IMG/VR virus record: IMGVR_UViG_3300045988_161200 | Length of the DNA: 64,000 nt | Reading direction: 5' to 3' (one strand) | Origin: a virus | Shown: positions 1 to 64,000 of the stretch, piece by piece | How positions within the stretch are numbered: position 1 is the first letter of the stretch | Layout: each line of letters opens with the position of its first letter | Translations under genes and position numbers: made by a program | Notes under the pieces: model-generated | Seen by the model: the letters and a program-made list of their open reading frames with translations, nothing else | Told to the model about the DNA's origin: nothing | Databases searched by the model: none

Positions 1-53
1 CTGTAATCTTCCAACAGCATAGGCAAGGTACTTTCAAGATACCTTTAGCACAA

Positions 54-124
54 CCAAAGAGATGGGATTCGAACCACATACCTACCGCTTTCGGCGGTTG
101 TTCTCACCACTGAACTACTCCTGC
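54..124 (-). tRNA. degenerate tRNA-like element (possible pseudo-tRNA)
   Basis: Reverse strand reads GCAGGAG-TA-GTTCAGTGGTGAGAAC...GGTTCGAATCC, a Gly-tRNA-like body. The anticodon arm is only 15 nt (ACCGC-CGAAA-GCGGT), the T stem has a bulge, and the top two acceptor pairs mismatch. Confidence 0.35.
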
Positions 125-323
125 ACGAACACCTCAGATTAAATCTATACCTACGTACACTCAATACGTAAGGTCTAAACCAAGTAACTGTGAGTCAGCA
201 TCCTGTGCCGTCCATACATTATTTTGTTTGGTTATGCTGCGGGCTCATTATTAGCACAAGTTCCTCTGCACTTCAACCACTCAGATAGCTATATCGCCAT
301 ACCGCAAGCTGATGTGGATTTAA

Positions 324-399
324 TGGTGAACCATACGGCACTCGAAGCCGTGACCCTCTGATTAAAAGTCAGATGCTCTGCCAACTGAGCTAATGGTTC
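324..399 (-). tRNA. tRNA-Lys (anticodon UUU)
   Basis: Reverse strand: GAACCAT-TA-GCTCAGTTGGCAGAGC-A-TCTGA-CTTTTAA-TCAGA-GGGTC-ACGGC-TTCGAGT-GCCGT-ATGGTTC-A-CCA. Full cloverleaf with encoded CCA. Confidence 0.9.
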
Positions 400-469
400 A
401 TATTCTCTGACTTTTTATACGGAAGTCAGAGAAACCGTAGGGAGGTTATACCAGAATAAAACTAACATT

Positions 470-543
470 TGGTTGGGACACTCTGATTTGAACAGAGGAT
501 CACGGAGTCAAATTCCGATGCCTTACCACTTGGCTATGCCCCA
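470..543 (-). tRNA. tRNA-Gln (anticodon UUG)
   Basis: Reverse strand: TGGGGCA-TA-GCCAAGTGGTAAGGC-A-TCGGA-ATTTGAC-TCCGT-GATC-CTCTG-TTCAAAT-CAGAG-TGTCCCA-A-CCA. Confidence 0.9.
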
Positions 544-597
544 ATATTTATTTTAATACTAAATCTTATTACTTACTTATCGTTTGACTACATATAT

Positions 598-626
598 ATT
601 ATACTCGATAATTTTATATTTGTCAA
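598..626 (-). promoter_or_regulatory. sigma-A-type promoter upstream of tRNA cluster
   Basis: Reverse strand has TTGACA (621-626), a 17-nt spacer and TATAAT (598-603). It is followed by TAAGTAAGTAATAAG and tRNA-Gln. Confidence 0.65.
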
Positions 627-710
627 GCAAATTTAAAGATTTTTATATCATTTTTTATATTTCACTTTTGTTTATGTATTGGAAGTAATTTCTCACTTCC
701 ACAATATTAA

Positions 711-1682
711 TTATAATTCTTTTTTAACTTGCTCCACGCTTTGCTTATATTCATTATACTCAGAAACAATTCTTTGAGCCGTAGATAATGAAACACCGGA
801 CAACTTTTTATAGGTTTCAGAGCCTTCCATACCAAAAAATAAATAGTCGTTCTCTTTTTCATACTGGCTCATTCTATAAAATATACCGGACTTAATTATT
901 GTCGGTTTATTCAGCCTTGAGTCTGATACTCTTCCTATTGCTAAATATCTAAAATTATTTAGAGATTTCTTACTCATTGTATTAAACAAATTATCATATG
1001 TCCAATCTTCACGCTTACGCTTATATCTACTCTTTTTATATGGTCGGTGTTTTTCTGATTCCTTAATATCCATAATGGACTGATAAGCTTCATTTAACAG
1101 TTCTTTTTCATCCTCTGAAATAGTGTATGTTTTGTCGCCAACTGTTATCTGTCCTGATGTAATAATAGTTATAACATCTTTTAAAGTCAATGACATCATT
1201 TCTTCATCGGACAAACCGTTCCAAACAAATACAATAAAGGCATTATATTTCTTTTGGTTAAGATACAAGGTATCAAGTTCTTGTTCACTTAATTCGTGTT
1301 CTTTAATCGAAGATTCCTCATCTTCAGCTTTTAGCAGTGCCTTTTTTAATTCAGTAAAATCAGAAAACAATATTTCATTTAAATTACTGTTACATATTTT
1401 TGTTGCCAGTTCTCGCAATCTGTTCAACTGATAATATATATCTGCGATAGACACATTATAAGTTCTATGAACCCACATTAAATAATCGTCAAAAGAACTA
1501 TAAAACGCATTTAACGTTGATGGTTTTGTATTTTTTGCGTCAATAATATCAACAATTTCTTCAGCTGACATATCAAAAACATTCTCTTTAATCACATTGA
1601 GCTTTCTCAATCTTAATACATATACTTTTAAACTCACTGATTTTTCACAACGATCGCAATATTCATCAAAATACGGAAGCAT
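711..1682 (-). CDS. hypothetical protein, possibly a degenerate tyrosine-recombinase-like DNA-binding protein
   Basis: 323-aa ORF. VWNGLSDEEMMSLTLKDV resembles the integrase G-L-R-x-x-E box but has S in place of the catalytic R. No HxxR or Y motif seen. Confidence 0.6.
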   Translation of the reverse strand: MLPYFDEYCDRCEKSVSLKVYVLRLRKLNVIKENVFDMSAEEIVDIIDAKNTKPSTLNAFYSSFDDYLMWVHRTYNVSIADIYYQLNRLRELATKICNSNLNEILFSDFTELKKALLKAEDEESSIKEHELSEQELDTLYLNQKKYNAFIVFVWNGLSDEEMMSLTLKDVITIITSGQITVGDKTYTISEDEKELLNEAYQSIMDIKESEKHRPYKKSRYKRKREDWTYDNLFNTMSKKSLNNFRYLAIGRVSDSRLNKPTIIKSGIFYRMSQYEKENDYLFFGMEGSETYKKLSGVSLSTAQRIVSEYNEYKQSVEQVKKEL

Positions 1683-1747
1683 ATCATCACCCTTTCATAC
1701 TCTCTAAAACAATTTTATCACTTCCTTTTGAATTTGTCAAGGCTTTT

Positions 1748-2158
1748 TTAGACAAGACAATGTTTATCGCTCAGTCCCAAACTTGCAACTATAGCCTTGT
1801 CGATACATCTCATCATTCTCTCGCCAAGTTTTCCACTCCAGCTGAGAATACGGGATTTATCAATGGTTCTTACCTGTTCCATCATTGTAATAGTGGACTT
1901 CTTTAGTCCTGTTCCTGTTTCGACAGATGGATTAACGTTGACATGAGTAACCATAGGCTTTTTATCCTTGCTTGTCATTATAGCAACGATAAGGCAGGGT
2001 GAATGTTGATTGCCTTTTTCATTCTGAATTACAACTGCGGGTCTTACACCACCCTGTTCAGACCCAACGGCATCTCCGAAATCGACCCAAACTATATCAC
2101 CTCTATGATATTCCATTGTTCTATCATAAATCCTTGACCACGAATTTGTTGCTGTCAT
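1748..2158 (-). CDS. mazF: MazF/PemK-family endoribonuclease toxin
   Basis: GDIVWVDFGDAVGSEQGGVRPAVVIQ...LIVAIMTS matches the PemK/MazF core. Start moved to M7, which has AAAGGAGA 7 nt upstream. Confidence 0.85.
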   Translation of the reverse strand: MTATNSWSRIYDRTMEYHRGDIVWVDFGDAVGSEQGGVRPAVVIQNEKGNQHSPCLIVAIMTSKDKKPMVTHVNVNPSVETGTGLKKSTITMMEQVRTIDKSRILSWSGKLGERMMRCIDKAIVASLGLSDKHCLV

Positions 2159-2261
2159 ATTATTATCTCCTTTCATTTAGTATAAGACTGAATTTTGCTC
2201 TACAAGTTTTATTATCTTTATTTTATCATTTACTTATTTCAAAATCAGTCTAAAAATATTT

Positions 2262-2789
2262 CTAAATTGTAAACTCTATCATTTCAGAGAAATTAATAAA
2301 TGGTAATATACCATCTTCTCTGATCTGACAATAGTCTGTACCCATTAATTCATCGGATATCACATCTCCTTTCAATTCATATTTTTCATTGACAATACCT
2401 CTGAGAATAGGCTTAAACCAATGTACAAAAGCTTCTCCAGGTTCACTGTCATATGTATCATTTACTATCATTATAGACTTATCATTTGCAGTTAATTCAA
2501 ACGTTACAAAATTTTCTTGTGCAAAAATACTTAAACTAACTGCTTTTACGATATTTAAATCTGGGTGAGCTATTGTAGCTGTTATCTGTTTTATTTTATT
2601 AACGTCAAAATAGGAGTTAAACAAAATGCTTCCATTATTAAAGTATTCTGTTAATTGAGATTTTATACCTTCTATACTCATTTTCATCAATCCTTTCGTG
2701 TCATTTACAAAATCTTCGTCTGAATTGCCACACAATTCCCTTATATACGGACTTGCCGTATAGGAACGAGAAAACATTCCCATTGGCAT
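2262..2789 (-). CDS. hypothetical protein (immediately upstream of MazF)
   Basis: 175-aa ORF. An alternative internal start at 2681 has GAAAGGA upstream. No recognisable motif. Confidence 0.6.
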   Translation of the reverse strand: MPMGMFSRSYTASPYIRELCGNSDEDFVNDTKGLMKMSIEGIKSQLTEYFNNGSILFNSYFDVNKIKQITATIAHPDLNIVKAVSLSIFAQENFVTFELTANDKSIMIVNDTYDSEPGEAFVHWFKPILRGIVNEKYELKGDVISDELMGTDYCQIREDGILPFINFSEMIEFTI

Positions 2790-2881
2790 TTATCCATATT
2801 TGATGACTTCCGCTGCCGTTTCGGAGAAATGTGAAGCCATTATCCGTTAGCATTGTAAGAAACTTCCTTATATCCATAGTA

Positions 2882-3262
2882 TTACCTCAGATGCAGAATA
2901 TCTGTTACTTCTTTAAAGGTTATTTCTCTATATGTATTGCCCCTGACATCAATTTCAAAACAAATACAAGGAACTTTTTTAGCATAACAAATCTTAAAAA
3001 TTATCATTTCAGGGTCTGGTTCTTGACAAGCAGGTTCACCTTCGGATTTATATGCAAAGTTACTTTCATAACAAGCCAAAATTGTCCTGCCATAATTCTT
3101 TGCCTTGCTATGTTTATCTATCGAGTCAAGTTCATCATTAAGCCTAATAAGTCTTTCGAGCTTATCTCTCTCACTGAGCAGATACTTTTCGTCTGCTTTT
3201 ACCTTCCCATCATATCCGAGAAACTGAGCGTATTTGTTGAGTATTTCATCATACATATTCAT
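2882..3262 (-). CDS. hypothetical protein
   Basis: ORF track. Start moved to the ATG preceded by GGAGGAAAATCAA. Confidence 0.6.
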   Translation of the reverse strand: MNMYDEILNKYAQFLGYDGKVKADEKYLLSERDKLERLIRLNDELDSIDKHSKAKNYGRTILACYESNFAYKSEGEPACQEPDPEMIIFKICYAKKVPCICFEIDVRGNTYREITFKEVTDILHLR

Positions 3263-3276
3263 TTGATTTTCCTCCA

Positions 3277-3708
3277 TTATTTTAATAATTCTGGTGCAAT
3301 TTTTATACCGCATTGTTCAACCTCTTTTATTTTAAACCTTGCAGTCCTTATTCTTTCTACATCATACGCCGTAAGTGCGTGACCCCAAAATTCTTCAAGT
3401 TTTCTATTCAAGACTTTATCGTTTTCAATAACAGTGTATTTATCCCTATATTTTTTATCAAACCTTTTTATCTTTAAATATGGGACATAATAAGTAGTCT
3501 TATTTATCCTATCATATCGCAAATAGCAATACAAAGGAGAGGTAAAGATTTTCTTAATTTTGTACATGACTGTACGAATTGCATTGTAAATAAAAAATAT
3601 TACAAAAGCAAAAATTTGAAACAATAAATCTTCCTCATTCTTCAGCACTATAACGTTTATGATGCTGTTTAAAACAGTACCAATAATAATACCTATTACA
3701 ATTTCCAT
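3277..3708 (-). CDS. hypothetical membrane protein
   Basis: Start at MEIVIGIIIGTVLNSIINVIVL (transmembrane segment), 13 nt after the upstream stop codon. Confidence 0.6.
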   Translation of the reverse strand: MEIVIGIIIGTVLNSIINVIVLKNEEDLLFQIFAFVIFFIYNAIRTVMYKIKKIFTSPLYCYLRYDRINKTTYYVPYLKIKRFDKKYRDKYTVIENDKVLNRKLEEFWGHALTAYDVERIRTARFKIKEVEQCGIKIAPELLK

Positions 3709-3718
3709 ACATACATCC

Positions 3719-3979
3719 CTATTCCATTGAAATTGTTGTTTGTGTACGGTCGGCAAGAGTGTCTATAACAATATTTCCACAAACAGTAGGAAATACGGCT
3801 GTTACTCTCTCACCGTTCTTCGCCTGCTCATAATGTCCAGCTGCATTTTCAGCCCACATACCCGTGATATGAGCATATAAAGCTATTGCAACATCTTTTG
3901 CAAGTATAGGATTTTCTTTCTGCTTTGTCTTGAGGTCATCGCTGACCTTGTATTTACCTATCTGCAACACCATTATCAA
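3719..3979 (-). CDS. hypothetical protein
   Basis: 86-aa ORF with a 4-nt ATGA overlap with the upstream gene. Confidence 0.6.
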   Translation of the reverse strand: MIMVLQIGKYKVSDDLKTKQKENPILAKDVAIALYAHITGMWAENAAGHYEQAKNGERVTAVFPTVCGNIVIDTLADRTQTTISME

Positions 3980-4530
3980 TCCTTTCTTATTACTGGAAAT
4001 TTACCCTGATATCTTATAAATTTGAGAGCCAAATATCTTGTATATCCGTCTATAAGCGTATTATTTTTAGATATCGTTATTGGCTTTGTATCAAGATATT
4101 CTGAAATAGTATTAGTTCTCAATGCTTCTTTCATATTCGTAATTGTGTTATGTAACTTTTCTTCTTTTGGTGGACTTTTCTTAAATGAGGACGGAATTAT
4201 TATTTCAGAAAGAGTTACCCATTCCGTACTATCCGACAATTCAGCATAAAATTTATCTCTGGTGGCAGAATTTACTAAAACCGCATCTATAGTCTTTATG
4301 CCATCTCTGATTGCAATAGTATAGTCTTTCCAACCCGTGATAAGGTTATAAGTACAGTCCTTATTATCATGTAATATTACCAACAGTTTATTTTTGTCTT
4401 TGTTAAGACTGGGTATCTGGGAGAGGTCACTACTATAATGAACCTTTTCTATCATTCTTATCATTGATACCGGTATCTTTCTTATTTTTCCACTTTTCCG
4501 AGCCAATGCTCTAAATTCTTTAACGGTCAT
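3976..4530 (-). CDS. ParB/Srx-fold (ParB N-terminal-like) protein
   Basis: YNLITGWKDYTIAIRDGIKTIDAVLV and a second NTLIDGYTRYLALKFI segment both resemble the ParB-N xxDGhhRxxA core. Confidence 0.6.
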   Translation of the reverse strand: MTVKEFRALARKSGKIRKIPVSMIRMIEKVHYSSDLSQIPSLNKDKNKLLVILHDNKDCTYNLITGWKDYTIAIRDGIKTIDAVLVNSATRDKFYAELSDSTEWVTLSEIIIPSSFKKSPPKEEKLHNTITNMKEALRTNTISEYLDTKPITISKNNTLIDGYTRYLALKFIRYQGKFPVIRKD

Positions 4531-4544
4531 TTATATCATTCCTT

Positions 4545-5387
4545 TCAAATCTTATATCCTGATAATTTTGTAAACTCCTCCAACCCTATATTAAGGTCGA
4601 GCCATTTCTGACGTAATTTTACAGGGTTTACAGTCATATAATGGTTTATTGTAGTATCGACATCTGCGTGAGCTACAGCTACACAAGCAACCATAGCATT
4701 CCTGTTATCGTTCCAATTTCGTGAAATGAACTCACAAAATGTCTTTCTCATAGCATGAGAACTATAATGACCCATTATGCCAAGTTTTTGAGTTATCGTT
4801 TTTAGCCAGCGTCCCACTGATTGAACAGTCATTGGAGCAAGTTCTCGCTCCTTTCCGTTCTCGTCATATTTTTCGCCTGTTGTTTTTACATCAATAATTC
4901 CTCCACATTCATCGTAAATGAACTCAGAAAAATATGCTTTGCGGTTTCCATCTCCACTGAACAAATAATCCTCTACTTTTAAAGATTTAAAATCAATAAG
5001 AAATCTGAGGGCGGTTTTAACAGCTTTATTGAAGTATACAGGTCTCGCTTTGCTTGTTTTTTGTTCAGCGATATACTTAACATCAAGAATGTTTCCATTT
5101 TCATCTGTTACATCTTTTACTTTAAACGAAAGAATATCACCACAGCGATAGCCTGTGTTTATTCCGAAGATGAACATTACCATTTTATGATATGCTCTTT
5201 CTTTGAAACACTGACGAATAACAGCGTTGATATCATTTTCGCACATAAACGCATCGGCAGAATGATTAGTAGGAGCTTCCACCTCAGTAACAACAACTTG
5301 TCTCTGAGATATCTTACGTCTGCTTTTTCTGCCCGACATATCAATGATATTAGCTGTTGTTGAATTATAAGCTATCGCTGCGTTCAT
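4545..5387 (-). CDS. tyrosine recombinase (phage integrase family)
   Basis: GYRCGDIL (R), SHAMRKTF (HxxR) and AHADVDTTINHYM (H...Y). Confidence 0.85.
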   Translation of the reverse strand: MNAAIAYNSTTANIIDMSGRKSRRKISQRQVVVTEVEAPTNHSADAFMCENDINAVIRQCFKERAYHKMVMFIFGINTGYRCGDILSFKVKDVTDENGNILDVKYIAEQKTSKARPVYFNKAVKTALRFLIDFKSLKVEDYLFSGDGNRKAYFSEFIYDECGGIIDVKTTGEKYDENGKERELAPMTVQSVGRWLKTITQKLGIMGHYSSHAMRKTFCEFISRNWNDNRNAMVACVAVAHADVDTTINHYMTVNPVKLRQKWLDLNIGLEEFTKLSGYKI

Positions 5388-5427
5388 AGTGATTATCCTT
5401 TCATTTAGAAGTATTATACTTATGCAA

Positions 5428-6210
5428 TCAAACTCCGTATATCGGCTTTATCTTACCACGCTTGGACACCTCATTATACTTGTCTCTAAGAGTTTCCGTC
5501 CAGTTAATAGGATAGGACATTTTGAGGTTCTTGGCTGTATTTGTAAGCATCTGAGGTGTATATTTTGCAAGAGCATTGACAAGCCTTGATGTGACGATAT
5601 TATTTCCGTAAAGTTTGAGAAACTCTGTTGTTCCTGCTATGATATCGCCCTGCAAACTGGATTCTCTTCCGTTATACGCTTCAATAAGACACTTTATGGC
5701 AAGAATAGTATCATCAGAATCCTTCTTATATAGCATTTCCACCTTTTTAACAGCATTGATTCTCATTCCGGTAGTGGTCTTTTTATCATAAGGTAATCTA
5801 CCACCAACACGAGAAACTTTTAATGCAAGCTCGCAAGGAAGTTCTCTGCCGGCTTCATAAGAAGCAAGTGTCATTTCATTAAATGTATGCCGATGTTTCT
5901 TTTCATACTGGTCAACATAATAATCAGCTTCATCAGTATAGGTCATTCCCTTATGTACAATACACTGAATATCCACAGGCTTATTTTCGTTAACAGCTTC
6001 GAGAATAATGACTGTATGCTGTCCATCAATTACGTAATACTTTCCGTCTCGATAAGAAACGTGAACAGGGTCAACCTTATTAGGATTGAAATCCTTAACA
6101 CATTTAGCAATAAATTTCATATTAATTTTACGCTGATATGGCTGTTTGCTTTTAAGCTGAGATGAGTTGATCGTTCTTGTTGTCCAACTGGGCTGTGCTG
6201 AAAATTCCAT
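5428..6210 (-). CDS. ParB/DGQHR-like domain protein
   Basis: GKYYVIDGQHTVIILEAV resembles the DGQHR/ParB-N motif. GGAGG lies 9 nt upstream of the ATG. Confidence 0.65.
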   Translation of the reverse strand: MEFSAQPSWTTRTINSSQLKSKQPYQRKINMKFIAKCVKDFNPNKVDPVHVSYRDGKYYVIDGQHTVIILEAVNENKPVDIQCIVHKGMTYTDEADYYVDQYEKKHRHTFNEMTLASYEAGRELPCELALKVSRVGGRLPYDKKTTTGMRINAVKKVEMLYKKDSDDTILAIKCLIEAYNGRESSLQGDIIAGTTEFLKLYGNNIVTSRLVNALAKYTPQMLTNTAKNLKMSYPINWTETLRDKYNEVSKRGKIKPIYGV

Positions 6211-6214
6211 AATT

Positions 6215-6946
6215 TTATTCCTCCATTATTATATTAGATTTTTCTATAATTGCTTCTTTTAAGGAAGTTATTGTATTTACCACTGTACTTAATGTAAGTG
6301 TTATATCAGCTATGGCTTCTTTTTTGGTATATTGCTTATCAGAAACTCTATCCACCATTTCAATATAATCTTTAAGAGATTCGATGTAATTTTTAGTTTC
6401 TGATTTGAACATACTTGTTATCATTGCAAACGTAAGAGATTCTTCCGAATCGTCCTTCATTCGCTTGGCTCTATCCAACATTGTATCTGTTGCTTTAGTA
6501 CCCACGATAACAACATTCCCTTTGCGTTTATAAAGTCCCGTTGAACTTATTTCGTTGTCGAGATAAAGTGTTTTATCTTCGTCACTACAATAATTTAAAG
6601 CGGAAATTACTTTTGTAGCTTGAGATGTTGAATTTTCCGATAAAACTTTATTGACGCACTTATCATTTATTTCACTTTTGATAAGCTTATCATAACAAGA
6701 TAGGACACATTTACAATCTCTTGCAGTTCTGTCAGGCTGACCTAAAGCTTTGCTCACTTCCCTGTAGGACGTTTCCATCTTCATTGACCTCGGATTCAAT
6801 TCCACTTGGCGAGTTGCCAGCTCCACTATCCTCTGACACAATTTCAGTGTCAAACACGTCTGAGATAATGTCTGTTTCAGTTCCATTATCTCCGTTGTCA
6901 ATATTTCCTGCTGATCCGCTTTCGTCAGTGCCGTTTTCTTTGCCAT
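6215..6946 (-). CDS. hypothetical protein
   Basis: 243-aa ORF with GAGGGTGAAATAA-ATG RBS. Its first 215 nt overlap the 3' end of the upstream DUF262 ORF in another frame. Confidence 0.6.
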   Translation of the reverse strand: MAKKTALTKADQQEILTTEIMELKQTLSQTCLTLKLCQRIVELATRQVELNPRSMKMETSYREVSKALGQPDRTARDCKCVLSCYDKLIKSEINDKCVNKVLSENSTSQATKVISALNYCSDEDKTLYLDNEISSTGLYKRKGNVVIVGTKATDTMLDRAKRMKDDSEESLTFAMITSMFKSETKNYIESLKDYIEMVDRVSDKQYTKKEAIADITLTLSTVVNTITSLKEAIIEKSNIIMEE

Positions 6947-8090
6947 TTATTTCACCCTCATTCTCATCAAGATATTCGTCCATATAATCATCTATAGCAT
7001 ACTGTCTATCTTCTACCATTTCAGCAGAATACAGAGAGCTTCCGCTACCATTGGATTCACAGCTTGATGTAAGCAGTTCAAAATTATCACTGCTCCAGAA
7101 TTTATTGAGAAAGTTTCTGTAATCAGTAGCTGTTTTATTCTTTCTCTTAAACGAATTAAGACTCATTATATAATGTGGAATAGTTACAGAATCTAATCTT
7201 GCAGATTCTTCTTCCGACAGATTCATTTTAATTTCTGCAAGTTCCTCTACGAGCATAGATAGATTAGCGATATCCGATGCTTTTACATAATCATCAAAAT
7301 CATCTACAAACTTAGTCATCGTTGCAGAGCCAAGATTATTATAATTGTAAAATGTCATCATCATAAGAGTTCTTACTATACAACAAAGGATACTGTCATT
7401 TTTTGCCTTGCAACCATTAACATCTTCCCAAAGTATGCTATCACAAATTGGCTGTAAAGAACGCATAACGCCTGAACCAAGAGCAAAACGTATTTTCTGA
7501 TAAGCATTTGGGGACTTTCCGTTATTCATACAGAATACAATGTCGTCCAATTCTTCATCAGAAAAGCCCTCGTGCATATATGTAGTAAGGCTATATTTAT
7601 TAAAAAATGTCTTTATCGCATCGGAGAGCTGAGAATATTTTTTCCCTGCAATGTCAATTTCGACCTTTTGTTCATTGCCATTTTCATCAACACATCTACA
7701 CACAACAGGCAATGCTCTTTTATCCAAAGCAAACTTATCGTGATAAAAGTCTACAAGTGTTGTGGTTCTCTGCAATCCATCTACGAGAGATGTGATTGAA
7801 TAACTTTTACTCTCAGCTCTGCCCTTGGCAAGTGCTATACTTCCGATAGGTCTATTATGTAAAACAGCTTCAATTAACTTAGACTTCTGCTTTTTTGTCC
7901 ACTGGTCATCTGTGCGCTGAATAAGTGGATCACGGCAGATTTCTCCATCGTCAACTTCTTCAACATACATTTTTACTGAATAAGGAATCATCCGCACATC
8001 TGATTCTTCTCTTACACGCTCTGCAATGGTATAAGCAGTTCCATTGAGTTCAATAGAATTGTAATCTTTTTTCTTTGTTGTCTTTGTCAT
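6732..8090 (-). CDS. DUF262 (ParB-fold, GmrSD N-terminal-like) protein with acidic low-complexity tail
   Basis: IEAVLHNRPIGSIALA...SLVDGLQRTTTL matches the DUF262 DGQQR-type motif. The C-terminus is rich in D, E, N, G and S. Confidence 0.75.
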   Translation of the reverse strand: MTKTTKKKDYNSIELNGTAYTIAERVREESDVRMIPYSVKMYVEEVDDGEICRDPLIQRTDDQWTKKQKSKLIEAVLHNRPIGSIALAKGRAESKSYSITSLVDGLQRTTTLVDFYHDKFALDKRALPVVCRCVDENGNEQKVEIDIAGKKYSQLSDAIKTFFNKYSLTTYMHEGFSDEELDDIVFCMNNGKSPNAYQKIRFALGSGVMRSLQPICDSILWEDVNGCKAKNDSILCCIVRTLMMMTFYNYNNLGSATMTKFVDDFDDYVKASDIANLSMLVEELAEIKMNLSEEESARLDSVTIPHYIMSLNSFKRKNKTATDYRNFLNKFWSSDNFELLTSSCESNGSGSSLYSAEMVEDRQYAIDDYMDEYLDENEGEINGKENGTDESGSAGNIDNGDNGTETDIISDVFDTEIVSEDSGAGNSPSGIESEVNEDGNVLQGSEQSFRSA

Positions 8091-8121
8091 ATGTATATCC
8101 TCCTTTGAATTTTTACTTACT

Positions 8122-8153
8122 TATATAATAACATATTTTCTGAAAGGTGCTTG
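8122..8153 (-). promoter_or_regulatory. leftward extended -10 promoter for the 8090-711 operon
   Basis: Reverse strand has ATATGTTATTATATAAG (TGnTATTAT), the same 17-mer found in the rightward promoters at 8169 and 9674. The -35 is weak. Confidence 0.45.
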
Positions 8154-8179
8154 ACAAATCTCAGAACATATGTTATTAT
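8151..8179 (+). promoter_or_regulatory. sigma-A-type promoter
   Basis: TTGACA (8151-8156), 17-nt spacer, TATTAT (8174-8179) with TG at -15/-14. Confidence 0.65.
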
Positions 8180-8330
8180 ATAAGACTAAGGTTTGAATCC
8201 TTTATGATTTGACCTTGATATAAGTATATCACTTATAATAGAGCTTGTCAACACAAGATAGAACTAAATAATATACAAATATTTCTTTTTATAATTGTTT
8301 ATATTACACATATTGATTGGAGATGCTTAT

Positions 8331-8546
8331 ATGAACATATTCGGACGAATTGTAAAACAATATCTTCTTGATAATGATATAAAACAACAAGAGATAGTTG
8401 ACAAAATGAATGTTGCTAAAAATACTGTAAGTCAATCACTTAATCGCCCCAATGTCACTCTTGATACAATGCTTAAAATTGCCGAGGCTCTGGACTGTGA
8501 CCTTGAGATTAAGCTTGTTCCAAAATCCAATTCTCAACACAATTAA
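8331..8546 (+). CDS. XRE/Cro-type helix-turn-helix regulator
   Basis: IKQQEIVDKMNVAKNTVSQSLN...LDTMLKIAEAL. GGAGA lies 8 nt upstream of the ATG. Confidence 0.75.
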   Translation: MNIFGRIVKQYLLDNDIKQQEIVDKMNVAKNTVSQSLNRPNVTLDTMLKIAEALDCDLEIKLVPKSNSQHN

Positions 8547-8563
8547 CAAAATAATACAATAAA

Positions 8564-8613
8564 AATAGTGCGGTCTGACAATTTTTTCTATCAAACCGCA
8601 CTATTTTCTTTTT
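8564..8613 (+). terminator. intrinsic terminator
   Basis: AATAGTGCGGT...ACCGCACTATT 11-bp stem followed by TTTTCTTTTT. Confidence 0.75.
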
Positions 8614-9127
8614 CGTAGATAATCTGATATAATCAAAAGTAATTGGAAGACCCATATACCCCTTTTCCCCGTATTACTTACGGCAGTTTGACTACCTACA
8701 GAGGAGGGGATTTGTATAGAGGTTTTGATTGCGTTGCTGTCCATACTCGGCACAATCGTTATTCCAATAACGCTCGTAATTATCGTGAAAATGTGCCTGA
8801 ATGACAAGAAACATCGTTTCTCCATTCGTCTCGGAAAGAATGGATTCAAGGTCGATATTAGACCGATAGATTAACACCCAGAGCGTTAGTATGGGTGGCT
8901 CTCACGTTATGGGTAGTGGGAGCTTTTGCTTTTGATTATGTATCAGATTACCTACTATATCTATTATACTGCAATGCAGATAATAAATCAAGTCGATTTG
9001 TGCGATTTTTAAATCGTATATCACAATATCAATGTTCCATTTTCTTACTCCTTTCTAAAAATATTGCTTACTATTGCCAAAGGTATATATTATACACTTA
9101 CAACCTTTTATCAAGGAGGACACATAA

Positions 9128-9414
9128 ATGAAATACAGCAATGAATGTATGACTGATGTAATTCAGTGCATATTGGGCAATTTACATTTTAAGGACACTT
9201 CTCATAATGGTATATATATGATTTTATTCCTATTACCTTTGACGTAGTTTTTAAGAGCGAATCACTCAAAAACTACTCATCTGATGAAGTTAAGTTTTGC
9301 CTTTGTATTTTATATAACAAAGAATATATATCTACAAACGGTCAAAAAGGAAGCGATGATTGGGAAATCATCGGAATTACTTCTAAAGGATATGAAAACT
9401 TATTTAAGATATAA
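9128..9414 (+). pseudogene. frameshifted small gene
   Basis: AGGAGGA RBS and ATG at 9128. Frame 1 stops at 9245. A second frame, open from about 9226, continues to the TAA at 9412-9414 (IPITFDVVFKSESLKNYSSDEVKF...). Confidence 0.5.
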
Positions 9415-9416
9415 GT

Positions 9417-9638
9417 TTATCTTTTCTCATAGATCATATAGTTCATAACCTTATCCAAAACGTATTGCACTTCGGCAATAGTAAGACCATTTTTGTTTAT
9501 ACATTCAATGCATAAATCATACATTTCTGTATAGTCCTTATAGTCTTTTTCTTGTGTGTCAACATTCATCATGCGCAGATGAGGTTCTCTGGGTATAAAT
9601 TCAATGCTTTTTGTTTTAGATGTAAACATATTTTTCAA
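9417..9638 (-). CDS. hypothetical protein (first leftward gene of the switch)
   Basis: 73-aa ORF downstream of the leftward promoter at 9730-9758. Confidence 0.6.
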   Translation of the reverse strand: MKNMFTSKTKSIEFIPREPHLRMMNVDTQEKDYKDYTEMYDLCIECINKNGLTIAEVQYVLDKVMNYMIYEKR

Positions 9639-9655
9639 TTCCTTTCTCTAAATAC

Positions 9656-9684
9656 TTGACAAATTTCTCTAAATATGTTATTAT
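9656..9684 (+). promoter_or_regulatory. rightward promoter of the repressor gene
   Basis: TTGACA (9656-9661), 17-nt spacer, TATTAT (9679-9684) with upstream TG. Confidence 0.7.
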
Positions 9685-9729
9685 ATAATACTAAGAACTT
9701 ACTGTTATGTAATTTCTTGGTATGTATAT

Positions 9730-9758
9730 AGTATAACGCAATAAATTGCGTTTGTCAA
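9730..9758 (-). promoter_or_regulatory. leftward promoter, face-to-face with the promoter at 9656
   Basis: Reverse strand has TTGACA (9753-9758), a 17-nt spacer and TATACT (9730-9735). The spacer is exactly operator O1. Confidence 0.7.
9735..9752. promoter_or_regulatory. palindromic operator O1
   Basis: AACGCAAT-AA-ATTGCGTT, with perfect 8-bp arms. Confidence 0.7.
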
Positions 9759-9765
9759 TGCTTTT

Positions 9766-9783
9766 AACGCAATTTATTGCGTT
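9766..9783. promoter_or_regulatory. palindromic operator O2
   Basis: AACGCAAT-TT-ATTGCGTT, 31 bp centre-to-centre from O1. Confidence 0.7.
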
Positions 9784-9817
9784 TCTATGTTTACTACAAA
9801 ATTGTGAGGTGCTTTTT

Positions 9818-10540
9818 GTGGATTTTTATGAAAGATTAAAACAGGAGTGTAAAAAGAACAATACCACTGTAACTGCTTTACTTAAAGAGTTTAATATTAC
9901 CACAGGAAGAATGAGTAGCTGGAGCAAAGGTGGTAAACCAAATCCAAAAGAGGTCAAACTCTTTGCAGATAAACTAAACGTATCAACAGATTTTCTTATT
10001 ACAGGAGAAGAATATACTTTTGACAACAAAATTGTTCTTTCCGCAGACGAAAACAAAATTATTAAAGAATATCGTTATTTATCCGATAAATCTAAAACAG
10101 AAATTCGCAGCACCCTTAATCATTTATATGATATGGAGATGCAAATGGAAATTTCATCCGAATTAGCCGTTCCAACAATTTCTATTCCTCATTCTCTGTT
10201 TAAAGTTTCAGCTGGTGTAGGTGAATGGCTTCCGGAAGAATCTTGGAATACGATTCTTATTTTAGATACTCCGCAGGCTCGTAAGGCTGATTTTGCTTTG
10301 ACTATTGAAGGCGATTCTATGATGCCCGATTTTGAAAGCGGAGATATTGTACTTGTAAAAAAACAAGATGCTGTGGATATCGGACAAATTTGTATTTATA
10401 TTATTGAAGACAACGGATATATTAAGAAATTTGGTGGAGATAGACTCATTTCTTTAAATAAAAAATATGATGATATTCTTTTTTCCGATTACGATATTCA
10501 AGATATCCATTGCAAAGGCTTGGTTATTGGAAAAGTATAA
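9818..10540 (+). CDS. CI/LexA-like repressor (HTH plus S24 peptidase domain)
   Basis: N-terminal HTH (TVTALLKEFNITTGRMSSWSKG) and C-terminal ALTIEGDSMMPDF...IKKF Ser-Lys dyad. GTG start at 9818 lies 7 nt after GAGGTG. Confidence 0.85.
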   Translation: MDFYERLKQECKKNNTTVTALLKEFNITTGRMSSWSKGGKPNPKEVKLFADKLNVSTDFLITGEEYTFDNKIVLSADENKIIKEYRYLSDKSKTEIRSTLNHLYDMEMQMEISSELAVPTISIPHSLFKVSAGVGEWLPEESWNTILILDTPQARKADFALTIEGDSMMPDFESGDIVLVKKQDAVDIGQICIYIIEDNGYIKKFGGDRLISLNKKYDDILFSDYDIQDIHCKGLVIGKV

Positions 10541-10559
10541 ATAGAAAGGATTTGATTTT

Positions 10560-10721
10560 ATGAGAAAATATCCACCTCCGAGATATACTAAACCCATAGT
10601 TGATAATGCAGGTGCATCACTCATTCTTATGATAATAACAGTATGCTGTCCTCCTTTGGGACTAATTGCATACCTTATTGCAGGACTAATTGAGGAATTT
10701 TTTCTTTCTATGCGAAAATAA
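10560..10721 (+). CDS. small membrane protein
   Basis: 53-aa ORF (below the track cutoff), MRKYPPPRYTKPIVDNAGASLILMIITVCCPPLGLIAYLIAGL. AGAAAGGA RBS. Confidence 0.55.
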   Translation: MRKYPPPRYTKPIVDNAGASLILMIITVCCPPLGLIAYLIAGLIEEFFLSMRK

Positions 10722-10723
10722 AT

Positions 10724-10760
10724 AAAAAGAACGTCTGTACCATAGACGTTCTTTTTATTT
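10724..10760. terminator. bidirectional intrinsic terminator
   Basis: AAGAACGTCT-GTACCAT-AGACGTTCTT flanked by A and T runs. Confidence 0.75.
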
Positions 10761-10777
10761 ACACTGAGAAATTTTAC

Positions 10778-10806
10778 TTGACAAATCTAATTATATACTG
10801 TATAAT
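10778..10806 (+). promoter_or_regulatory. consensus sigma-A promoter (rightward arm of the convergent pair)
   Basis: TTGACA, 17-nt spacer, TATAAT. Seven nt later comes GTAGGGAATACGTTGG. Confidence 0.75.
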
Positions 10807-10813
10807 AATAAAT

Positions 10814-10829
10814 GTAGGGAATACGTTGG
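10814..10829 (+). repeat. left copy of 16-nt inverted repeat
   Basis: GTAGGGAATACGTTGG. The reverse complement of 11106-11121 differs at 1 nt. Confidence 0.85.
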
Positions 10830-10871
10830 ATAGACGATAGTTCCCGACAAATTAATGATTTTAAGTGTTAA

Positions 10872-10902
10872 TAATCCGCCTAAGTACCAGTTAGGCGGAT
10901 TA
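10872..10902. terminator. 12-bp central hairpin, possible shared terminator
   Basis: TAATCCGCCTAA-GTACCAG-TTAGGCGGATTA. A U-rich tract follows on the + strand. Confidence 0.5.
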
Positions 10903-10989
10903 CTTCTTTATACGACTAAAGATAAAATCAACCAGTGTAATAACACAGCTGACAATATTTATAATAGTATCAATAGAAATAACTTCCAC
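10900..10989 (-). CDS. candidate type I toxin-like hydrophobic peptide (29 aa)
   Basis: GTG-EVISIDTIINIVSCVITLVDFIFSRIKK-TAA. AAAGGAGA sits immediately upstream, but the spacing to GTG is too short. The stop codon lies inside the hairpin. Confidence 0.3.
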   Translation of the reverse strand: MEVISIDTIINIVSCVITLVDFIFSRIKK

Positions 10990-11105
10990 TCTCCTTTGCA
11001 GTTATTCCACAAAGGTTTGTGAATTTCGACCTACTTTCCAACCAATGTGGTGATGGTCGGGAGGTTTACCGCCTACTCTATACGTCCAAACTCTTCAAAA
11101 CAACG

Positions 11106-11121
11106 CCAATGTATTCCCTAC
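11106..11121 (-). repeat. right copy of 16-nt inverted repeat
   Basis: Reverse strand reads GTAGGGAATACATTGG, 7 nt downstream of the -10. Confidence 0.85.
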
Positions 11122-11128
11122 TGCTTGT

Positions 11129-11157
11129 ATTATACCATGCTTTTCCAAATATGTCAA
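11129..11157 (-). promoter_or_regulatory. consensus sigma-A promoter (leftward arm of the convergent pair)
   Basis: Reverse strand has TTGACA (11152-11157), a 17-nt spacer and TGGTATAAT (11129-11137). Confidence 0.75.
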
Positions 11158-11178
11158 TATATTTATTATTCCGACAAA

Positions 11179-11224
11179 TAAAAAAATAATCGTCACCTGA
11201 CTAAAGATGACGATTATTTTTTTA
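11179..11224. terminator. bidirectional intrinsic terminator
   Basis: ATAATCGTCA...TGACGATTAT stem flanked by A7 and T8 runs. Confidence 0.75.
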
Positions 11225-11232
11225 TATTGATG

Positions 11233-12246
11233 TTATTTTCCAAGAAATTCATTGATAGATTTTTCTATAATATTTCTTCTTGCTTTTATGCTTGTGGGGC
11301 TTGTAGTATGTTCCCTAACGAGAGAAGCATATTCTTCGGGCATATTACCAAAGAATTTTCCAACCCATTTTGCAAACTGATCGGGTGTGTCGAATTTTTC
11401 CAGATATGGTAAATATCCTATAAGATGAGTAGGTTTGAACATCAGTTTGATGATATCTGAATTTTCCTTCTCTATTGCCATAAGCTTATATGCTTCAAAT
11501 ATAAAATCATACGAAGATTTAAGCTGTTCCCTTTCGTCTGCATCAATGCTCAAAACCTTCATGACCTCATTGACGTGGGCTGGAGTGAGATTTGGTTCTT
11601 CCTCAAAGAGAGCTATCCACGATCTGATTATGATTTCCTGCTGTTTAAGGGCTTTTCTTTCCGTTGGGGTGAGCATTACATTAAACAGCTCGTGGCTGGT
11701 AAGCTCCTTGATATCTTCCATTCCCTGCTTATAGGAACGGGCGATATCGAACTTACTAACCGTTTTTCCGTTATTAAGTCTGCGGAAAATAAGGGATTCC
11801 TGCTCGGGTGTAGCATTTTCTATTATAGAAACGTTCAGAGTTGTATCAAGTATCCAGCTTTGGAGTTTGGGAGGAAGCTGCTTAAAACGCTTACCCTGAA
11901 GCTTAACGGGTTCTCCGTTGAGGTATATATCAGGCTCGTTTGTCAGTCCCGTGAGGGCAAAATCTCCGTCTATATAATGGATTATAGTTGTTCCTCTTTG
12001 CTTTCCGTCAAAGATTTTCAGGAGAGTATTTCCGTTGGGGAGTTCCCTTACACCTGCAATAAATGGAGACTGTGCATCGGTAATCTTCAGTAATATTGAA
12101 TGAATATAAAGGGATTTTCGGGTATTGCTCCACACCTCTCCACGCTGCATATCGTCCGTGAAGTCAACCTCGGGGACGTCTTCATAGTACATATTGTAAA
12201 GAGATTTAATGCTGATACCTTTTTGGTACATCTTAAATTTATCCAT
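11233..12246 (-). CDS. DUF262 (ParB-fold) protein, stand-alone cassette
   Basis: MQRGEVWSNTRKSLYIHSIL...KIFDGKQRGTTI (DGxQR motif). AGGAGGA lies 8 nt upstream of the ATG at 12246. Confidence 0.75.
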   Translation of the reverse strand: MDKFKMYQKGISIKSLYNMYYEDVPEVDFTDDMQRGEVWSNTRKSLYIHSILLKITDAQSPFIAGVRELPNGNTLLKIFDGKQRGTTIIHYIDGDFALTGLTNEPDIYLNGEPVKLQGKRFKQLPPKLQSWILDTTLNVSIIENATPEQESLIFRRLNNGKTVSKFDIARSYKQGMEDIKELTSHELFNVMLTPTERKALKQQEIIIRSWIALFEEEPNLTPAHVNEVMKVLSIDADEREQLKSSYDFIFEAYKLMAIEKENSDIIKLMFKPTHLIGYLPYLEKFDTPDQFAKWVGKFFGNMPEEYASLVREHTTSPTSIKARRNIIEKSINEFLGK

Positions 12247-12312
12247 AAAAAATCCTCCTGACAAAATTAAAAGTAATGATAGAACAAACATAATCATCAT
12301 TTCAATGATTTA

Positions 12313-12341
12313 ATAATATCATACTTTTTTTCATTTGTCAA
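12313..12341 (-). promoter_or_regulatory. sigma-A promoter of the DUF262 cassette
   Basis: Reverse strand has TTGACA (12336-12341), a 17-nt spacer and TGATATTAT. Confidence 0.65.
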
Positions 12342-12394
12342 GAGGATAGCTTTATCTTATTATTTACTTGCAAATTCATAGAACTTGCGTTTTA

Positions 12395-12577
12395 TTATAT
12401 CTTAGTTACTGAAATAATATTCTTTCCGCCCTTTCTTGAATATGTTGTTCTTGCAATAGTATTTATACTATATGCTCTTGCTTCTTTATCAGCTTGTTCA
12501 ATAAGTTCTTTATAACGTTTTTCTCCAATTTCATCCTTAACAAGCTGTTTGAACCATTCATAGATATTCATATTCAT
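12395..12577 (-). CDS. hypothetical protein
   Basis: 60-aa ORF in the leftward operon. Confidence 0.45.
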   Translation of the reverse strand: MNMNIYEWFKQLVKDEIGEKRYKELIEQADKEARAYSINTIARTTYSRKGGKNIISVTKI

Positions 12578-12644
12578 TTCAATATTATATTGAGATTTTA
12601 TATCTTTAAGCTCTTTTAACTGTTTAAGTTTTATATTTTTTGCT

Positions 12645-12839
12645 TCAATAGCACTTTTTTTCCCACTCCTTATTTCTTTTGCATTCTGGAAGCTTTTTAT
12701 TTTTTGAAATTTGATTATTTATTTCTTCAATGTCATGTCCTAATTGTTTTATTTTCTGAGAATAATAGTTTCCGCTATAACTCCACTCGTGATGGCAATT
12801 TGGACACGATATTTGATATACTCTATTTTCATTTGACAT
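12645..12839 (-). CDS. small zinc-ribbon protein
   Basis: CPNCHHEW motif. AAAGGTGGA lies 7 nt upstream of the ATG at 12839. Confidence 0.55.
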   Translation of the reverse strand: MSNENRVYQISCPNCHHEWSYSGNYYSQKIKQLGHDIEEINNQISKNKKLPECKRNKEWEKKCY

Positions 12840-12981
12840 AATAAAATCCACCTTTCATTAAATTATTCCAATTCCTCAATCATCTTCTTGACACGCTCAA
12901 TTTCTTCCGATTAAGTTTTTATAAAAATTTTTCCGATATATTTATTTTAAGCCCATATCTGACCTTCTCTAATTTCTTATC

Positions 12982-13248
12982 TCATTGAATATTACTCCTT
13001 TCATTTAATTTTGCCATCAATTTAGAATGTTTATCCCATTCAGAAGGACTAAAACATTTTACTGACGGAATCTCAACTATATGATCTTTATAACTGCCTG
13101 TGAACATATAACCGGTCTGTATTTTTTCTTTCTTTATGATCTGTATTTCTGATTCCATCGGAATAATAATAGTTTTACACGTGTTAATGTCTTTTACCTT
13201 TTGCTCAACTGATGTATGAATAATATCACCCTTTTTAACTGATTTCAT
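12982..13248 (-). CDS. hypothetical protein
   Basis: AAGAGGA lies 7 nt upstream of the ATG at 13248. Confidence 0.6.
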   Translation of the reverse strand: MKSVKKGDIIHTSVEQKVKDINTCKTIIIPMESEIQIIKKEKIQTGYMFTGSYKDHIVEIPSVKCFSPSEWDKHSKLMAKLNERSNIQ

Positions 13249-13281
13249 ATATAAATCCTCTTTTCTTATCAAACAGTAATT

Positions 13282-13515
13282 TTATTTAAGTAAGTAACTA
13301 TGTTTTTTAACAACTTCCTCAAATGGTTTATTATCTTCCGTTCGTCCGTCTTCATTGTCGTTAAATATAGGGTCAATCACAACTGAAAAGTTGATTCCCT
13401 TATAATTAACAATAAGTTTTCCAGTCGCACTATTACCCATTGCTACCTCAAACCCCTTGATATTGTTTAATACATCAAAAATTTTATGTGTTATATTAGA
13501 GTTTCTATTATCTAT
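13282..13515 (-). CDS. hypothetical protein with possible AUA/AUU start
   Basis: Open frame DNRNSNITHKIFDVLNNIKGFEVAMGNSATGKL.... GAAAGGAGAA is followed by ATT-ATT-ATA. The first ATG is not until 13440. Confidence 0.4.
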   Translation of the reverse strand: MDNRNSNITHKIFDVLNNIKGFEVAMGNSATGKLIVNYKGINFSVVIDPIFNDNEDGRTEDNKPFEEVVKKHSYLLK

Positions 13516-13528
13516 AATAATTCTCCTT

Positions 13529-13708
13529 TCAATTCATAGCCTTCTTAGTACGATAGTTCCAGTCCGTAAAACACTTATGTATTTCTTCCTTAATAACATC
13601 AGCAGTCAGGAACTTATAATCATTCCGTTCAATAATTCGCTAATATATTTCTGATTCAGATATTTCACAAACTGTTTCTTCCGCTTCATCTTGGTTCATG
13701 CAGTTCAT
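13529..13708 (-). pseudogene. small ORF interrupted by an in-frame TAG
   Basis: MNCMNQDEAEETVCEISESEIY-TAG-RIIERNDYKFLTADVIKEEIHKCFTDWNYRTKKAMN-TGA, with the TAG at 13640-13642. Confidence 0.4.
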
Positions 13709-13723
13709 AAAATCTTCCTACTT

Positions 13724-14284
13724 TTATTTCTGCCACCAATTTTCATAAGGAGTACCCTCCCAGTTGAGACCTTCAATTAACCTACTGGATATAGCTTTGA
13801 GTATCTCAGGATTATTATTTTCATTGATAAGGCGGTTCATATTAACAGTTTTTCTATCCTTGCGGTATTTAGCAATAAACGCAGCAACGTCCTCCATTGT
13901 AGTTTCTGATGTTTCAATCGCATACATATCAGGAAACCAAATATCTGAAAACCCAACCCAAGATGTATATTGTTTAGCATATTCTCCAGTCATCATAGGT
14001 ACTCTAATGCCATCATTAAATAAGATTTCTGAAATTTCATGCCCAGTTGGTGTCTTAAAGTCAGCCGTGATACTGAATGTGCTATCAAGAGTAAAAGAAT
14101 ACATATCATAACAGGGTTCTTCAAAGCCATAAGCTCCTTCAGTACGATAATCTGCCCCAATTACAGTTCTTGAACCACATCCTCCACATACAAGTAACAA
14201 TTCTTTGTTGTTATATATTGCATTTTCAATTTTATTTTTAGGGAAAACGTGAATCCTTCCACAACTACATACTCTTACTTCCAT
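13724..14284 (-). CDS. hypothetical protein with N-terminal zinc ribbon
   Basis: 186-aa ORF with CSCGRIH...CGGCGS. Confidence 0.65.
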   Translation of the reverse strand: MEVRVCSCGRIHVFPKNKIENAIYNNKELLLVCGGCGSRTVIGADYRTEGAYGFEEPCYDMYSFTLDSTFSITADFKTPTGHEISEILFNDGIRVPMMTGEYAKQYTSWVGFSDIWFPDMYAIETSETTMEDVAAFIAKYRKDRKTVNMNRLINENNNPEILKAISSRLIEGLNWEGTPYENWWQK

Positions 14285-14512
14285 AATAATATCCTCCTAT
14301 AATTCTGAAATTTGAATTTTATTAAGCAATTTTTCCGCTCTGAATAAGCCCCGCATTATTTATTCCTTCATATTATTTCCTACTTTGAATTTTCCAACTT
14401 TGACAGTCTTATTCAGACTGTCAAACGCTCAGAGTTTAATGGACTGTTTATAGCTACTCAGACAGCTTAATCAAATCGTGATTTTATCCATACACTACTA
14501 CATTTAATTATA

Positions 14513-14713
14513 TCATTTTGTAAAGTGATAATCAAGGCTTTTGCTGAATTTCATCGCCTCATAATTCAATCGATCCTGTCTCCTTCTGTCGTATTCTTCC
14601 GATAGACTGAATGTATTGTCATACCAGATGATCTCCGCAGCTTGTTGTGCTTCTCCTCTATTTCCACTGAATAATCCAGTGAGAATAGTTGAAAATTCCG
14701 ATGTGTTGATCAT
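14513..14713 (-). CDS. hypothetical protein
   Basis: 66-aa ORF abutting the upstream gene. Confidence 0.5.
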   Translation of the reverse strand: MINTSEFSTILTGLFSGNRGEAQQAAEIIWYDNTFSLSEEYDRRRQDRLNYEAMKFSKSLDYHFTK

Positions 14714-14714
14714 A

Positions 14715-14984
14715 TCAAGCCACCTTTCCCCTTTCTATAGCACTAAACATTACCCTACAAGGAATTTCATTTTCAGTATAATATATTATATCGTCAATAT
14801 CTTCCACATCTTCCACGGTGTCATCAAGATTCAATGCTTCCTTGTAATTATCAATAGCCATTGAAATGGCTTCTTCCGCAGTGTCTGCCTCCACTTCAGG
14901 GTAGGCATCGGAATCCCAGATATTACAATCCGGTTCATTGTAAAAATTCTTGTTAACCTTTATTTCAACAGTGTAATTTTTCAT
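14715..14984 (-). CDS. hypothetical protein
   Basis: GGAGGAA lies 6 nt upstream of the ATG at 14984. Confidence 0.6.
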   Translation of the reverse strand: MKNYTVEIKVNKNFYNEPDCNIWDSDAYPEVEADTAEEAISMAIDNYKEALNLDDTVEDVEDIDDIIYYTENEIPCRVMFSAIERGKVA

Positions 14985-15003
14985 GATAATTTCCTCCATT
15001 TGT

Positions 15004-15186
15004 TTATTCGCTCATAGCTTGACTTAACAGGCTAAAAGCATTGTACGGATTTTCCAATGGATCAGCATCAAGTTTATTATGTATATTGACCTCGAAAAAA
15101 CTTCCGAGGATATACAATAATATTACAGTGCTTACAAGGTTTATAATATTTATATTCCGTTTTGTTGTTCTTACTTTTGTTCTCAT
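15004..15186 (-). CDS. small membrane protein
   Basis: 60 aa, with the transmembrane segment INLVSTVILLYILGSFF. Confidence 0.5.
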   Translation of the reverse strand: MRTKVRTTKRNINIINLVSTVILLYILGSFFEVNIHNKLDADPLENPYNAFSLLSQAMSE

Positions 15187-15321
15187 TTTATTTTTTCCTC
15201 CGTGTTATTTTTTGATCTGAAGCCATATATCTTCACATACGCCTGCGAAAAAATAGAGCATTAAAACTATTATGAACATTGAATTTTTCCTCCTTTTATC
15301 AAAGTCATCAAAGTATTGTTT

Positions 15322-15663
15322 TTATTCCTCTTCAAAGTCAATATACTGCTCAATATCTGACTTTTCGGTAATTTCTGTAGGAGTTTCCAACGCCCATATA
15401 TAACTAATCTGATAACGCTTATTATCATAATCAAGATAATAATTATCGTATATGTCAAGCCTGCAACCGTCACGGATTCCAGATATATTATTGATAACGT
15501 CCTCTGTTGTATCCTCTGCAATTCCGTGATCGTTTAACCATTCCGAAAAATAGTAGCATATTCCAGCGGCAAAAACACTGTTTAATCTATACTTGTTTTC
15601 GTTCTCAGAATAGATAGATGGAATAACGTTGAATTTTTCTCCGTATGAGTTTTTAATAGTCAT
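15322..15663 (-). CDS. hypothetical protein
   Basis: GGAGG lies upstream of the ATG at 15663 (MTIKNSYGEKF). Confidence 0.6.
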   Translation of the reverse strand: MTIKNSYGEKFNVIPSIYSENENKYRLNSVFAAGICYYFSEWLNDHGIAEDTTEDVINNISGIRDGCRLDIYDNYYLDYDNKRYQISYIWALETPTEITEKSDIEQYIDFEEE

Positions 15664-15747
15664 AATGTTATAACCTCCATAATATGTATTATTCCGCTTG
15701 TGTGATTGCGATGATGTATGATTATTTTGCAATTCAATTCAAACATT

Positions 15748-16026
15748 TTATTGCTGCTTATCCTTCTCAATAGAAACCACTCCGCAGGGCGTATCGCCGT
15801 CTATACAACTTTCTCCTTCAAAATGCCTCACGCAGTCTTTTAATATGCAGACCCTTTGAAAAGTATCTACACTATCAAGGTTAATCTTTTTTCCGTCAAA
15901 GTCTGTTAGTGTACGATGGTCAACGAATTTTTCATCTCCATACAATGTAAAAATTACCTTGAAATCATGGCAAGATTCCGTTTTAAAGTATTTTCTCTCA
16001 TCTATGGTATAAGTTACTTTTCGCAT
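15748..16026 (-). CDS. hypothetical protein
   Basis: 92-aa ORF in the leftward operon. Confidence 0.6.
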   Translation of the reverse strand: MRKVTYTIDERKYFKTESCHDFKVIFTLYGDEKFVDHRTLTDFDGKKINLDSVDTFQRVCILKDCVRHFEGESCIDGDTPCGVVSIEKDKQQ

Positions 16027-16186
16027 GGTTTATTGTCCTCCTGTTTAATTTTCCGTTAGTGTTCGTGGCGTTTGGTTCTTCCTCATATCCTCATGCAGAT
16101 AATCGGGAGATGTGCAGCGGAAGCAGTTTATTTCTTCCGCTGGTGTGATATTATGCATATGTTTTGCCATTTGTGCCTGTTTTATA

Positions 16187-16750
16187 TTACTTGTAAATCA
16201 TGATGATATAATCCTTATACAGCGTTTCCAGATCATCAATATAACGACTATCAAAACAACCATATTTTGACATTTTAGTAATAATATTACCCTTGTCTTT
16301 TATACTATAAATGTCTACATCTTTCAGATCGTGCCATCCGTCAAAGATTATTAATGACTTATTATAAAGATACATTTGCATATTATTGTGCTTTCTAATG
16401 CGCTTGCATTCCATCTTTATAACATCGGCATATTGTGCATAGGTCGTAAACTCAAAGCGATTAAACACGATTTTATCTACAACAGGAAATCCAAAATCGT
16501 TAAAATATATCAACGTGTACTTGTTTCCGCTTTTCAAATTTGCGTTGAATATAGCTTTCTGAAATGGATTTGCAAATTCGTTGATAAGCCGTGCATAATC
16601 TTCAAAAGCTTTTCCTTCTGTATCGGCTATGTATGTTCTCAACTCATCTCCGGCAAGAGTCAACGCCATGCTTTCGAATACGTTTTCTTCTAGCTGCACT
16701 GTATCAATAATAATTTCACACTGAATTGTGTAGCCCCGTTTAATGTGCAA
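16187..16750 (-). CDS. hypothetical protein
   Basis: 187-aa ORF. Confidence 0.65.
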   Translation of the reverse strand: MHIKRGYTIQCEIIIDTVQLEENVFESMALTLAGDELRTYIADTEGKAFEDYARLINEFANPFQKAIFNANLKSGNKYTLIYFNDFGFPVVDKIVFNRFEFTTYAQYADVIKMECKRIRKHNNMQMYLYNKSLIIFDGWHDLKDVDIYSIKDKGNIITKMSKYGCFDSRYIDDLETLYKDYIIMIYK

Positions 16751-16946
16751 TGTGCAATATGTTTCATTATATAAGTCCTCCTATCAAATACACGTTTTAT
16801 TTTTTAGCTGTCTCCCACTATTGCGAGAGACTAACAGCTTACAGCCGTTTAACCGCGCTGTTATGCTTATTGTGCATACCTTACGGGGGAAAATCCCCCG
16901 TAAACGCTCAGAGCCTAAATGCCTTTTTATACACGCCCTGACGTGT

Positions 16947-17138
16947 TTAATGTTCTGCTACCGCATACGCACCAAATTCAAAATTGTTGTAACCTCTACA
17001 GATAACGTTTCCGTTGTTATCAGTGATAATAACATCTGTACCCAACTCAACGACCCACTTTTTAGCGTTTCTGCTATTGGTGTGAATTGTGTTGCCATAG
17101 CCGTAATGCACAATATACCTTGTTTTCATAACAAACAA
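16947..17138 (-). CDS. hypothetical protein
   Basis: 63-aa ORF with GGGAGG upstream. Confidence 0.5.
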   Translation of the reverse strand: MFVMKTRYIVHYGYGNTIHTNSRNAKKWVVELGTDVIITDNNGNVICRGYNNFEFGAYAVAEH

Positions 17139-17550
17139 CCTCCCAAAAATTTTTTAATTTATGCAGATAAGCACTTTATGAAGCCGTCAAACAGATTTTA
17201 TTATTTACTTGTGTTTGACGGCTTGAAAAATGTTTATCCTTCAAAAGCCTGTGTTTATTACTCCCTTTTTCCAAACTGAAAGAGCTTTTTGACTTTTAAG
17301 AGTCTGCATTATTTCAATATAACTTTTCATATGTTTTAACCTCCATAATTATTATTTGCTTATCTTTGGCACGGCTTAAAGGGATTTACCTTTTTGTCAT
17401 GATATGATCGGCTGATTTTTGGCTCAACCGTTGAAACCATTGTGTTAGATTGGTTCTATTGCGCAGGCTCTTGTAGCTTGCTTTTTGTGTGACCTTCTGA
17501 AAAATTCGGAAAGTCTGAAGCGGAGCACCTGAATGAATGTTACTTTTATT

Positions 17551-18036
17551 TCAGTCATTTTTAACATCTCCTAATAATATATTAATTTTTTCTTTGGTTT
17601 CGCTAATTTTTTGAGCAAAATATTTAACGTCTATTGAATTATTTTCAATTTCTGCCTCTTCTAACAGCATTTGATATGTATCTAAATTATTTTGTAAATT
17701 ATGTAATGTTTGATGATAAACTTTCGAAGCTCTATCATTTTTGTTGCGTAATTCATAGAGTCGGTGCAAACTTTTTAGGTCTTTTTCTTTTGCCCTTATT
17801 TCAATGCTCTTCTGAGCCTTTGTAGCTTCATCTGTTGTCAGTGCAAAATAGACCTTTCCGGCACCGTTACGGGATACTGTTAATGTTGCCATGCGTCCGT
17901 TCCAGACATAAGAATTATTTTTAAAATAATCTCTACATACTGCAACTTGTTTAATTGTCAGCCAGCAGAAATTGTTAACGCCGCAGCGTGCAAAAATTGA
18001 CGGCATGAAAACGTCATTAAACCAACTATTCTTCAT
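17551..18036 (-). CDS. hypothetical protein with coiled-coil C-terminus
   Basis: 161-aa ORF. Confidence 0.65.
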   Translation of the reverse strand: MKNSWFNDVFMPSIFARCGVNNFCWLTIKQVAVCRDYFKNNSYVWNGRMATLTVSRNGAGKVYFALTTDEATKAQKSIEIRAKEKDLKSLHRLYELRNKNDRASKVYHQTLHNLQNNLDTYQMLLEEAEIENNSIDVKYFAQKISETKEKINILLGDVKND

Positions 18037-18126
18037 TATTTCACCTTCTTTTAATTCATAATCCCGACGCCGTGAAGGCGTTTCGTCTTAATTTTCAAAG
18101 ACTCGTCAGGGGAATTTAGAAGATTG

Positions 18127-18279
18127 TTAATTTGCGTAAATATGCCATTTGTAAACCGTGATTCCAGCTTCAGAATATTTATTTAAAATATTCTGAATTT
18201 CGTTTTCGTTCTTGATAGTCTCAACGGTGTAACCTTCTTGATTCTTAATGCCGTTATCATGCCAAATTATAACATTCAT
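18127..18279 (-). CDS. hypothetical protein (first gene of the leftward early operon)
   Basis: 50-aa ORF MNVIIWHDNGIKNQEGYTVE..., with a GAAAGGAAG RBS. Confidence 0.5.
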   Translation of the reverse strand: MNVIIWHDNGIKNQEGYTVETIKNENEIQNILNKYSEAGITVYKWHIYAN

Positions 18280-18320
18280 TTTATAACTTCCTTTCGTTTT
18301 TGTCAAGTTGAAAAATACGC

Positions 18321-18349
18321 TTGACTTTGTTTTTGTTTTGTGATATTAT
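18321..18349 (+). promoter_or_regulatory. rightward promoter
   Basis: TTGACT, 17-nt spacer, TGATATTAT. Confidence 0.6.
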
Positions 18350-18401
18350 TTAGGTTGGGAATTTTGTTTTCTTTTGTTTTCCCTTCCCTTATCTTGATTA
18401 T

Positions 18402-18430
18402 ATTATAACATATACATAGCAATATGTAAA
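18402..18430 (-). promoter_or_regulatory. leftward early promoter, face-to-face with 18321
   Basis: Reverse strand has TTTACA (18425-18430), a 17-nt spacer and TGTTATAAT. Confidence 0.6.
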
Positions 18431-18437
18431 GCAAGTC

Positions 18438-18555
18438 AATTTGTGCAATATAACGGAATTTGTGCAAAATGACAATGAAATATGAGTATTAAACAGTGTA
18501 TAAATAGTTGAATATACTGTATATAGTGTATATTTGTTGTGATATTGCACAAATT
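18438..18555. repeat. iteron-like binding sites AATTTGTGCAA(T/A)A
   Basis: Direct copies at 18438-18450 and 18457-18469, and an inverted identical copy at 18543-18555. Related half-sites occur at 18903-18915 and 18927-18939. A further copy lies at 59677-59689. Confidence 0.75.
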
Positions 18556-18630
18556 AAGGGAATATAATCACAAATTTTGAAAAATAGCATATAATAATAC
18601 ACAAATATTATAATTGGGAGCTGTTTAGAT

Positions 18631-18813
18631 ATGAAGGAAAGTGTGAAAAAAGCATTAACAAATTATTATAATAAAAACAAGCAATTAAATATTACAATAA
18701 GTAATGAAATATATGAATTGTTTATCAACTACTGTAAACAAAATGATATTACAAAAAAAGAAGCTATTGAAACGATGATAACATATTGTATTGATAATAA
18801 TATACTTAATTGA
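18631..18813 (+). CDS. putative ribbon-helix-helix DNA-binding protein
   Basis: 60 aa. LNITISNEIYELFINYCKQNDITKKEAIETMI fits a beta-strand plus two-helix RHH pattern. GGGAG RBS. Confidence 0.5.
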   Translation: MKESVKKALTNYYNKNKQLNITISNEIYELFINYCKQNDITKKEAIETMITYCIDNNILN

Positions 18814-19532
18814 TATACTTTAATGTAGTAAATTATTTGTGGAAGCATCGGAGCTAATAGTCAAATATAATCAGAACGTGTAAATTGCATTTGTCAATAG
18901 GTAAATGTGCAAATAATTATATAATGTATTGTGCATATTGTATAATAACAGTCTGAGCCGGAAGCATAGCCGTGAGTGCTGCTATAATGCGTTATACGGC
19001 GTTTTGTTTATAGTGGTATAATTACCCTAACAGATGCGTTAAAATGGCGTGTGCGTGATTTATTGTTGTTTGATATAATTTTATTGATAAATGATAATTT
19101 ATTATTGATATTCAATAATTGACGTTTACAATTTAGTAATAATTATGTAATTTGTTAGATGTATTTATATTGTGATATTGCATAGTTTTAGAGCGTGAAA
19201 TTTGGCTATTTTGCAAAATGTGGGAGTGTATGAGCTGAGATTGTTATATACTAACGTTGTATATTTTAATGTGATAAAGTTTAGTTGATTAAAGTATAGT
19301 AATATGGTTATGTGGTGTAATTTATAGTAATGTGGTATAGTTTAATGCTGTTATGGATTAGCGATTAGGAAAATAAGCTTATGTATTATGATATATTATG
19401 ATCTATTTTTTAAAATATCTCTTGTATGCTTTGATTTTCTTTTGTTTTCTCTTGTTTTCTTTATTATGCTTTGATTTGGTTTCAATTATTTAACACTGTT
19501 AAATAAATTAACAACGTTAGCGAACCACTAAA

Positions 19533-19572
19533 AATGACTAATAGTCATTATCAAAAGTGACCGTTGGTCATT
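19533..19572. promoter_or_regulatory. pair of palindromic sites
   Basis: AATGACTAATAGTCATTAT and AGTGACCGTTGGTCATTAT (TGAC-N-GTCA cores), 23 bp apart. Confidence 0.5.
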
Positions 19573-19779
19573 ATTTTTGATGCAACCAGTAACAAAATCT
19601 AAATAACAAATTCAAGAAATGTTAATAAAATTAGCTTCAAAATTTATCAAGAAATGTTAGTAGAAGTATTTCTAAAATATGTCTGTCTATGTTGCTTTTG
19701 GGACAAAAATAACATAGGATCGGCAGTACAGGGGGGTGTATTTACATTTAAAAGTTTGTTAATATTTGTTCAAAAGAGT

Positions 19780-20400
19780 ATAGTAGTTCCACTCAACTCA
19801 CACGTCTAAAAATTCAAATTGACACTCATCTATAATTTCTTTTTTCTTACAATCCATTCTCATAATCCAAAAAAATACTCCAAAAATATCCCCAAAATCA
19901 TTCGATGCTATTCTTCGGCAGACTCCCCTATTTATCTCACTTACAGACCAACAATAACAACCTCAAAACACATCTATCTTAAGAACTCAAAATCCATACC
20001 AATACTGTACTTTCAGACAAACCACAGAACACTTTACGCTCACTTTACCATCTCAAACAGCAAATTACCCTACCCATACAAACATCTCTCAAATCTAATC
20101 ACAGAGCCTAATACAAGTATCTCAAAAATAACATTTCAATACTATATATCTATTCAGAATCAACTTAAAGATATAATTCATTCACCTCAGACCATACCTT
20201 AAACACTTCAAAAACTAACACAAAATCTAAATCGCTCAAATGCCGATAAAATCTATGCTTTCTCCGAATACTATAAAAATCAATCAAAAGTATCAAAGAT
20301 CAAATCTATATTTAATATATCAGAAGTATCTTAAATCAAGTAAACATCATAAATCCATAGAAATAAATCGAAGATCATAAAAATTACAAATTGTTTTCTT
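19780..20400 (+). other. G-depleted, C/A-rich tract
   Basis: Hand count: about 34 G in 19801-20400. C outnumbers G about 10-fold in spot checks. The only ORF here is a low-complexity artefact. Confidence 0.8.
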
Positions 20401-20509
20401 GTGTTCTTATGAAAAATTTATAAACTTTTATAAGTTACAGGTCATAGTATGCAGTATGCACCATATTTAAGATATTTAAGTAAAAGATAAAATTCAATCA
20501 AAAAAGCAC

Positions 20510-20537
20510 TTGACATTTTTATGAAACATGATATAAT
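20510..20537 (+). promoter_or_regulatory. sigma-A promoter of the rightward arm
   Basis: TTGACA, 16-nt spacer, TGATATAAT. Confidence 0.7.
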
Positions 20538-20587
20538 AGTATTGTAGATATATTATAAGTAAGTAATAATATAATAATGTTCAAAAT

Positions 20588-20701
20588 CTACTTTTCTTTT
20601 TTGCTGACAAACTCGTCCATTTCACGTTTTATGGTCTTTGCTACGCAAAGCCTCATAAAACTATGTGAAATAGCCGACTATCGCCCAAAAAAGAAAAGTA
20701 G
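20588..20701 (+). ncRNA. 114-nt rod-like hairpin in a long leader
   Basis: Perfect 16-bp closing stem CTACTTTTCTTTTTTG/CAAAAAAGAAAAGTAG, plus inner helices ATTTCAC/GTGAAAT, GTTTTATG/CATAAAAC and CTTTGC/GCAAAG. Confidence 0.6.
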
Positions 20702-20766
20702 CAAAAGAAAAAAGGGCGAATTATAACTTTTACTAATAATAAAGAAGATGATAAAAACGAATAATA

Positions 20767-20834
20767 AAAATTGTCCAAATTTAAGATAATAGTATATTAT
20801 AGTATATATAAAACATATAATTGGACAATTTTTA
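20767..20834 (+). promoter_or_regulatory. 13-bp inverted repeat (attenuator or terminator-like)
   Basis: AAAAATTGTCCAA...TTGGACAATTTTT with a 42-nt AT-rich loop. Confidence 0.5.
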
Positions 20835-20920
20835 TACTTATAAGTTTCACGAAGTAATAAGTTAAGTATGGATTAACGGGTTTGTACAAATTTAACAGAC
20901 AAAAGTGAGGTAGATATAAA

Positions 20921-22126
20921 ATGGTATATACAGATTATAATAAGAATACTTTGAATATTACTAAATTCAAAGAATATATAAAAAACAATGTAGAAGAAAA
21001 AGAAGATAATACTATAAAGAATTATAAAATTATGTGTCAACTCATTGGAGAAGAAGAGTGTACAGGAAATTCAAAAAAAGCACAGGTTAATCGTTGGAAA
21101 AGATATTTTGAGTTTCATAAGGAAGGACAGAAATTTGTTATTGATGAGATATACGATGAACCATTTCCCACCGATGATGCTCGTAAACGCAGAGAAGGTC
21201 TTTATGTAAAGTACATAGAATTGCTGCTTTTAGAGTTTCTTTCAAAACAGGTTGATTACAAAGTAACATTGGGTAACAAGGAAATGTATCGTATTCTCGG
21301 TATGACAAATGACCGTTATGATATTAGAAACAGAATGGGTTCTGCTAAGGCAAATGAGATATTAAGACAGACTATTATGAATAATGAGGATAAATTTGCT
21401 TTTACAAATACCCCCAAGGTTTCTAATTTTGATATAAACAACTTTTATTTCAGAGCAGAACAGAAACTCAACAGGATACTTTATTCAGCTCTTAGGAGTA
21501 TGAAAAATAGATTTCTTATTGATTATAAGAAAGTCAATATTATAGCTGAGTATGACGATGATGAAGATTCTCAGTATCTTAATTATAGAGAGTCAAATGC
21601 TTATGAAGATAAGATAATACTTGAAGCAAAAAATAAAATCATCAAGGAAATGGGATATGATAATATGACAGAGATAATGCTCCGTTATAAATGTGACGAT
21701 TTTTATGAAAAGTTTAATAAATATGTCAAGGAAGAGTATGGGTGGGAAAAGTGTTATCCCCAGCTCAGAGTTGTTTACATTGATGATATTGCTAAACAAA
21801 TACCACTTAAAGAAGAAGAGATAAAAAAGCTTTCTATTGAAGACAAAAGAACTCGGCTCAATGAAGAGATAATTAAATGTCTTAATACACAGGCAGAAAA
21901 GAAATATAAAGAAGCTGAGGCAAGGTTCTTTGAATATGAGTGTGATAAGGCTGAAGCAGAAGAAAACGGTGAATGGGGTAAATATAATCCTTTTGAGAGA
22001 GAACCATTTATGTATAAGTCTGATTACGTGGAGATTCAAATAGCATTAACTGATTATCTTTTGAATATTCGTTTTGAGGAATTAGAGGTAAACCCTAAGA
22101 AGAACGATGATAAAAGTGCTGAATAA
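20921..22126 (+). CDS. hypothetical protein (first rightward gene)
   Basis: 401-aa ORF with a GTGAGGTAG RBS. Confidence 0.7.
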   Translation: MVYTDYNKNTLNITKFKEYIKNNVEEKEDNTIKNYKIMCQLIGEEECTGNSKKAQVNRWKRYFEFHKEGQKFVIDEIYDEPFPTDDARKRREGLYVKYIELLLLEFLSKQVDYKVTLGNKEMYRILGMTNDRYDIRNRMGSAKANEILRQTIMNNEDKFAFTNTPKVSNFDINNFYFRAEQKLNRILYSALRSMKNRFLIDYKKVNIIAEYDDDEDSQYLNYRESNAYEDKIILEAKNKIIKEMGYDNMTEIMLRYKCDDFYEKFNKYVKEEYGWEKCYPQLRVVYIDDIAKQIPLKEEEIKKLSIEDKRTRLNEEIIKCLNTQAEKKYKEAEARFFEYECDKAEAEENGEWGKYNPFEREPFMYKSDYVEIQIALTDYLLNIRFEELEVNPKKNDDKSAE

Positions 22127-22304
22127 CCTATTCATCAAATATACTACAGGCAGTTGTTATATAGACGGTGAACCGAGGAATGTTCCTAATATATATGTAC
22201 TTCCCGATGACCAAACTGAGAATAACATTAAGGCTTTGCTGGAAGAACTTAAACAGAGATACGGAGTTGAAGAGTTTGCCTCTGTAATTGCTCCTGCTAA
22301 ATAA
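22107..22304 (+). CDS. hypothetical protein
   Basis: 65-aa ORF with a weak RBS. Confidence 0.45.
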   Translation: MIKVLNNLFIKYTTGSCYIDGEPRNVPNIYVLPDDQTENNIKALLEELKQRYGVEEFASVIAPAK

Positions 22305-22337
22305 TAAGTAAGTAATAAGTTTTATTGCAAAAATTGC

Positions 22338-22366
22338 TTGACAAACTAAAATTTCCAGTATATACT
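22338..22366 (+). promoter_or_regulatory. sigma-A promoter
   Basis: TTGACA, 17-nt spacer, TATACT. Confidence 0.65.
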
Positions 22367-22424
22367 ATACTTAGGAGCAGAAAAGACTCGGTATTAAAAT
22401 ACTTAAACAAAAGGAGATAATAAT

Positions 22425-22736
22425 ATGGCAAACAAAATTAAGATTACGGACAATTTCTATTTCACGGCAGACTCAGACCAGTATATTCTTATAGAGTGTG
22501 GTAAGCGTGAAAAGATTGACCGTAAAACAAGGAAGCCTACTGGTGAGATAATAGACTATGAGGATATTATTGGTTACTATTCTTCTATTGAAGCTCTTAT
22601 CAGAGGTTGTCGTAAGATTATGATCAGAGAAAAGGTGTCCGATGGTAGTCTTGACACTATTGATGATATTGTTGGTTATATGAATAACATCAATAATAGG
22701 CTTGATGAAATTCTATCTAAAATAGAAAATTATTAA
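22425..22736 (+). CDS. hypothetical protein
   Basis: 103 aa with an AAGGAGA RBS. Confidence 0.65.
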   Translation: MANKIKITDNFYFTADSDQYILIECGKREKIDRKTRKPTGEIIDYEDIIGYYSSIEALIRGCRKIMIREKVSDGSLDTIDDIVGYMNNINNRLDEILSKIENY

Positions 22737-22994
22737 TACGATACTCGATACTAAAATACTCAACTCTGCACACGATACAGACACTTTGTGCCTTTATAAG
22801 TGAAATTATACTATTAAAGTTAAAGTGGCTGAAATCAGTTCAGATTAGTTCAGAATTATATGCTTATATTCTGCTGACAGCTCGAAACATATTTATTGAA
22901 ATGGGGTTTGGCTCGGAGGATATAAGTGATGTTGTTCTGAGTGAGATGTAAATAGCGATACTATTGTAATACAAAGAAAAGGAGAATATAAAAA

Positions 22995-23444
22995 ATGATT
23001 GGAAATTCAGTGGCAACAGTTGAAAATGCAATAACGGTAGGTAATCATACTTTGCCTATTAAGGAATACAACAATGTCAGAGTAGTGACATTCAAGGACA
23101 TTGATATGGTTCACGAGAGACCTGATGGAACTGCAAGTAGAAACTTTCGTAAGAATAGAGGATACTTTATTGAGGGTGAAGATTTTTATTCGATAGACCA
23201 ACCCGACGAAATTCGTCGCCTTGGTTTTACGAGACCACAAGGAGGAACTTCAGCAAATATAGTTCTTATTACAGAATCAGGTTATCTTATGCTTGTAAAA
23301 TCATTCACAGATGACCTTGCTTGGAAAGTACAGAGGGAACTTGTTAATACCTATTTTAGAATAAAAGATGTTGTAACGATAACGGGAGCAATAGCAAGAA
23401 CAATACAGGATATGTCAGTGAGGATAAAGGATAAATCAGCTTGA
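22995..23444 (+). CDS. ORF6N/KilA-N-type antirepressor N-terminal module
   Basis: LPIKEYNNVRVVTFKDIDMVHERPDGTASRNFRKNRGYFIEGEDFY. AAGGAGAA RBS. Confidence 0.65.
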   Translation: MIGNSVATVENAITVGNHTLPIKEYNNVRVVTFKDIDMVHERPDGTASRNFRKNRGYFIEGEDFYSIDQPDEIRRLGFTRPQGGTSANIVLITESGYLMLVKSFTDDLAWKVQRELVNTYFRIKDVVTITGAIARTIQDMSVRIKDKSA

Positions 23445-23556
23445 AGTATTAACTGATAAAGTCACTGTTCTTGAAAAAGAAATCAAGAAACTTACGCCTA
23501 CCCCATTAAACTGTTCTTCTTGGAAGAGAAATATTGCTACACCTTTAGTATCGTCA

Positions 23557-24111
23557 TTGTCAAAAATTATAGACCTTCCTATTGCAGAAACATATAGATT
23601 TATTTATGATGATATGGCTTCTACATATGGATTTGATAAAATTCACGCTATGACTCAGTTTTGTAATAAGTATAAGGTTGATAATGTGTCGACCATTGAT
23701 GCAGTCGCAGATGTTCCAACTTACATAGAAATGTTTACAAAGAGTGCTAATAAGTTCTTAGATATAAATAATTCCGTTTCAGACACTTCTAATACAAAAG
23801 CAAAATCAGAAGTAAATAATAATATGGGCGTATCAAATCTAATTATAGACTATTCTACTCTTACGGTAGAAGAAATTATAAAGCCACTTGTTGACCTGTA
23901 TCACGACACATCTGTAAATAATGCCTATACATATAGGAGAGTTTATAAAGTTATGCGTTCCGATAGAAGCTGGAAGGCTCTGATGACACGCAGACATTGT
24001 AAGAGTAAGAAGAACCTTGTAACCAAGTTTAATGATATTAGACGTGATTTTGCCAAGGCTGTGAATCAGCTTGTGGAAACTAGCACTATGGAAGCAGGTG
24101 GTGTAGTATGA
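23557..24111 (+). CDS. hypothetical protein, probable C-terminal part of a split antirepressor
   Basis: The TTG start lacks an RBS. The frame is open upstream to about 23431 and encodes the coiled coil QLEVLTDKVTVLEKEIKKL. Confidence 0.5.
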   Translation: MSKIIDLPIAETYRFIYDDMASTYGFDKIHAMTQFCNKYKVDNVSTIDAVADVPTYIEMFTKSANKFLDINNSVSDTSNTKAKSEVNNNMGVSNLIIDYSTLTVEEIIKPLVDLYHDTSVNNAYTYRRVYKVMRSDRSWKALMTRRHCKSKKNLVTKFNDIRRDFAKAVNQLVETSTMEAGGVV

Positions 24112-24533
24112 ACTTTGCCAAGGAATTTGCTTCTGTAGGGTTGCATTACGATTGTTCTACTTGCGGATTTAGAAACTGTTCAAGCCGAGGTCTTCCCTAT
24201 TGTTGTGACAACTATTTCCCTAAGAATATGAGCAAAATTATGGATAGCATTTCGTTCAATCTTCGTATGAATACTGGTAAATCACATGATAAGAGACTTA
24301 TAAGAAGACCTGTTGATGACAGACATAAGATGACTTGTGACGGTGACACTTTGGACAAGTATTATGTTGGAATGATAAACGATACACTATCTGAGATTAG
24401 AAAAGGTAAGACAGCTTATTTATTTCATCTGTCACAGATACAGGAAGTTATGAAATTTGAGAATATTGATTTTACATATGATATTGTGGGCGGTAATTTT
24501 GCTGTTAGGTTAAGAAAGGAAGATAATAAATGA
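24108..24533 (+). CDS. hypothetical Cys-rich protein
   Basis: 141 aa with a 4-nt start/stop overlap. Confidence 0.6.
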   Translation: MNFAKEFASVGLHYDCSTCGFRNCSSRGLPYCCDNYFPKNMSKIMDSISFNLRMNTGKSHDKRLIRRPVDDRHKMTCDGDTLDKYYVGMINDTLSEIRKGKTAYLFHLSQIQEVMKFENIDFTYDIVGGNFAVRLRKEDNK

Positions 24534-24859
24534 CTAAAGAACAATTTATAAAACTTATGACAGTTGTAAAGGAAAGATACTACTCGTTGGAAAGTATATA
24601 CGACAAATTCAACGAGTTATTTGGAGATGTTGGTGATAAATTTATTGGCAACACATCATTGTTTCCTATTATAAAGACTATTTCTGACATTATCGGTGAC
24701 GATGAAAGTTGGATAGAATGGTACATATACGAAAAAGAATGGGGAACTAAGGAAGATATGGAAGTTACTGATGTAAATAATAATGTTGTACCTTCTGAAA
24801 CGTTGGAGGATTTGTGGAAACTGATACAGAGTAGTAAGGATGGTGACAAGTATGAATGA
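24530..24859 (+). CDS. hypothetical protein
   Basis: 109 aa with a 4-nt overlap. Confidence 0.6.
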   Translation: MTKEQFIKLMTVVKERYYSLESIYDKFNELFGDVGDKFIGNTSLFPIIKTISDIIGDDESWIEWYIYEKEWGTKEDMEVTDVNNNVVPSETLEDLWKLIQSSKDGDKYE

Positions 24860-25589
24860 TGTTACTCTTTGGTGTGGTGATTGTCTTGAACTTATGAAAG
24901 ATATACCTGATAAAAGCATTGATTGTGTAATTACCGATTTGCCTTATGGTTCTACGTCCTGCTCTTGGGATATTATAATTCCTTTTGATAATATGTGGAA
25001 GCAGCTGAAACGAATAACCAAACCTACAAGCCCAATCATATTATTTGGTCAAGAACCTTTTGCTTCTGAGTTGAGAATGTCTAATCTAAAAGATTATAAA
25101 TATGATATTTATTGGGAAAAGGAAAGATTAACTAATATTCAGCAGGTTAAAAGAAGAATTGGTAAAACGGTAGAAACTATATCTATATTTTATGAAAAAC
25201 AACCTACATATAATCCACAGATGATTAAATATGAGGGTAAGCCACGCTCAAACAAAGTAAAAGATGGTGTTATCGGTAAGTTGTCGGACAATAAAGAACA
25301 TAAGGTTACAGAATACATAGATACTGGGTGGAGATATCCTACTCAAGTGTGGAAGTTTCAGAGAGATTGTTTAAAATCTAATTTTCATCCAACTCAAAAG
25401 CCAGTTGCATTATTGGAAGAGTTAATAAAGACATTTAGCAATAAGAGTGACATTATATTGGATTTTACAATGGGTTCAGGTAGCACAGGTGTAGCTTGTA
25501 AGAACCTTAATCGTAAATTTATTGGTATAGAACTTGATGAAAATTATTTTGAAATTGCCAAAGAAAGAATTAAGAATACAAATGTATGA
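24852..25589 (+). CDS. DNA methyltransferase (beta-class N6A/N4C type)
   Basis: DCVITDLPYGS (motif IV) precedes FTMGSGSTGVACKNLNRKFIGIELD (motif I). Confidence 0.8.
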   Translation: MNDVTLWCGDCLELMKDIPDKSIDCVITDLPYGSTSCSWDIIIPFDNMWKQLKRITKPTSPIILFGQEPFASELRMSNLKDYKYDIYWEKERLTNIQQVKRRIGKTVETISIFYEKQPTYNPQMIKYEGKPRSNKVKDGVIGKLSDNKEHKVTEYIDTGWRYPTQVWKFQRDCLKSNFHPTQKPVALLEELIKTFSNKSDIILDFTMGSGSTGVACKNLNRKFIGIELDENYFEIAKERIKNTNV

Positions 25590-25627
25590 AACAGATTTTA
25601 TTTTATTAAATTTAAGGAGATGATAAG

Positions 25628-26731
25628 ATGATAACAGCAAAAATTGGTAATAATACAATTAATTGTTATGACAGTAAGTATTCTAAGGAAGAATTGAAGA
25701 CTTGGGCAAGTAAAAATATAATCAAATGTCCAGTTTGTGGAAAAGATTATGAATACTGCCATGGTCAAATAAACACGCCGTATTTTAGACACAAGGATAA
25801 ATTTGAATGCGATTATTTATATTCTGAGCCTGAAACAGAAGAACATATTAAAGGTAAAATTGCTTTATATAACTGGATTAAGTCACAAGACGGAGTTAGT
25901 AACGCTGTATTAGAAGCGTGGATTCCTGAAACCAAACAAAGACCTGACGTTATGTTTGAATATGGTGGTCAAAAGTGGGTTATCGAATTTCAATGTAATC
26001 CTATTGCAACAGAACAAATAGAACGTCATAAACTGTATAAAGCCGCAGATATTAAAGATATCTGGATTTGTGGCAAAGAAAAATATGGCACTGGTAGAAA
26101 ACATATGGAAAAAATTATGAATGGTATGTTTGATTATGAAAATAATACTTTTACTGAAATTTATGACCTTTTACAATGCGATCTGCTTCCTTATGGATAT
26201 GTTAAAAATAGTTTTTTTCGTTCTGTAAAGCTTGAAAATATAACATTTAAGAATAGAATTGTATTTACAGATAACGCTATGGTTACATATGTTAGCGAAG
26301 ATATAGAATTACATAAAAAATATGAAGCAAGATTAAAAAGAGAAGAATATATTAACACTATATTTGATATTTGTAATACTATTCCAAAATGGTATAAAAA
26401 AGTACAACATAATTGTGTAATAACAGTAAAACGTGGTAGCTGGGATTCTCCGTATCTTGTAATGATAAATTTTTCAAGCGATATTACACAGCCATTTACT
26501 ATGTTTATCAAAGAAGATACTATTGACATTTGCATAACAGAAAAATATAATCGTAAGGTTAAACGTGAATCATCATATCGTAGGAATAGTTATTATTGGC
26601 AAAAATCTTCAAGGTTTATCAATGTTGATATTCTTAAATATAGTGATAATAATTTAATTTTAACAATAAAAAATTATTTCTCAGGAAAGCTTCATGAAGG
26701 AATAGCGATAAAATACAGTAAAAGGAGATAA
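25628..26731 (+). CDS. CoiA-like nuclease family protein
   Basis: CPVCGKDYEYCHGQINTPYFRHK...RPDVMFEYGGQKWVIEFQ. Confidence 0.65.
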   Translation: MITAKIGNNTINCYDSKYSKEELKTWASKNIIKCPVCGKDYEYCHGQINTPYFRHKDKFECDYLYSEPETEEHIKGKIALYNWIKSQDGVSNAVLEAWIPETKQRPDVMFEYGGQKWVIEFQCNPIATEQIERHKLYKAADIKDIWICGKEKYGTGRKHMEKIMNGMFDYENNTFTEIYDLLQCDLLPYGYVKNSFFRSVKLENITFKNRIVFTDNAMVTYVSEDIELHKKYEARLKREEYINTIFDICNTIPKWYKKVQHNCVITVKRGSWDSPYLVMINFSSDITQPFTMFIKEDTIDICITEKYNRKVKRESSYRRNSYYWQKSSRFINVDILKYSDNNLILTIKNYFSGKLHEGIAIKYSKRR

Positions 26732-26737
26732 TAACAC

Positions 26738-29533
26738 ATGAGACAGATATATACACTGAAATTTAAATCTTCGCTTCTGAAGGAATTTGGGTATAAAATT
26801 AATATGGAATTTGACGAAGCTAAAAAATTAAAATGTGTAATTGCGTTGGCTGATAGTCAGATGCTTCGTACAATAAGAGAAGTCCGTGGACAGATTATTG
26901 ATTTTGATAAGGTTGAAGAATCATATACAGAAAGAGAAATTTATGATAAAAAGCTTTCAAATTCAAAATCTCTTGGAAAAGATGACATTGAAAAGATTGT
27001 TACTAACAGAAACGAAGTGCAATCTGAAATAGACGATATGCTATATGTAAAAGATTATGTAACTATCGTTATGGAAAGCACAAAAGATTATGATTATATT
27101 TGTGAAAATGGCGTTGAAATAAACGGTAAGGTTTATCACAGGTTGAGTTGTTCTGCTGGACAAGCTCGTAAATCAACTATTGTGGTTTGTCCAGATGATA
27201 TTATTGATGAAGTAATTTACAGACTTGATAATGACAGAAATAAGAATATTCCTCTCGCTGCAAGTAAATATAATGCCTATTTTGGACTTAGCAGCTCTGC
27301 GACTCAGGTTGTAAGTGAACCAAAGTTTATTGTAGTTAAAGATTTTGAAAATGCCGATACCTTTGACGTACATTTTGTAACTGAGATAGCAGGAAACACC
27401 GATGATTTAGTAGAAGATAAGACCGTTACACAGACTTTTAACAGAACTGACGGAATGGGACTTATATCTCCAAGACAGGCTAAGAAATGGGCTGATGAGT
27501 TAGGATTAGATTATATACCCTCACAATTTGGATTAAGGCAAAGCTTTATAAAGGGTATGCTTTGTACGTTCCCCATTCACGAATTTTGTGAAGAAATAAA
27601 TGGTGGCAATTACATAGTAGATACGATTTACAAAGATGAAAACGGAAGTTATATAAAAGCTGATCTTCGAGATTACGACATTATTATTTCTGAATCGCAG
27701 TTTAAGCTTTGGAATTGTTATGATGGTGTTGATGATTACCTTGAAAAATGCCACAAAAATGGTTTGAAATGGGGTATTCCTCAGTATGCACCTAAAGAGT
27801 GTAAAAACATTCTAAAGATGAATTACCAGTTCTTACAGACTTTGAACTTGAATGAAACTGACATAAAGGAACTATGCAAGCCTTTTGTTGATTGGATAAC
27901 GGGTGTTTCATATGATAACTTTGAATATATGTTGCTGTTTTTGCTTGGAGTAAATAATACAGAAGAAAGCATAAGCAATTTCTTGAGAAGTAGTGATAAT
28001 TATTGGTTGAAGTCACTTGTGGTAAATCCCGATTTGAAGAATGATAAGTTTATTCGTACAAAAATAAGGGATTTGATAAAGAATAAAATAAAAAAGGGCT
28101 GCATGGGTGATATTTATGTTAAGGGTAATTTTCAGACTTTAGTATCTGACCCATATGCTTATATGCAACACGTTTGTGGCATTGAACCCACTGGATTGCT
28201 TGATAAAGATGAATTTTATTCAAACTATTGGAATGAGCGCAACGTAACACAGGTAGACGGTATGAGGTCTCCCCTCACTTTCAGATCGGAACACGTTGTT
28301 ATGAATTTAAAAAAGAATGTTGAAACCGAGAAATGGTACAGGTATTGTAAAACTGGTATCATAATAAATTGGTTTGGTCATACAGTGCAGAATTTCGGGG
28401 GTGCAGATTTTGACCTTGATATTTTAGCAACAACGTCTGATCCCACAATTATTAAGGGTGTTTACAGAAACGAATTGACAATGACGTATGATGCTCCAAA
28501 ACCTGAAAAGAAAATTTTTACAAAAGAAGATATTCAGAATGCCGACAAGTTTGGTTTTGGTTCAATTATTGGTCAAATAACAAATAAGAGTAGTAATGCT
28601 TACGCTTTACTTAAAGAAATTGAAGATAAATATGGCAAAGATAATGATATGTGGAGAATTACATATTCAAGGTTAATCCAGTGCTGTAAAGCACAAAGTT
28701 GTCAAATCGACAAAACCAAACTGGGGCGAGAAGTTAAGGGTATTCCAAAATTATGGGTTGAATATCGTAAAACTGATGATAAAACGGTTAAAAAGAATAA
28801 CTATACAACAGACGATATAGAAAAGATAAAGTTTTATAACAGTATTCTTCTTGACAAATATCCATATTTCTTTAGATACAGATACCCTGATTGTAAGAAG
28901 AAGTATGATAAATATGTTGATAGCAATGAAACGGCTTGCAAACAGCGTTTTGGCATTTCCTTAAAATCTTTAATTGATTTAAGTCAAAAGACCCCAGAAC
29001 AAATGACTTTCTTAGATAATTATTATAAGTATATGCCTGTTACAATGAGCGATAGTCCAATGAATTTGCTTTGTAAATACATAGAGGGTATTAACTTTGA
29101 AATTTCAAAAAAAATCAAAGAAGAAACATCAAGCGAGGGTCTTCCAACGTTAAAATATGATGTAGAATATAATAACTCTGAATATAATACTATATCAGAT
29201 ATTATAGATGAATGTTTGTTATTGTATAGAGAAGTACAATTTGAAAACGCTGAGAAGGATAAGGATAAACGAGAAATTTTTGATTTTTCAAAATACACCT
29301 CAGAAATCATGCTTGCAATAGGAAATGTTGAGAAAGCTTTAAATTGTGTGATTGACTATTTTTACATCAATAATCCTCAAAAGAGTAAAGATATTATGTG
29401 GGAAATGTTTGGTAGATACATTTACACGAGAATAAAAAAAGATATTTCTACTGTAATGTTTCCGATACCTGATAAAAACGGTGATATTACATATTTAGGT
29501 GAAAATTATTCTGTACAGGAGGTTGACATATGA
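26738..29533 (+). CDS. two-barrel (YonO/cellular RdRP-like) single-subunit RNA polymerase candidate
   Basis: PSQFGLRQSFIKGML, VDGMRSPLTFRSEHVV and GGADFDLD (D-F-D-L-D at 28406-28420) resemble RdRP/beta-prime motifs. Confidence 0.6.
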   Translation: MRQIYTLKFKSSLLKEFGYKINMEFDEAKKLKCVIALADSQMLRTIREVRGQIIDFDKVEESYTEREIYDKKLSNSKSLGKDDIEKIVTNRNEVQSEIDDMLYVKDYVTIVMESTKDYDYICENGVEINGKVYHRLSCSAGQARKSTIVVCPDDIIDEVIYRLDNDRNKNIPLAASKYNAYFGLSSSATQVVSEPKFIVVKDFENADTFDVHFVTEIAGNTDDLVEDKTVTQTFNRTDGMGLISPRQAKKWADELGLDYIPSQFGLRQSFIKGMLCTFPIHEFCEEINGGNYIVDTIYKDENGSYIKADLRDYDIIISESQFKLWNCYDGVDDYLEKCHKNGLKWGIPQYAPKECKNILKMNYQFLQTLNLNETDIKELCKPFVDWITGVSYDNFEYMLLFLLGVNNTEESISNFLRSSDNYWLKSLVVNPDLKNDKFIRTKIRDLIKNKIKKGCMGDIYVKGNFQTLVSDPYAYMQHVCGIEPTGLLDKDEFYSNYWNERNVTQVDGMRSPLTFRSEHVVMNLKKNVETEKWYRYCKTGIIINWFGHTVQNFGGADFDLDILATTSDPTIIKGVYRNELTMTYDAPKPEKKIFTKEDIQNADKFGFGSIIGQITNKSSNAYALLKEIEDKYGKDNDMWRITYSRLIQCCKAQSCQIDKTKLGREVKGIPKLWVEYRKTDDKTVKKNNYTTDDIEKIKFYNSILLDKYPYFFRYRYPDCKKKYDKYVDSNETACKQRFGISLKSLIDLSQKTPEQMTFLDNYYKYMPVTMSDSPMNLLCKYIEGINFEISKKIKEETSSEGLPTLKYDVEYNNSEYNTISDIIDECLLLYREVQFENAEKDKDKREIFDFSKYTSEIMLAIGNVEKALNCVIDYFYINNPQKSKDIMWEMFGRYIYTRIKKDISTVMFPIPDKNGDITYLGENYSVQEVDI

Positions 29534-30441
29534 ACGAGTTTAAATATAAAGATTTAGACTATGCTAAAAACATAATTGAACACGGATTTTCTAAAAAGTA
29601 TTTTAACACAGAAATTAAACTTGTAGCACTCTATCTTCGTGATGTTCTTGATATAGAAAAAAAGGAAGATAGAAAAAATGAGTTACATAATATTTGTGAG
29701 AAATATCTCAAAGATTATCATAGAATGAGATACTACAAGGTGGTTAATAAGGCGATAGATTATTCTACTTGTAAGAAAAATCAATTAATAACAATAGAAA
29801 GTGTTCCTGTTTTAAAGTGTGAGGTTAATTATTTCAATAGTGCAGAACTGACTCTTGATGAGAAGAAACTGTTGTTTACATTGCTTATAGTCTATAAACT
29901 TAATAAAAAATACTTTGAAATCAAGAAACCAGATGAACCTTATAATAACATTTATTTTAAAGGTGGAACATCAAGATATTCTGACCTGAAGAAAGTAAGT
30001 AATATTTCAAATAAGGTAGATATAAATATAGACCTTATTTCAAAACTTGCCAAGAGGGGTTATTTACAGCTTTATAGTCGTGGTTGTATTAGAATGAACT
30101 TTATGGAGCAGATTGATTATAATGGTGGTTCTGGCGAGGTTGCGTTTGAAATAATTAATTATAATAATATTGGATATTGGTTTGAATGGTATAACGGTAA
30201 TAAGAGGGTCGGTAGATGTAGTAAGTGTGGTAATGTGTTTTATAAAAAGGCTAACAACCAAATTTATTGCGATAAGTGTCAAGGATATGAGAAACAGAAT
30301 GTAAAAACCATTGTTTGCTGTGATTGTGGTAGGGAATTTGAAGTAGATGCAAGAATATCAAACAAAAAAAGATGTAGTTGCTGTCAAAAAATATATAGAA
30401 ATAATTATCAAAAAGAGCTTATGACTAAGAAAAGGCAGTAA
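29530..30441 (+). CDS. hypothetical protein with C-terminal multi-CxxC zinc ribbons
   Basis: 303 aa, translationally coupled to the polymerase-like gene. CSKCGN...CDKCQG...CCDCGR...CSCCQK. Confidence 0.65.
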   Translation: MNEFKYKDLDYAKNIIEHGFSKKYFNTEIKLVALYLRDVLDIEKKEDRKNELHNICEKYLKDYHRMRYYKVVNKAIDYSTCKKNQLITIESVPVLKCEVNYFNSAELTLDEKKLLFTLLIVYKLNKKYFEIKKPDEPYNNIYFKGGTSRYSDLKKVSNISNKVDINIDLISKLAKRGYLQLYSRGCIRMNFMEQIDYNGGSGEVAFEIINYNNIGYWFEWYNGNKRVGRCSKCGNVFYKKANNQIYCDKCQGYEKQNVKTIVCCDCGREFEVDARISNKKRCSCCQKIYRNNYQKELMTKKRQ

Positions 30442-30470
30442 TTGTTAGCAAGCGTTTTCAATTCAGAAAT

Positions 30471-30515
30471 CACCCACAAATGACGTATTTATGCGGTTTG
30501 TGGGTGTTTTTGATT
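30471..30515 (+). terminator. intrinsic terminator
   Basis: CACCCACAAA...TTTGTGGGTG followed by TTTTTGATTTT. Confidence 0.75.
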
Positions 30516-30620
30516 TTTATTACTATATGATAAGGTAAAATAGCAATAATAATCTATTTTATACTATATCACACAATAAGTCAAATGTAAATTGACAAAT
30601 TAAACAAAAATTTATTATGA

Positions 30621-30815
30621 ATGGTGGTTAAAAATTTGATCGCAATTTCAAAAGCTGAAGCACAGGAACTCAGAAAAATACTTCCTAATGTAGAAATCCA
30701 CAAGACCCTCAGAACTAAGTCAGGTCGTGGAAAGTATTATCTTGTTGAAGAAAAGAGAAATCTTATTGCTTTGGCGAAGCTCAGAAATACTGATGTAAGG
30801 TCAATTACTGAGTAA
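30621..30815 (+). CDS. hypothetical protein
   Basis: 64-aa ORF with no clear RBS. Confidence 0.4.
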   Translation: MVVKNLIAISKAEAQELRKILPNVEIHKTLRTKSGRGKYYLVEEKRNLIALAKLRNTDVRSITE

Positions 30816-30827
30816 CTAACTATCCCC

Positions 30828-30965
30828 TACTGTCCCAGAACCCTACCTACCATATCCACACGCCACTGTGGTTCATCTCCTTTTACAAACTCTTTTCATA
30901 AATATATACCTCCTAAAATATATTTCTATCTCCTTTTCTATGGTAGGCACGGTTGTGGGACAGTA
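30828..30965 (+). promoter_or_regulatory. long imperfect inverted repeat upstream of the late genes
   Basis: TACTGTCCCAGAACCCTACCTACCAT (30828-30853) pairs 23/26 with ATGGTAGGCACGGTTGTGGGACAGTA (30940-30965). Confidence 0.55.
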
Positions 30966-31040
30966 ACAAAAAATCAAATATCCTATGTAAAACATAGGGC
31001 TGTCGGGTGACAGTAACTTATTTTTAAGGAAAATTTTAAT

Positions 31041-31664
31041 ATGATTGACGTTAAGAAACCTCTGGAAAATGCAAATCTCACTGTAAATTGTGAATATACG
31101 GACTTGTTTGATATGAGTCTACATTCGGAGAGAAAGATTTATCTTAATGATGAAATTGAAGCTATTTCAGCTCACGATGTAATCTATGAAATTTTGAGAT
31201 TCAATGTTGAAGATAAGGATATTGATGTAGCTGACAGAAAGCCTATTTTTCTGTATTGTACATCTGTCGGAGGCTCTGTTATAGATGGGTTTGGAATTAT
31301 AGATGCTATTTCAAACAGTAAAACTCCAGTATATACAATAAATCTTGTATATCAGTACAGTATGGGATTTCTTATTGGTCTTGCAGGACATAAACGTTAT
31401 GCTATGCCAAATGCAACTTTTCTTCTTCACGATGGGCAGAATTTTGTGTGGGATAGCTCTGCAAAGTGTAAAGACCAGCTTAAATTTCAAGAAAAACGTG
31501 AGCAGAGAATTAAGGAATATGTTCTTGAACACAGTAACCTTACTGAAAAGGAATATGACGAAAATTATCGTGTAGAATTTTACACTTATGCTGATGAAGC
31601 AAAGAAATATGGTTTTACTGACTATATTATTGGTGTAGATTGTTCCTTGGACGAGGTGCTTTGA
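31041..31664 (+). CDS. ClpP-family serine protease-like protein
   Basis: CTSVGGSVIDGFGIIDAI...QYSMGFLIGLAG...LLHDG parallels the ClpP SPGG...ASMG...HQP motifs. Confidence 0.7.
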   Translation: MIDVKKPLENANLTVNCEYTDLFDMSLHSERKIYLNDEIEAISAHDVIYEILRFNVEDKDIDVADRKPIFLYCTSVGGSVIDGFGIIDAISNSKTPVYTINLVYQYSMGFLIGLAGHKRYAMPNATFLLHDGQNFVWDSSAKCKDQLKFQEKREQRIKEYVLEHSNLTEKEYDENYRVEFYTYADEAKKYGFTDYIIGVDCSLDEVL

Positions 31665-31665
31665 T

Positions 31666-32874
31666 ATGGGAAGAAGATTTCTTGATACTTGTTCCCTACT
31701 GGAATTAGTTAATTTATCTGATATAAATACAGCTGATATTTGCCTATCGAGTGTTACATTACAGGAGCTTGAAAATATTAAAACTTCCGCAAACAAGGAT
31801 AGTGAAACAAAATATCGGGCGAGAGTTGCTGTCCGAGCGTTAAAGGACAATCCCAATGTTGAGATAATAGTGGTCAATAGAGATGATTATCAATACCTTG
31901 AAGATAAAGAACTTGAAATTACAAATGATAATCTGATTATTGCTTCTGCTTATAGATATTCACAGGAACATAATATTACATTTTATACAGAAGATTTGCT
32001 TTGTGGATTTATTGCCAAGAATTACTTTGGGCTTGAAGTTCAGAGTGTTAAAACTGATGACAAGTCTGATATGTATAAGGGATATAAGGTAATTCACGGC
32101 AATACAGACGTTATTAATAAATATATGGATAACATAAATTTTGATGATTGGTCTGTTAATGAATATCTTATTATAGAAAATACAGATGATGACACATCAA
32201 AGGAAATGAGGTTTGACGGTGAAAAGTTTGTCAATCTCAAACTACCGCCTTCTAAGTTTATTAAAGGTAAAAATTCTTTACAGAGATGTGCTTTAGATAT
32301 TCTTATGAATCCCGAAATTACAGTGGCTGCTGTCTTGGGTGGATATGGAAGTGGCAAGACATTTCTTGCAATGCAGATGGCACTTTACAATGTACAGGAA
32401 AAAGGCAATCAATCCAAGATACTTGGTGTACGTGAAACACTTGGTGAAGGTCAAAGCATTGGTTATCTTCCAGGTACAAAGGATGAGAAGGTCGGTAATT
32501 TCTTCGCCCCGTTAGTACAAAGTCTTAACGGTGGAGAATTTGAACTTGAAAAGCTTAAAATGAGTGGTGTTCTTGAGGTTAATGTGCCTTATTATATGAA
32601 AGGTACTACATATAACAATACGGTTATAATTTGTGATGAAGCCGAGGATTTATCTGAAAGCCAGATTAGACTTATAGGCACAAGGCTTGGTGAAAACAGT
32701 AAAATTTATTTTGCTGGAGATTATAAGCAATCTATTGTGAATAAATCGCAGAACAACCCACTTGTGAAAATGTGTAATGAATTTAAAGGTAAACATAATT
32801 TTGCTTGTATATATCTTGGCGAAGATGTTAGAAGTGAAACAAGTAAGATGTTTGCTGAGTTATTTGAAATATAG
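31666..32874 (+). CDS. phoH: PIN-domain plus PhoH-like ATPase
   Basis: Walker A LGGYGSGKTFLA and Walker B VIICDEAEDL. The N-terminus is PIN-like. Confidence 0.8.
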   Translation: MGRRFLDTCSLLELVNLSDINTADICLSSVTLQELENIKTSANKDSETKYRARVAVRALKDNPNVEIIVVNRDDYQYLEDKELEITNDNLIIASAYRYSQEHNITFYTEDLLCGFIAKNYFGLEVQSVKTDDKSDMYKGYKVIHGNTDVINKYMDNINFDDWSVNEYLIIENTDDDTSKEMRFDGEKFVNLKLPPSKFIKGKNSLQRCALDILMNPEITVAAVLGGYGSGKTFLAMQMALYNVQEKGNQSKILGVRETLGEGQSIGYLPGTKDEKVGNFFAPLVQSLNGGEFELEKLKMSGVLEVNVPYYMKGTTYNNTVIICDEAEDLSESQIRLIGTRLGENSKIYFAGDYKQSIVNKSQNNPLVKMCNEFKGKHNFACIYLGEDVRSETSKMFAELFEI

Positions 32875-32887
32875 GAGATATGGATAA

Positions 32888-33088
32888 ATGGCAAAGATAA
32901 CAAAGAAATATAGTTTTAGTAAGGCTGAAATTTCATACGAAGACGGAAAATATACGATAACGGAAATTGGCAAGGACGATAGTACCGATTACGATTTATC
33001 TTCGGTACTTGACAGTTTTATTGGTCTTTCAGGTGTATCGCTTTCTATTGGAGTAGATGATGAAGTTCCTTCTGTCGAGGAAGCTTGA
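32888..33088 (+). CDS. hypothetical protein
   Basis: 66 aa with an AGGAGA RBS. Confidence 0.55.
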   Translation: MAKITKKYSFSKAEISYEDGKYTITEIGKDDSTDYDLSSVLDSFIGLSGVSLSIGVDDEVPSVEEA

Positions 33089-34266
33089 TTGGAGGACTTA
33101 ATATAAATTTTTCTACATACGAAGAGGAGCTTGAATACCTTGTAGACAAGGTGGATAATCCTCTGAACAATAAAACTTGGGTGGATATGGTTGATGAGTT
33201 AAACACTAATACTCACCCAGATGTACTTAGAAAATCATTTACTGGCGGTCGCTATGGTGGGTATGCTGTATATAAGTATTTCATCAATAAGATTGCCGAG
33301 GGTTGTTCTACTGAAGAACAGGAACGTCTTGAAATTTTAAGAAACGAAGTATATAAAGAACGTTGCAAAAATGCAGACATTCTCAGAGAAAAGAGAAAAA
33401 TTCTGCGTGATGAAGCAAGATTTGAAACACTTACAGACGTTCTCAAAGAAGAAATCAAGAATTTAAGACCTATTAAGTTGAATGATTTTAAGTCAAGCAC
33501 AAAATCAGAAAGAGTTTATGGTATTGCACAGTTTTCAGATTGGCACTATGGTAAGCTAATAGATAATCAGTGGAATTATTATGATTTAGATGTCGCCGTT
33601 GAACGTGCTAATATTATTGCAGATAAGATTATTGCTAAGAGCAAGAAACACGGTGTTACAGACCTCATTGTTGAAATAAACGGTGATATGTTGGACGGTA
33701 TTATAAATATATCGTCAAGAAATGTTGAAGAAGCTGATGTTATTACTCAGTTAGTAGGTATTTCTGAACTTCTTGCACAGGTTATAAGCAAACTTATCCC
33801 ATATTATGAGAATGTTAAGGTTGTCACCACATTAGGAAATCATGGACGGATATGGAGTGACAAGCGCAATTGTGCGACATCTGAAAATTTCGAGATGCTT
33901 ATTCCTGAATTTCTTAGACTTAGACTTGATAAGCGTGTAACTCTCATTACATCTCACGGTCTTGACTTCGCATCTTATGAAATTAATGGAGATCTGATTT
34001 GTGTCGCACACGGTCAGAATGATAAGCTTGCCACTGTAATTTCTGATTTTACAAATGTATATAAGAAACTTCCAAAGGAAATCCACCTTGGACATACACA
34101 TTCTTATAAGGATATAAACGATTGTGATGTGTTTGTTACTGTCAATGGTAATCTTTGTGGAAGTGATGATTACGCCGTTTCATTACGTAAGATAACAAAG
34201 CCAAGTCAGAACTTTATTGTTTATGACGGTTCTGATAGGTGTATTTATAGTCTGATGGCAGACTAA
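33085..34266 (+). CDS. calcineurin-like metallophosphoesterase
   Basis: FSDWHYG, NGDMLDG, LGNHGR and GHTH motifs. The start is ambiguous (TTG at 33085 or ATA at 33103 after GGAGGA). Confidence 0.75.
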   Translation: MIGGLNINFSTYEEELEYLVDKVDNPLNNKTWVDMVDELNTNTHPDVLRKSFTGGRYGGYAVYKYFINKIAEGCSTEEQERLEILRNEVYKERCKNADILREKRKILRDEARFETLTDVLKEEIKNLRPIKLNDFKSSTKSERVYGIAQFSDWHYGKLIDNQWNYYDLDVAVERANIIADKIIAKSKKHGVTDLIVEINGDMLDGIINISSRNVEEADVITQLVGISELLAQVISKLIPYYENVKVVTTLGNHGRIWSDKRNCATSENFEMLIPEFLRLRLDKRVTLITSHGLDFASYEINGDLICVAHGQNDKLATVISDFTNVYKKLPKEIHLGHTHSYKDINDCDVFVTVNGNLCGSDDYAVSLRKITKPSQNFIVYDGSDRCIYSLMAD

Positions 34267-34298
34267 AATTTATTGATATTGAAAGGAAATTAAAATAT

Positions 34299-34580
34299 AT
34301 GACAAAGGCTGAATTTATTACAAAGGTTAGAGAACACTCGGAGCTTTCTAAGGCACAGATTGATGAGGTGCTTACAGCAATTCTTGATACTATTGTTGAT
34401 AGTGTTGCAGCTGGCGAGAAGGTCAATTTCGTTGGCTTTGGTTCTTTTGAAAAGCACAAGAGAGCTGCGAGAACAGGTGTAAATCCCTCTACAGGAAAGC
34501 CTATTGAGATAGCAGAGAAGAATGTGCCTTCATTTAAGGCAGGCAAGATGTTTAAGGATACTGTCGCTGAAAGCAAGTAA
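34299..34580 (+). CDS. hup: HU/IHF-family DNA-binding protein
   Basis: MTKAEFITKV...VNFVGFGSFEKHKRAARTGVNPSTGKPIEI. Confidence 0.9.
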   Translation: MTKAEFITKVREHSELSKAQIDEVLTAILDTIVDSVAAGEKVNFVGFGSFEKHKRAARTGVNPSTGKPIEIAEKNVPSFKAGKMFKDTVAESK

Positions 34581-34595
34581 TTTTGAGGTGGTTTT

Positions 34596-34979
34596 ATGCT
34601 GAAAATAAAGTCTCATAATACATATCCTACAACAGAAATGTTAGTTGGTGATATTCTTAATGATGTCAAATGTAAACTAAACGTGTCTGTAGTAGCACAG
34701 GGAGATATTGTGAAGCCGATTATAAAGGCAATGATGAATATTGACGATATAGATATTCAGCTTCTTGACTATGATTTCTACGACTATGGCGGTGAATATT
34801 ATATTGATATCGTTTGGAATAATAATATTCCTGAACTCTGGGTCGAGAAGGCTTGGGATGATGAAATCAGTAGATATCTTGGTGGTGAAGCTGATTTTTA
34901 CTATGTAGCATCTGATACCAGCACAGATATGTATAAGTATCTTAATGGTCTTGGAACTGTGTTCTCTATTGAAGAATAA
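34596..34979 (+). CDS. hypothetical protein
   Basis: 127 aa with a GAGGTGG RBS. Confidence 0.65.
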   Translation: MLKIKSHNTYPTTEMLVGDILNDVKCKLNVSVVAQGDIVKPIIKAMMNIDDIDIQLLDYDFYDYGGEYYIDIVWNNNIPELWVEKAWDDEISRYLGGEADFYYVASDTSTDMYKYLNGLGTVFSIEE

Positions 34980-34995
34980 TTAAATAATAAATGTT

Positions 34996-35033
34996 AAGAC
35001 GGTGGGTCGCAATAGTGGCTCACTGTCTTTTTA
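34996..35033 (+). terminator. intrinsic terminator
   Basis: AAGACGGTG...CACTGTCTT followed by TTTTAT. Confidence 0.7.
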
Positions 35034-35034
35034 T

Positions 35035-35104
35035 TGCGAGTTGGTCTAATGGTAGGATTAGGGTCTCATAAACCTTAGATTTACGTTCAAGTCGTAAGCT
35101 CGCC
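35035..35104 (+). tRNA. tRNA with CAU anticodon (Met, fMet or Ile2 type)
   Basis: Anticodon arm AGGGT-CTCATAA-ACCTT, T arm TTACG-TTCAAGT-CGTAA, acceptor GCGAGT/GCTCGC, GG in a short D loop. The ends are uncertain by 1 nt. Confidence 0.7.
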
Positions 35105-35109
35105 CCCAA

Positions 35110-36075
35110 ATTGGCAGTTCTCGATAATCTGCTGTTAGTAGCTCTGTCTGCGGACAACTGAGGTCAAAGTAGATATGCGTATCAAAATGGCTAAATCAAA
35201 TATGAAGTGAAACCAACACTCTTTAAATAAATGGTAAAAACGGAAAATATAAAACAATAATAAACTTGTTTGTAAGAAAGATGCTTGCATTTTCCCATTT
35301 TCACTACCGTTTGTGAAGTTTATTCGTCCAGTCGAGGGTGGAATGACGTTAAACTCTACCCTACCATAATGGTTCTGAGAAAATAATTATCAGAATTATG
35401 TTTGCAATAACCCCGATGAAAACGGTTGTCAACCTTTTGGGACATGATTATAATGAATGTTTATGGAACGATAGTTTTATAAGCAAGTCAACTTTGTATA
35501 TGAAAGTATGCAAGATGAGAGGGAAATCCTCAAATTTAGTTGTGGTGCTAAGAGTTATCGCTTCAAAATGCACAGAGCTTATCGCTGTGGTAATAGACGC
35601 TTCTGTGAAGAATAAGCCTTATACTAACGAGTGGTATCGCAAAGTCACTAAGGTAATCCAAATCAACACAGTCTGTTTTGATGCTTGAGAAATCAGGCTA
35701 TAAGGTAAGTCGCTGGTAAAAGTAGCCATATGACAGTATTGGGAACAAATCTTTTCTTTTTTGATGATTTTTTAAAAAAATTTCAAATGCTGAATGACTG
35801 GTGAAATTTGTGTATAACCAATTACACACAAGCTTTGAGAGAAATCTACGGTAAGAAGCTATGGGGTCGCTACCTATAGTTCAGCCTTATCGTCTTGGTG
35901 GCTGAAAATTGAAGAAGATAATGGAGGTACGGCGAAGGTCGTATTGCAGGCATAATTGTGGGAATTGTTTTTCTTACTGAAAACAAATAAAAATATCCCG
36001 TTCTGTGTTGGTGTACAAAACGAGATATATGATAAATGCTTGAGATAATCACGAATAAACAATACTGAAAGGATA
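35110..36075 (+). ncRNA. candidate large structured RNA (about 1 kb without credible ORFs)
   Basis: No ORF has an RBS. GC is visibly higher than in the flanks. There are many local helices, e.g. TTCTGA/TCAGAA at 35371, CACAG/CTGTG at 35571, CAGCC/GGCTG at 35882 and ATATCCCGTT/AACGAGATAT at 35992. It sits directly after a tRNA. Confidence 0.35.
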
Positions 36076-36081
36076 GTTATA

Positions 36082-36384
36082 ATGCTTGAAGTTTTACAAT
36101 ATATTTTTAGTAGTTTTTGGATATGGTTGGGGTTTACGATAATAATCCTTATACCCTTTTCAGCTCTAAAAGAGCCTATTATTAGAATATCACACGGTAT
36201 CGGAGGAATACTCAATCATAAAACTGAATGTTACCGTTTGGCAAGAGAACTCATTTTAAAAAACGATGAGTGGAATACTATACAAAAAATAAGCTATATG
36301 TATCAAATAAGAACAAAAAAGGGATTTGACAGTTTTATAGAGGAACATCTGACTTCCAAATATGTTGATAGTCTCTTTAAATAA
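36082..36384 (+). CDS. hypothetical membrane protein
   Basis: 100 aa with an N-terminal transmembrane segment. AAAGGA RBS. Confidence 0.55.
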   Translation: MLEVLQYIFSSFWIWLGFTIIILIPFSALKEPIIRISHGIGGILNHKTECYRLARELILKNDEWNTIQKISYMYQIRTKKGFDSFIEEHLTSKYVDSLFK

Positions 36385-36387
36385 AAA

Positions 36388-37260
36388 TTACTCCTCAACA
36401 TGATAACCATTTTTCTTATAGTATTCTGATATTTTAGAGATTAATAAAGGGTCTTTTTTATCTGACATACCTTCATGAAGTATTTTAACAAGTTCTTCGC
36501 CACAAGAAGTATATGTAACTACACCAATACGTATTTCCCCATCACTTGAAACGATATTAATTTTTTTACCATAATAATTCATTATTAATAAATCTGCTTT
36601 TTTATATAATATGGTGCCTACCGAGGAATTGTAATTTATCAATCCTAAGCTCGAACAATTTGTTAAGTATTCATAATTGATATATTTATCATCATAAACT
36701 TCCAACTCATCTTTTGTAACATCTGGATACAAAAAAATAGGAGAATATTCCTTATCTGCAGGATTAAAACACATTACTGAGTGTGAACATAAGTACGAAA
36801 AATATTCAGCATCTTTTGAGTTCATAACTTGAAGGACTTGAAGGAGCTTTTTACTAATCGAATTTTCATCTTCACATTTCGATGCAAGAATTTTTGCCCA
36901 AACAGTTTGCATATCTTGGTTAGATACATTTTTAGATATATCATCATACATTCCAAGCCATTCGTCATCAACTGTTGGAAGTAATTTTTCTAACGATTTT
37001 CCTTTACCACCAAGCATTGAATTTGCAATATTATAAATATTTGCATTGTTCATAATCTCCTTTTTAATTTTGTTCAAATTACGCATTATGACATACTTTT
37101 CCATAGGATTCGTGTTTGGATCATGCTCTATTTCATCAAGTAACAATTTATTGGCTCTATATGTTGGACTAGCAGATAAAAGTTTATCAATGAAACCACT
37201 TCCTTCTTTTGCAACATTAAGTGCTTTTTCTGCCACTTCTAAGCCATCTTTAACTGACAT
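36388..37260 (-). CDS. DUF2806-like protein
   Basis: DDEWLGMYDDISKNVSNQDMQTVWAKILA resembles the DUF2806 signature as recalled from memory. Confidence 0.55.
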   Translation of the reverse strand: MSVKDGLEVAEKALNVAKEGSGFIDKLLSASPTYRANKLLLDEIEHDPNTNPMEKYVIMRNLNKIKKEIMNNANIYNIANSMLGGKGKSLEKLLPTVDDEWLGMYDDISKNVSNQDMQTVWAKILASKCEDENSISKKLLQVLQVMNSKDAEYFSYLCSHSVMCFNPADKEYSPIFLYPDVTKDELEVYDDKYINYEYLTNCSSLGLINYNSSVGTILYKKADLLIMNYYGKKINIVSSDGEIRIGVVTYTSCGEELVKILHEGMSDKKDPLLISKISEYYKKNGYHVEE

Positions 37261-37653
37261 AAATATTTCATCCTTTCAATGTAATAAATCTTAAGTTTTT
37301 ATATCGTATAAAAATCGTGATTGTTTATATACAAGTTATTAGTAATTAAGTTATTTATAGCATATCACTTTTGTATAATAATTACAATAGTTTTCACAAA
37401 TTAGTAATGTAGAAAAATCTGCAGATAATTTATTGAGATATTACAAAATAGACATTTTTAGGTTTTTAAATATAGTTGTAGGGATTAAGCTGACAATTTT
37501 TAAGTCTTATAAATATATGTTTGTTTTAGGGTAATGGCTTAAAACAGATACTATAATAAAAAGATAAATTGGAATGATTAACCAGTCGAAAAAGTTTATT
37601 ACATTTACTGCTATTTAATACAATTAATTATAATCAGAGAGGAGATGTTAATA

Positions 37654-38640
37654 ATGGCTGAAATGAGTAAAAAGATTCGTGTTTATGATAAAAAGATACT
37701 CAGTGAAATAAATCCTGAAACAATAAAACTTTGGAATAAATATAAGATAGATATGTCTCTTAGAGAATTATCAGAAAAGACTATTGCTGGTTATAAAAAT
37801 GACTTAGAACATTGGTGGATTTATATTTATAAAAATCAAGGAAATCAGTCTGTTACTGAATTAACAGAAGATGATATTACTGAATTTCTTTATTTCTGTA
37901 AGACACAGGGCAATAATTCAAGACGTATGAAACGTAGAATGGCTTCCATTTCTGCATTTTATAAATATCTCCGTAAAAAGAAACTTATAGCTGAAAATCC
38001 CACTGAGTTTTTAGACAGACCTAAGAAAGATACAGATGTTATAACTCAGACATTTTTAACTCTTGAACAAGTTCAGCAGATGAGAGAAATTTTACAATCT
38101 TTAGTTGATAATGCTGAAACAAATAACAGAAAGCATAGAGCATTGCAGTATCAATGTTATGCTCTATTTTCTTTGTCTACAATGGCAAGAGTCAATGCCG
38201 TATGCAATACTCGTTGGGAACAGATTGATTTTAACGAAAGAACCGTAAATGATGTTCTTGAAAAAGAAGGTTATATTGTAACTTTGTATTTTTCTGAAGA
38301 AGTTAAAGGCTTACTTGAAAATCTTATGGCTTATCGCAAAGAAAACAACATTGATGATAATGGATATGTATTTGTTTCTTTTGTAGATGGTAAGTATGAT
38401 AAGACTGCAAACAGTACATTAACCGAATGGTGTCATACCATTGGTAAAATGTTTAGTGTTCCAACACTACATCCACATGATTATAGACACAGCGGGGCTA
38501 CGCTATATAAAAATGCTGGAATGTCTCTTGAAGATGTGTCAGCACTTCTTAATCATACAGGAACAGATGTTACAAGAAAATTTTATATTAGAGTTGATAA
38601 GAAAAAGATAAGTCAGAATAAAGATAGATTTGACTTCTGA
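37654..38640 (+). CDS. tyrosine recombinase/integrase (XerC/D-like)
   Basis: ARVNAVCNTRWEQIDF (R), HPHDYRHSGAT (HxxR) and LNHTGTDVTRKFY (H...Y). GAGAGGAG RBS. Confidence 0.85.
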   Translation: MAEMSKKIRVYDKKILSEINPETIKLWNKYKIDMSLRELSEKTIAGYKNDLEHWWIYIYKNQGNQSVTELTEDDITEFLYFCKTQGNNSRRMKRRMASISAFYKYLRKKKLIAENPTEFLDRPKKDTDVITQTFLTLEQVQQMREILQSLVDNAETNNRKHRALQYQCYALFSLSTMARVNAVCNTRWEQIDFNERTVNDVLEKEGYIVTLYFSEEVKGLLENLMAYRKENNIDDNGYVFVSFVDGKYDKTANSTLTEWCHTIGKMFSVPTLHPHDYRHSGATLYKNAGMSLEDVSALLNHTGTDVTRKFYIRVDKKKISQNKDRFDF

Positions 38641-38830
38641 TATAAAATAACATCGTCTCACAGCAGACACCTTAAAAGACATAGTGGTTTACCCACACAA
38701 TACAAAACAAAATGTCGGAATAGAGACTATAAACCTATTCCATTGTAGAAGGATACTACTAAAAACCGTAAAGGTTACTGCACCTAAAGCAGTTTTATAT
38801 AGGGGTTACGGAAACCGTCTAAAAACCGAG

Positions 38831-38866
38831 AAAGCACCATTCATCACAAAATGGTGCTTTTATTAT
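38831..38866 (+). terminator. intrinsic terminator
   Basis: AAAGCACCATT...AATGGTGCTTT followed by TATTAT. Confidence 0.65.
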
Positions 38867-39019
38867 GCCTTGATTTACCGTGTTAGGTGATAAAGGTATC
38901 CAACAATACAAAGACTTACAGAGTTGCAAACTGTAAGTTTGAGGGTAATATGACTCCACTACCCTCTTTTTTGTATTTATTTATAGATAAAGAAATGGAG
39001 TCGAGATTGGAGTCAAAAT

Positions 39020-39937
39020 ATGAGTAAGGTAAGAGATTTAACAGGTCAAAAATATAATAAACTAACTGTTATTAAAAGAACAGAATCAAGAATAACTAAA
39101 AGCGGTAATAAAATAACACAATGGTTGTGTCAATGTGATTGTGGCAATATGACTGTTGTTGATAGTAATAAAATAACAAGTGGTCGCACTAAATCTTGTG
39201 GCTGTGAAAAAAATAATATTGGTGACAAATTAAGAAAAGATTTAACTGGTAAAAAATTCGGAAAACTTACAGCTATTAAAATTAACAAAGTTGAAAATCA
39301 TATTACTTGGTGGGAGTGTAAGTGCGAGTGTGGTAATAATACTGTTGTACAAGCTTCACAACTGATATGTAGCAATACTAAATCTTGTGGTTGTTTATCT
39401 AAAGAAATCGCAAGCCAAACACATTTAAAAGACTTAACAGGTATGAAATTTAATATGCTTACAGTTTTATCAAGAGCTAAAAAACATGGAACTAAAACAA
39501 GATGGAAATGTGTTTGTGATTGTGGTAATGAATGTGTTTGTTATTCAGATGTTTTACTAAATGCAAATCAAATTTCATGTGGATGCTCTTCCTTATCAAA
39601 GGGAGAAATTCAGATTGAAAAATATTTAAATTTACATAATATTAAATATGAAAGGCAAAAGAAATTTGATGATTTACGAGGCATTGGTAACGGAAATTTA
39701 TCTTATGATTTTTATTTACCACAATATAATATGTTGTGTGAGTTTCAAGGTTTACAACATAGGCAAAAAACAGGTTATTTCGGTGGTGAAGAAAAATTTG
39801 TAAGGCAAATAGAACATGACCGCAGAAAAAGAGAATATGCTGAAAACAATGGTTATAAGTTGCTTGAAATTTGGTATCAAGATTATAAGAATATAGATAA
39901 AATACTTAATAATGAATTACAAAAGGAGGTGGTTTGA
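39020..39937 (+). CDS. free-standing homing-endonuclease-like protein (3 Zn-module repeats plus PD-(D/E)xK/Vsr-like nuclease)
   Basis: Three repeats of LTG.K(F/Y).KLT(V/A)...W.C.CDCGN...SCGC. C-terminus has LCEFQGLQH...DRRKREY...LLEIWY. Confidence 0.65.
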   Translation: MSKVRDLTGQKYNKLTVIKRTESRITKSGNKITQWLCQCDCGNMTVVDSNKITSGRTKSCGCEKNNIGDKLRKDLTGKKFGKLTAIKINKVENHITWWECKCECGNNTVVQASQLICSNTKSCGCLSKEIASQTHLKDLTGMKFNMLTVLSRAKKHGTKTRWKCVCDCGNECVCYSDVLLNANQISCGCSSLSKGEIQIEKYLNLHNIKYERQKKFDDLRGIGNGNLSYDFYLPQYNMLCEFQGLQHRQKTGYFGGEEKFVRQIEHDRRKREYAENNGYKLLEIWYQDYKNIDKILNNELQKEVV

Positions 39938-41019
39938 TGCCACAAAAGAAACGTGCCAAACCGCCTGTTGGTAAAAAAGTTTGTATTGAATGTGGAAAAG
40001 AAAAAAATCTTTCTTGCTTCTATACAACAACAAATCCTATGGTATCAAATGATGGTAAGACAGTAAATATATGCAAAACGTGTGTAAAAAATGGTTCATA
40101 TAATCCAGATGGTTCATTAAATGTTGAACTGTTTAAACAGAAATTAATGTTAATGGATAAACCGTATGTATCAACAGCATTAGAATCTGCTATTAAAGAA
40201 GTAAACAAGTCTTTAGAGCTTGGCAAGGGTAGAACCGATGTTATTGGCTGTTATTTTAAAAATGTTTCCACCCTTCCTCAATATTCAAAACTATCATTTC
40301 TTGAATCCTTGAATCTCGAAAAGCAAGGGAAAGATATTAGGGATGCTGTTACAACTACTGAAAAAAGGAGCAGAACAAGTAACGAGGTATATGTAAGACA
40401 AATTGATGATTTTGTTGTTACTGACGAAATGCTTGACCTTTTCGGAGAGGGGTACACAAAAGCCGAATATAGGTTAATGACTAAAAAGTTTGAGAAGCTG
40501 AAGCAAACCTATATTATTCAGACCAATCTTCACGAGGAAGCACTGGCTACCTATGTAAGATTCAAAGTTAAAGAAGAACAGGCTACGGCACAAGGGGACG
40601 TAGGAGGTGCCGAGAAGTGGAACAAAGCTGCACAGGAAGCAGCAGATAAAGCAAAGTTATCTCCTAAACAATTAACAAAAAGTGATTTACAAGGTGGTCT
40701 GAATAGTTTTTCTGAGTTACTTATGGCTGTTGAACAAGCTGTTGATGTTATTCCTATTTTGCCATCTTTTAAATTCAGACCTAATGATGCAATAGATTTT
40801 AACATCTGGTGTATGATAAATTATCTTCGTGACCTTGAAGGTAAACCATTGTGTGAATATGAAGATGTTTATAAATTTTATGATGAACGTAAAAAGGCAT
40901 ATGTTGAACAGTATGGCGATCCTTATGGGATATTTACAAAGGATACAACTGAGGATAATCGTGAAGCAATAAAAAGATTTATAAAATTGCCAAAGGATTA
41001 TGGTGATGACGATGAATAA
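39937..41019 (+). CDS. putative terminase small subunit, by position
   Basis: Immediately upstream of and overlapping terL. N-terminal CIECG...CKTC zinc ribbon. Confidence 0.45.
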   Translation: MPQKKRAKPPVGKKVCIECGKEKNLSCFYTTTNPMVSNDGKTVNICKTCVKNGSYNPDGSLNVELFKQKLMLMDKPYVSTALESAIKEVNKSLELGKGRTDVIGCYFKNVSTLPQYSKLSFLESLNLEKQGKDIRDAVTTTEKRSRTSNEVYVRQIDDFVVTDEMLDLFGEGYTKAEYRLMTKKFEKLKQTYIIQTNLHEEALATYVRFKVKEEQATAQGDVGGAEKWNKAAQEAADKAKLSPKQLTKSDLQGGLNSFSELLMAVEQAVDVIPILPSFKFRPNDAIDFNIWCMINYLRDLEGKPLCEYEDVYKFYDERKKAYVEQYGDPYGIFTKDTTEDNREAIKRFIKLPKDYGDDDE

Positions 41020-42691
41020 GAGTAAAAATGATATTGATAATGCTCCCAAACTTAATGTTTCACCTATTGAGAAAAATCTTGATAAATGGATAGAGTTTTC
41101 AAGTTGGATGATTTGGTATCCAGATTTATTTTTAGATTTGCTGCGTCCTAAAGAGGGCGGTATTACGTTGCACCCAGATCAAAGAATATTTCTAAGATGT
41201 GCTACAAGATTTTTTTCTATTTATGGTTGTTTTCCTCGTGGCTGGGGCAAGACTTGGGATGAGGTAGCTTCCTTATTTATAATTGCAATTAGATACCCTA
41301 ATATTGAATTATCATTAACGGCTCAAACAAAAGATAACGCTGCTGAATTGTTAAAAGATAAAGCTCAAGAACTGCTCCGACAATACCCTTTGCTTAATAA
41401 TGAAATTTCAGGGAAAGTAAAATTTCAAAAGGGAGATGCAGAAATAAATTTTAAAAACGGTGCTAAAATTGATGTTCTTGCAAATTCACAAAATAGTAAA
41501 GGTCAAAGAAGAAAACGCATTAATATAGAAGAATCAGCATTATTAAATGCAGAATTGTTTGACGATGCTTTAAAACCTATTGTTGAGGTATCACGATATA
41601 CTTGTGGCAAATTAGCATTGATAAACCCAGAAGAACTTAATCAGCAAATTCATTATTTTACCACTCCCGGATGGAGAGGTTCTGATGAGTATAATAGAAA
41701 TATTCAGATGATAAGGAATATGATAAATCTTAAAGGCGAAATGGTTTTAGGTGCTGATTGGCGTTTAGGTAGTTGGTATGGAAGAGGTTCTTCAAAAAGT
41801 CAAATACTTGAAAAAAAGAAAACTATGTCACCTACTGCTTTTGCACAGAACTATGGTGGAAAATGGACTGGTAGTAGCGATAGTGCTTTAATTAACGTAA
41901 ATAGATTTTTAAACTCCAGAGTTCTTACCAAAGCTGAATTAAAAACATCTAATTTTTCTGATGAATATTACATTGGTGTCGATGTTGCACGTTCTCAAAA
42001 TTCAAATAACAATCAATCATCTGTTTGCGTAGGAAAAGTTATTCGAGATACTGATACAAACAAAATACTATCTGTTGATATAGTTAATGTTATGAATGTA
42101 TCTAATACTATTAATTTTACAGGACAAGCAATTATTATAAAAAAACTGAAAGAGGCTTATAACGCACGAGCTGTTGTAGTCGATGGCAATGGACTTGGTG
42201 CAGGTTTAGTTGATGAAATGCTAAAAACGAATATAGACCCAAACACGCAGAAGAAATATCCTTGTTGGGATACTATAAATACTGATAATAAACCTGAAAC
42301 TAATAATGCTGAAAAATGTGTCTATGATTTAAAAGCACAATCGGCGCAGACTCGTATTATAACAAATTTTATAGATATGATTGATGCAGGTAAGATACGA
42401 TTACTTGAAAAGAGAAATATTACGTCTAACTATGATAACCTTGAAAGTGATGTATTGCCGTTTGTTCAAACAGATTTACTTTTTGAAGAAGTCAATAATC
42501 TAAAAATTAAATATTTACCAAGCGGAGCATTAACAGTTGAAAAAGTTGTAAATAAATTAAACAAAGACCGATATTCAGCACTTGTTTATCTATTATGGTT
42601 TATTATGGAATTTTATAATAAGCCAAAAGAAAAAAGCATTTTTACTCTTAACATATCTTCCCTCTCACGCCGACCAACAATAGCTCATTAA
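41000..42691 (+). CDS. terL: terminase large subunit
   Basis: GCFPRGWGKTW Walker A-like motif, a C-terminal nuclease-like region (GVDVARSQ) and position before the portal gene. The start may be 41012. Confidence 0.8.
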   Translation: MVMTMNKSKNDIDNAPKLNVSPIEKNLDKWIEFSSWMIWYPDLFLDLLRPKEGGITLHPDQRIFLRCATRFFSIYGCFPRGWGKTWDEVASLFIIAIRYPNIELSLTAQTKDNAAELLKDKAQELLRQYPLLNNEISGKVKFQKGDAEINFKNGAKIDVLANSQNSKGQRRKRINIEESALLNAELFDDALKPIVEVSRYTCGKLALINPEELNQQIHYFTTPGWRGSDEYNRNIQMIRNMINLKGEMVLGADWRLGSWYGRGSSKSQILEKKKTMSPTAFAQNYGGKWTGSSDSALINVNRFLNSRVLTKAELKTSNFSDEYYIGVDVARSQNSNNNQSSVCVGKVIRDTDTNKILSVDIVNVMNVSNTINFTGQAIIIKKLKEAYNARAVVVDGNGLGAGLVDEMLKTNIDPNTQKKYPCWDTINTDNKPETNNAEKCVYDLKAQSAQTRIITNFIDMIDAGKIRLLEKRNITSNYDNLESDVLPFVQTDLLFEEVNNLKIKYLPSGALTVEKVVNKLNKDRYSALVYLLWFIMEFYNKPKEKSIFTLNISSLSRRPTIAH

Positions 42692-42697
42692 CAGGAG

Positions 42698-44254
42698 GTG
42701 ATACTCATAGAAACAGAAAATACAAATTCAACCCCTACTTCCCTCTCCGATACCGCATCTCTCACAACGGCAAAAGAAAATATAGAGAATTTTCTCACAG
42801 GTAAAACCAAGACTTTTGATTATACTGAATTTGCAAGGATTGTAAAGAGTGAACTTAAATTCAATAATGCTTTCACGGAACATACTTGTATGGGTTTTTC
42901 TAAAAAAGAAATTATTGAAATGGCTCAAAATCCTGAAAGATATGGAAAACGTATTTTAAAACTCAGTGATTATATGTATCGCAAATCGGGATATTATAAA
43001 CGTCTTATTGATTATTTTGCTAATCAGGCAGTTCTAAGATATACGATTGATACTAAGCTTTACACGGACAAGCTTTCTGCCGAGAACAAGACCACTATAA
43101 AAAATAATTACATCAAATTCCTTGCTTTTGCAGATAGACTTAATCTCTCAAACGAGATACATAATATCACAAAGGCAATGTTTAAAAACGATGTGGTTTA
43201 TGCTTATGTAGATACAAATGGCATGAATAACACATACTATTATCTTGACCCTATGATATGTGAAATATCTTCACTTATTGATGGTAATGTATATGGTTTT
43301 TACATTCAGAAAAACAAGATAAGTAAGTCTAAGTTTATCACACTTCCTCCTGCTTTACAGGAATTACTTAATAAAAGCAATCCTCCTGACGGCAGAGTTA
43401 TTGTACCCTATGAAAATTCATTATGCTTGAAATATAATAATGATTTTGTAACTCCTTATCCCCCATTTCTTATGATGATAACTGATATTATGCTTATAGA
43501 TGAATATAAGGATTTAACAAAAGCACAGAGTATAAATGATGCTTATAAACTTCTTACGATGAAGATACCTACAAAGGACGGAGAAATTACATTAGATGAC
43601 GGGCTGATTACGGCTTTTACATCTGTTGTATTAGATACTGTTCAAAATAGTATCGGTGTTATCACTACTCCTTTTGACACGGCGACCGAGGAATTTTCAT
43701 CGAGTAATGCAGATGACAGAGATACTGTATCTGATGCTATTTCTTGGGCGTTCAAGAATGTTGGTGTATCGGAAGCGTTGATGAGCGGAGCTTCATCTGG
43801 TTCTGAATTAAAGTATTCTATTATCAATGATAGTGGTGATATATTCAGGATTTATCGTATGATTGAAAATTGGGTAATGCTACAGGCTAATCTGCACAAA
43901 TTCGTATATAACGATTATAGATTTGTTTATAAGATAATTGATATGACCATTTTCAATCAGCAAGATATAGCCGAGAAGGAATTATCTCTTGCACAGAATG
44001 GTATTCCTAATAAAATAAGACTTTGTGCTGTAAATAACATTTCCCCTGTTGAAATGCTTGGTAATAGTCTTATTGAAAATGAGTTGTTTGCTGATACATT
44101 CAGTAACTGGACTGTGCTTCAGACAAGTTATACACAAAGCAGTAGTTCTTCTGATGAAGGTGGAAGACCAACTATGGATGAAACTGATTTGAGTAAAAGC
44201 GGTGAGGTTACGGCAAATAATGATACCAACGATAAGGCTAATAGAGACTTTTGA
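42698..44254 (+). CDS. portal protein
   Basis: 518 aa, by size and position after terL. The annotated GTG is part of the GGAGGTG SD, and an in-frame ATA at 42707 has ideal spacing. Confidence 0.65.
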   Translation: MILIETENTNSTPTSLSDTASLTTAKENIENFLTGKTKTFDYTEFARIVKSELKFNNAFTEHTCMGFSKKEIIEMAQNPERYGKRILKLSDYMYRKSGYYKRLIDYFANQAVLRYTIDTKLYTDKLSAENKTTIKNNYIKFLAFADRLNLSNEIHNITKAMFKNDVVYAYVDTNGMNNTYYYLDPMICEISSLIDGNVYGFYIQKNKISKSKFITLPPALQELLNKSNPPDGRVIVPYENSLCLKYNNDFVTPYPPFLMMITDIMLIDEYKDLTKAQSINDAYKLLTMKIPTKDGEITLDDGLITAFTSVVLDTVQNSIGVITTPFDTATEEFSSSNADDRDTVSDAISWAFKNVGVSEALMSGASSGSELKYSIINDSGDIFRIYRMIENWVMLQANLHKFVYNDYRFVYKIIDMTIFNQQDIAEKELSLAQNGIPNKIRLCAVNNISPVEMLGNSLIENELFADTFSNWTVLQTSYTQSSSSSDEGGRPTMDETDLSKSGEVTANNDTNDKANRDF

Positions 44255-44266
44255 GGTGGTGACGAT

Positions 44267-44455
44267 ATGAATATTGTTTGTATACTTGATAAAGGCAAAG
44301 CTGATATATTGAAGTCGAAAGGTTTTGATTATCAGATTGCGATAATTGATAACAAAACAGTATATAAGTTTGTAAATACTCCTGAATTAGAATGTTACTT
44401 GAACAGTAATTTTTCTAATCAGGAGTATTTTAATGTACCTTATATGAATTTTTAA
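44267..44455 (+). CDS. hypothetical protein
   Basis: 62 aa with a GAGGTGG RBS. Confidence 0.55.
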   Translation: MNIVCILDKGKADILKSKGFDYQIAIIDNKTVYKFVNTPELECYLNSNFSNQEYFNVPYMNF

Positions 44456-44474
44456 AGAAAGGCGGTGAAATTGA

Positions 44475-45890
44475 TTGGAAAACAAAGTTATGAGATTTTC
44501 TACCGATATTAGATTATCGCCTTCTACTAATATTTGTAATGATGAGATAGCATTAGTTGATATTCTTTTATGTTATCACGGAGAAAATCGTAATGGGTCA
44601 CGAATGAGCAAAGAAACGATGAATAAGGCTATACCTACTTTATATGGTATTCCTATTATCGGAGAATATATTTATCTTGATGACGGTTCACAGGATTTTG
44701 GCTCTCACGGTGGCAAAATCACAATTTCAGACAAGGGTATAAAATTTGAATCCACCACTATTCCATATGGTTTTGTTACTAAGGAAGCAGTTGATAATGC
44801 TGAATGGGTAACTGTTACTGAAAAAGATGGGCATACTCAGCACGAATATCTTTCATTAAAAGGCTGTGCTGTATGGTATAAGCGTATGCCAGAAGTATCT
44901 TCTATTCTTGAAAAGAATTATGGTCAAAGTATGGAAATCAAAATAAATGATTACTCATATAACGACAACGGAATTATGGATATAACTGATTTTACGTTTA
45001 CGGGGGCGTGTATTCTTGGCTCTAATCCAAATGGTAAAGAAGTAGAACCCTGTTACGAAAGTGCTTGTATTGGCAGACATTATGAACTTGATGCTATTAA
45101 AAATGATATTAAGGAAATGATGAACGCTTACAATAAATTTCAAATTAAAAAGAAGGAGGAAAATTCAATGGATTTTTCTAAGGTTACTGAAGCACTTGCA
45201 CAGTACACTTTCAAAAATGTTGATGATACAGATATTGCTAAGTATGCACTTCTGACTGTTGGTGAAACATCTGTTGGTGTTCTTGACAGAGAAGATTATT
45301 GTACATATTCTATTGATTGCACAGAGGCAGATGGTGCTATTGTGTTCGATATGGATAGTAAGACAAAGTGTGCCATAAGTGTTAAGGATTATGTTGAGGG
45401 TGAGTCTTTTGACCTTGCAGGTGAAATTAAATCTGTAAAGGAAGTAACAAAGACAACTTATGAGGCTAAACTTTCTAAGTCTTATGCAACAGAATATAAT
45501 GCAAAGATTGATGAAATCACACAGGCTTATGCTGACCTCAAGGCTAATTTTGATACTATGTCTGCTGAACTTGAAAAGTATAAGAAGGCTGATACAGATC
45601 GTAAGACAGCGGAACACAAGGCAGAGATTGATTCTCTTATCGAAACTTATGCCAAGAAAATTGGCAGATTGCCCAAGTTCCTTTGCTATCGAGCAAAGCT
45701 TGATTATTCAAAGGAAACTGCCGATGTTGAAAGAGAACTTACTGTAATGGCTGGCGAAGCTATGATGGACAAGGGTACAGCAAACTTCAGCTACTCCCCT
45801 GTTGTTACTCCTGTTGGAAAGGTATCTGCTGAAAAGTATGCTGGTTCTGACAGATACGGAAATCTTCTCGATAAGTATATGAACGACTAA
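44475..45890 (+). CDS. putative scaffolding/head-maturation protein
   Basis: 471 aa between the portal and capsid genes. C-terminal coiled coil AELEKYKKADTDRKTAEHKAEIDSL. Confidence 0.5.
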   Translation: MENKVMRFSTDIRLSPSTNICNDEIALVDILLCYHGENRNGSRMSKETMNKAIPTLYGIPIIGEYIYLDDGSQDFGSHGGKITISDKGIKFESTTIPYGFVTKEAVDNAEWVTVTEKDGHTQHEYLSLKGCAVWYKRMPEVSSILEKNYGQSMEIKINDYSYNDNGIMDITDFTFTGACILGSNPNGKEVEPCYESACIGRHYELDAIKNDIKEMMNAYNKFQIKKKEENSMDFSKVTEALAQYTFKNVDDTDIAKYALLTVGETSVGVLDREDYCTYSIDCTEADGAIVFDMDSKTKCAISVKDYVEGESFDLAGEIKSVKEVTKTTYEAKLSKSYATEYNAKIDEITQAYADLKANFDTMSAELEKYKKADTDRKTAEHKAEIDSLIETYAKKIGRLPKFLCYRAKLDYSKETADVERELTVMAGEAMMDKGTANFSYSPVVTPVGKVSAEKYAGSDRYGNLLDKYMND

Positions 45891-45911
45891 TTAGAAAGGA
45901 AATGATTAATT

Positions 45912-46463
45912 ATGGCTAAATATGGCGTAGTTGAAACAACTAAGATCACTGAGCCTTGTTTTGATTTCAAGGCAACTGCTGATATTGAAAATGGCTCTAT
46001 TGTAAAGAAGGGCGACCTTGTAACAGGAGAAACACATATTTATACAGCTGGTGTTCCTGCTGTAACAGATGAGGTTTATCTTGTAGCTAACCCTGCTTGG
46101 AGTTATGATGATTGCTCTGTTATCAATCAGAACGAAGATGAATACATCAATGTAAAGGGTGTTCCTTTTAGAGGTTACGCTATGAAGAAGGACAACAAGT
46201 TTGCTGTTCTTGATTATTCTATTACTGTTGATGCAGGTTCTACACTGGCTGTTGGCGATTATATCGGTGCTGACGGCACGACCAATAAGCTTAAAGACAT
46301 TGGTACGTCTGAACCTACAATGAAGTCTCTTGGCTTTGTCGGTATTGTAAGAGAAATTAAGGAATATGGTTTTGCTTATTGCACAGGCGCAGCAGGTAAT
46401 GTTGGTGCTACTGGCAAGAAGGTTGTAATTGAAGTTCTCAAGAACGCAACCGTTGAAGCATAA
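45912..46463 (+). CDS. head-associated protein (decoration or scaffold-like)
   Basis: 183 aa directly upstream of the capsid gene. Confidence 0.45.
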   Translation: MAKYGVVETTKITEPCFDFKATADIENGSIVKKGDLVTGETHIYTAGVPAVTDEVYLVANPAWSYDDCSVINQNEDEYINVKGVPFRGYAMKKDNKFAVLDYSITVDAGSTLAVGDYIGADGTTNKLKDIGTSEPTMKSLGFVGIVREIKEYGFAYCTGAAGNVGATGKKVVIEVLKNATVEA

Positions 46464-46483
46464 TCAGAAAGGAGATAATAACT

Positions 46484-47503
46484 ATGGATAACAAACTTCA
46501 GACAATTTGCAACCTTATGAACGATGCTTGTTCTAATAGAGTTGCTGTATTTTCTAATGCTGATGCTGCTAAGTATGCTGATGAAGCAGTAAGAACCGCT
46601 TTCTTTGAAATTCTCGGTGAGGACAAGCTCACTTGGAGAGGTTGGAGAAATCATAAGAATGAGATTTTCACAATCATTGAAGATGTTCTTAACACTAATC
46701 TTCCTCTCGCTTGGGAAAATTCTACATTCTACAATCAGTTTGTGGAGACTAAGAACGCTGCTCTCGGTGATAAGAACTCCTTTATTGTAGAGGACAATTC
46801 TGTTCTCGTAGCTGCTTCTTTTGCAGGTAATCACTGGGACACTGACCGTCAGAAGCTTATGGGAAGAAAGGCTTTCTCTCTTGTTACTGAATGGATTTTC
46901 ATTCGTGTATATGATGATTTTGAGAGATTCCTTAAGGGCATCATTACACTTCCTGAACTCGTAGCTAAAATGCAGAAGGCTATGCAGAATGAGATTGATA
47001 GTAGAATTTACTCTGCTTTCAATGGTGCTGGCACATATCTTCCTGCTTCTTTCCAGAAGACAGGTTCTTATACAAAGGCTCAGATGTCTGACCTTATTCA
47101 GAGAGTACAGATTGCTACTCAGAAGAACGTAGTTCTTGCTGGTACAAAGACAGCTCTTGCAAACATTGTTTCAGGTGTTGATGCTAACTGGGTATCTGAA
47201 AGACAGAAGGAGGAACTTGCTACAACAGGTTCACTTGTTCAGCTTACAGGTCTTGGTGTCATGGCTGTTGAGATTCCTCAGACTTTTGTAAGAGGTACAT
47301 ATGATTTCAAGGTTGAAAACAACAAGATTTTTGTTCTTCCTGATAATGAGAAGTTTATTAAGGTATTCTATGAGGGCGATACTCGTGCAAGAGAGCTTAA
47401 TGAGCAGGATACTCACGATCAGACTATTGATACACAGGTACAGACCAAACTTGGTGTAGGTTGTGTATTCTCTAATGTATTTGGTACATACACAATTTCC
47501 TAA
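46484..47503 (+). CDS. major capsid protein (putative)
   Basis: 339 aa, strong AGGAGA RBS, by position in the head module. Confidence 0.6.
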   Translation: MDNKLQTICNLMNDACSNRVAVFSNADAAKYADEAVRTAFFEILGEDKLTWRGWRNHKNEIFTIIEDVLNTNLPLAWENSTFYNQFVETKNAALGDKNSFIVEDNSVLVAASFAGNHWDTDRQKLMGRKAFSLVTEWIFIRVYDDFERFLKGIITLPELVAKMQKAMQNEIDSRIYSAFNGAGTYLPASFQKTGSYTKAQMSDLIQRVQIATQKNVVLAGTKTALANIVSGVDANWVSERQKEELATTGSLVQLTGLGVMAVEIPQTFVRGTYDFKVENNKIFVLPDNEKFIKVFYEGDTRARELNEQDTHDQTIDTQVQTKLGVGCVFSNVFGTYTIS

Positions 47504-47588
47504 TTGATTTAGGATAAATATAAGTGAGGCAGATGGGTTTATCCTGTCTGCCTTGCTAATTTATTTTGAAAGGTGATAAATAGCTAAT

Positions 47589-48314
47589 ATGAATTTTGAA
47601 AAGATGTCTTTTGATGAGCTTAAAAATATTGCAAAGGAAAAGGGCATTGTTGTTGGAAACATAGGTAAGGATAAACTTATCTCGAAACTTAAATCTGCTG
47701 AAGCAACAACAAGTGTGCTTGCAGAAGATGACGATTTAGTAGCAGATGTAGAAGTTGAAACAAATGAACCTGTAAAAGTAAAGTCACAGGACACTCTTTC
47801 TTCTATCATTGATGCTATTGATGAGGAAACAGACGAAGGTACTTATGAGAGAACAGCAGAGGAACTCCCCTCTGATACAGTAATTCGTGTACGTTCAATT
47901 ACATACGGTACACTTATTTACAATTCTTCTATTAACAACGCTTCGTTTATCTGGAATGAGATTGGTGCGGTAAACGATATGACTATCGGCGAGATTACGG
48001 CTATGAATAATTCCCACCCTGATTTTCTCCACAAGCCCTATGTAATTCTTCTTGATGAAAGAGCTATCAGACAGTTTAGACTTTCATCTGTATATGAGAA
48101 TGTGGCTAAGATTAGTAATCTTAAAACACTCTTTAACTCTGATATTTACACCATTGAAAAGACCATAGATGAAGCACTTATGGTTAATATGCGTGATATG
48201 CTTATTTCTAAGATAACCACTATGTATAAGAATGGTTCTCTTAAAGACATAAATATTATCAGGCTTCTTGAACAGAAACTCCAGTACGATATTCTTACGA
48301 TAGACAAGAATTAA
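47589..48314 (+). CDS. hypothetical protein with Rho-N/SAP-like N-terminus
   Basis: MSFDELKNIAKEKGIVVGNIGKDKLISKLK. Confidence 0.6.
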   Translation: MNFEKMSFDELKNIAKEKGIVVGNIGKDKLISKLKSAEATTSVLAEDDDLVADVEVETNEPVKVKSQDTLSSIIDAIDEETDEGTYERTAEELPSDTVIRVRSITYGTLIYNSSINNASFIWNEIGAVNDMTIGEITAMNNSHPDFLHKPYVILLDERAIRQFRLSSVYENVAKISNLKTLFNSDIYTIEKTIDEALMVNMRDMLISKITTMYKNGSLKDINIIRLLEQKLQYDILTIDKN

Positions 48315-48328
48315 TGAGGTGAGATACT

Positions 48329-48883
48329 ATGGCTACACGATATAAAGAGTTATATAATTCTGTCTATTCCAAAATAAAAGATTATGATTTTATCAATATG
48401 ACTGAGGAAGATGCTGACGATATTTTACACGATTATATTCGTCCTGCCATAGTTTTATTTGAATGTTGTAAGCAAGATTTATCTGATAGAAATGAAGAAA
48501 ATTCTGAATTTAATATAGATTTAACTGATGTGAATTTTGAAATTCTGTCAAATTTTATGGTTATAAAATATCTTGAAGCAACGTACATAAACACACCTAT
48601 GGCACTCAAGGCATATCTGAGTACAAGTGATTTTCATAAGTATGACAACAAAGACGTTCTTGGCAAGGTAGTTGAAGTTAGGGATAAATATTATGATGAT
48701 AACAAGCAGTTAATGATAAATTATTCTCTGCGTGGCGAGTCCGAATTTTCAAAACTTTACAAAGAAAAAGGTTCTTATAATGTAAATAAGAAACAAAAGA
48801 ATAACTCTGACTGTGTTTGCACTACGTTTATACCGTCTCATTGTGATTATCATTGTGCTGATTGTGGGGTGCGTCGAGGTTGA
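48329..48883 (+). CDS. putative head-tail connector protein
   Basis: 184 aa, assigned by position only. Confidence 0.45.
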   Translation: MATRYKELYNSVYSKIKDYDFINMTEEDADDILHDYIRPAIVLFECCKQDLSDRNEENSEFNIDLTDVNFEILSNFMVIKYLEATYINTPMALKAYLSTSDFHKYDNKDVLGKVVEVRDKYYDDNKQLMINYSLRGESEFSKLYKEKGSYNVNKKQKNNSDCVCTTFIPSHCDYHCADCGVRRG

Positions 48884-48894
48884 GTTATGTACAT

Positions 48895-49872
48895 ATGCAA
48901 TCAAGAATGAAACTTGATGGTAGTTCAATACGTCAGTCAAAAATAAACGATGCTAAAAGGTTAACGGAAAACCAATTTGAAACTGACCCGTCTTATAACG
49001 AATATTTTGTTGTTTGGGAATATGGCGTTGATACTGATAATTTTGTCGAGCAACCGATAAAACTTTATAATCGAAAGTATTCATCTGCGAATGGATATAC
49101 CGTTCAGTTTGAAACGCTTATTGATAGAACCATACCTATTGGGACAGTCTTATATGATACTGATGAACAAATCTATTATCTTTGTACTGAATCTTTTAAT
49201 AAAGATAAAATTTTAAATAACGGTAAACTTACTCGTTGTAATAATTTCTTAAAGTGGCAAGATGATAGTGGAAAAGTATTTGAATATCCTGTATTTGACA
49301 TCAACAGTACACAATATAATTCTGGTGTACAGGGTGATAAGGTTATGACTTTAGGCAGTACACAACATATGCTTACTATCACTGCTGATGAAAACACGAT
49401 TGCTTTAGAACACGATAAACGTTTCTTTAATGACAGGAACACTAAGCACCCTACGGTATTTAAGCTTACACAGAATGATACTACCGCTTTGAATTATGAC
49501 AAAGGTTTATTACATCTTACTATAACGGAAGACGAATATAATCCTGATACAGATTCAATCGAAAATTGGCTTTGTGATTATTTTAAACCTAAAGCAAGTC
49601 AGCCCATTGAAATTACATATACAGGTAATCCTATAATTCGTGTAGGTGGGTCTGCTAAAACATTTACCGCTAATACTGCTGAAAATGTTACTTGGGAACT
49701 TATAACAACAGATATACAGAATAAATATATCACAATGACTACAACTGATAACAAGTGCAAAATTAAGTGTTTTAATAATGAGTTGCTTATAGGTTCAAGT
49801 ATTAAATTGAAGTGTACTGATGTAAATGGTAATATCGGCGAATTGCTTATTAATATAGTAGGAGGTGTGTAA
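48895..49872 (+). CDS. hypothetical structural protein
   Basis: ORF track, with the start moved to the first ATG after the upstream stop. Confidence 0.55.
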   Translation: MQSRMKLDGSSIRQSKINDAKRLTENQFETDPSYNEYFVVWEYGVDTDNFVEQPIKLYNRKYSSANGYTVQFETLIDRTIPIGTVLYDTDEQIYYLCTESFNKDKILNNGKLTRCNNFLKWQDDSGKVFEYPVFDINSTQYNSGVQGDKVMTLGSTQHMLTITADENTIALEHDKRFFNDRNTKHPTVFKLTQNDTTALNYDKGLLHLTITEDEYNPDTDSIENWLCDYFKPKASQPIEITYTGNPIIRVGGSAKTFTANTAENVTWELITTDIQNKYITMTTTDNKCKIKCFNNELLIGSSIKLKCTDVNGNIGELLINIVGGV

Positions 49873-49874
49873 AA

Positions 49875-50354
49875 TTGAATAGTTCTTGTTTGCGTCAATG
49901 GAAGAATCGTATTCTTTCAGAACTCCAAAATGATGAAACTTTTCTTGAAGTCCTTGGAACTACTGAGGAAGAACGAGAGGATTTAGTCTATCATAGACTG
50001 TTCCCTCATTATTACATACCTGATACTATTGACAAGGTTACTACATATGTTTGTGTTGAAATAGATATTCGCACTCATACTTGGAGTAAATTATATGCCT
50101 ACCCTACTATAACCTTTACAATTCTTGCACATCAAGATGATATGAAATTGAATATGGCTGGTATATCAGCTACAAGAATTGATTATCTTTCCGAGTTAAT
50201 TGATACTAAGTACAATGGAGCGTTGAATTTTGGTGTTGGTAAGCTTGAACTTGAAACTAATATCGCAGGCAATCTGAATACTAAATACAGATACCGTCAG
50301 TTAGTATTTAAGGGCGTAGATATTAATGATAATTTGTGTGATAGGAATAATTGA
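49875..50354 (+). CDS. hypothetical structural protein
   Basis: AGGAGGTG lies 7 nt upstream of the TTG start. Confidence 0.6.
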   Translation: MNSSCLRQWKNRILSELQNDETFLEVLGTTEEEREDLVYHRLFPHYYIPDTIDKVTTYVCVEIDIRTHTWSKLYAYPTITFTILAHQDDMKLNMAGISATRIDYLSELIDTKYNGALNFGVGKLELETNIAGNLNTKYRYRQLVFKGVDINDNLCDRNN

Positions 50355-51109
50355 ATATGATTTATGTGGTTGATGAACTTAAACTATATAATGGATTGCC
50401 TATCCAAATTACAGATAAAATCCTTATGAAAGTGCCGACTCTCGGTCAAATTTGTGAATTTGGGGATAATAATTATTTTAGTTTTGTACAAACATTTACA
50501 GCTACTCCTATGGACGAAAATATGATAGTATTTCTCACTGATATAGGGATTGATTTTAACAATATATCGAATTTTGAATTGTTTATGTTATTGACACGAA
50601 TTATGCCTAAAGGCTCAGAACTATTGTTTGATAATATAGATTTTTTTAAATTTGAACCCAAAACAACAGACGATGAGATTCCATATTTGGAAAATTCAGA
50701 TGGAGTGATTATTAACGAGGGTATTTATAATTTAATGCTTGCAAATATGAGAGCAATTAATAATGTTCCGATACCTAAAATTACAAAGGTAAAAGATGAC
50801 CCGGTACAGAAACAAATGGCGATAGAAGATGCAAGAAATCAATTAGAATCAAGAAAAAGAAAAGCAATGTTTAAACCCTCTGGGTCTGCTTTAATGCCCA
50901 TTGTGTCTTCTATGGTAAATAGTGCAGGCTTTAAACATAATGAAAAGACTGTTTTTGATATGAATATTTATGCTTTTTGGGATTCTGTCAACAGGATTTC
51001 AGCTATTAAGAATGCAGACAATCTTTATCGAGGATTGTATAGTGGTTGTTTGGATTTAAAGAGTAATCCCTCATTAAAAAAGGAAATGGATTGGATGAGA
51101 AAGCTTTAA
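50351..51109 (+). CDS. hypothetical structural protein
   Basis: 252 aa with a 4-nt overlap. Confidence 0.6.
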   Translation: MNMIYVVDELKLYNGLPIQITDKILMKVPTLGQICEFGDNNYFSFVQTFTATPMDENMIVFLTDIGIDFNNISNFELFMLLTRIMPKGSELLFDNIDFFKFEPKTTDDEIPYLENSDGVIINEGIYNLMLANMRAINNVPIPKITKVKDDPVQKQMAIEDARNQLESRKRKAMFKPSGSALMPIVSSMVNSAGFKHNEKTVFDMNIYAFWDSVNRISAIKNADNLYRGLYSGCLDLKSNPSLKKEMDWMRKL

Positions 51110-51166
51110 TTCTCGTCCTTTTCTTTTTTATAAAATTATTTAAATAAATGAAAGGAAGAAAAAGAT

Positions 51167-51997
51167 ATGGCTATTAATTTTGATATTAATGCTTTTGTCA
51201 TTGAAAGACCTACCAAGGCTATCTTTATGAACTCTGACGACACAACTGCTTGGTACACAAATCAGGTTCAGGATTTTAGCGTTAAGGTAGATGGTGAGGA
51301 ACAGACAAAGCAGGATGCGGCTGGTAACACAATCGCAACCGTTACAAAGGGTAAGACTTGCACAGCTTCTTTTAATGTTGCTGTTTATGACTTTAATATT
51401 CTTGCAGCTCGTAACGGAACTGAAAAGGAAATTGCAACAACAACTTCAAAGATTACAACTCCTGCTTTTGAAGAGGTTACAATTACAACTTCAAATAAGG
51501 AATCCATTGTCCTCAAGTATCCTGTTAAAGCAGTTGGAACTAAGTATAGTGTAAGCGTAACAATTCTCACCAAGGATGGTTCTCCTAAGAGAATTTTCAA
51601 GCAGGGTTCTGCAACTTCTGCTGGTGTATTTACATATACTTCCGCAAGTAGAACTGTTGCTTTTGCATCTGGTGATCTTTCCGAGGGAGATCAGGTTCTT
51701 ATTGTTTATGAGTATGATGCTACTCAGGCAGTAAGAGTTGTTGCTTCGGGTGATAAATTCCCCACTGCTGGTAAGCTTTATGTACAGGTAGCAGGTTTTG
51801 ATATTTGTGACCAGAACACAAGAGTTTACGCTTATTATAGATTCCCCACAGCAAAGCTTACATCTTCTTATGAAACTAATATTGACCTCGAGGCAACACT
51901 TCCTATGGAATTTAACTGTGCTGTTGATTATTGTGGCACAGATAAGAAGTTCTATGATGTTGTTGTGCCTTCTGCTACCCCTACTGCGGAAGAGTAA
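51167..51997 (+). CDS. putative major tail protein
   Basis: 276 aa, AAAGGAAG RBS, by position upstream of the chaperone and tape-measure region. Confidence 0.5.
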   Translation: MAINFDINAFVIERPTKAIFMNSDDTTAWYTNQVQDFSVKVDGEEQTKQDAAGNTIATVTKGKTCTASFNVAVYDFNILAARNGTEKEIATTTSKITTPAFEEVTITTSNKESIVLKYPVKAVGTKYSVSVTILTKDGSPKRIFKQGSATSAGVFTYTSASRTVAFASGDLSEGDQVLIVYEYDATQAVRVVASGDKFPTAGKLYVQVAGFDICDQNTRVYAYYRFPTAKLTSSYETNIDLEATLPMEFNCAVDYCGTDKKFYDVVVPSATPTAEE

Positions 51998-52027
51998 TTT
52001 TAGAAGTTAGAAGTAAGAGGTATTGAA

Positions 52028-52345
52028 ATGTACGTACCTAACCAGAGACATTGTTGGATTTGTGGTACAGAATATAAATACTGCGAAAAGTGTGACCCCT
52101 TACATTCTTGGAAAACTATGGCTTGTTCAAGGCTTCATTACCAAATTGTAATGATAATTGATGAATGGAGAAACAGAGTAATTTCTGCGAAAGAAGCTAC
52201 CGAAAAGTTCAAGAATGTTGGGATTACACTTGACAGTGATTTTTCAGAATATCTTCCTGAAGTGGCAGAACTTATTAAGAAAATCATTTCAGAAGGAACA
52301 GTGACTGCACCATTAGTCAAGTCCAAAGATAAAAACGCTAAGTAA
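52028..52345 (+). CDS. small zinc-binding protein
   Basis: CWICG...CEKCD. Confidence 0.55.
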   Translation: MYVPNQRHCWICGTEYKYCEKCDPLHSWKTMACSRLHYQIVMIIDEWRNRVISAKEATEKFKNVGITLDSDFSEYLPEVAELIKKIISEGTVTAPLVKSKDKNAK

Positions 52346-52367
52346 AATTGATATTAAAGTGACTATA

Positions 52368-52421
52368 GGGAGATGACCATAAATACGGCAACCGCCAAAT
52401 GTGGTTGTCTCCCTATTTTTT
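52368..52421 (+). terminator. terminator-like compound hairpin
   Basis: GGGAGA...CAACC-GCCAAATGT-GGTTG-TCTCCC followed by TATTTTTT. Confidence 0.5.
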
Positions 52422-52445
52422 ACGTTATATGGGAAGTGAGCAATA

Positions 52446-52919
52446 ATTAAGTTTATAGCAATAGACCAAGCAAGTGCCGTTAGTGGACTTGCTATTTTTG
52501 AGGATAATGAGCTTGTACAATATAACATTATAGAATTAAAGAAAATTAAAGATACAAATGAAAGAATACACGAAATGATAAAACAGTTACATAATCAGAT
52601 AGTTGAAAATGATGTAGATTATGTTGTTTTTGAAGATGTAAGTCTCCAAACAAATGTATCGACTTTAATACTATTGGCTCAGATACAGGGTGCTATTATA
52701 AACACTTGCGTAATGAATAATATTTGTTATAGCGTGTACAAGCCTACATTTTGGAGGAGCAAGCTTTCTTTTAAGCAATCCCGAAATGTGAAACGTGCTG
52801 AATTGAAACAGCAGGCAAAAGATTATGTTTTAAACAAGTACAATCTTAAACTCAAAGAAGATATTTGCGATGCCATTTGTATTGGTGAAGCTTTTATTAA
52901 AGAAAATTCAAACAACTAA
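52446..52919 (+). CDS. RuvC-like Holliday-junction resolvase with probable AUU start
   Basis: KFIAIDQASAVSGLAIF...DYVVFEDV...DICDAICIG. The frame opens after the TGA at 52437 and has no ATG, GTG or TTG before 52575. GGAAGTGAG is followed by ATA-ATT. Confidence 0.65.
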   Translation: MKFIAIDQASAVSGLAIFEDNELVQYNIIELKKIKDTNERIHEMIKQLHNQIVENDVDYVVFEDVSLQTNVSTLILLAQIQGAIINTCVMNNICYSVYKPTFWRSKLSFKQSRNVKRAELKQQAKDYVLNKYNLKLKEDICDAICIGEAFIKENSNN

Positions 52920-52935
52920 AAGGAGAAAAAATATT

Positions 52936-53535
52936 ATGACAACAGATATGATTACACTTACATTTGCAGAGATGCAGGCGTTTATTAATTATGTAGTAGA
53001 TAATACTCTTATTTATGGTATGGGATATAAGGAAGTTCTCATTCAGTATTGTACAGCAAAGTTCTATGGTAAGATAGAATTTGAGTCTGATGACATTGCA
53101 GAGATTTATGATAATGAATACGAAAAACTTTATAGTGGTGAGTTATCACTCAACGTAAGACAGTCGAATATGATTATTTCTGCTATTAATAATGAACTTG
53201 ACCGCAGAATTAAGCTTCTTTCAGCAAGTATGGTTATGGTAGATGCTAATGATGCTATTGTAAATCTTGCTACTAAGCTTTCTAATTTTGTAGATGCTCT
53301 TGGCAATAAAAATAATAAAAATATAAACATAGATTCTGATAAGGTAAATGCAATGGTTGATACTATGGGTAAGATTAAGGATAATGTAACAGCTGATAAT
53401 CTTATTAAGGCTATGGTAGATAATGGTGTTATTAAGGGTAAGAAGAAGACTACAAGAAAGCCTAAGACAGTCACAGAGGTAGCCGAGAAAGAAGCAACAG
53501 CAAAGAACATTACTGTAAGCAAGGGTGGTAAGTAA
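52936..53535 (+). CDS. hypothetical tail-module protein
   Basis: AAAGGAGAAAAAATATT-ATG. Confidence 0.6.
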   Translation: MTTDMITLTFAEMQAFINYVVDNTLIYGMGYKEVLIQYCTAKFYGKIEFESDDIAEIYDNEYEKLYSGELSLNVRQSNMIISAINNELDRRIKLLSASMVMVDANDAIVNLATKLSNFVDALGNKNNKNINIDSDKVNAMVDTMGKIKDNVTADNLIKAMVDNGVIKGKKKTTRKPKTVTEVAEKEATAKNITVSKGGK

Positions 53536-53536
53536 T

Positions 53537-53851
53537 ATGGAAATAAGAGAAAACACTGGTCTTGTAGAAAAGACTTTTACAGCAACTACTTATTTCTCAA
53601 CCAGACATATTAAGAACTTTGTGGCGATGACCGCACACTTTAAATCAAATCCGTATTTTGTTGTGAATTTTAATGGTTCTGAAAGAGTAGTAAATGCTAA
53701 ATCTATACTTGGACTTCTTAGTGTACAGATATATGAAGGCGATGTAGTTAAAGTCGTTATTTATGTAGAAAATAAAGAAGATGAAGATATAGCAAATAAG
53801 GAAATAGACAAGATACTTGATTTTGTATCGGTGATGTCTAATGAATCTTAA
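53537..53851 (+). CDS. HPr-like (PTS phosphocarrier fold) protein
   Basis: KTFTATTYFSTRHIKNFV...NFNGSERVVNAKSILGLLSVQIYEGDVVKVVIY...EDEDIANKEIDKIL aligns by eye with HPr (KTF..[22 protein letters not shown]). Confidence 0.6.
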   Translation: MEIRENTGLVEKTFTATTYFSTRHIKNFVAMTAHFKSNPYFVVNFNGSERVVNAKSILGLLSVQIYEGDVVKVVIYVENKEDEDIANKEIDKILDFVSVMSNES

Positions 53852-54344
53852 AAATCAATTAAAAAAAATAGATGTGACAACGTTGAAATTCAAAAATGGT
53901 AAGACTTATAGTCAGGTTATGGTTGAAGAAGCTAATCGACTTAGGGACTGTATTCAGGCAAGACTGGACGAGTATATGAATAGCTATCAGCCTAAGATAT
54001 ATAAACGTACAGGAGCTTTGCAGAACTCATTAAAAGTCGATGATATTTTAAATCTTAAAGTAACTGGGAAAACTATGAGTCTTGACATTTATTTTGATGA
54101 CAGTGGATATCATCAGTCGGGTGATGGCGTCCAAGGTTGGGACGGCAACGGTGAAACGGTAAATACTGCTTATCTGCTTAACTATGGCTATGAGGTAAAA
54201 GAGGACGTATGGTTTAAGGATATCCCCTACTTTGGCTATCGTCCTGCTGGTCACTTCATAGAAGACGGTATAGCAGATTTTGAAATGAGCAATCCTTATG
54301 GAATAAAGATAAAAGTACATAAGCCTAATGGATATAAAGTATAA
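53841..54344 (+). CDS. hypothetical tail-module protein
   Basis: 167-aa ORF. Confidence 0.6.
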   Translation: MNLKNQLKKIDVTTLKFKNGKTYSQVMVEEANRLRDCIQARLDEYMNSYQPKIYKRTGALQNSLKVDDILNLKVTGKTMSLDIYFDDSGYHQSGDGVQGWDGNGETVNTAYLLNYGYEVKEDVWFKDIPYFGYRPAGHFIEDGIADFEMSNPYGIKIKVHKPNGYKV

Positions 54345-54369
54345 AAAATAGTATAAAGGATGTGATTTA

Positions 54370-64000: not shown

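What the first reader, a model, noticed from the sequence alone, without database searches (positions are those of the whole stretch)
10778..11157. Mirror-symmetric convergent promoter module resembling a type I toxin-antitoxin locus
Seen: two consensus promoters face each other (TTGACA-17-TATAAT at 10778-10806, and its reverse-strand counterpart at 11129-11157). Each is followed after exactly 7 nt by the same 16-mer, GTAGGGAATAC(G/A)TTGG, so the two copies form a 16-bp inverted repeat 276 nt apart. Between them lies a 12-bp GC-rich hairpin (10872-10902). On the minus strand there is a 29-codon ORF encoding a hydrophobic peptide with a basic tail (EVISIDTIINIVSCVITLVDFIFSRIKK), whose stop codon lies inside that hairpin. 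The leftward RNA could close on itself 5' to 3' through the repeat. The module is bracketed by two bidirectional terminators. Established: prophage type I systems (txpA/RatA, bsrG/SR4) use convergent overlapping RNAs, and hok mRNA uses 5'-3' fold-back. Caveat: the SD-to-GTG spacing is too short, so the peptide is uncertain. A purely RNA-based function, or an operator pair for DNA looping, remains possible.
Basis: partly seen in the sequence, partly recalled or inferred. Interest (0 to 1): 0.75.

Follow-up and report, generated by a model that had tools for sequence, protein, structure and literature searches.

The report
Phage toxin-antitoxin-like small RNA module
A 380-bp cassette in a gut phage carries two facing strong promoters, a folded mRNA for a tiny membrane peptide and an antisense small RNA; it looks like a previously undescribed family of RNA-controlled (type I) toxin-antitoxin modules, but nobody has tested toxicity.

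Summary
Relatives from metagenomes turn it into a family of four sequence types (A = this window, plus B, C and D) found in at least four genomic contexts.

All four types keep the same parts:
- two facing sigma-70 promoters whose predicted start sites are the first base of each repeat arm;
- a 307-329 nt core;
- a 5'-3' closing helix whose sequence differs between types but stays complementary (6 of 16 pairs show compensatory changes);
- a hairpin that hides the ribosome-binding site;
- a 29-31 codon hydrophobic ORF ending in KK, with its stop codon inside a hairpin that has a T-run only on the small-RNA strand.

Within types B and C the ORF shows 10 synonymous against 6 conservative replacement changes (P = 4e-4).

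Best reading: a type I toxin-antitoxin-like module. The leftward RNA (~400 nt) is a stable, translationally locked mRNA. The rightward RNA (~97 nt) is antisense to its 3' UTR.

Caveats: the window's allele lacks a usable start-codon spacing, no known toxin family matches, and toxicity is untested. I rate it a new member of a known kind, of moderate interest.

The parts
11129..11157 (-). Promoter of the leftward (peptide) mRNA: TTGACA-17-TGnTATAAT
   Evidence: 12/12 match with extended TG. The hexamers and the 7-nt distance to the helix arm are kept in types B, C and D, while the spacer sequence is unrelated.
10715..11121 (-). Predicted peptide mRNA, ~400 nt, from the G at 11121 to the outer terminator
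   Evidence: The start site is inferred from the -10 box plus 7 nt. There is no T-run after the central hairpin on this strand, so the end is inferred at the 10761-10719 terminator. The core 11121-10814 folds at -97.3 kcal/mol, z = -5.6.
11106..11121 (-). P1, 5' strand (right copy of the 16-mer); the first 16 nt of the mRNA
   Evidence: Pairs with 10814-10829. Across the four types, 6 of 16 pairs show compensatory double changes and 95.9% of cells are paired.
11083..11105 (-). Small 5' hairpin (CGUU...GACG)
   Evidence: Predicted in the single-sequence and consensus folds.
11056..11076 (-). P2 (GUAGGCGGUA) and P3 (UCCCGAC), 5' strands of the long-range helix
   Evidence: They pair with 10830-10839 and 10842-10848. 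The G.U pairs exist in this sense only. P3 differs between types but stays complementary.
10993..11023 (-). Anti-SD hairpin (UUCAC..CCUUUGUGG-loop-CUGCAAAGG..) that hides the ribosome-binding site and the GUG
   Evidence: SD unpaired probability is 0.29 against 0.70 in shuffles (5/500 shuffles as low). Four of 9 pairs are compensatory across types and 96.5% of cells are paired.
10991..10997 (-). Shine-Dalgarno AAAGGAG
   Evidence: At mRNA nt 125-131, the same position as in type B.
10900..10989 (-). 29-codon ORF (GTG) MEVISIDTIINIVSCVITLVDFIFSRIKK; start codon doubtful
   Evidence: Listed. Homologous ORFs occur in types B, C and D. Substitutions in B and C indicate purifying selection. Polar residues form a stripe along one face of a helix.
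10872..10902 (.). 12-bp hairpin containing the stop codon; terminator of the rightward small RNA
   Evidence: The terminator scan finds it on the + strand only, with tail CTTCTTTATA. The stem TAATCCGYCTA/TAGRCGGATTA is conserved in all four types.
10814..10850 (-). 3' strands of P3, P2 and P1 (left copy of the 16-mer) in the mRNA's 3' UTR
10814..10912 (+). Predicted antisense small RNA (~97 nt), fully complementary to the mRNA's 3' UTR and its last ~4 codons
   Evidence: Consensus promoter plus hairpin plus T-run. Its first 37 nt are the exact complement of the 3' strand of the long-range helix.
10778..10806 (+). Promoter of the antisense small RNA: TTGACA-17-TATAAT
   Evidence: 12/12 match. 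Kept in all types and in the toxin-less remnant L105.
10719..10761 (.). Two-way terminator: ends the repressor/53-aa operon (+) and, by inference, the peptide mRNA (-)
   Evidence: 18-bp perfect inverted repeat with A-run and T-run.
11178..11225 (.). Two-way terminator after the DUF262 gene; insulates the module on the right
   Evidence: 21-bp inverted repeat, 95% complementary, with A-run and T-run.

Best explanation
I read this as a self-contained, mobile, type I toxin-antitoxin-like module carried as accessory cargo by temperate phages of the human gut.

The mRNA. The leftward promoter (11157-11129) makes a ~400-nt mRNA starting at G11121. Its first 66 nt pair with nt 274-308 of the same RNA (P1-P2-P3, a long-range 5'-3' helix), so the 5' end is buried from the first base. 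A local hairpin hides the Shine-Dalgarno sequence. The mRNA encodes a 29-31 aa peptide with a C-terminal KK tail that would form a membrane helix with one polar face.

The small RNA. The rightward promoter (10778-10806) makes a ~97-nt RNA that ends at the 10872-10902 hairpin. It is the perfect antisense of the mRNA's 3' UTR, and it starts at the last base of the long-range helix.

Inferred steps. The helix and the hidden SD keep the mRNA stable and untranslated. The small RNA pairs with the 3' UTR, which displaces the mRNA's 5' arm and creates a ~97-bp duplex. That would expose the mRNA to RNase III and to 5' exonuclease, as in the Bacillus prophage systems. If the unstable partner is lost, peptide would be made and would damage the membrane.

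Shown here: the anatomy, its conservation and covariation, and the coding signature. Inferred: transcript ends, RNA stabilities, nuclease steps and toxicity.
For: - Promoters. Both are perfect, and two of the window's five perfect sites lie in this module. Their hexamers and the 6-7 nt distance to the helix arms are kept in four types whose spacers are unrelated.
- Long-range helix. P1 has 6 of 16 pairs with compensatory double changes and 95.9% of cells paired. Over the whole structure 89.7% of cells are paired against 38-49% in slid controls, and 0 of 500 shuffles reach the covariation score. P2 and P3 are not DNA repeats and contain G.U pairs in the mRNA sense only. The minimum free energy of the mRNA sense is 10-23 kcal/mol below the antisense in every sequence folded; z = -5.6 for type A and -9.2 for type B.
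- SD sequestration. It is predicted in types A and B, and the anti-SD hairpin has 4 compensatory pairs across types.
- ORF. It sits at the same place in all types with its stop in the conserved hairpin. Types B and C have canonical starts. Within-type changes are 10 synonymous to 6 conservative replacements, binomial P = 4e-4, and the other two frames look neutral. The hydrophobic moment peaks at 100 degrees, as expected for a helix.
- Small RNA. The hairpin has a T-run only in the small-RNA sense in all types.
- Mobility. The module occurs in at least four contexts (downstream of DUF262 genes, between tail genes, next to murT/gatD-like genes). It is absent from otherwise syntenic relatives.
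- Decay pattern. L105 has lost the peptide gene's promoter and start but keeps the small RNA gene. This is what one expects if the peptide is harmful without the RNA.
- Known systems with these hallmarks: PMC8594479, PMC5848175, PMC5416894.
Against: - No transcript, toxicity or rescue data exist.
- In the window's type A allele the GTG lies 1 nt after GGAG, which is too close for normal initiation. The next in-frame candidates are weak ATT codons. Type D has no in-frame start at all. The window copy may therefore be poorly translated or untranslated.
- The peptides match no Pfam, NCBIfam or PHROG toxin family, and the RNAs match no Rfam family.
- Types A and B carry charged residues inside the hydrophobic stretch.
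- Both promoters look equally strong, whereas an excess of antitoxin is usual.
- The covariation rests on four lineages, so it reflects few independent events. P1 substitutions alone do not clearly favour one strand: about 10 kept and 4 broken in the mRNA sense, against about 6 kept and 8 broken in the antisense.
- Read-through of the central hairpin by the leftward RNA is inferred, not shown.
Confidence: 0.65

Rival explanations
1. The peptide is a small phage membrane protein whose level is tuned by an antisense RNA. It might act in superinfection exclusion, lysis timing or a membrane defence function. It would not be a toxin kept in check, and the module would not act by addiction or abortive infection.
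For: - The same anatomy fits: a coding ORF under purifying selection and antisense control.
- The site is a cargo hotspot next to the lysogeny genes. Relatives carry a 482-aa ORF or an AAA_15/AAA_21 + DUF4435 gene pair there.
- The type A and B peptides have a polar stripe rather than a plain hydrophobic helix.
Against: - The tight multi-layer silencing (buried 5' end, hidden SD, full-length antisense RNA from a perfect promoter) is typical of genes that must be kept off (PMC8594479).
- The L105 remnant kept the RNA and lost the peptide start, not the reverse.
- The module also occurs inside a tail-gene block, where a lysogeny-linked function is less obvious.
Confidence: 0.17
2. In this window the module is an RNA-only derivative. 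The type A allele no longer makes peptide, and the two RNAs persist either as a decaying remnant or as an antisense pair that neutralises related modules of other phages.
For: - SD-to-GTG spacing is 1 nt in every type A copy.
- The related type D has a frameshifted start.
- A and D share the 'AAAGGArGUG' arrangement, which reads as one extended SD (AAAGGAGGUGA-like) with no start codon behind it.
- The first 25 nt of the small RNA are identical in types A and B, so partial cross-pairing is conceivable.
Against: - The type A ORF is intact in all 7 sequence variants from more than 25 contigs. Its only changes are V>I, V>I and one synonymous change.
- The polar-stripe pattern is kept.
- The anti-SD hairpin still covers the SD and the GUG. 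That would be pointless without translation.
Confidence: 0.12
3. The 16-mers are a pair of operator sites at +1 to +16 of two promoters, bound by one repressor (DNA looping or co-repression). The RNAs would be incidental.
For: The sequence is identical at both start sites and lies next to a CI-like repressor gene.
Against: - There is no further copy near any other promoter of the window, even with 3 mismatches allowed.
- The arm sequence differs between types while complementarity is kept. It does so in contexts with no shared regulator gene (the tail block, and the murT/gatD-like neighbourhood).
- The pairing continues into P2 and P3, which are not DNA repeats and need G.U pairs.
Confidence: 0.03
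4. The module is a convergent-promoter transcriptional-interference switch. It would set read-through into the neighbouring DUF262 gene or repressor operon, and neither RNA would have a function of its own.
For: Two strong promoters face each other across 308 bp, so polymerase collisions are likely.
Against: - The module is walled off by two-way terminators on both sides.
- It occurs with unrelated neighbours.
- The conserved ORF, SD hairpin and long-range helix would have no explanation.
Confidence: 0.03

Closest known systems
Bacillus subtilis prophage type I systems: txpA/RatA, bsrG/SR4, bsrE/SR5, yonT/SR6
   Same: - Prophage-borne.
- Convergent sigma-A promoters.
- A small membrane peptide.
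- A ~100-nt antisense RNA complementary to the 3' end or 3' UTR of the toxin mRNA.
- The expected mode of action: duplex formation followed by RNase III cleavage (PMC5848175).
- A structured, SD-sequestering mRNA, as in bsrG and bsrE.
   Different: - No sequence or covariance-model similarity.
- Here the antisense RNA lies entirely inside the mRNA's 3' UTR rather than overlapping 3' end to 3' end.
- It covers one strand of a 5'-3' closing helix, so the small RNA and the mRNA begin with the same ~16 nt.
hok/sok (plasmid R1) and aapA1/IsoA1 (Helicobacter pylori)
   Same: The full-length toxin mRNA is closed by a long-distance 5'-3' interaction that keeps it stable and untranslated. The peptide is about 30 aa (PMC5416894, PMC8594479).
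   Different: - Those are Gram-negative systems whose antisense RNA targets the 5' UTR or translation start. They are activated by 3' trimming that removes the 3' strand of the helix.
- Here the antisense RNA targets that 3' strand itself.
- No mok-like leader ORF was seen.
- In my folds the SD stays hidden whether or not the 3' region is masked.
Fst/RNA I-RNA II (par of pAD1) family
   Same: Gram-positive; convergent promoters; repeats at the 5' ends of both RNAs; a stem-loop between the two genes that holds the end of the toxin ORF.
   Different: - par has direct DNA repeats, so the two RNA 5' ends are complementary to each other. Here the repeats are inverted, so the two 5' ends are alike and each is complementary to the mRNA's 3' region.
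- In par both RNAs stop at a shared two-way terminator. Here the T-run is on one side only.
- The peptide gives no Fst-family match.
- The description of par rests on my own knowledge plus PMC8594479.

Membership tests
Type I toxin-antitoxin systems (class) | Small (<60 aa) hydrophobic or membrane peptide ORF that is really coding | tested here: met
   - ORFs of 29-31 aa; GRAVY 0.5-1.5; C-terminal KK; helix-periodic polar stripe.
- 10 synonymous to 6 conservative replacement changes within types B and C, P = 4e-4.
Type I toxin-antitoxin systems (class) | Antisense RNA gene with its own promoter and terminator, complementary to the toxin mRNA | tested here: met
   In silico only. There is a 12/12 promoter, a hairpin and a T-run on the + strand. 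All are kept in the four types and in the L105 remnant. Expression was not tested.
Type I toxin-antitoxin systems (class) | Toxin mRNA folded so that translation is blocked (SD/anti-SD pairing, 5'-3' long-distance interaction), as used as descriptors by T1TAdb (PMC8594479) | tested here: met
   Anti-SD hairpin and P1-P3 helix, both with covariation.
Type I toxin-antitoxin systems (class) | Functional translation start for the toxin in this window's copy | tested here: not met
   The GTG lies 1 nt after GGAG. Types B and C have SD-N7-9-ATG.
Type I toxin-antitoxin systems (class) | Peptide toxic when expressed, and neutralised by the RNA | not testable with these tools
   Needs expression experiments.
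hok/sok and AapA/IsoA | Antisense RNA overlaps the 5' UTR or translation initiation region; for hok, a leader ORF (mok); homologous toxin | tested here: not met
   The antisense RNA lies in the 3' UTR. No Rfam or Pfam match. Only the 5'-3' fold-back principle is shared.
TxpA/RatA, BsrG/SR4, BsrE/SR5, YonT/SR6 | Homology of toxin or RNAs to these families | tested here: not met
   No hit at E up to 10 in Rfam on this region. No hit in Pfam or NCBIfam for the peptides. The layout (3' antisense, prophage) is shared.
Fst/RNA I-RNA II (par) | Direct repeats that make the two RNA 5' ends complementary; a shared two-way terminator; an Fst-type peptide | tested here: not met
   The repeats are inverted. 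The T-run is on one strand only. No Fst-family hit.

The most novel reading that the evidence does not exclude
The mirror symmetry is the mechanism. In all four types the small RNA starts at the base that ends the mRNA's 5'-3' closing helix. Its 5' end is therefore a copy of the mRNA's own 5' end, and it competes with that end for the same 3' strand. The antitoxin would then act by strand invasion of a long-range helix, unlocking the mRNA's protected 5' end while building an RNase III substrate. That combines the fold-back lock of hok/aapA1 with the 3' antisense of Bacillus prophage systems in a way not described for any type I family.

One further possibility: alleles A and B share identical helix arms and promoters but are only 41-52% identical in the centre. 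They could be exchangeable specificity cassettes, and the start-less A and D alleles could serve as antitoxin-only immunity against related phages.
Probability: 0.25. Interest if true: 0.6.

Novelty: new member of a known kind. Interest (0 to 1): 0.45.

Why it matters
Type I toxin-antitoxin modules are hard to find by homology, and almost none are described from uncultured gut phages. This one comes with a ready comparative data set: four types, several genomic contexts, compensatory changes in two helices and a coding signature. It also has a clear, testable architecture.

If confirmed, it would add a new toxin family. It would also add a new arrangement, in which the antisense RNA is nested in the 3' UTR on top of one strand of a 5'-3' closing helix. 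And it would mark a cargo hotspot next to the lysogeny genes of a widespread group of human-gut phages, a group that also carries ROOL RNA and Pistol ribozymes.

It does not overturn any current view, because small RNA-controlled toxins in prophages are well established.

Tried and rejected
Searches that found nothing useful:
- Rfam at gathering and at E up to 10: nothing on the module beyond terminator-like noise.
- Pfam, NCBIfam and PHROGs on the peptides: no family. The best hit is phrog_17665 at E = 0.02, of unknown function.
- GenBank phage collection: no DNA match for the module, for 24 kb of the window, or for the type B module.
- GTDB representative genomes: no hit to the two-arm pattern and none to the neighbouring DUF262 protein, so no host was named.
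- The metagenome two-arm scan added only five type A copies. L069 is a chance hit that looks eukaryotic.
- The 16-mer scan of IMG/VR returned 53 loci, about the number I estimate for a 16-mer by chance. Only about 12 are real.
- Scanning IMG/VR for a conserved 19-mer from the mRNA's 5' region found no locus beyond those already held.
- A search back-translated from the peptide found only known copies.
- The search for homologous proteins refuses queries under 40 aa. With a 41-aa mis-called version of the type C peptide it returned only its own clusters.
- A profile search of 1.84 billion representatives also returned only itself.
- Literature search for the peptide and 16-mer strings: no paper.

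Analyses and ideas I dropped:
- The first alignment, A1, used wrong coordinates for L002 and was discarded.
- Duplex energy of the long-range helix did not separate the two strands for the window sequence itself (-42.2 against -41.8 kcal/mol). The strand assignment rests on the other alleles, on the G.U pairs in P2/P3 and on the one-sided T-run.
- A retron or other structured non-coding RNA reading had no supporting evidence: no Rfam family matches the module, none of the ten neighbouring ORFs scanned hits a reverse-transcriptase family (not all ORFs of the window were scanned), and the ORF is under selection.
- The 55-aa + strand ORF at 10855-11022 is not conserved in type B.
Full report
**1. 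The observation**

- Two 12/12 sigma-70 promoters face each other, at 10778-10806 (+) and 11157-11129 (-); the latter has an extended TG.
- The window holds only five perfect TTGACA-17-TATAAT sites against 0.09 expected by chance. One of the others sits upstream of phage tRNA genes.
- Seven nt after each -10 box lies GTAGGGAATAC(G/A)TTGG. These are the only two copies in 64 kb even with 3 mismatches allowed, and they are 276 nt apart.
- The 12-bp hairpin at 10872-10902, the minus-strand 29-codon ORF at 10989-10900 with its TAA in the stem, the 1-nt gap between GGAG and GTG, and the two flanking A-run/stem/T-run terminators (10719-10761, 11178-11225) are all there.

**2. Surroundings**

The module lies between a CI-like S24 repressor gene with a 53-aa membrane ORF (9746-10721, +) and a GmrSD_N/DUF262-only gene (11233-12300, -). 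The window is phage DNA with tRNAs, a ROOL RNA and two Pistol ribozymes. It has no relative in GenBank phages or in GTDB representative genomes.

**3. Relatives**

Pattern scans and exact-peptide look-ups recovered the module from many IMG/VR and human-gut metagenome contigs. They fall into four types.
- Type A is the window type: 7 variants at 93-99% identity from more than 25 contigs.
- Type B has promoters and helix arms identical to A, but the centre is only 41-52% identical. Its ORF, MEVFSFVLTGITCICKVVDTVINITNHNKKN, follows AAGGAGG-N9-ATG. It is indexed in 35 blocks of the assembly collection.
- Type C encodes MLTVDSYIGLAGCAIAVLAIIVDIILSNKK behind GAGGAAG-N7-ATG, and has quite different helix arms.
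- Type D comes from one contig. It keeps the reading frame NVTIDTCIGIFGCVLNAVSIVVQIITSRKK but has no in-frame start.

The genomic contexts differ:
- downstream of DUF262 genes, with at least four different neighbours on the other side;
- between a 167-aa gene and the tape-measure gene;
- next to murT/gatD-like genes, identified by eye.

Syntenic relatives L054 and L061 lack the module, and L065 carries a 482-aa ORF at the same site. It is therefore an autonomous, mobile accessory unit. Its conserved edges are the two -35 boxes.

**4. Features shared by all types**

- *Promoters.* Each type has a TTGAC(A/T)-16/17-TATAAT-like promoter on each side. The spacers are unrelated, but the hexamers are kept and 6-7 nt separate the -10 box from the first base of the helix arm.
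- *Length.* The core measures 307-329 nt.
- *P1.* The first 13-16 nt pair with the last 13-16 nt. The arms read GUAGGGAAUACAUUGG (A/B), GUGGGGAGAACUC (C) and GCAGGGAAACCAU (D). Six of 16 pairs show compensatory double changes and 95.9% of cells are paired. Substitutions within a type mostly keep pairing through G.U.
- *P2 and P3.* P2 (UAGGCGGU/AYCGUCUA) and P3 (A UCCCGAC/GUCGGGA; B GCUCUC/GAGGGY; C GCCCUC/GAGGGC; D ACCUC/GAGGU) extend the helix. They are not DNA repeats, and their G.U pairs exist only in the leftward-RNA sense.
- *Anti-SD hairpin.* It has four compensatory pairs.
- *ORF and hairpin.* The ORF's stop codon is the first triplet of the conserved hairpin TAATCCGYCTA...TAGRCGGATTA.
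- *Whole structure.* 89.7% of cells are paired against 38-49% in slid controls, and 0 of 500 shuffles reach the covariation score. Two caveats apply: the structure was derived from these same sequences, and the changes trace to only about four lineages.
- *Fold stability.* The folds are unusually stable (z = -5.6 for A, -9.2 for B). They are 10-23 kcal/mol better in the mRNA sense than in the antisense.

**5. Is the ORF coding?**

Yes for the family.
- Within types B and C there are 10 synonymous and 6 replacement changes, and all replacements are conservative (V/I, T/S, H/R, A/T). About 21% synonymous would be expected by chance (P = 4e-4).
- The other two frames of the same DNA look neutral or carry stop codons.
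- The four peptides share a G/S-C motif, a (V/I)(V/I)(D/Q) motif and an S/T-x-KK end.
- Types A and B carry their polar residues at i, i+4, i+7 spacing, and the hydrophobic moment peaks at 100 degrees. Shuffles reach the observed value 351/5000 times for A and 3/5000 for B.

For the window's own allele the start remains a problem. GGAG-A-GUG leaves 1 nt of spacing. 'AAAGGAGAGUG' resembles one extended SD, and the next in-frame candidates are AUU codons. All type A copies share this arrangement, yet the ORF is intact in all of them and shows only V>I, V>I and one synonymous change.

**6. Transcripts (inferred)**

The central hairpin is followed by a T-run only on the + strand: CTTCTTTATA in type A and TTCTTTTTATT in type B. 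On the other strand there is none.
- The rightward RNA should therefore end there, at about 97 nt.
- The leftward RNA should read through to the 10761-10719 terminator, giving about 400 nt. Only then can P1-P3 form, and their covariation argues that they do.
- The small RNA then lies wholly within the mRNA's 3' UTR and overlaps the last ~4 codons. Its first 37 nt are the complement of the 3' strand of P1-P3.

**7. Mechanism (inferred)**

The buried 5' end and the hidden SD would keep the mRNA long-lived and silent. I modelled small-RNA binding by masking the mRNA's 3' region. The SD stays sequestered (unpaired probability 0.29 to 0.21 in A, 0.42 to 0.31 in B). The unpaired probability of the first 16 nt rises from 0-0.08 to 0.33-0.70.

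So the likeliest effect of the small RNA is degradation. It would form a ~97-bp duplex as an RNase III substrate, as shown for yonT/SR6, bsrG/SR4 and bsrE/SR5 (PMC5848175), and it would expose the 5' end. Opening the SD costs 7.7-10.7 kcal/mol. In both alleles that opening lets the anti-SD strand pair with an upstream segment instead, which suggests an alternative 'on' fold.

The L105 remnant lacks the peptide gene's promoter, 5' UTR and first codons but keeps the small RNA gene and its promoter. That fits a harmful peptide.

**8. Rivals**

- *Operator pair.* This is disfavoured. There are no other copies in the window. The arm sequence varies while complementarity is kept, and it does so in contexts without a common regulator. 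P2 and P3 are not DNA repeats.
- *Interference switch for neighbouring genes.* This is disfavoured by the insulating terminators and the changing neighbours.
- *A non-toxic regulated membrane peptide, or an RNA-only state of the type A allele.* Neither can be excluded without experiments.

**9. Comparison with known systems**

By T1TAdb's descriptors the module has the hallmarks of a type I toxin mRNA: SD/anti-SD pairing, a 5'-3' long-distance interaction, terminal stem-loops, and the position of the antisense RNA (PMC8594479).
- It shares the 3' antisense layout and the prophage setting with the Bacillus families (PMC5848175).
- It shares the fold-back lock with hok and aapA1 (PMC5416894).
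- It is not a member of any of them by sequence or covariance model.
- Its particular combination is listed for no family in PMC8594479: an antisense RNA nested in the 3' UTR on one strand of the closing helix, so that both RNAs begin with the same sequence.
- No paper in the held library contains the peptide sequences or the 16-mer.

**10. Verdict**

The type I toxin-antitoxin-like interpretation is supported by conservation, covariation, a coding signature, mobility and a decay pattern. It remains unproven functionally, and it is doubtful with respect to translation of this window's allele. I rate it a new member of a known kind, interest 0.45.

Noticed in passing
window 35388-35960 (+), with tRNA-Met at 35035-35108: A full-length ROOL RNA (317 bits, Rfam RF03087) sits in the phage genome just downstream of a tRNA-Met gene.
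   Followed up: no
window 14393-14467 (-) and 16874-16946 (-): Two Pistol self-cleaving ribozymes (45.9 and 66.2 bits; gathering score 34.5) lie on the same strand 2.4 kb apart, downstream of the early genes.
   Followed up: no
window 10884-10890 compared with L057, L002 and L014: The 7-nt loop of the central hairpin is reverse-complemented in one subgroup of type A (GTACCAG against CTGGTAC) while the stems are unchanged. This is a hairpin-loop inversion. It leaves sense/antisense loop complementarity intact.
   Followed up: partly
window 6732-8090 (-) and 11233-12300 (-); L108-L113: Two GmrSD_N/DUF262-only paralogues (452 and 355 aa, no DUF1524 nuclease half) flank the repressor region. The distant type C phages keep the same two-gene bracket (412 and 597 aa).
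   Followed up: partly
window 10560-10721 (+): A 53-aa ORF with a hydrophobic core (MRKYPPPRYTKPIVDNAGASLILMIITVCCPPLGLIAYLIAGLIEEFFLSMRK) directly follows the CI-like repressor and has its own SD. It is co-conserved with the repressor in L090 and L100. No family matches it.
   Followed up: partly
window 59845-59873 (+) and 59940-59975: Another perfect consensus promoter drives an 11-codon ORF (MRIDRIKEIDR) behind GAAAGGAG, followed by hairpins. It could be a leader peptide or a small regulatory unit. Two further perfect promoters lie at 26523-26551 (+) and at 598-626 (-); the latter is upstream of tRNA-Gln and tRNA-Lys.
   Followed up: no
L105 (IMGVR_UViG_3300045988_157024), about 3640-3900: A type C remnant. 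The peptide gene's promoter, 5' UTR and first 7 codons are deleted right after the DUF262 terminator. The hairpin, the 3' arm and the antisense RNA promoter are intact, which makes it an orphan antitoxin-like gene.
   Followed up: partly
L091, L095, L097 (4250-6096); L065 (5315-6763): The site between the DUF262 gene and the lysogeny genes is a cargo hotspot. Some relatives carry an AAA_15/AAA_21 ATPase plus a DUF4435 gene (a defence-like pair). Others carry a DUF4325 protein or a 482-aa ORF.
   Followed up: no
window 10964-10974 (-) compared with L017 655-665: The 11-mer AUUGAUACUAU lies in the SD-to-ATG spacer of type B but inside codons 6-9 of the type A ORF. Type A in turn lacks 7 nt of spacer. 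This suggests a small templated rearrangement that moved the segment and destroyed the spacing.
   Followed up: partly
L104 4609-6614 (-): The type D copy sits a few hundred bp from genes that look like gatD and murT (identified by eye from the translations). That suggests a prophage end or a chromosomal copy in a Gram-positive host. It is the only hint of host identity.
   Followed up: no

Follow-up and report, generated by a model that had tools for sequence, protein, structure and literature searches.

No relatives of cellular RNA polymerases smaller than the YonO-type enzymes are known, and these serve as a model of the ancestral polymerase. YonO of the Bacillus phage SPbeta (Forrest et al. 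2017, PMC5467207) is a proven DNA-dependent RNA polymerase with an essential Asp triad, and 37 late genes of SPbeta depend on it; its published start site lies at position 2225998 of B. subtilis 168. Within the family, rifampicin-insensitive, DNA-dependent RNA synthesis is known for YonO alone. Purified YonO needs no factor for elongation, so that catalysis in this fold does not intrinsically depend on a partner; promoter recognition and the need for factors in YonO-type enzymes are a question left from 2017. The invariant residues of two-barrel RNA polymerases are, in QDE-1 numbering, D709, R738, K743, R962, P964, D1007, D1009 and D1011 (PMC2919709). In phi14:2, which is a crAss-like phage, gp66 transcribes early genes, middle and late ones being left to the host RNA polymerase; gp66, which has Ile at the fourth position of the metal motif, could not bind Mg2+ in the state in which it crystallised. 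For Thermus phage P23-45, initiation by gp64 at GC-rich motifs 5' of early genes has been proposed, and the part of that report on which we draw mentions no partner protein.

Here we analyse a polymerase locus in a 64,000-nt stretch of viral DNA (hereafter the window). A previous reading of its letters, made without database searches (the sequence-only reading), had credited both YonO and the crAss-like polymerases with late transcription, which is correct for YonO but not for phi14:2 gp66. We find that the polymerase is of a kind already known and that the new part is its partner, encoded by the next gene. The best overall explanation of our analyses, to which we give a probability of roughly 0.7, is that the two proteins form the phage's own late transcriptase, in which the partner would supply the zinc ribbon and tail that YonO carries in cis.

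A YonO-family polymerase in the window

The polymerase gene and its active-site motifs are located as follows:

26738..29533, + strand, gene for a 931-aa YonO-family two-barrel RNA polymerase (Pfam RdRP PF05183; phrog_8308)
27443..27562, + strand, first (beta-like) barrel block, from RTDGMG (D238) to PSQFGLRQSFIKGML (R267, K272), by invariant columns and YonO and RDR2 alignments
28250..28300, + strand, second (beta-prime-like) barrel motif QVDGMRSPLTFRSEHVV, residues 505-521, by alignment and invariant columns
28391..28426, + strand, catalytic metal-binding motif NFGGADFDLDIL, residues 552-563, by alignment

The three motif segments and their order had been proposed by the sequence-only reading, and both the sequence and our alignments confirm them, including the DxDxD at 28406-28420. 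The first-barrel block, whose PSQFGLRQSFIKGML segment spans residues 261-275 (27518-27562), aligns with TDGCG...VRLPWVKGLL of YonO and SDGIG...IRYGGYKG of RDR2; D238, R267 and K272 are the counterparts of QDE-1 D709, R738 and K743, which are likewise 29 and 5 residues apart. Similarly, R510 and P512 in the second motif correspond to QDE-1 R962 and P964. The metal motif reads GADFDLD, and D557-F-D559-L-D561 is encoded by the codons gat ttt gac ctt gat; its fourth position is Leu here and L, F, Y or M in most of the subfamily, as against Gly in YonO, QDE-1 and cellular RNA polymerases. All eight two-barrel invariants (these five residues plus D557, D559 and D561) are present and unchanged across an alignment of 50 homologues, and their spacings match those of QDE-1 at 29, 5 and 2 residues, followed by 45 versus 43.

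Searches with the whole protein point the same way. It matches Pfam RdRP (PF05183) with 46.2 bits, against a curated gathering threshold of 23.8 (E 3.7e-12; residues 116-680 aligned with positions 56-559 of the 582-position model), and precomputed annotation gives its homologues the same match. SPbeta YonO is recovered by tblastn (E 3e-20) and by BLASTP (E 2e-26 over residues 121-616, with the three motifs in register), and hhalign joins the window-type and YonO-type alignments with 100% probability (E 4.6e-48, 667 columns, query residues 107-913). Direct comparison of the sequence with the PDB gave no match (the copy searched contains no YonO structure), and a profile search of the PDB returned marginal RDR2 matches alone (E 0.026). 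The AF2 model (pLDDT 89, pTM 0.84) has RDR2 and QDE-1 as its best Foldseek matches in the PDB (E 2e-16 to 3e-13, prob 1.0), followed by the RNA polymerases P32 gp64 (8.6e-7) and crAss phi14:2 gp66 (2.9e-4), both with prob 1.0. Of the likeness to cellular RdRPs and beta-prime that had been suggested, the predicted fold thus bears out that to RdRPs and adds one to phage single-chain RNA polymerases, whereas matches to beta-prime/Rpb1 are marginal (E about 0.1, TM below 0.1). No primase or helicase fold was assigned: the structure comparison led to QDE-1, and the profile comparison to YonO.

These closest solved structures are of enzymes that also use RNA templates, and the choice between DNA and RNA as template is not deducible from sequence.

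Sequence, profile, predicted fold and synteny together support the identification, already made by the sequence-only reading, of the 931-aa protein as a two-barrel phage RNA polymerase of the type represented by YonO and QDE-1. As far as sequence goes, the motifs are far beyond chance, given the Pfam and BLASTP E values and the invariance in 50 sequences. Both double-psi beta-barrels are predicted to lie in one chain, with a geometry taken from the Foldseek matches. As the Pfam, YonO, fold and invariant-residue evidence all agree, the polymerase is an ordinary addition to an established family.

The partner and its linkage to the polymerase

The polymerase and partner genes appear to form an operon with the following signals:

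26523..26551, + strand, perfect sigma-70/sigmaA-type promoter match TTGACA-17-TATAAT (12/12 consensus positions)
26722..26727, + strand, polymerase RBS AAGGAG, 10 nt 5' of the ATG, seen in the sequence
29518..29533, + strand, coupling element: AGGAGG RBS (29518-29523) in the polymerase 3' end plus an ATGA stop/start
29530..30441, + strand, gene for the 303-aa partner protein, by ORF, CxxC pairs and profiles
30217-30279, + strand, partner zinc ribbon 1, C230-C250 (C230/C233, C247/C250)
30316-30384, + strand, partner zinc ribbon 2, C263-C285 (C263/C266, C282/C285)
30463..30520, + strand, intrinsic-terminator-like hairpin and T run at the end of the polymerase-partner operon, by fold energy and shuffles

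The promoter match, a candidate host-RNAP promoter of the operon judging by its consensus, lies about 190 nt 5' of the polymerase start, within the 3' end of an inserted CoiA-like gene. The coupling and the terminator that had been described are both borne out: the polymerase stop TGA (29531-29533) shares bases with the partner ATG (29530-32) behind the AGGAGG, the partner has its four CxxC pairs, and the hairpin 3' of its stop folds at -24.5 kcal/mol (z = -6.0 versus shuffles) with a T run next to it. The paired region spans 30463-30513, with a GC-rich core at about 30471-30506, and the hairpin is kept in close relatives. The surrounding genes are DNA-metabolism genes (methylase, CoiA-like nuclease, PhoH, exonuclease, HU); megablast detected no near-identical phage among GenBank phages.

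Among related loci, the partner is the sole near-universal neighbour of the polymerase. Of 117 loci, 102 have it immediately 3' of the polymerase and in the same orientation according to a narrow profile; a broader one raises the number to 109 (of about 117), and these form 59 clusters when the polymerases are grouped at 80% identity. The two genes overlap by 4 nt in 37 of the 102, and overlap or abut in most of the remaining ones. A C-terminal CxxC...CxxC is carried by none of the 102 partnered polymerases, whereas all five complete unpartnered ones (YonO, Perkons, L115, L116 and L118) have a fused C-terminal zinc ribbon and basic tail. In the window polymerase, no cysteines follow the segment aligned to YonO 777-795, and we considered whether its last 25 residues are a cysteine-less remnant of a zinc ribbon. 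Partner zinc ribbon 1 (223-250) aligns by hhalign with YonO 792-819 (prob 78.7%, E 1.7e-5) over 27 columns, a similarity to be read with the caution that zinc ribbons are generic; neither the narrow nor the broad partner HMM matches YonO.

The partner is thus an almost universal, previously unnamed companion of YonO-type polymerases, and may be their missing helper factor. "Single-subunit", the term used in the sequence-only reading, holds in that both barrels lie in one chain, but it is probably an incomplete description, as nearly all relatives conserve the partner, which takes the place of a domain present in cis in YonO.

The partner itself belongs to no Pfam, PHROGs or NCBIfam family, and the 947 cluster representatives of its own family (at 50% identity) are without annotation; the depositors of c-st labelled CST177 "YonO-homolog (C-ter only)". 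Residues 1 to about 222 form a helical/alpha-beta, unannotated part, and the C-terminal helix (residues 286-303) is basic. A profile search with 119 diverse members gave generic zinc-ribbon matches alone, its PDB profile matches are generic zinc fingers, and Foldseek against BFVD returned family members alone, under misleading automatic names. Foldseek matches to the PDB are non-significant (best E 0.6 or worse) and include small ones to the MCM8 winged-helix domain and the MotA N-terminal domain. A known initiation factor (sigma, TFIIB, TFE or phage MotA-like) was rejected as its identity for want of a significant sequence or fold match. As no significant structural or family match was found for the N-terminal domain, any role given to it is a guess.

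Replacement of yonO in phage BUCT082

In the Spbetavirus BUCT082, yonP and yonN do not flank yonO but a CoiA-like gene, the gene for a window-type polymerase that shares 46% identity with that of the window, and a partner gene, although the 1.5-kb yonN-yonK region, which contains the YonO start site, is 94% identical to that of SPbeta. This replacement argues for functional equivalence of the window-type enzyme and YonO. BUCT082 and SPbeta constitute a natural swap, with nearly the same late-promoter region and different polymerase modules, and the factor question is therefore directly testable.

The BUCT082 partner travelled with the polymerase, and not with the SPbeta backbone. This is difficult to reconcile with a polymerase that is a whole enzyme like YonO and a partner that is an independent DNA-binding regulator (such as a late-gene activator or a host-transcription repressor) merely placed in the same operon, as are the near-universal, tightly coupled adjacency over 59 diverged clusters and the complementary distribution of fused zinc ribbons and separate partners. 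Elongation by YonO alone in assays, the frequency of zinc ribbons in phage regulators and the weak resemblance to winged-helix domains noted above would fit such a regulator, which we nevertheless consider unlikely.

It is more improbable still that the enzyme is not a late transcriptase, and instead makes primers or R-loops for replication on single-stranded DNA or carries out RNA-templated synthesis as a true RdRP. The structures that match its fold best belong to RdRPs for which ssDNA is also a template (QDE-1), it lies among DNA-metabolism genes and several databases label its homologues "RNA-dependent RNA polymerase". However, this label merely mirrors the Pfam name; YonO, the sole characterised member, strongly prefers a DNA template and is needed specifically for late genes, and the BUCT082 replacement points to equivalence with YonO. 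Finally, a decaying or selfish remnant, now functionless in the phage, could be imagined from the mobile-looking CoiA-like nuclease gene inserted just 5' and from several relatives with the polymerase divided between two or three ORFs (c-st, L053, L066, L076 and L084; Rfam scans of relatives with split genes found no group I/II introns), but can practically be dismissed, as here the ORF is intact with RBS and coupling retained, homologues of 93-99% identity are present in many contigs and all catalytic residues are invariant.

The region downstream of the operon

A late transcriptase composed of polymerase and partner would be expected to act on the genes that follow them, among which we recognise:

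30621..30815, + strand, 64-aa ORF 3' of the partner, conserved in 12 related loci
30815..31040, + strand, conserved, strongly structured, C-rich intergenic leader before a ClpP-like gene (dG -60.9 kcal/mol, z -5.5)
32888..34579, + strand, SPbeta-like synteny block of YonK-, YonJ- and YonN-like genes
32888-33088, + strand, YonK-like gene
33085-34266, + strand, YonJ-like exonuclease gene
34299-34579, + strand, gene for a YonN/HU-like DNA-binding protein (44% identical to YonN)

The 64-aa ORF has no family match; more distant loci have small proteins with weak similarity to it in the corresponding place, and the ORF's membership of the polymerase-partner module is uncertain. The leader, with one compensatory C-G to T-A change among relatives and a sub-threshold RAGATH-30 match, is a candidate start region for a polymerase-dependent transcription unit. 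Across loci, HU is found 3' of the polymerase in 68 of 115 cases and the exonuclease in 56 of 115.

A search for the promoters of the enzyme itself came up empty. No motif is enriched 3' of the partner across the 59 locus clusters, the top k-mers of downstream versus upstream intergenic DNA being RBS contexts or YonK coding sequence, and the 18-64 kb part of the window contains no convincing repeated motif among its direct repeats. Two candidate promoter elements were discarded: TCATCTCCTTT, common to the window leader and the SPbeta/BUCT082 leader, is probably a chance word, as it is equally frequent on the opposite strand, and the palindrome CTGTCGGGTGACAG occurs once.

In the presumed late region, strong intrinsic terminators lie at 34996-35029 and 47523-47557. 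The tape-measure gene, described as terminator-laden by the sequence-only reading, is not so by a simple scan, which detects no site within 54370-56514 and finds nine between 40 and 59 kb versus 7.5 expected. Automatic terminator scanning misses the operon hairpin, as the apical part of the latter exceeds its 8-nt loop limit.

Proposed mode of action

The phage would be an SPbeta-like temperate phage of a low-GC Firmicute. Its polymerase gene would be read by the host RNA polymerase from sigmaA-type promoters such as 26523-26551, the partner being translated off the same mRNA through the ATGA coupling, and the operon would stop at the 30463-30520 terminator. In the predicted active site, one barrel would provide D238, R267 and K272, and the other R510 and P512 together with the Mg2+-binding triad D557/D559/D561. 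From homology and the BUCT082 replacement, polymerase and partner may be expected to act jointly as a rifampicin-insensitive, DNA-dependent transcriptase of the late block 3' of the operon, that is, the YonK-, YonJ- and YonN-like genes followed by the structural genes; by analogy with SPbeta, its targets would be the late genes beginning at 31041 that the sequence-only reading had in view. Against this reading speak the Leu in the metal motif, the strong terminators in the presumed late region and the failure to find a promoter for the enzyme. The partner would give in trans the zinc ribbon and basic tail of YonO's own C-terminus and would add a domain of about 220 residues absent from YonO, its likeliest role being to engage nucleic acid or the promoter or to stabilise the polymerase in a clamp-like manner.

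A more specific proposal, which we regard as possible but rather doubtful, is that the partner is a dedicated second subunit, namely a promoter-recognition or initiation factor combining a novel, possibly winged-helix-like domain of about 220 residues with a polymerase-docking zinc ribbon, and that single-peptide YonO is a derived, fused exception in a normally two-component family. If true, it would answer the question, left from 2017, of promoter finding by YonO-type enzymes. In nature, the YonO family commonly takes the form of a polymerase with a tightly coupled zinc-ribbon protein, and thousands of phage genes annotated as "hypothetical" or "RNA-dependent RNA polymerase", with their partners, could be given new names.

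Comparison with known systems

With the beta and beta-prime subunits of multisubunit RNA polymerases (NADFDGD), the window enzyme shares the double-psi beta-barrel Asp triad, the R..P and the R/K pair, but it has both barrels in one chain and GADFDLD as its metal motif, and no sigma, flap or other accessory domain was detected in it. Its identification as a beta-prime was rejected on the motif, the single chain and the marginal Foldseek values. Like gp64 of Thermus phage P23-45 and P32 gp64 (PDB 8F72), a small, single-chain, two-barrel, non-virion RNA polymerase made after infection, it is a small single-chain enzyme, although the similarity is much weaker than to QDE-1 or YonO and the host group is different. 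The crAss-like phi14:2 gp66 (PDB 6VR4) has the same single-chain two-barrel fold and a DFDxD in which the fourth place is taken by a bulky aliphatic residue, as in the window (Leu there, Ile in gp66). However, gp66 has 2,180 residues and is packaged in the virion, and enzymes of its type are polyproteins of about 2,000 residues or more encoded among structural genes, whereas the window enzyme has 931, gives no sign of being packaged and lies in an SPbeta-like regulatory and DNA-metabolism block; a crAss-like virion RNA polymerase was rejected on size, gene location and a fold match weaker than that to QDE-1.

QDE-1 of Neurospora and RDR2 of plants are the best structural matches (770-970 aligned columns), with PF05183 and the eight invariants at the same spacing, at 12-14% identity and TM-scores of 0.37-0.48. 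They are eukaryotic silencing enzymes acting on RNA or ssDNA templates, whereas the window enzyme is encoded by a phage gene in a late-transcription context. To our knowledge, they have no zinc-ribbon partner.

The closest system is YonO, with homology over nearly the full length, the same active-site residues, the same type of phage and a similar set of neighbours (HU/YonN-, YonK- and YonJ-like) in a somewhat different order. Identity is only 26%, the lengths differ (931 aa versus 839 aa) and the metal motif is DFDLD in the window and DNDGD in YonO. In place of the C-terminal zinc ribbon that YonO has in cis, the window encodes a separate, translationally coupled protein of 303 aa, which has two ribbons and, N-terminally, an extra domain; the locus therefore represents a two-gene variant and not a YonO orthologue.

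Identity of the polymerase and layout of its operon

The polymerase gene is intact, and its three motif segments (residues 261-275, 505-521, and 552-563) and Asp triad lie where the sequence-only reading had placed them. The coupling to a 303-aa protein with four CxxC pairs, and the strong terminator after it, are likewise present in the computed layout:

25628-26731 (+), CoiA-like nuclease gene (PF06054, E 1e-26), between a methylase gene and the polymerase gene
26523-26551 (+), perfect match to a sigma-70-type promoter (TTGACA-17-TATAAT), inside the CoiA-like gene
26738-29533 (+), polymerase ORF, 931 aa, with the ribosome-binding site AAGGAG 10 nt 5' of the gene
28406-28420, codons of the Asp triad D557-F-D559-L-D561
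29530-30441 (+), partner ORF, 303 aa, with zinc ribbons at C230-C250 and C263-C285 (four CxxC pairs) and a basic helix after the second
about 30471-30506, GC-rich core of a hairpin 3' of the partner stop

The polymerase stop and the partner start overlap as ATGA, with AGGAGG just 5' of the overlap, and the hairpin (-24.5 kcal/mol, z = -6.0) is followed by a T run. The operon would be expressed by the host polymerase, for which the match at 26523-26551 is a candidate promoter.

The proposal that the 931-aa protein is a two-barrel RNA polymerase is supported by Pfam, by homology to YonO (the single-chain RNA polymerase of Bacillus phage SPbeta), by fold matches of an AlphaFold2 model, and by eight invariant residues. 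Computation shows family membership, fold, and an intact active site. The Pfam RdRP family (PF05183) matches residues 116-680 with 46.2 bits (curated cutoff 23.8), and PHROGs places the protein in phrog_8308 ("unknown function"). Its best relative among GenBank phages is an unannotated protein of the Spbetavirus BUCT082 (46% identity, full length), followed by matches in Clostridium phage c-st, Enterocloster phages, and SPbeta YonO (26% identity across residues 121-616, E 3e-20). Pairwise BLASTP with YonO gives E 2e-26 and pairs the three motifs with YonO VRLPWVKGLL, LRSPHLFREH, and FDNDGD. A profile-profile comparison of 50 window-type with five YonO-type sequences reaches 100% probability (E 4.6e-48, 667 columns), and as this alignment spans residues 107-913, the C-terminal helical half is also homologous to YonO.

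A confident AlphaFold2 model (pLDDT 89, pTM 0.84) was obtained from the 50-sequence alignment. In the PDB, it best matches RDR2 from plants and QDE-1 from fungi (E 2e-16 to 3e-13), followed by the phage single-chain polymerases P32 gp64 (E 8.6e-7) and crAss-like phi14:2 gp66 (E 2.9e-4), and then by beta-prime/Rpb1 with marginal matches only (E about 0.1); no primase or helicase fold was assigned. The eight residues invariant in all two-barrel polymerases (QDE-1 D709, R738, K743, R962, P964, D1007, D1009, and D1011; PMC2919709) have counterparts at the same spacing (D238, R267, K272, R510, P512, D557, D559, and D561), all of them unchanged throughout the 50-sequence alignment. The protein adds a member to an already known family; a routine Pfam scan could have identified it, and its identification alone is ordinary.

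A two-gene module

The partner belongs to no family in Pfam, PHROG, or NCBIfam, yet a search with its profile recovers 947 representatives of clusters at 50% identity, with lengths of 250-330 aa in nearly every case. We assembled 122 loci encoding polymerase relatives (113 from viral and genome collections, four metagenome, and five annotated phage loci), 118 of which were covered by synteny scans. In 102 of the 117 loci containing the polymerase C-terminus, a narrow profile detects a homologue of the partner immediately 3' of the polymerase and on the same strand; the commonest junction among them is the same 4-nt overlap as in the window. When the profile is broadened, the proteins 3' of the polymerase in c-st (E 1e-31), Enterocloster phage PMBT24 (E 5e-15), L072, and L113 are recovered as well, for a total of 109 loci in 59 clusters at 80% polymerase identity. 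This conserved partnership is a computed observation; other neighbours recur far less often (68 loci have HU, 56 an exonuclease, and 38 PhoH).

Polymerases with and without a partner differ at their C-termini. A C-terminal CxxC...CxxC motif is present in none of the 102 partnered polymerases, while all five complete polymerases lacking a partner gene (YonO, Psychrobacillus phage Perkons, two Sporolactobacillus loci, and one Oceanobacillus locus) carry a zinc ribbon and then a basic tail at their own C-terminus. In addition, the first partner zinc ribbon (residues 223-250) aligns to YonO 792-819 as the sole match in profile-profile comparison (probability 78.7%, E 1.7e-5), and pairwise BLAST links the BUCT082 partner to Perkons (E 2e-5) and c-st CST177, labelled "YonO-homolog (C-ter only)" by its depositors, to YonO (E 3e-5). 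Homology between this partner ribbon and that of YonO is likely (although not proven, because the similarity is short and zinc-ribbon modules are generic); a functional link between polymerase and partner is argued more strongly by their complementary distribution with the fused ribbon.

The partner's N-terminal portion (about 220 residues) gives a confident model (pLDDT 87.7) with no significant match; small winged-helix-like matches (MCM8 WH, MotA N-terminal domain) fall below significance. We infer that the partner associates physically with the polymerase through its zinc ribbon and acts in DNA or promoter engagement. That it is the promoter-specificity subunit of the polymerase is a tentative and rather unlikely proposal.

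In one clade, whose polymerases are about 40% identical to that of the window, the polymerase has an acidic C-terminal tail. In four viral contigs of this clade (L070, L073, L082, and L084, the last three of about 215 kb), the partner is fragmentary, as zinc-ribbon proteins of 81-139 aa or as two ORFs (203 + 122 aa in L084), located a few hundred bp 3' of the polymerase. L072 has an intact partner of 357 aa, and L078 a 230-aa protein with two zinc ribbons.

A natural swap in BUCT082

BUCT082 and SPbeta share 82% DNA identity upstream of the yonP-yonN slot, 71% in yonP, and 75% in yonN, but show no similarity between these two genes. This slot holds yonO in SPbeta, and a CoiA-like gene, a window-type polymerase, and a partner in BUCT082. 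The 1.5-kb yonN-yonK intergenic region, in which the description in the YonO paper places the YonO start site (PMC5467207) and which contains a DUF3800-VIII RNA motif, is 94% identical between the two phages. Polymerase and partner thus move together as a single cassette and take the functional slot of YonO, with the late-promoter context otherwise near-identical. The swap is the best available evidence and suggests that the window-type pair does the job of YonO; it also raises the question of two polymerases about 25% identical using nearly the same promoter region.

The DUF3800-VIII motif (RF03075) lies about 260-320 nt 5' of yonK (10018-10083 in the SPbeta locus L002, 8632-8697 in the BUCT082 locus L001, and 13652-13717 in L077) and is plausibly the "unannotated non-coding RNA" heading the YonO-dependent late operon in Forrest et al. 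The c-st locus L003 has a RAGATH-18 motif (10941-11001) just 5' of the HU gene.

Genomic context and candidate target genes

The window, whose GC content is about 32%, belongs to an SPbeta-like phage or prophage with a low-GC Firmicute host. No close relative was found among deposited phages. Relatives whose polymerase is 93-99% identical are frequent in 70-130 kb metagenomic viral contigs and in many assemblies. Downstream of the operon are a 64-aa ORF, a structured leader, a ClpP-like protease, a PIN-PhoH protein, a YonK-like protein (phrog_8651), a YonJ-like exonuclease, and a YonN/HU-like protein (44% identity to YonN), then a strong terminator, a tRNA, and a ROOL RNA, and finally integrase, HNH nuclease, terminase, portal, and tail genes:

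30815-31040 (+), leader, C-rich and intergenic
31666-32874 (+), PhoH-like ATPase with N-terminal PIN domain, 402 aa
34996-35029, strong terminator 3' of the HU-like gene
35035-35105, tRNA
35388-35960 (+), full-length ROOL RNA (Rfam RF03087, 317.5 bits)
37645-39937 (+), tyrosine integrase (phrog_1) and HNH endonuclease
41000-42691, terminase
54370-56514, tape-measure gene

The polymerase would transcribe the late block 3' of its operon in a DNA-dependent, rifampicin-insensitive manner. No promoter for it was identified; our guess for the most plausible start region is the leader, which is strongly folded (dG -60.9 kcal/mol, z -5.5); close relatives conserve it and show one compensatory change, from C-G to T-A. 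The tape-measure gene had been described as terminator-laden, a description not supported by a simple scan, which found no terminator-like site within it and no excess in 40-59 kb.

Several side observations concern this region. The 3' two-hairpin part of the leader gives a sub-threshold RAGATH-30 match (23.9 bits vs 59.5), and L011 keeps only the 5' half of the leader, with a different gene after it. The ROOL arrangement recurs in a 99%-identical relative (L013, 16557-17137), and four relatives at 93% identity (L119-L122) have a PhoH of 233 aa without PIN. The integrase lies between the regulatory/polymerase block and the terminase, so that in a prophage the attachment site may come to separate structural genes and polymerase module. 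Elsewhere, the minus-strand early region contains two matches to the Pistol self-cleaving ribozyme (16874-16946, 66.2 bits; 14393-14467, 45.9 bits; gathering score 34.5), and the left end carries three tRNA genes (57-543, minus strand).

Insertions at the polymerase locus

The CoiA-like gene is an insertion; the relatives at 93% identity (L119-L122) lack it. It is found directly 5' of the polymerase in 14 scattered loci, including BUCT082 (median gap 7 nt), and looks like a mobile homing-type element targeting the polymerase 5' flank. The polymerase gene itself is interrupted by 370-1,400 bp in c-st (locus L003, 4977-8086) and in L053, L066, L076, L079, and L084, at sites recurring at profile positions about 557 (exactly DxDxD), about 613, and about 657. 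This pattern suggests that the catalytic core has received introns, inteins, or mobile insertions; no group I or II intron was detected there by Rfam.

Comparison with known polymerases

YonO is a processive, strictly DNA-dependent RNA polymerase with an essential Asp triad, whose promoter and any factor requirement were left open by its study (PMC5467207). In its prevalent form the family pairs the polymerase gene with that of an unannotated zinc-ribbon protein as a two-gene module, YonO being a fused minority form; this appears not to have been described in the literature searched. The sequence-only reading had crAss-like polymerases transcribing late genes, which is incorrect: crAss gp66 is packaged in the virion and transcribes early genes. 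At the fourth position of the metal motif, YonO, QDE-1, and cellular RNAP have Gly, whereas most of the subfamily has L/F/Y/M and the window polymerase has Leu, in this respect resembling crAss gp66 with its Ile.

Follow-up and report, generated by a model that had tools for sequence, protein, structure and literature searches.

A gene encoding an RNA of the ROOL family (Rfam RF03087) very probably lies on the plus strand of the viral DNA analyzed here (the whole 64,000-nt stretch of IMG/VR record IMGVR_UViG_3300045988_161200, in the following referred to as the window) at positions 35388-35960, 279 nt 3' of a tRNA-Met gene of the same strand and within a temperate phage or prophage of the Firmicutes type. 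When scanning the whole window with Rfam 15 at gathering thresholds, ROOL was the single large match, scoring 317.5 bits versus a gathering score of 99.1 (E-value 3.3e-72) and running full-length from model position 1 to 574 of 574 without truncation. The original prediction had proposed a large structured RNA for the roughly 1 kb of DNA between the tRNA and the next gene, being a member of the GOLLD or ROOL classes or of a new one. The covariance model search now assigns part of this DNA to ROOL. A known RNA family thereby gains an example, whereas a new kind of RNA is not supported and the knowledge on the family is unchanged. In a relaxed scan of positions 34900-36500 (E ≤ 5), ROOL and tRNA were the only significant families. 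GOLLD, OLE, HEARO, raiA, group I and group II introns as well as other large RNAs did not show any match, neither in this segment at E ≤ 5 nor in the window at gathering score. The leftover matches of the relaxed scan (snR77, FTX_2, L20 leader, and sR52) had E-values of 0.3-4.5, far under their gathering scores, and represent noise.

At 573 nt, the RNA is in the size range of its relatives (561-651 nt), with an average length of 581 nt given for the family (Weinberg et al., 2017, PMC5737381), and it makes up 573 of the 976 bases of the stretch originally highlighted. The segment folds better than shuffled sequences, with a minimum free energy of -155 kcal/mol (z = -3.8, none of 100 shuffles being as good). 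A raised GC content had also been noted for the stretch. This holds when its 35.7% are compared with the AT-rich intergenic DNA (21-29%), but the increase is mild and only equals the level of neighboring coding DNA (33-39%); ROOL itself has a GC content of 37.0% and the window a mean of 32.6%. The features of the locus are compiled in Table 1.

Table 1. Features deduced at the ROOL locus; positions count from the first nucleotide of the window.
Feature	Position	Strand	Evidence or remark
tRNA-Met (anticodon CAT)	35035-35108	+	ARAGORN; Rfam tRNA 42.4 bits, to 35105
Spacer between tRNA-Met and ROOL, 279 nt	35109-35387	+	Non-conserved beyond near-identical relatives
Lineage-specific insertion within spacer, 88 nt	35237-35324		Missing with clean junctions in L101, L088, and L117
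Weak sigma-70-like promoter candidate, ATGACG-16-CATAAT	35343-35370	+	Consensus match only (9/12), about 18 nt upstream of ROOL
ROOL RNA gene (very probable)	35388-35960	+	Rfam full-length match, covariation, nhmmer and Rfam homologues in about 80 viral contigs
P1 closing helix, 5' strand	35394-35409	+	Pairs with 35942-35957, 16 canonical pairs
PK1 GUCA, loop of second hairpin	35428-35431	+	Pairs with UGAC 35795-35798
Variable AU-rich linker	35731-35788	+	Model insert/loop region; unalignable between homologues, A2 columns about 444-530
PK2 GCUGA, linker 3' flank	35789-35793	+	Pairs with UCAGC 35881-35885
PK1 partner UGAC, just 3' of variable linker	35795-35798	+	Pairs with GUCA 35428-35431
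Hairpin loop UCGCU (family U[C/A]GCU)	35867-35871	+	A2 columns 651-655; TCGCT in most, TAGCT in a minority
PK2 partner UCAGC, internal loop of long 3' hairpin	35881-35885	+	Pairs with GCUGA 35789-35793
P1 closing helix, 3' strand	35942-35957	+	Pairs with 35394-35409
T-run TTGTTTTTCTT	35965-35975	+	Begins 8 nt past P1; transcription unit may end here
Predicted terminator hairpin, 14 pairs then TTTTTATTTGT	35993-36028	-	T-run on minus strand only; conserved
Gene of 100 aa, hydrophobic N-terminus	36082-36384	+	Uninterrupted in L117 (DNA identity about 86%)
Spurious ORF, 96 aa	35398-35688	+	
Spurious ORF, 113 aa	35874-36215	-	
Other spurious ORFs			60, 51, 45, 43, and 41 aa

Homologues and Phage Context

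The ROOL family (RF03087) has been described by Weinberg et al. (2017, PMC5737381), and structures of examples from env-120, Enterococcus faecalis and L. salivarius have been solved. Homologues were retrieved from IMG/VR viral contigs via the family-consensus motif CTGAATGNNNNGTGAAANTT, which is also present in the window, resulting in 119 stretches (loci numbered with L in the following), of which about 80 were recognized by nhmmer with the window's ROOL as query. The closest relatives are L101, L088, L042, and L117 with 86-99% identity over ROOL, followed by L094, L119, and L008 with 67-71%, and the remaining ones are more distant. All of the 20 loci rescanned gave a full-length Rfam ROOL at 290-355 bits, with the window's score ranging in the middle. 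Since the relatives at 67-71% identity align with the window across positions 35401-35966 only, the conserved unit corresponds to the Rfam boundaries. A blastn search with the whole region in 'distant' mode did not result in any match among 50,697 phage records, and an exact 24-mer of the window's ROOL subgroup was not found in the cellular genomes of the GTDB collection.

Upstream of the tRNA, genes for a PIN-PhoH protein, an Mre11-like exonuclease and an HU protein are found, and a 127-aa gene ends at 34979, ahead of a hairpin and tRNA-Met. Downstream of ROOL, the gene for a putative small membrane protein comes first, followed on the opposite strand by one for a DUF2806/Abi-alpha protein and then by those for a tyrosine integrase, an HNH endonuclease, the large terminase and the portal. 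The first of these, the 100-aa gene, is probably real, as it is intact in L117 and the differences are mostly at third codon positions (inspected but uncounted). Its product did not show any Pfam or PHROG match and, by inspection of the sequence, would be a small membrane protein. The portal shows at most 31% identity to the portals of Brevibacillus phage Sundance, SPbeta-like and Bacillus phages, all large Firmicutes siphoviruses, while a protein search with the large terminase in cellular genomes (GTDB) did not give a confirmed relative. Low GC content and the relatives point to Firmicutes. In L042, a different tyrosine recombinase directly follows ROOL, suggesting that the RNA gene borders the lysogeny module at a site prone to recombination.

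Structural Conservation of the ROOL Core

The locus holds a complete and constrained ROOL gene with the closing helix P1, a multi-junction core, a variable AU-rich linker and two covarying long-range helices. Base pairing was evaluated in an alignment of the window's ROOL with 20 Rfam-delimited homologues (A2), which was obtained by plain MAFFT, comprises 750 columns and was not fitted to structure. Projecting the Rfam consensus structure through the window row resulted in 156 pairs, 126 of which are canonical in the window and 30 (19%) non-canonical, with some of the latter being one-base register shifts of the covariance model alignment. Over the whole alignment, 71.1% of the cells form standard pairs, compared to 53.3 ± 0.6% in column shuffles (none of 500 reaching the observed value) and only 38.8-48.2% when the partners were slid by 1-3 columns, and the covariation score amounts to 0.473 versus 0.192. 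Changes on both sides, i.e., compensatory ones, are found in 123 of the 156 pairs. For P1, all 16 pairs are canonical in the window, and each of them has changed on both sides across the homologues while remaining paired at 77-96%.

When 51 non-redundant ROOLs were screened for mutual information, the nested Rfam pairs ranked top and two additional, non-nested helices emerged (PK1 and PK2, Table 1). In A2, PK1 is paired at 92.9%, with U-A/C-G exchanges at a ratio of 12:7 and A-U/G-C exchanges at 9:6, and PK2 at 100% over the 21 sequences, where U-A and G-C are exchanged at 14:7. Jointly, the two helices are paired at 96.8% versus 22-34% in slid controls, albeit discovered and counted on overlapping data. 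Together with the compensatory changes in the nested helices, the covariation analysis on related phage loci suggested along with the original prediction thus turned out positive. The window retains PK1 and PK2 intact, the latter in the G-C form. Whereas two such helices were recovered from the 51 sequences, the 2017 consensus has three pseudoknots (Weinberg et al., 2017, PMC5737381). PK2 matches the pseudoknot 'J17/18 with flank of the linker' mentioned for ROOL (PMC12286853). The E. faecalis (Efa) ROOL octamer has an intermolecular loop-bulge contact, L2 x L13' (PMC12990946), to which PK1 is probably equivalent, an assignment that is our inference; in general, relating the window to the helix and bridge numbers used in the cryo-EM papers is approximate.

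ROOL RNAs assemble protein-free into hollow cages of about 28 nm across, found as D4 octamers in env-120 and E. faecalis and as hexamers in L. salivarius, by employing kissing loops and A-minor contacts and with the disordered linker inside (PMC12286853, PMC12515178, PMC12990946). In the solved structure, the counterpart of the window's variable linker lacks order and points to the inside of the cage (PMC12286853). By homology, a cage of six or eight copies would be expected for the window's ROOL, whose contact elements are conserved; the copies would dock via loop-loop and A-minor contacts to a hollow homo-hexamer or homo-octamer of about 28 nm with the linker directed inward. A candidate for a symmetric loop-loop contact between half-cages is the UCGCU loop at 35867-35871 with its self-complementary GC core, which may be equivalent to L18/L15 of the solved ROOL structures. 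Alternatively, a genuine ROOL could be present in cells as monomer or ribonucleoprotein, acting for example as ribozyme or protein sponge, with the cage being an in vitro state. The question of such an artifact has been raised in a 2026 review, and Efa ROOL was also found as monomer and tetramer after refolding (PMC12990946). However, ROOL octamers withstand dilution to 12.5 nM and heating up to 55°C (PMC12286853) and the intermolecular contacts are conserved or covarying, including the helix between L2 and the linker flank, which covaries in our alignment and is reported to be intermolecular in the solved structure (PMC12990946), making this alternative unlikely.

It is even less likely, and quite improbable, that the gene is a relic which can still be recognized by sequence but has lost function or expression. 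Its detachment from a tRNA array, with just a single tRNA at a distance of 279 nt, the insertion just upstream of ROOL and the proportion of non-canonical model pairs in the window might be seen as signs of decay. On the other hand, the score is midway among the 20 other phage ROOLs, P1 is fully canonical, and both long-range helices are intact, one of them via a compensatory change to G-C. In addition, the window shares all 68 invariant columns of the ROOL alignment, which is the case by construction, and four independent contigs have kept ROOL (86-99% identity) despite recombination in the flanks.

Flanking Sequences

The tRNA-Met stated to adjoin the highlighted stretch was verified by ARAGORN, with the Rfam match ending 3 nt earlier (Table 1). 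By inspection, it bears a G1-C72 pair and is not of the initiator type. The order tRNA-Met followed by ROOL is also found in L101, L094, L112, and L084, with distances of 192, 62, 128, and 280 nt, respectively. In the latter three, the spacers (62-280 nt) are unrelated in sequence and do not fold better than shuffles. A second structured RNA or a degenerate tRNA in the 5' spacer of the window was considered and rejected, as there is no Rfam match at E ≤ 5, folding is close to that of shuffled sequences (z between -0.5 and -1.1), and lineages differ in this part. The 88-nt insertion within the spacer was likewise rejected as repeated or mobile element, since it is single-copy, with no second one in the window or the 119 loci, and a target-site duplication was not seen at its junctions.

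A candidate promoter at 35343-35370 might weakly suggest a transcription start about 10 nt before ROOL. In the region scanned, 15 promoter-like sites were counted versus 9.6 expected, which is near chance rate. The sequence of the candidate is identical in close relatives, which at such identity is uninformative. At the other end of the gene, the T-run at 35965-35975 was not scored as a terminator in the scan. The homology to L042 (93% across ROOL) ends at about 35974, just past this T-run, and therefore the functional unit probably extends to about 35977. Further downstream, the hairpin at 35993-36028 is predicted to be an intrinsic terminator for leftward transcription outside ROOL; in L117, compensatory changes turn it into a perfect palindrome. 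As only the minus strand has a T-run, it was rejected as ROOL's own terminator. A strong terminator-like hairpin at 34996-35029 directly precedes tRNA-Met.

Five short helices had been drawn from the sequence of the stretch. Of these, the one at 35992-36030 receives comparative support but is outside the RNA, whereas the other four are unsupported: the helix at 35238-35315 is situated in the insertion missing from L101, L088, and L117, and the bases of those at 35571-35589 and 35882-35905 pair elsewhere in the conserved fold. A direct repeat of 16 nt had also been claimed. Comparing ATGCTTGAGA-AATCA (35681) with ATGCTTGAGATAATCA (36036) gives 10 exact bases, which are interrupted by a 1-nt indel before 5 further ones. 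The copy at 35681 is the conserved GAAA-loop hairpin of ROOL. A functional pair was rejected in view of the indel, the inability of the copy at 36036 to form this hairpin and its conservation in L117 being no better than that of the surroundings; probably, the repeat is due to chance or a vestige.

The idea that the whole kilobase between the tRNA and the 100-aa gene represents one RNA, either GOLLD or a different or new large class, is extremely unlikely. It started from the impression of helices throughout this DNA, and the spacer is indeed kept among the four closest relatives. Nevertheless, neither GOLLD nor another family matches at E ≤ 5, relatives at 67-71% identity align over the ROOL part only, the spacers between tRNA-Met and ROOL elsewhere are unrelated and fold like shuffles, and 88 nt of the window's spacer are an insertion that relatives lack. 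Thus, the RNA is restricted to 573 of the 976 bases, with flanks unconserved beyond very close relatives, and the rest of the highlighted kilobase is spacer with the insertion, the T-run, the minus-strand terminator and the leader of the gene for the putative small membrane protein.

Practically negligible is the chance of a protein gene or its decayed remnant. The 96-aa and 113-aa ORFs exist mechanically, the latter with a sub-threshold DUF3177 match (E-value 0.014, 15.7 bits versus a cutoff of 25). However, none of the region's ORFs has a significant Pfam match, the 96-aa frame contains 5 stops in L101 and L117 (86-96% DNA identity) and is missing from 18 other homologues, which have neither the ATG nor an open frame, the 113-aa ORF is antisense to and overlaps with the real 100-aa gene, and substitutions follow base-pairing, not codons. 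In agreement with the original prediction, positions 35109-36081 (973 bases) are accordingly devoid of a credible protein gene, and the 20 homologues do not share a conserved ORF that would be indicative of a degraded one.

Expression and Possible Function

In the relatives, tRNA arrays at ROOL are always on the same strand and never on the opposite one. ROOL is directly bordered by tRNAs on either side in L007, L032, L035, and L028 (distances of -8 to +6 nt), and in several further loci a tRNA-like sequence starts directly after P1. Where tRNAs abut, ROOL would be excised and its ends defined by RNase P and RNase Z. In the window's lineage, the T-run might take the place of a tRNA on the 3' side. 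ROOL may be made here within a longer precursor, either by read-through from the tRNA-Met region or from the weak candidate promoter at 35343-35370, and would then be trimmed to a nuclease-resistant, P1-closed core. Read-through from further upstream is uncertain due to the terminator-like hairpin preceding the tRNA. A precursor is in line with data on L. salivarius, where the ROOL promoter was mapped 225-450 nt ahead of the 5' end of the mature RNA, and this RNA is extremely abundant and stable (PMC5643018).

With respect to size and complexity, ROOL belongs to the top group of bacterial or phage RNAs, and it is one of the few natural RNAs known to build closed, protein-free cages. The window adds a well-delimited ROOL from a large temperate phage of the Firmicutes type with close metagenomic relatives, and at this locus the constraint is on the 573-nt core and the two long-range helices flanking the linker and not on the flanks. 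The tRNAs often abutting both ROOL ends in related loci bear on the maturation of the RNA.

To our knowledge, a biological function has not been demonstrated for any member of the family. As deletion of ROOL in L. salivarius did not result in a growth phenotype (PMC5643018), any functional statement is conjecture. Speculatively, the cage might act on translation-related cargo, such as tRNAs or ribosomes, to the benefit of the phage. A more specific and rather doubtful proposal is that ROOL arises from the tRNA-maturation pathway and itself acts on tRNAs, with the window's lineage representing a derived, independently expressed prophage version. Where tRNAs flank P1 within few nucleotides, RNase Z and RNase P would then release ROOL, and the cage would serve to store phage tRNAs, to shield them or to present them, for instance as a defense against anticodon nucleases of the host. 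The lone tRNA-Met, the spacer, the T-run and the position beside the integrase and Abi-like genes would be the traits of the derived version.

Comparison With Known Systems

With the ROOL family, the window copy shares the full model match, the P1-closed multi-junction fold with covariation, the variable internal linker, two long-range pseudoknot or kissing helices and a phage or prophage site beside a same-strand tRNA, while the identity to most other ROOLs retrieved is about 50-70%. Its architecture is ordinary, but its placement is slightly unusual. Unlike the ROOLs in tRNA arrays, it is accompanied by one tRNA only, at a distance of 279 nt, and not by a downstream tRNA, and it is found at the boundary of a lysogeny module with integrase and Abi-like gene. 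The prohead RNA (pRNA) of phage phi29 is, as generally known and in line with PMC12990946, likewise phage-encoded and oligomerizes by intermolecular loop-loop pairing. However, it has no sequence or structural relation to ROOL, is only about 120-174 nt long, and has a known function, forming a ring on the portal within the packaging motor. GOLLD differs from ROOL in its unrelated sequence and fold, its larger size (700-830 nt) and its assembly to 10- to 14-mers, but it is also a large ornate phage or prophage RNA encoded near tRNAs and forming RNA-only cages, and its env-38 example is located downstream of a tRNA-Met, just as the ROOL of the window.

tRNA genes at the ROOL termini

In four of the related loci retrieved from IMG/VR viral contigs (L007, L032, L035 and L028), the ROOL gene is flanked at both ends by tRNA genes, all of them on the same strand as ROOL and separated from it by gaps of only -8 to +6 nt. 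Moreover, the closing helix P1 is directly followed by tRNA-like starts also in L084, L016, L056 and L017. The abutting tRNAs at both ends in the first four loci imply that the ROOL termini could be set by tRNA-processing enzymes.

Rescanning related loci with the Rfam models also gave other matches within the ROOL-bearing tRNA arrays, namely partial OLE, one skipping-rope RNA and matches to tmRNA models. The two partial OLE matches cover only model positions 436–595 and, at 53.5 and 52.9 bits, barely exceed the gathering score; they are probably spurious or tRNA-like. In the window itself, a small minus-strand cluster comprises tRNA-Lys(TTT) and tRNA-Gln(TTG); its third member, a tRNA-like element, was matched by Rfam at 39.8 bits and missed by ARAGORN. 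Elsewhere in the phage, two hits to the Pistol self-cleaving ribozyme, both on the minus strand and separated by about 2.4 kb, exceed the gathering score of 34.5.

Features in the window and in related ROOL-bearing loci (L numbers)
Feature	Position	Strand	Remarks
Small tRNA cluster, window start	57-122, 324-399, 470-543	(-)	ARAGORN and Rfam
Pistol ribozyme hit	16874-16946	(-)	Rfam, 66.2 bits
Pistol ribozyme hit	14393-14467	(-)	Rfam, 45.9 bits
Strong terminator-like hairpin	34996-35029	(+)	15 pairs, 7 G-C, then TTTTATT
88-nt insertion, single copy	35237-35324		Between tRNA-Met and ROOL; clean junctions
DUF2806/Abi-alpha-like gene	36388-37260	(-)	Between ROOL and integrase, strand opposite ROOL
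tRNA-ROOL-tRNA loci	L007 5524-6321; L032 4800-5547; L035 4225-4925; L028 5338-6050
Other RNA matches	L056 10084-10167; L016 187-276; L032 4296-4438; L005 2457-2836; L112 2471-2553		In tRNA arrays

Sequences flanking ROOL

The terminator-like hairpin stops 5 nt short of the tRNA-Met 5' end; accordingly, tRNA and ROOL require either read-through or a start of their own. The 88-nt insertion is missing from L101, L088 and L117, and neither a target duplication around it nor a further copy in the window or the 119 retrieved loci was seen. Four copies of the word ATGCTTG (35281, 35681, 36036 and 36082, plus strand) lie within about 800 nt, out of 12 that the plus strand carries over all 64 kb of the window. 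At 36036, the word starts a 10-codon mini-ORF, MLEIITNKQY*, similar to the start of the 100-aa gene following ROOL (MLEVLQY...). This may be the remnant of a duplicated gene start, or may be due to chance.

Immediately 3' of ROOL, mosaic breakpoints become apparent when comparing window positions 35975–38646 with L042 (615–1667) and with L101 (from about 7362). L101 diverges from the window within the 100-aa gene, about 21 codons in, and L042 bears another tyrosine recombinase, with an N-terminal identity of 21%, in place of the block encoding the small membrane protein, the Abi-like protein and the integrase. Within this block, the DUF2806/Abi-alpha-like gene is a candidate for a prophage-encoded abortive-infection or exclusion function.
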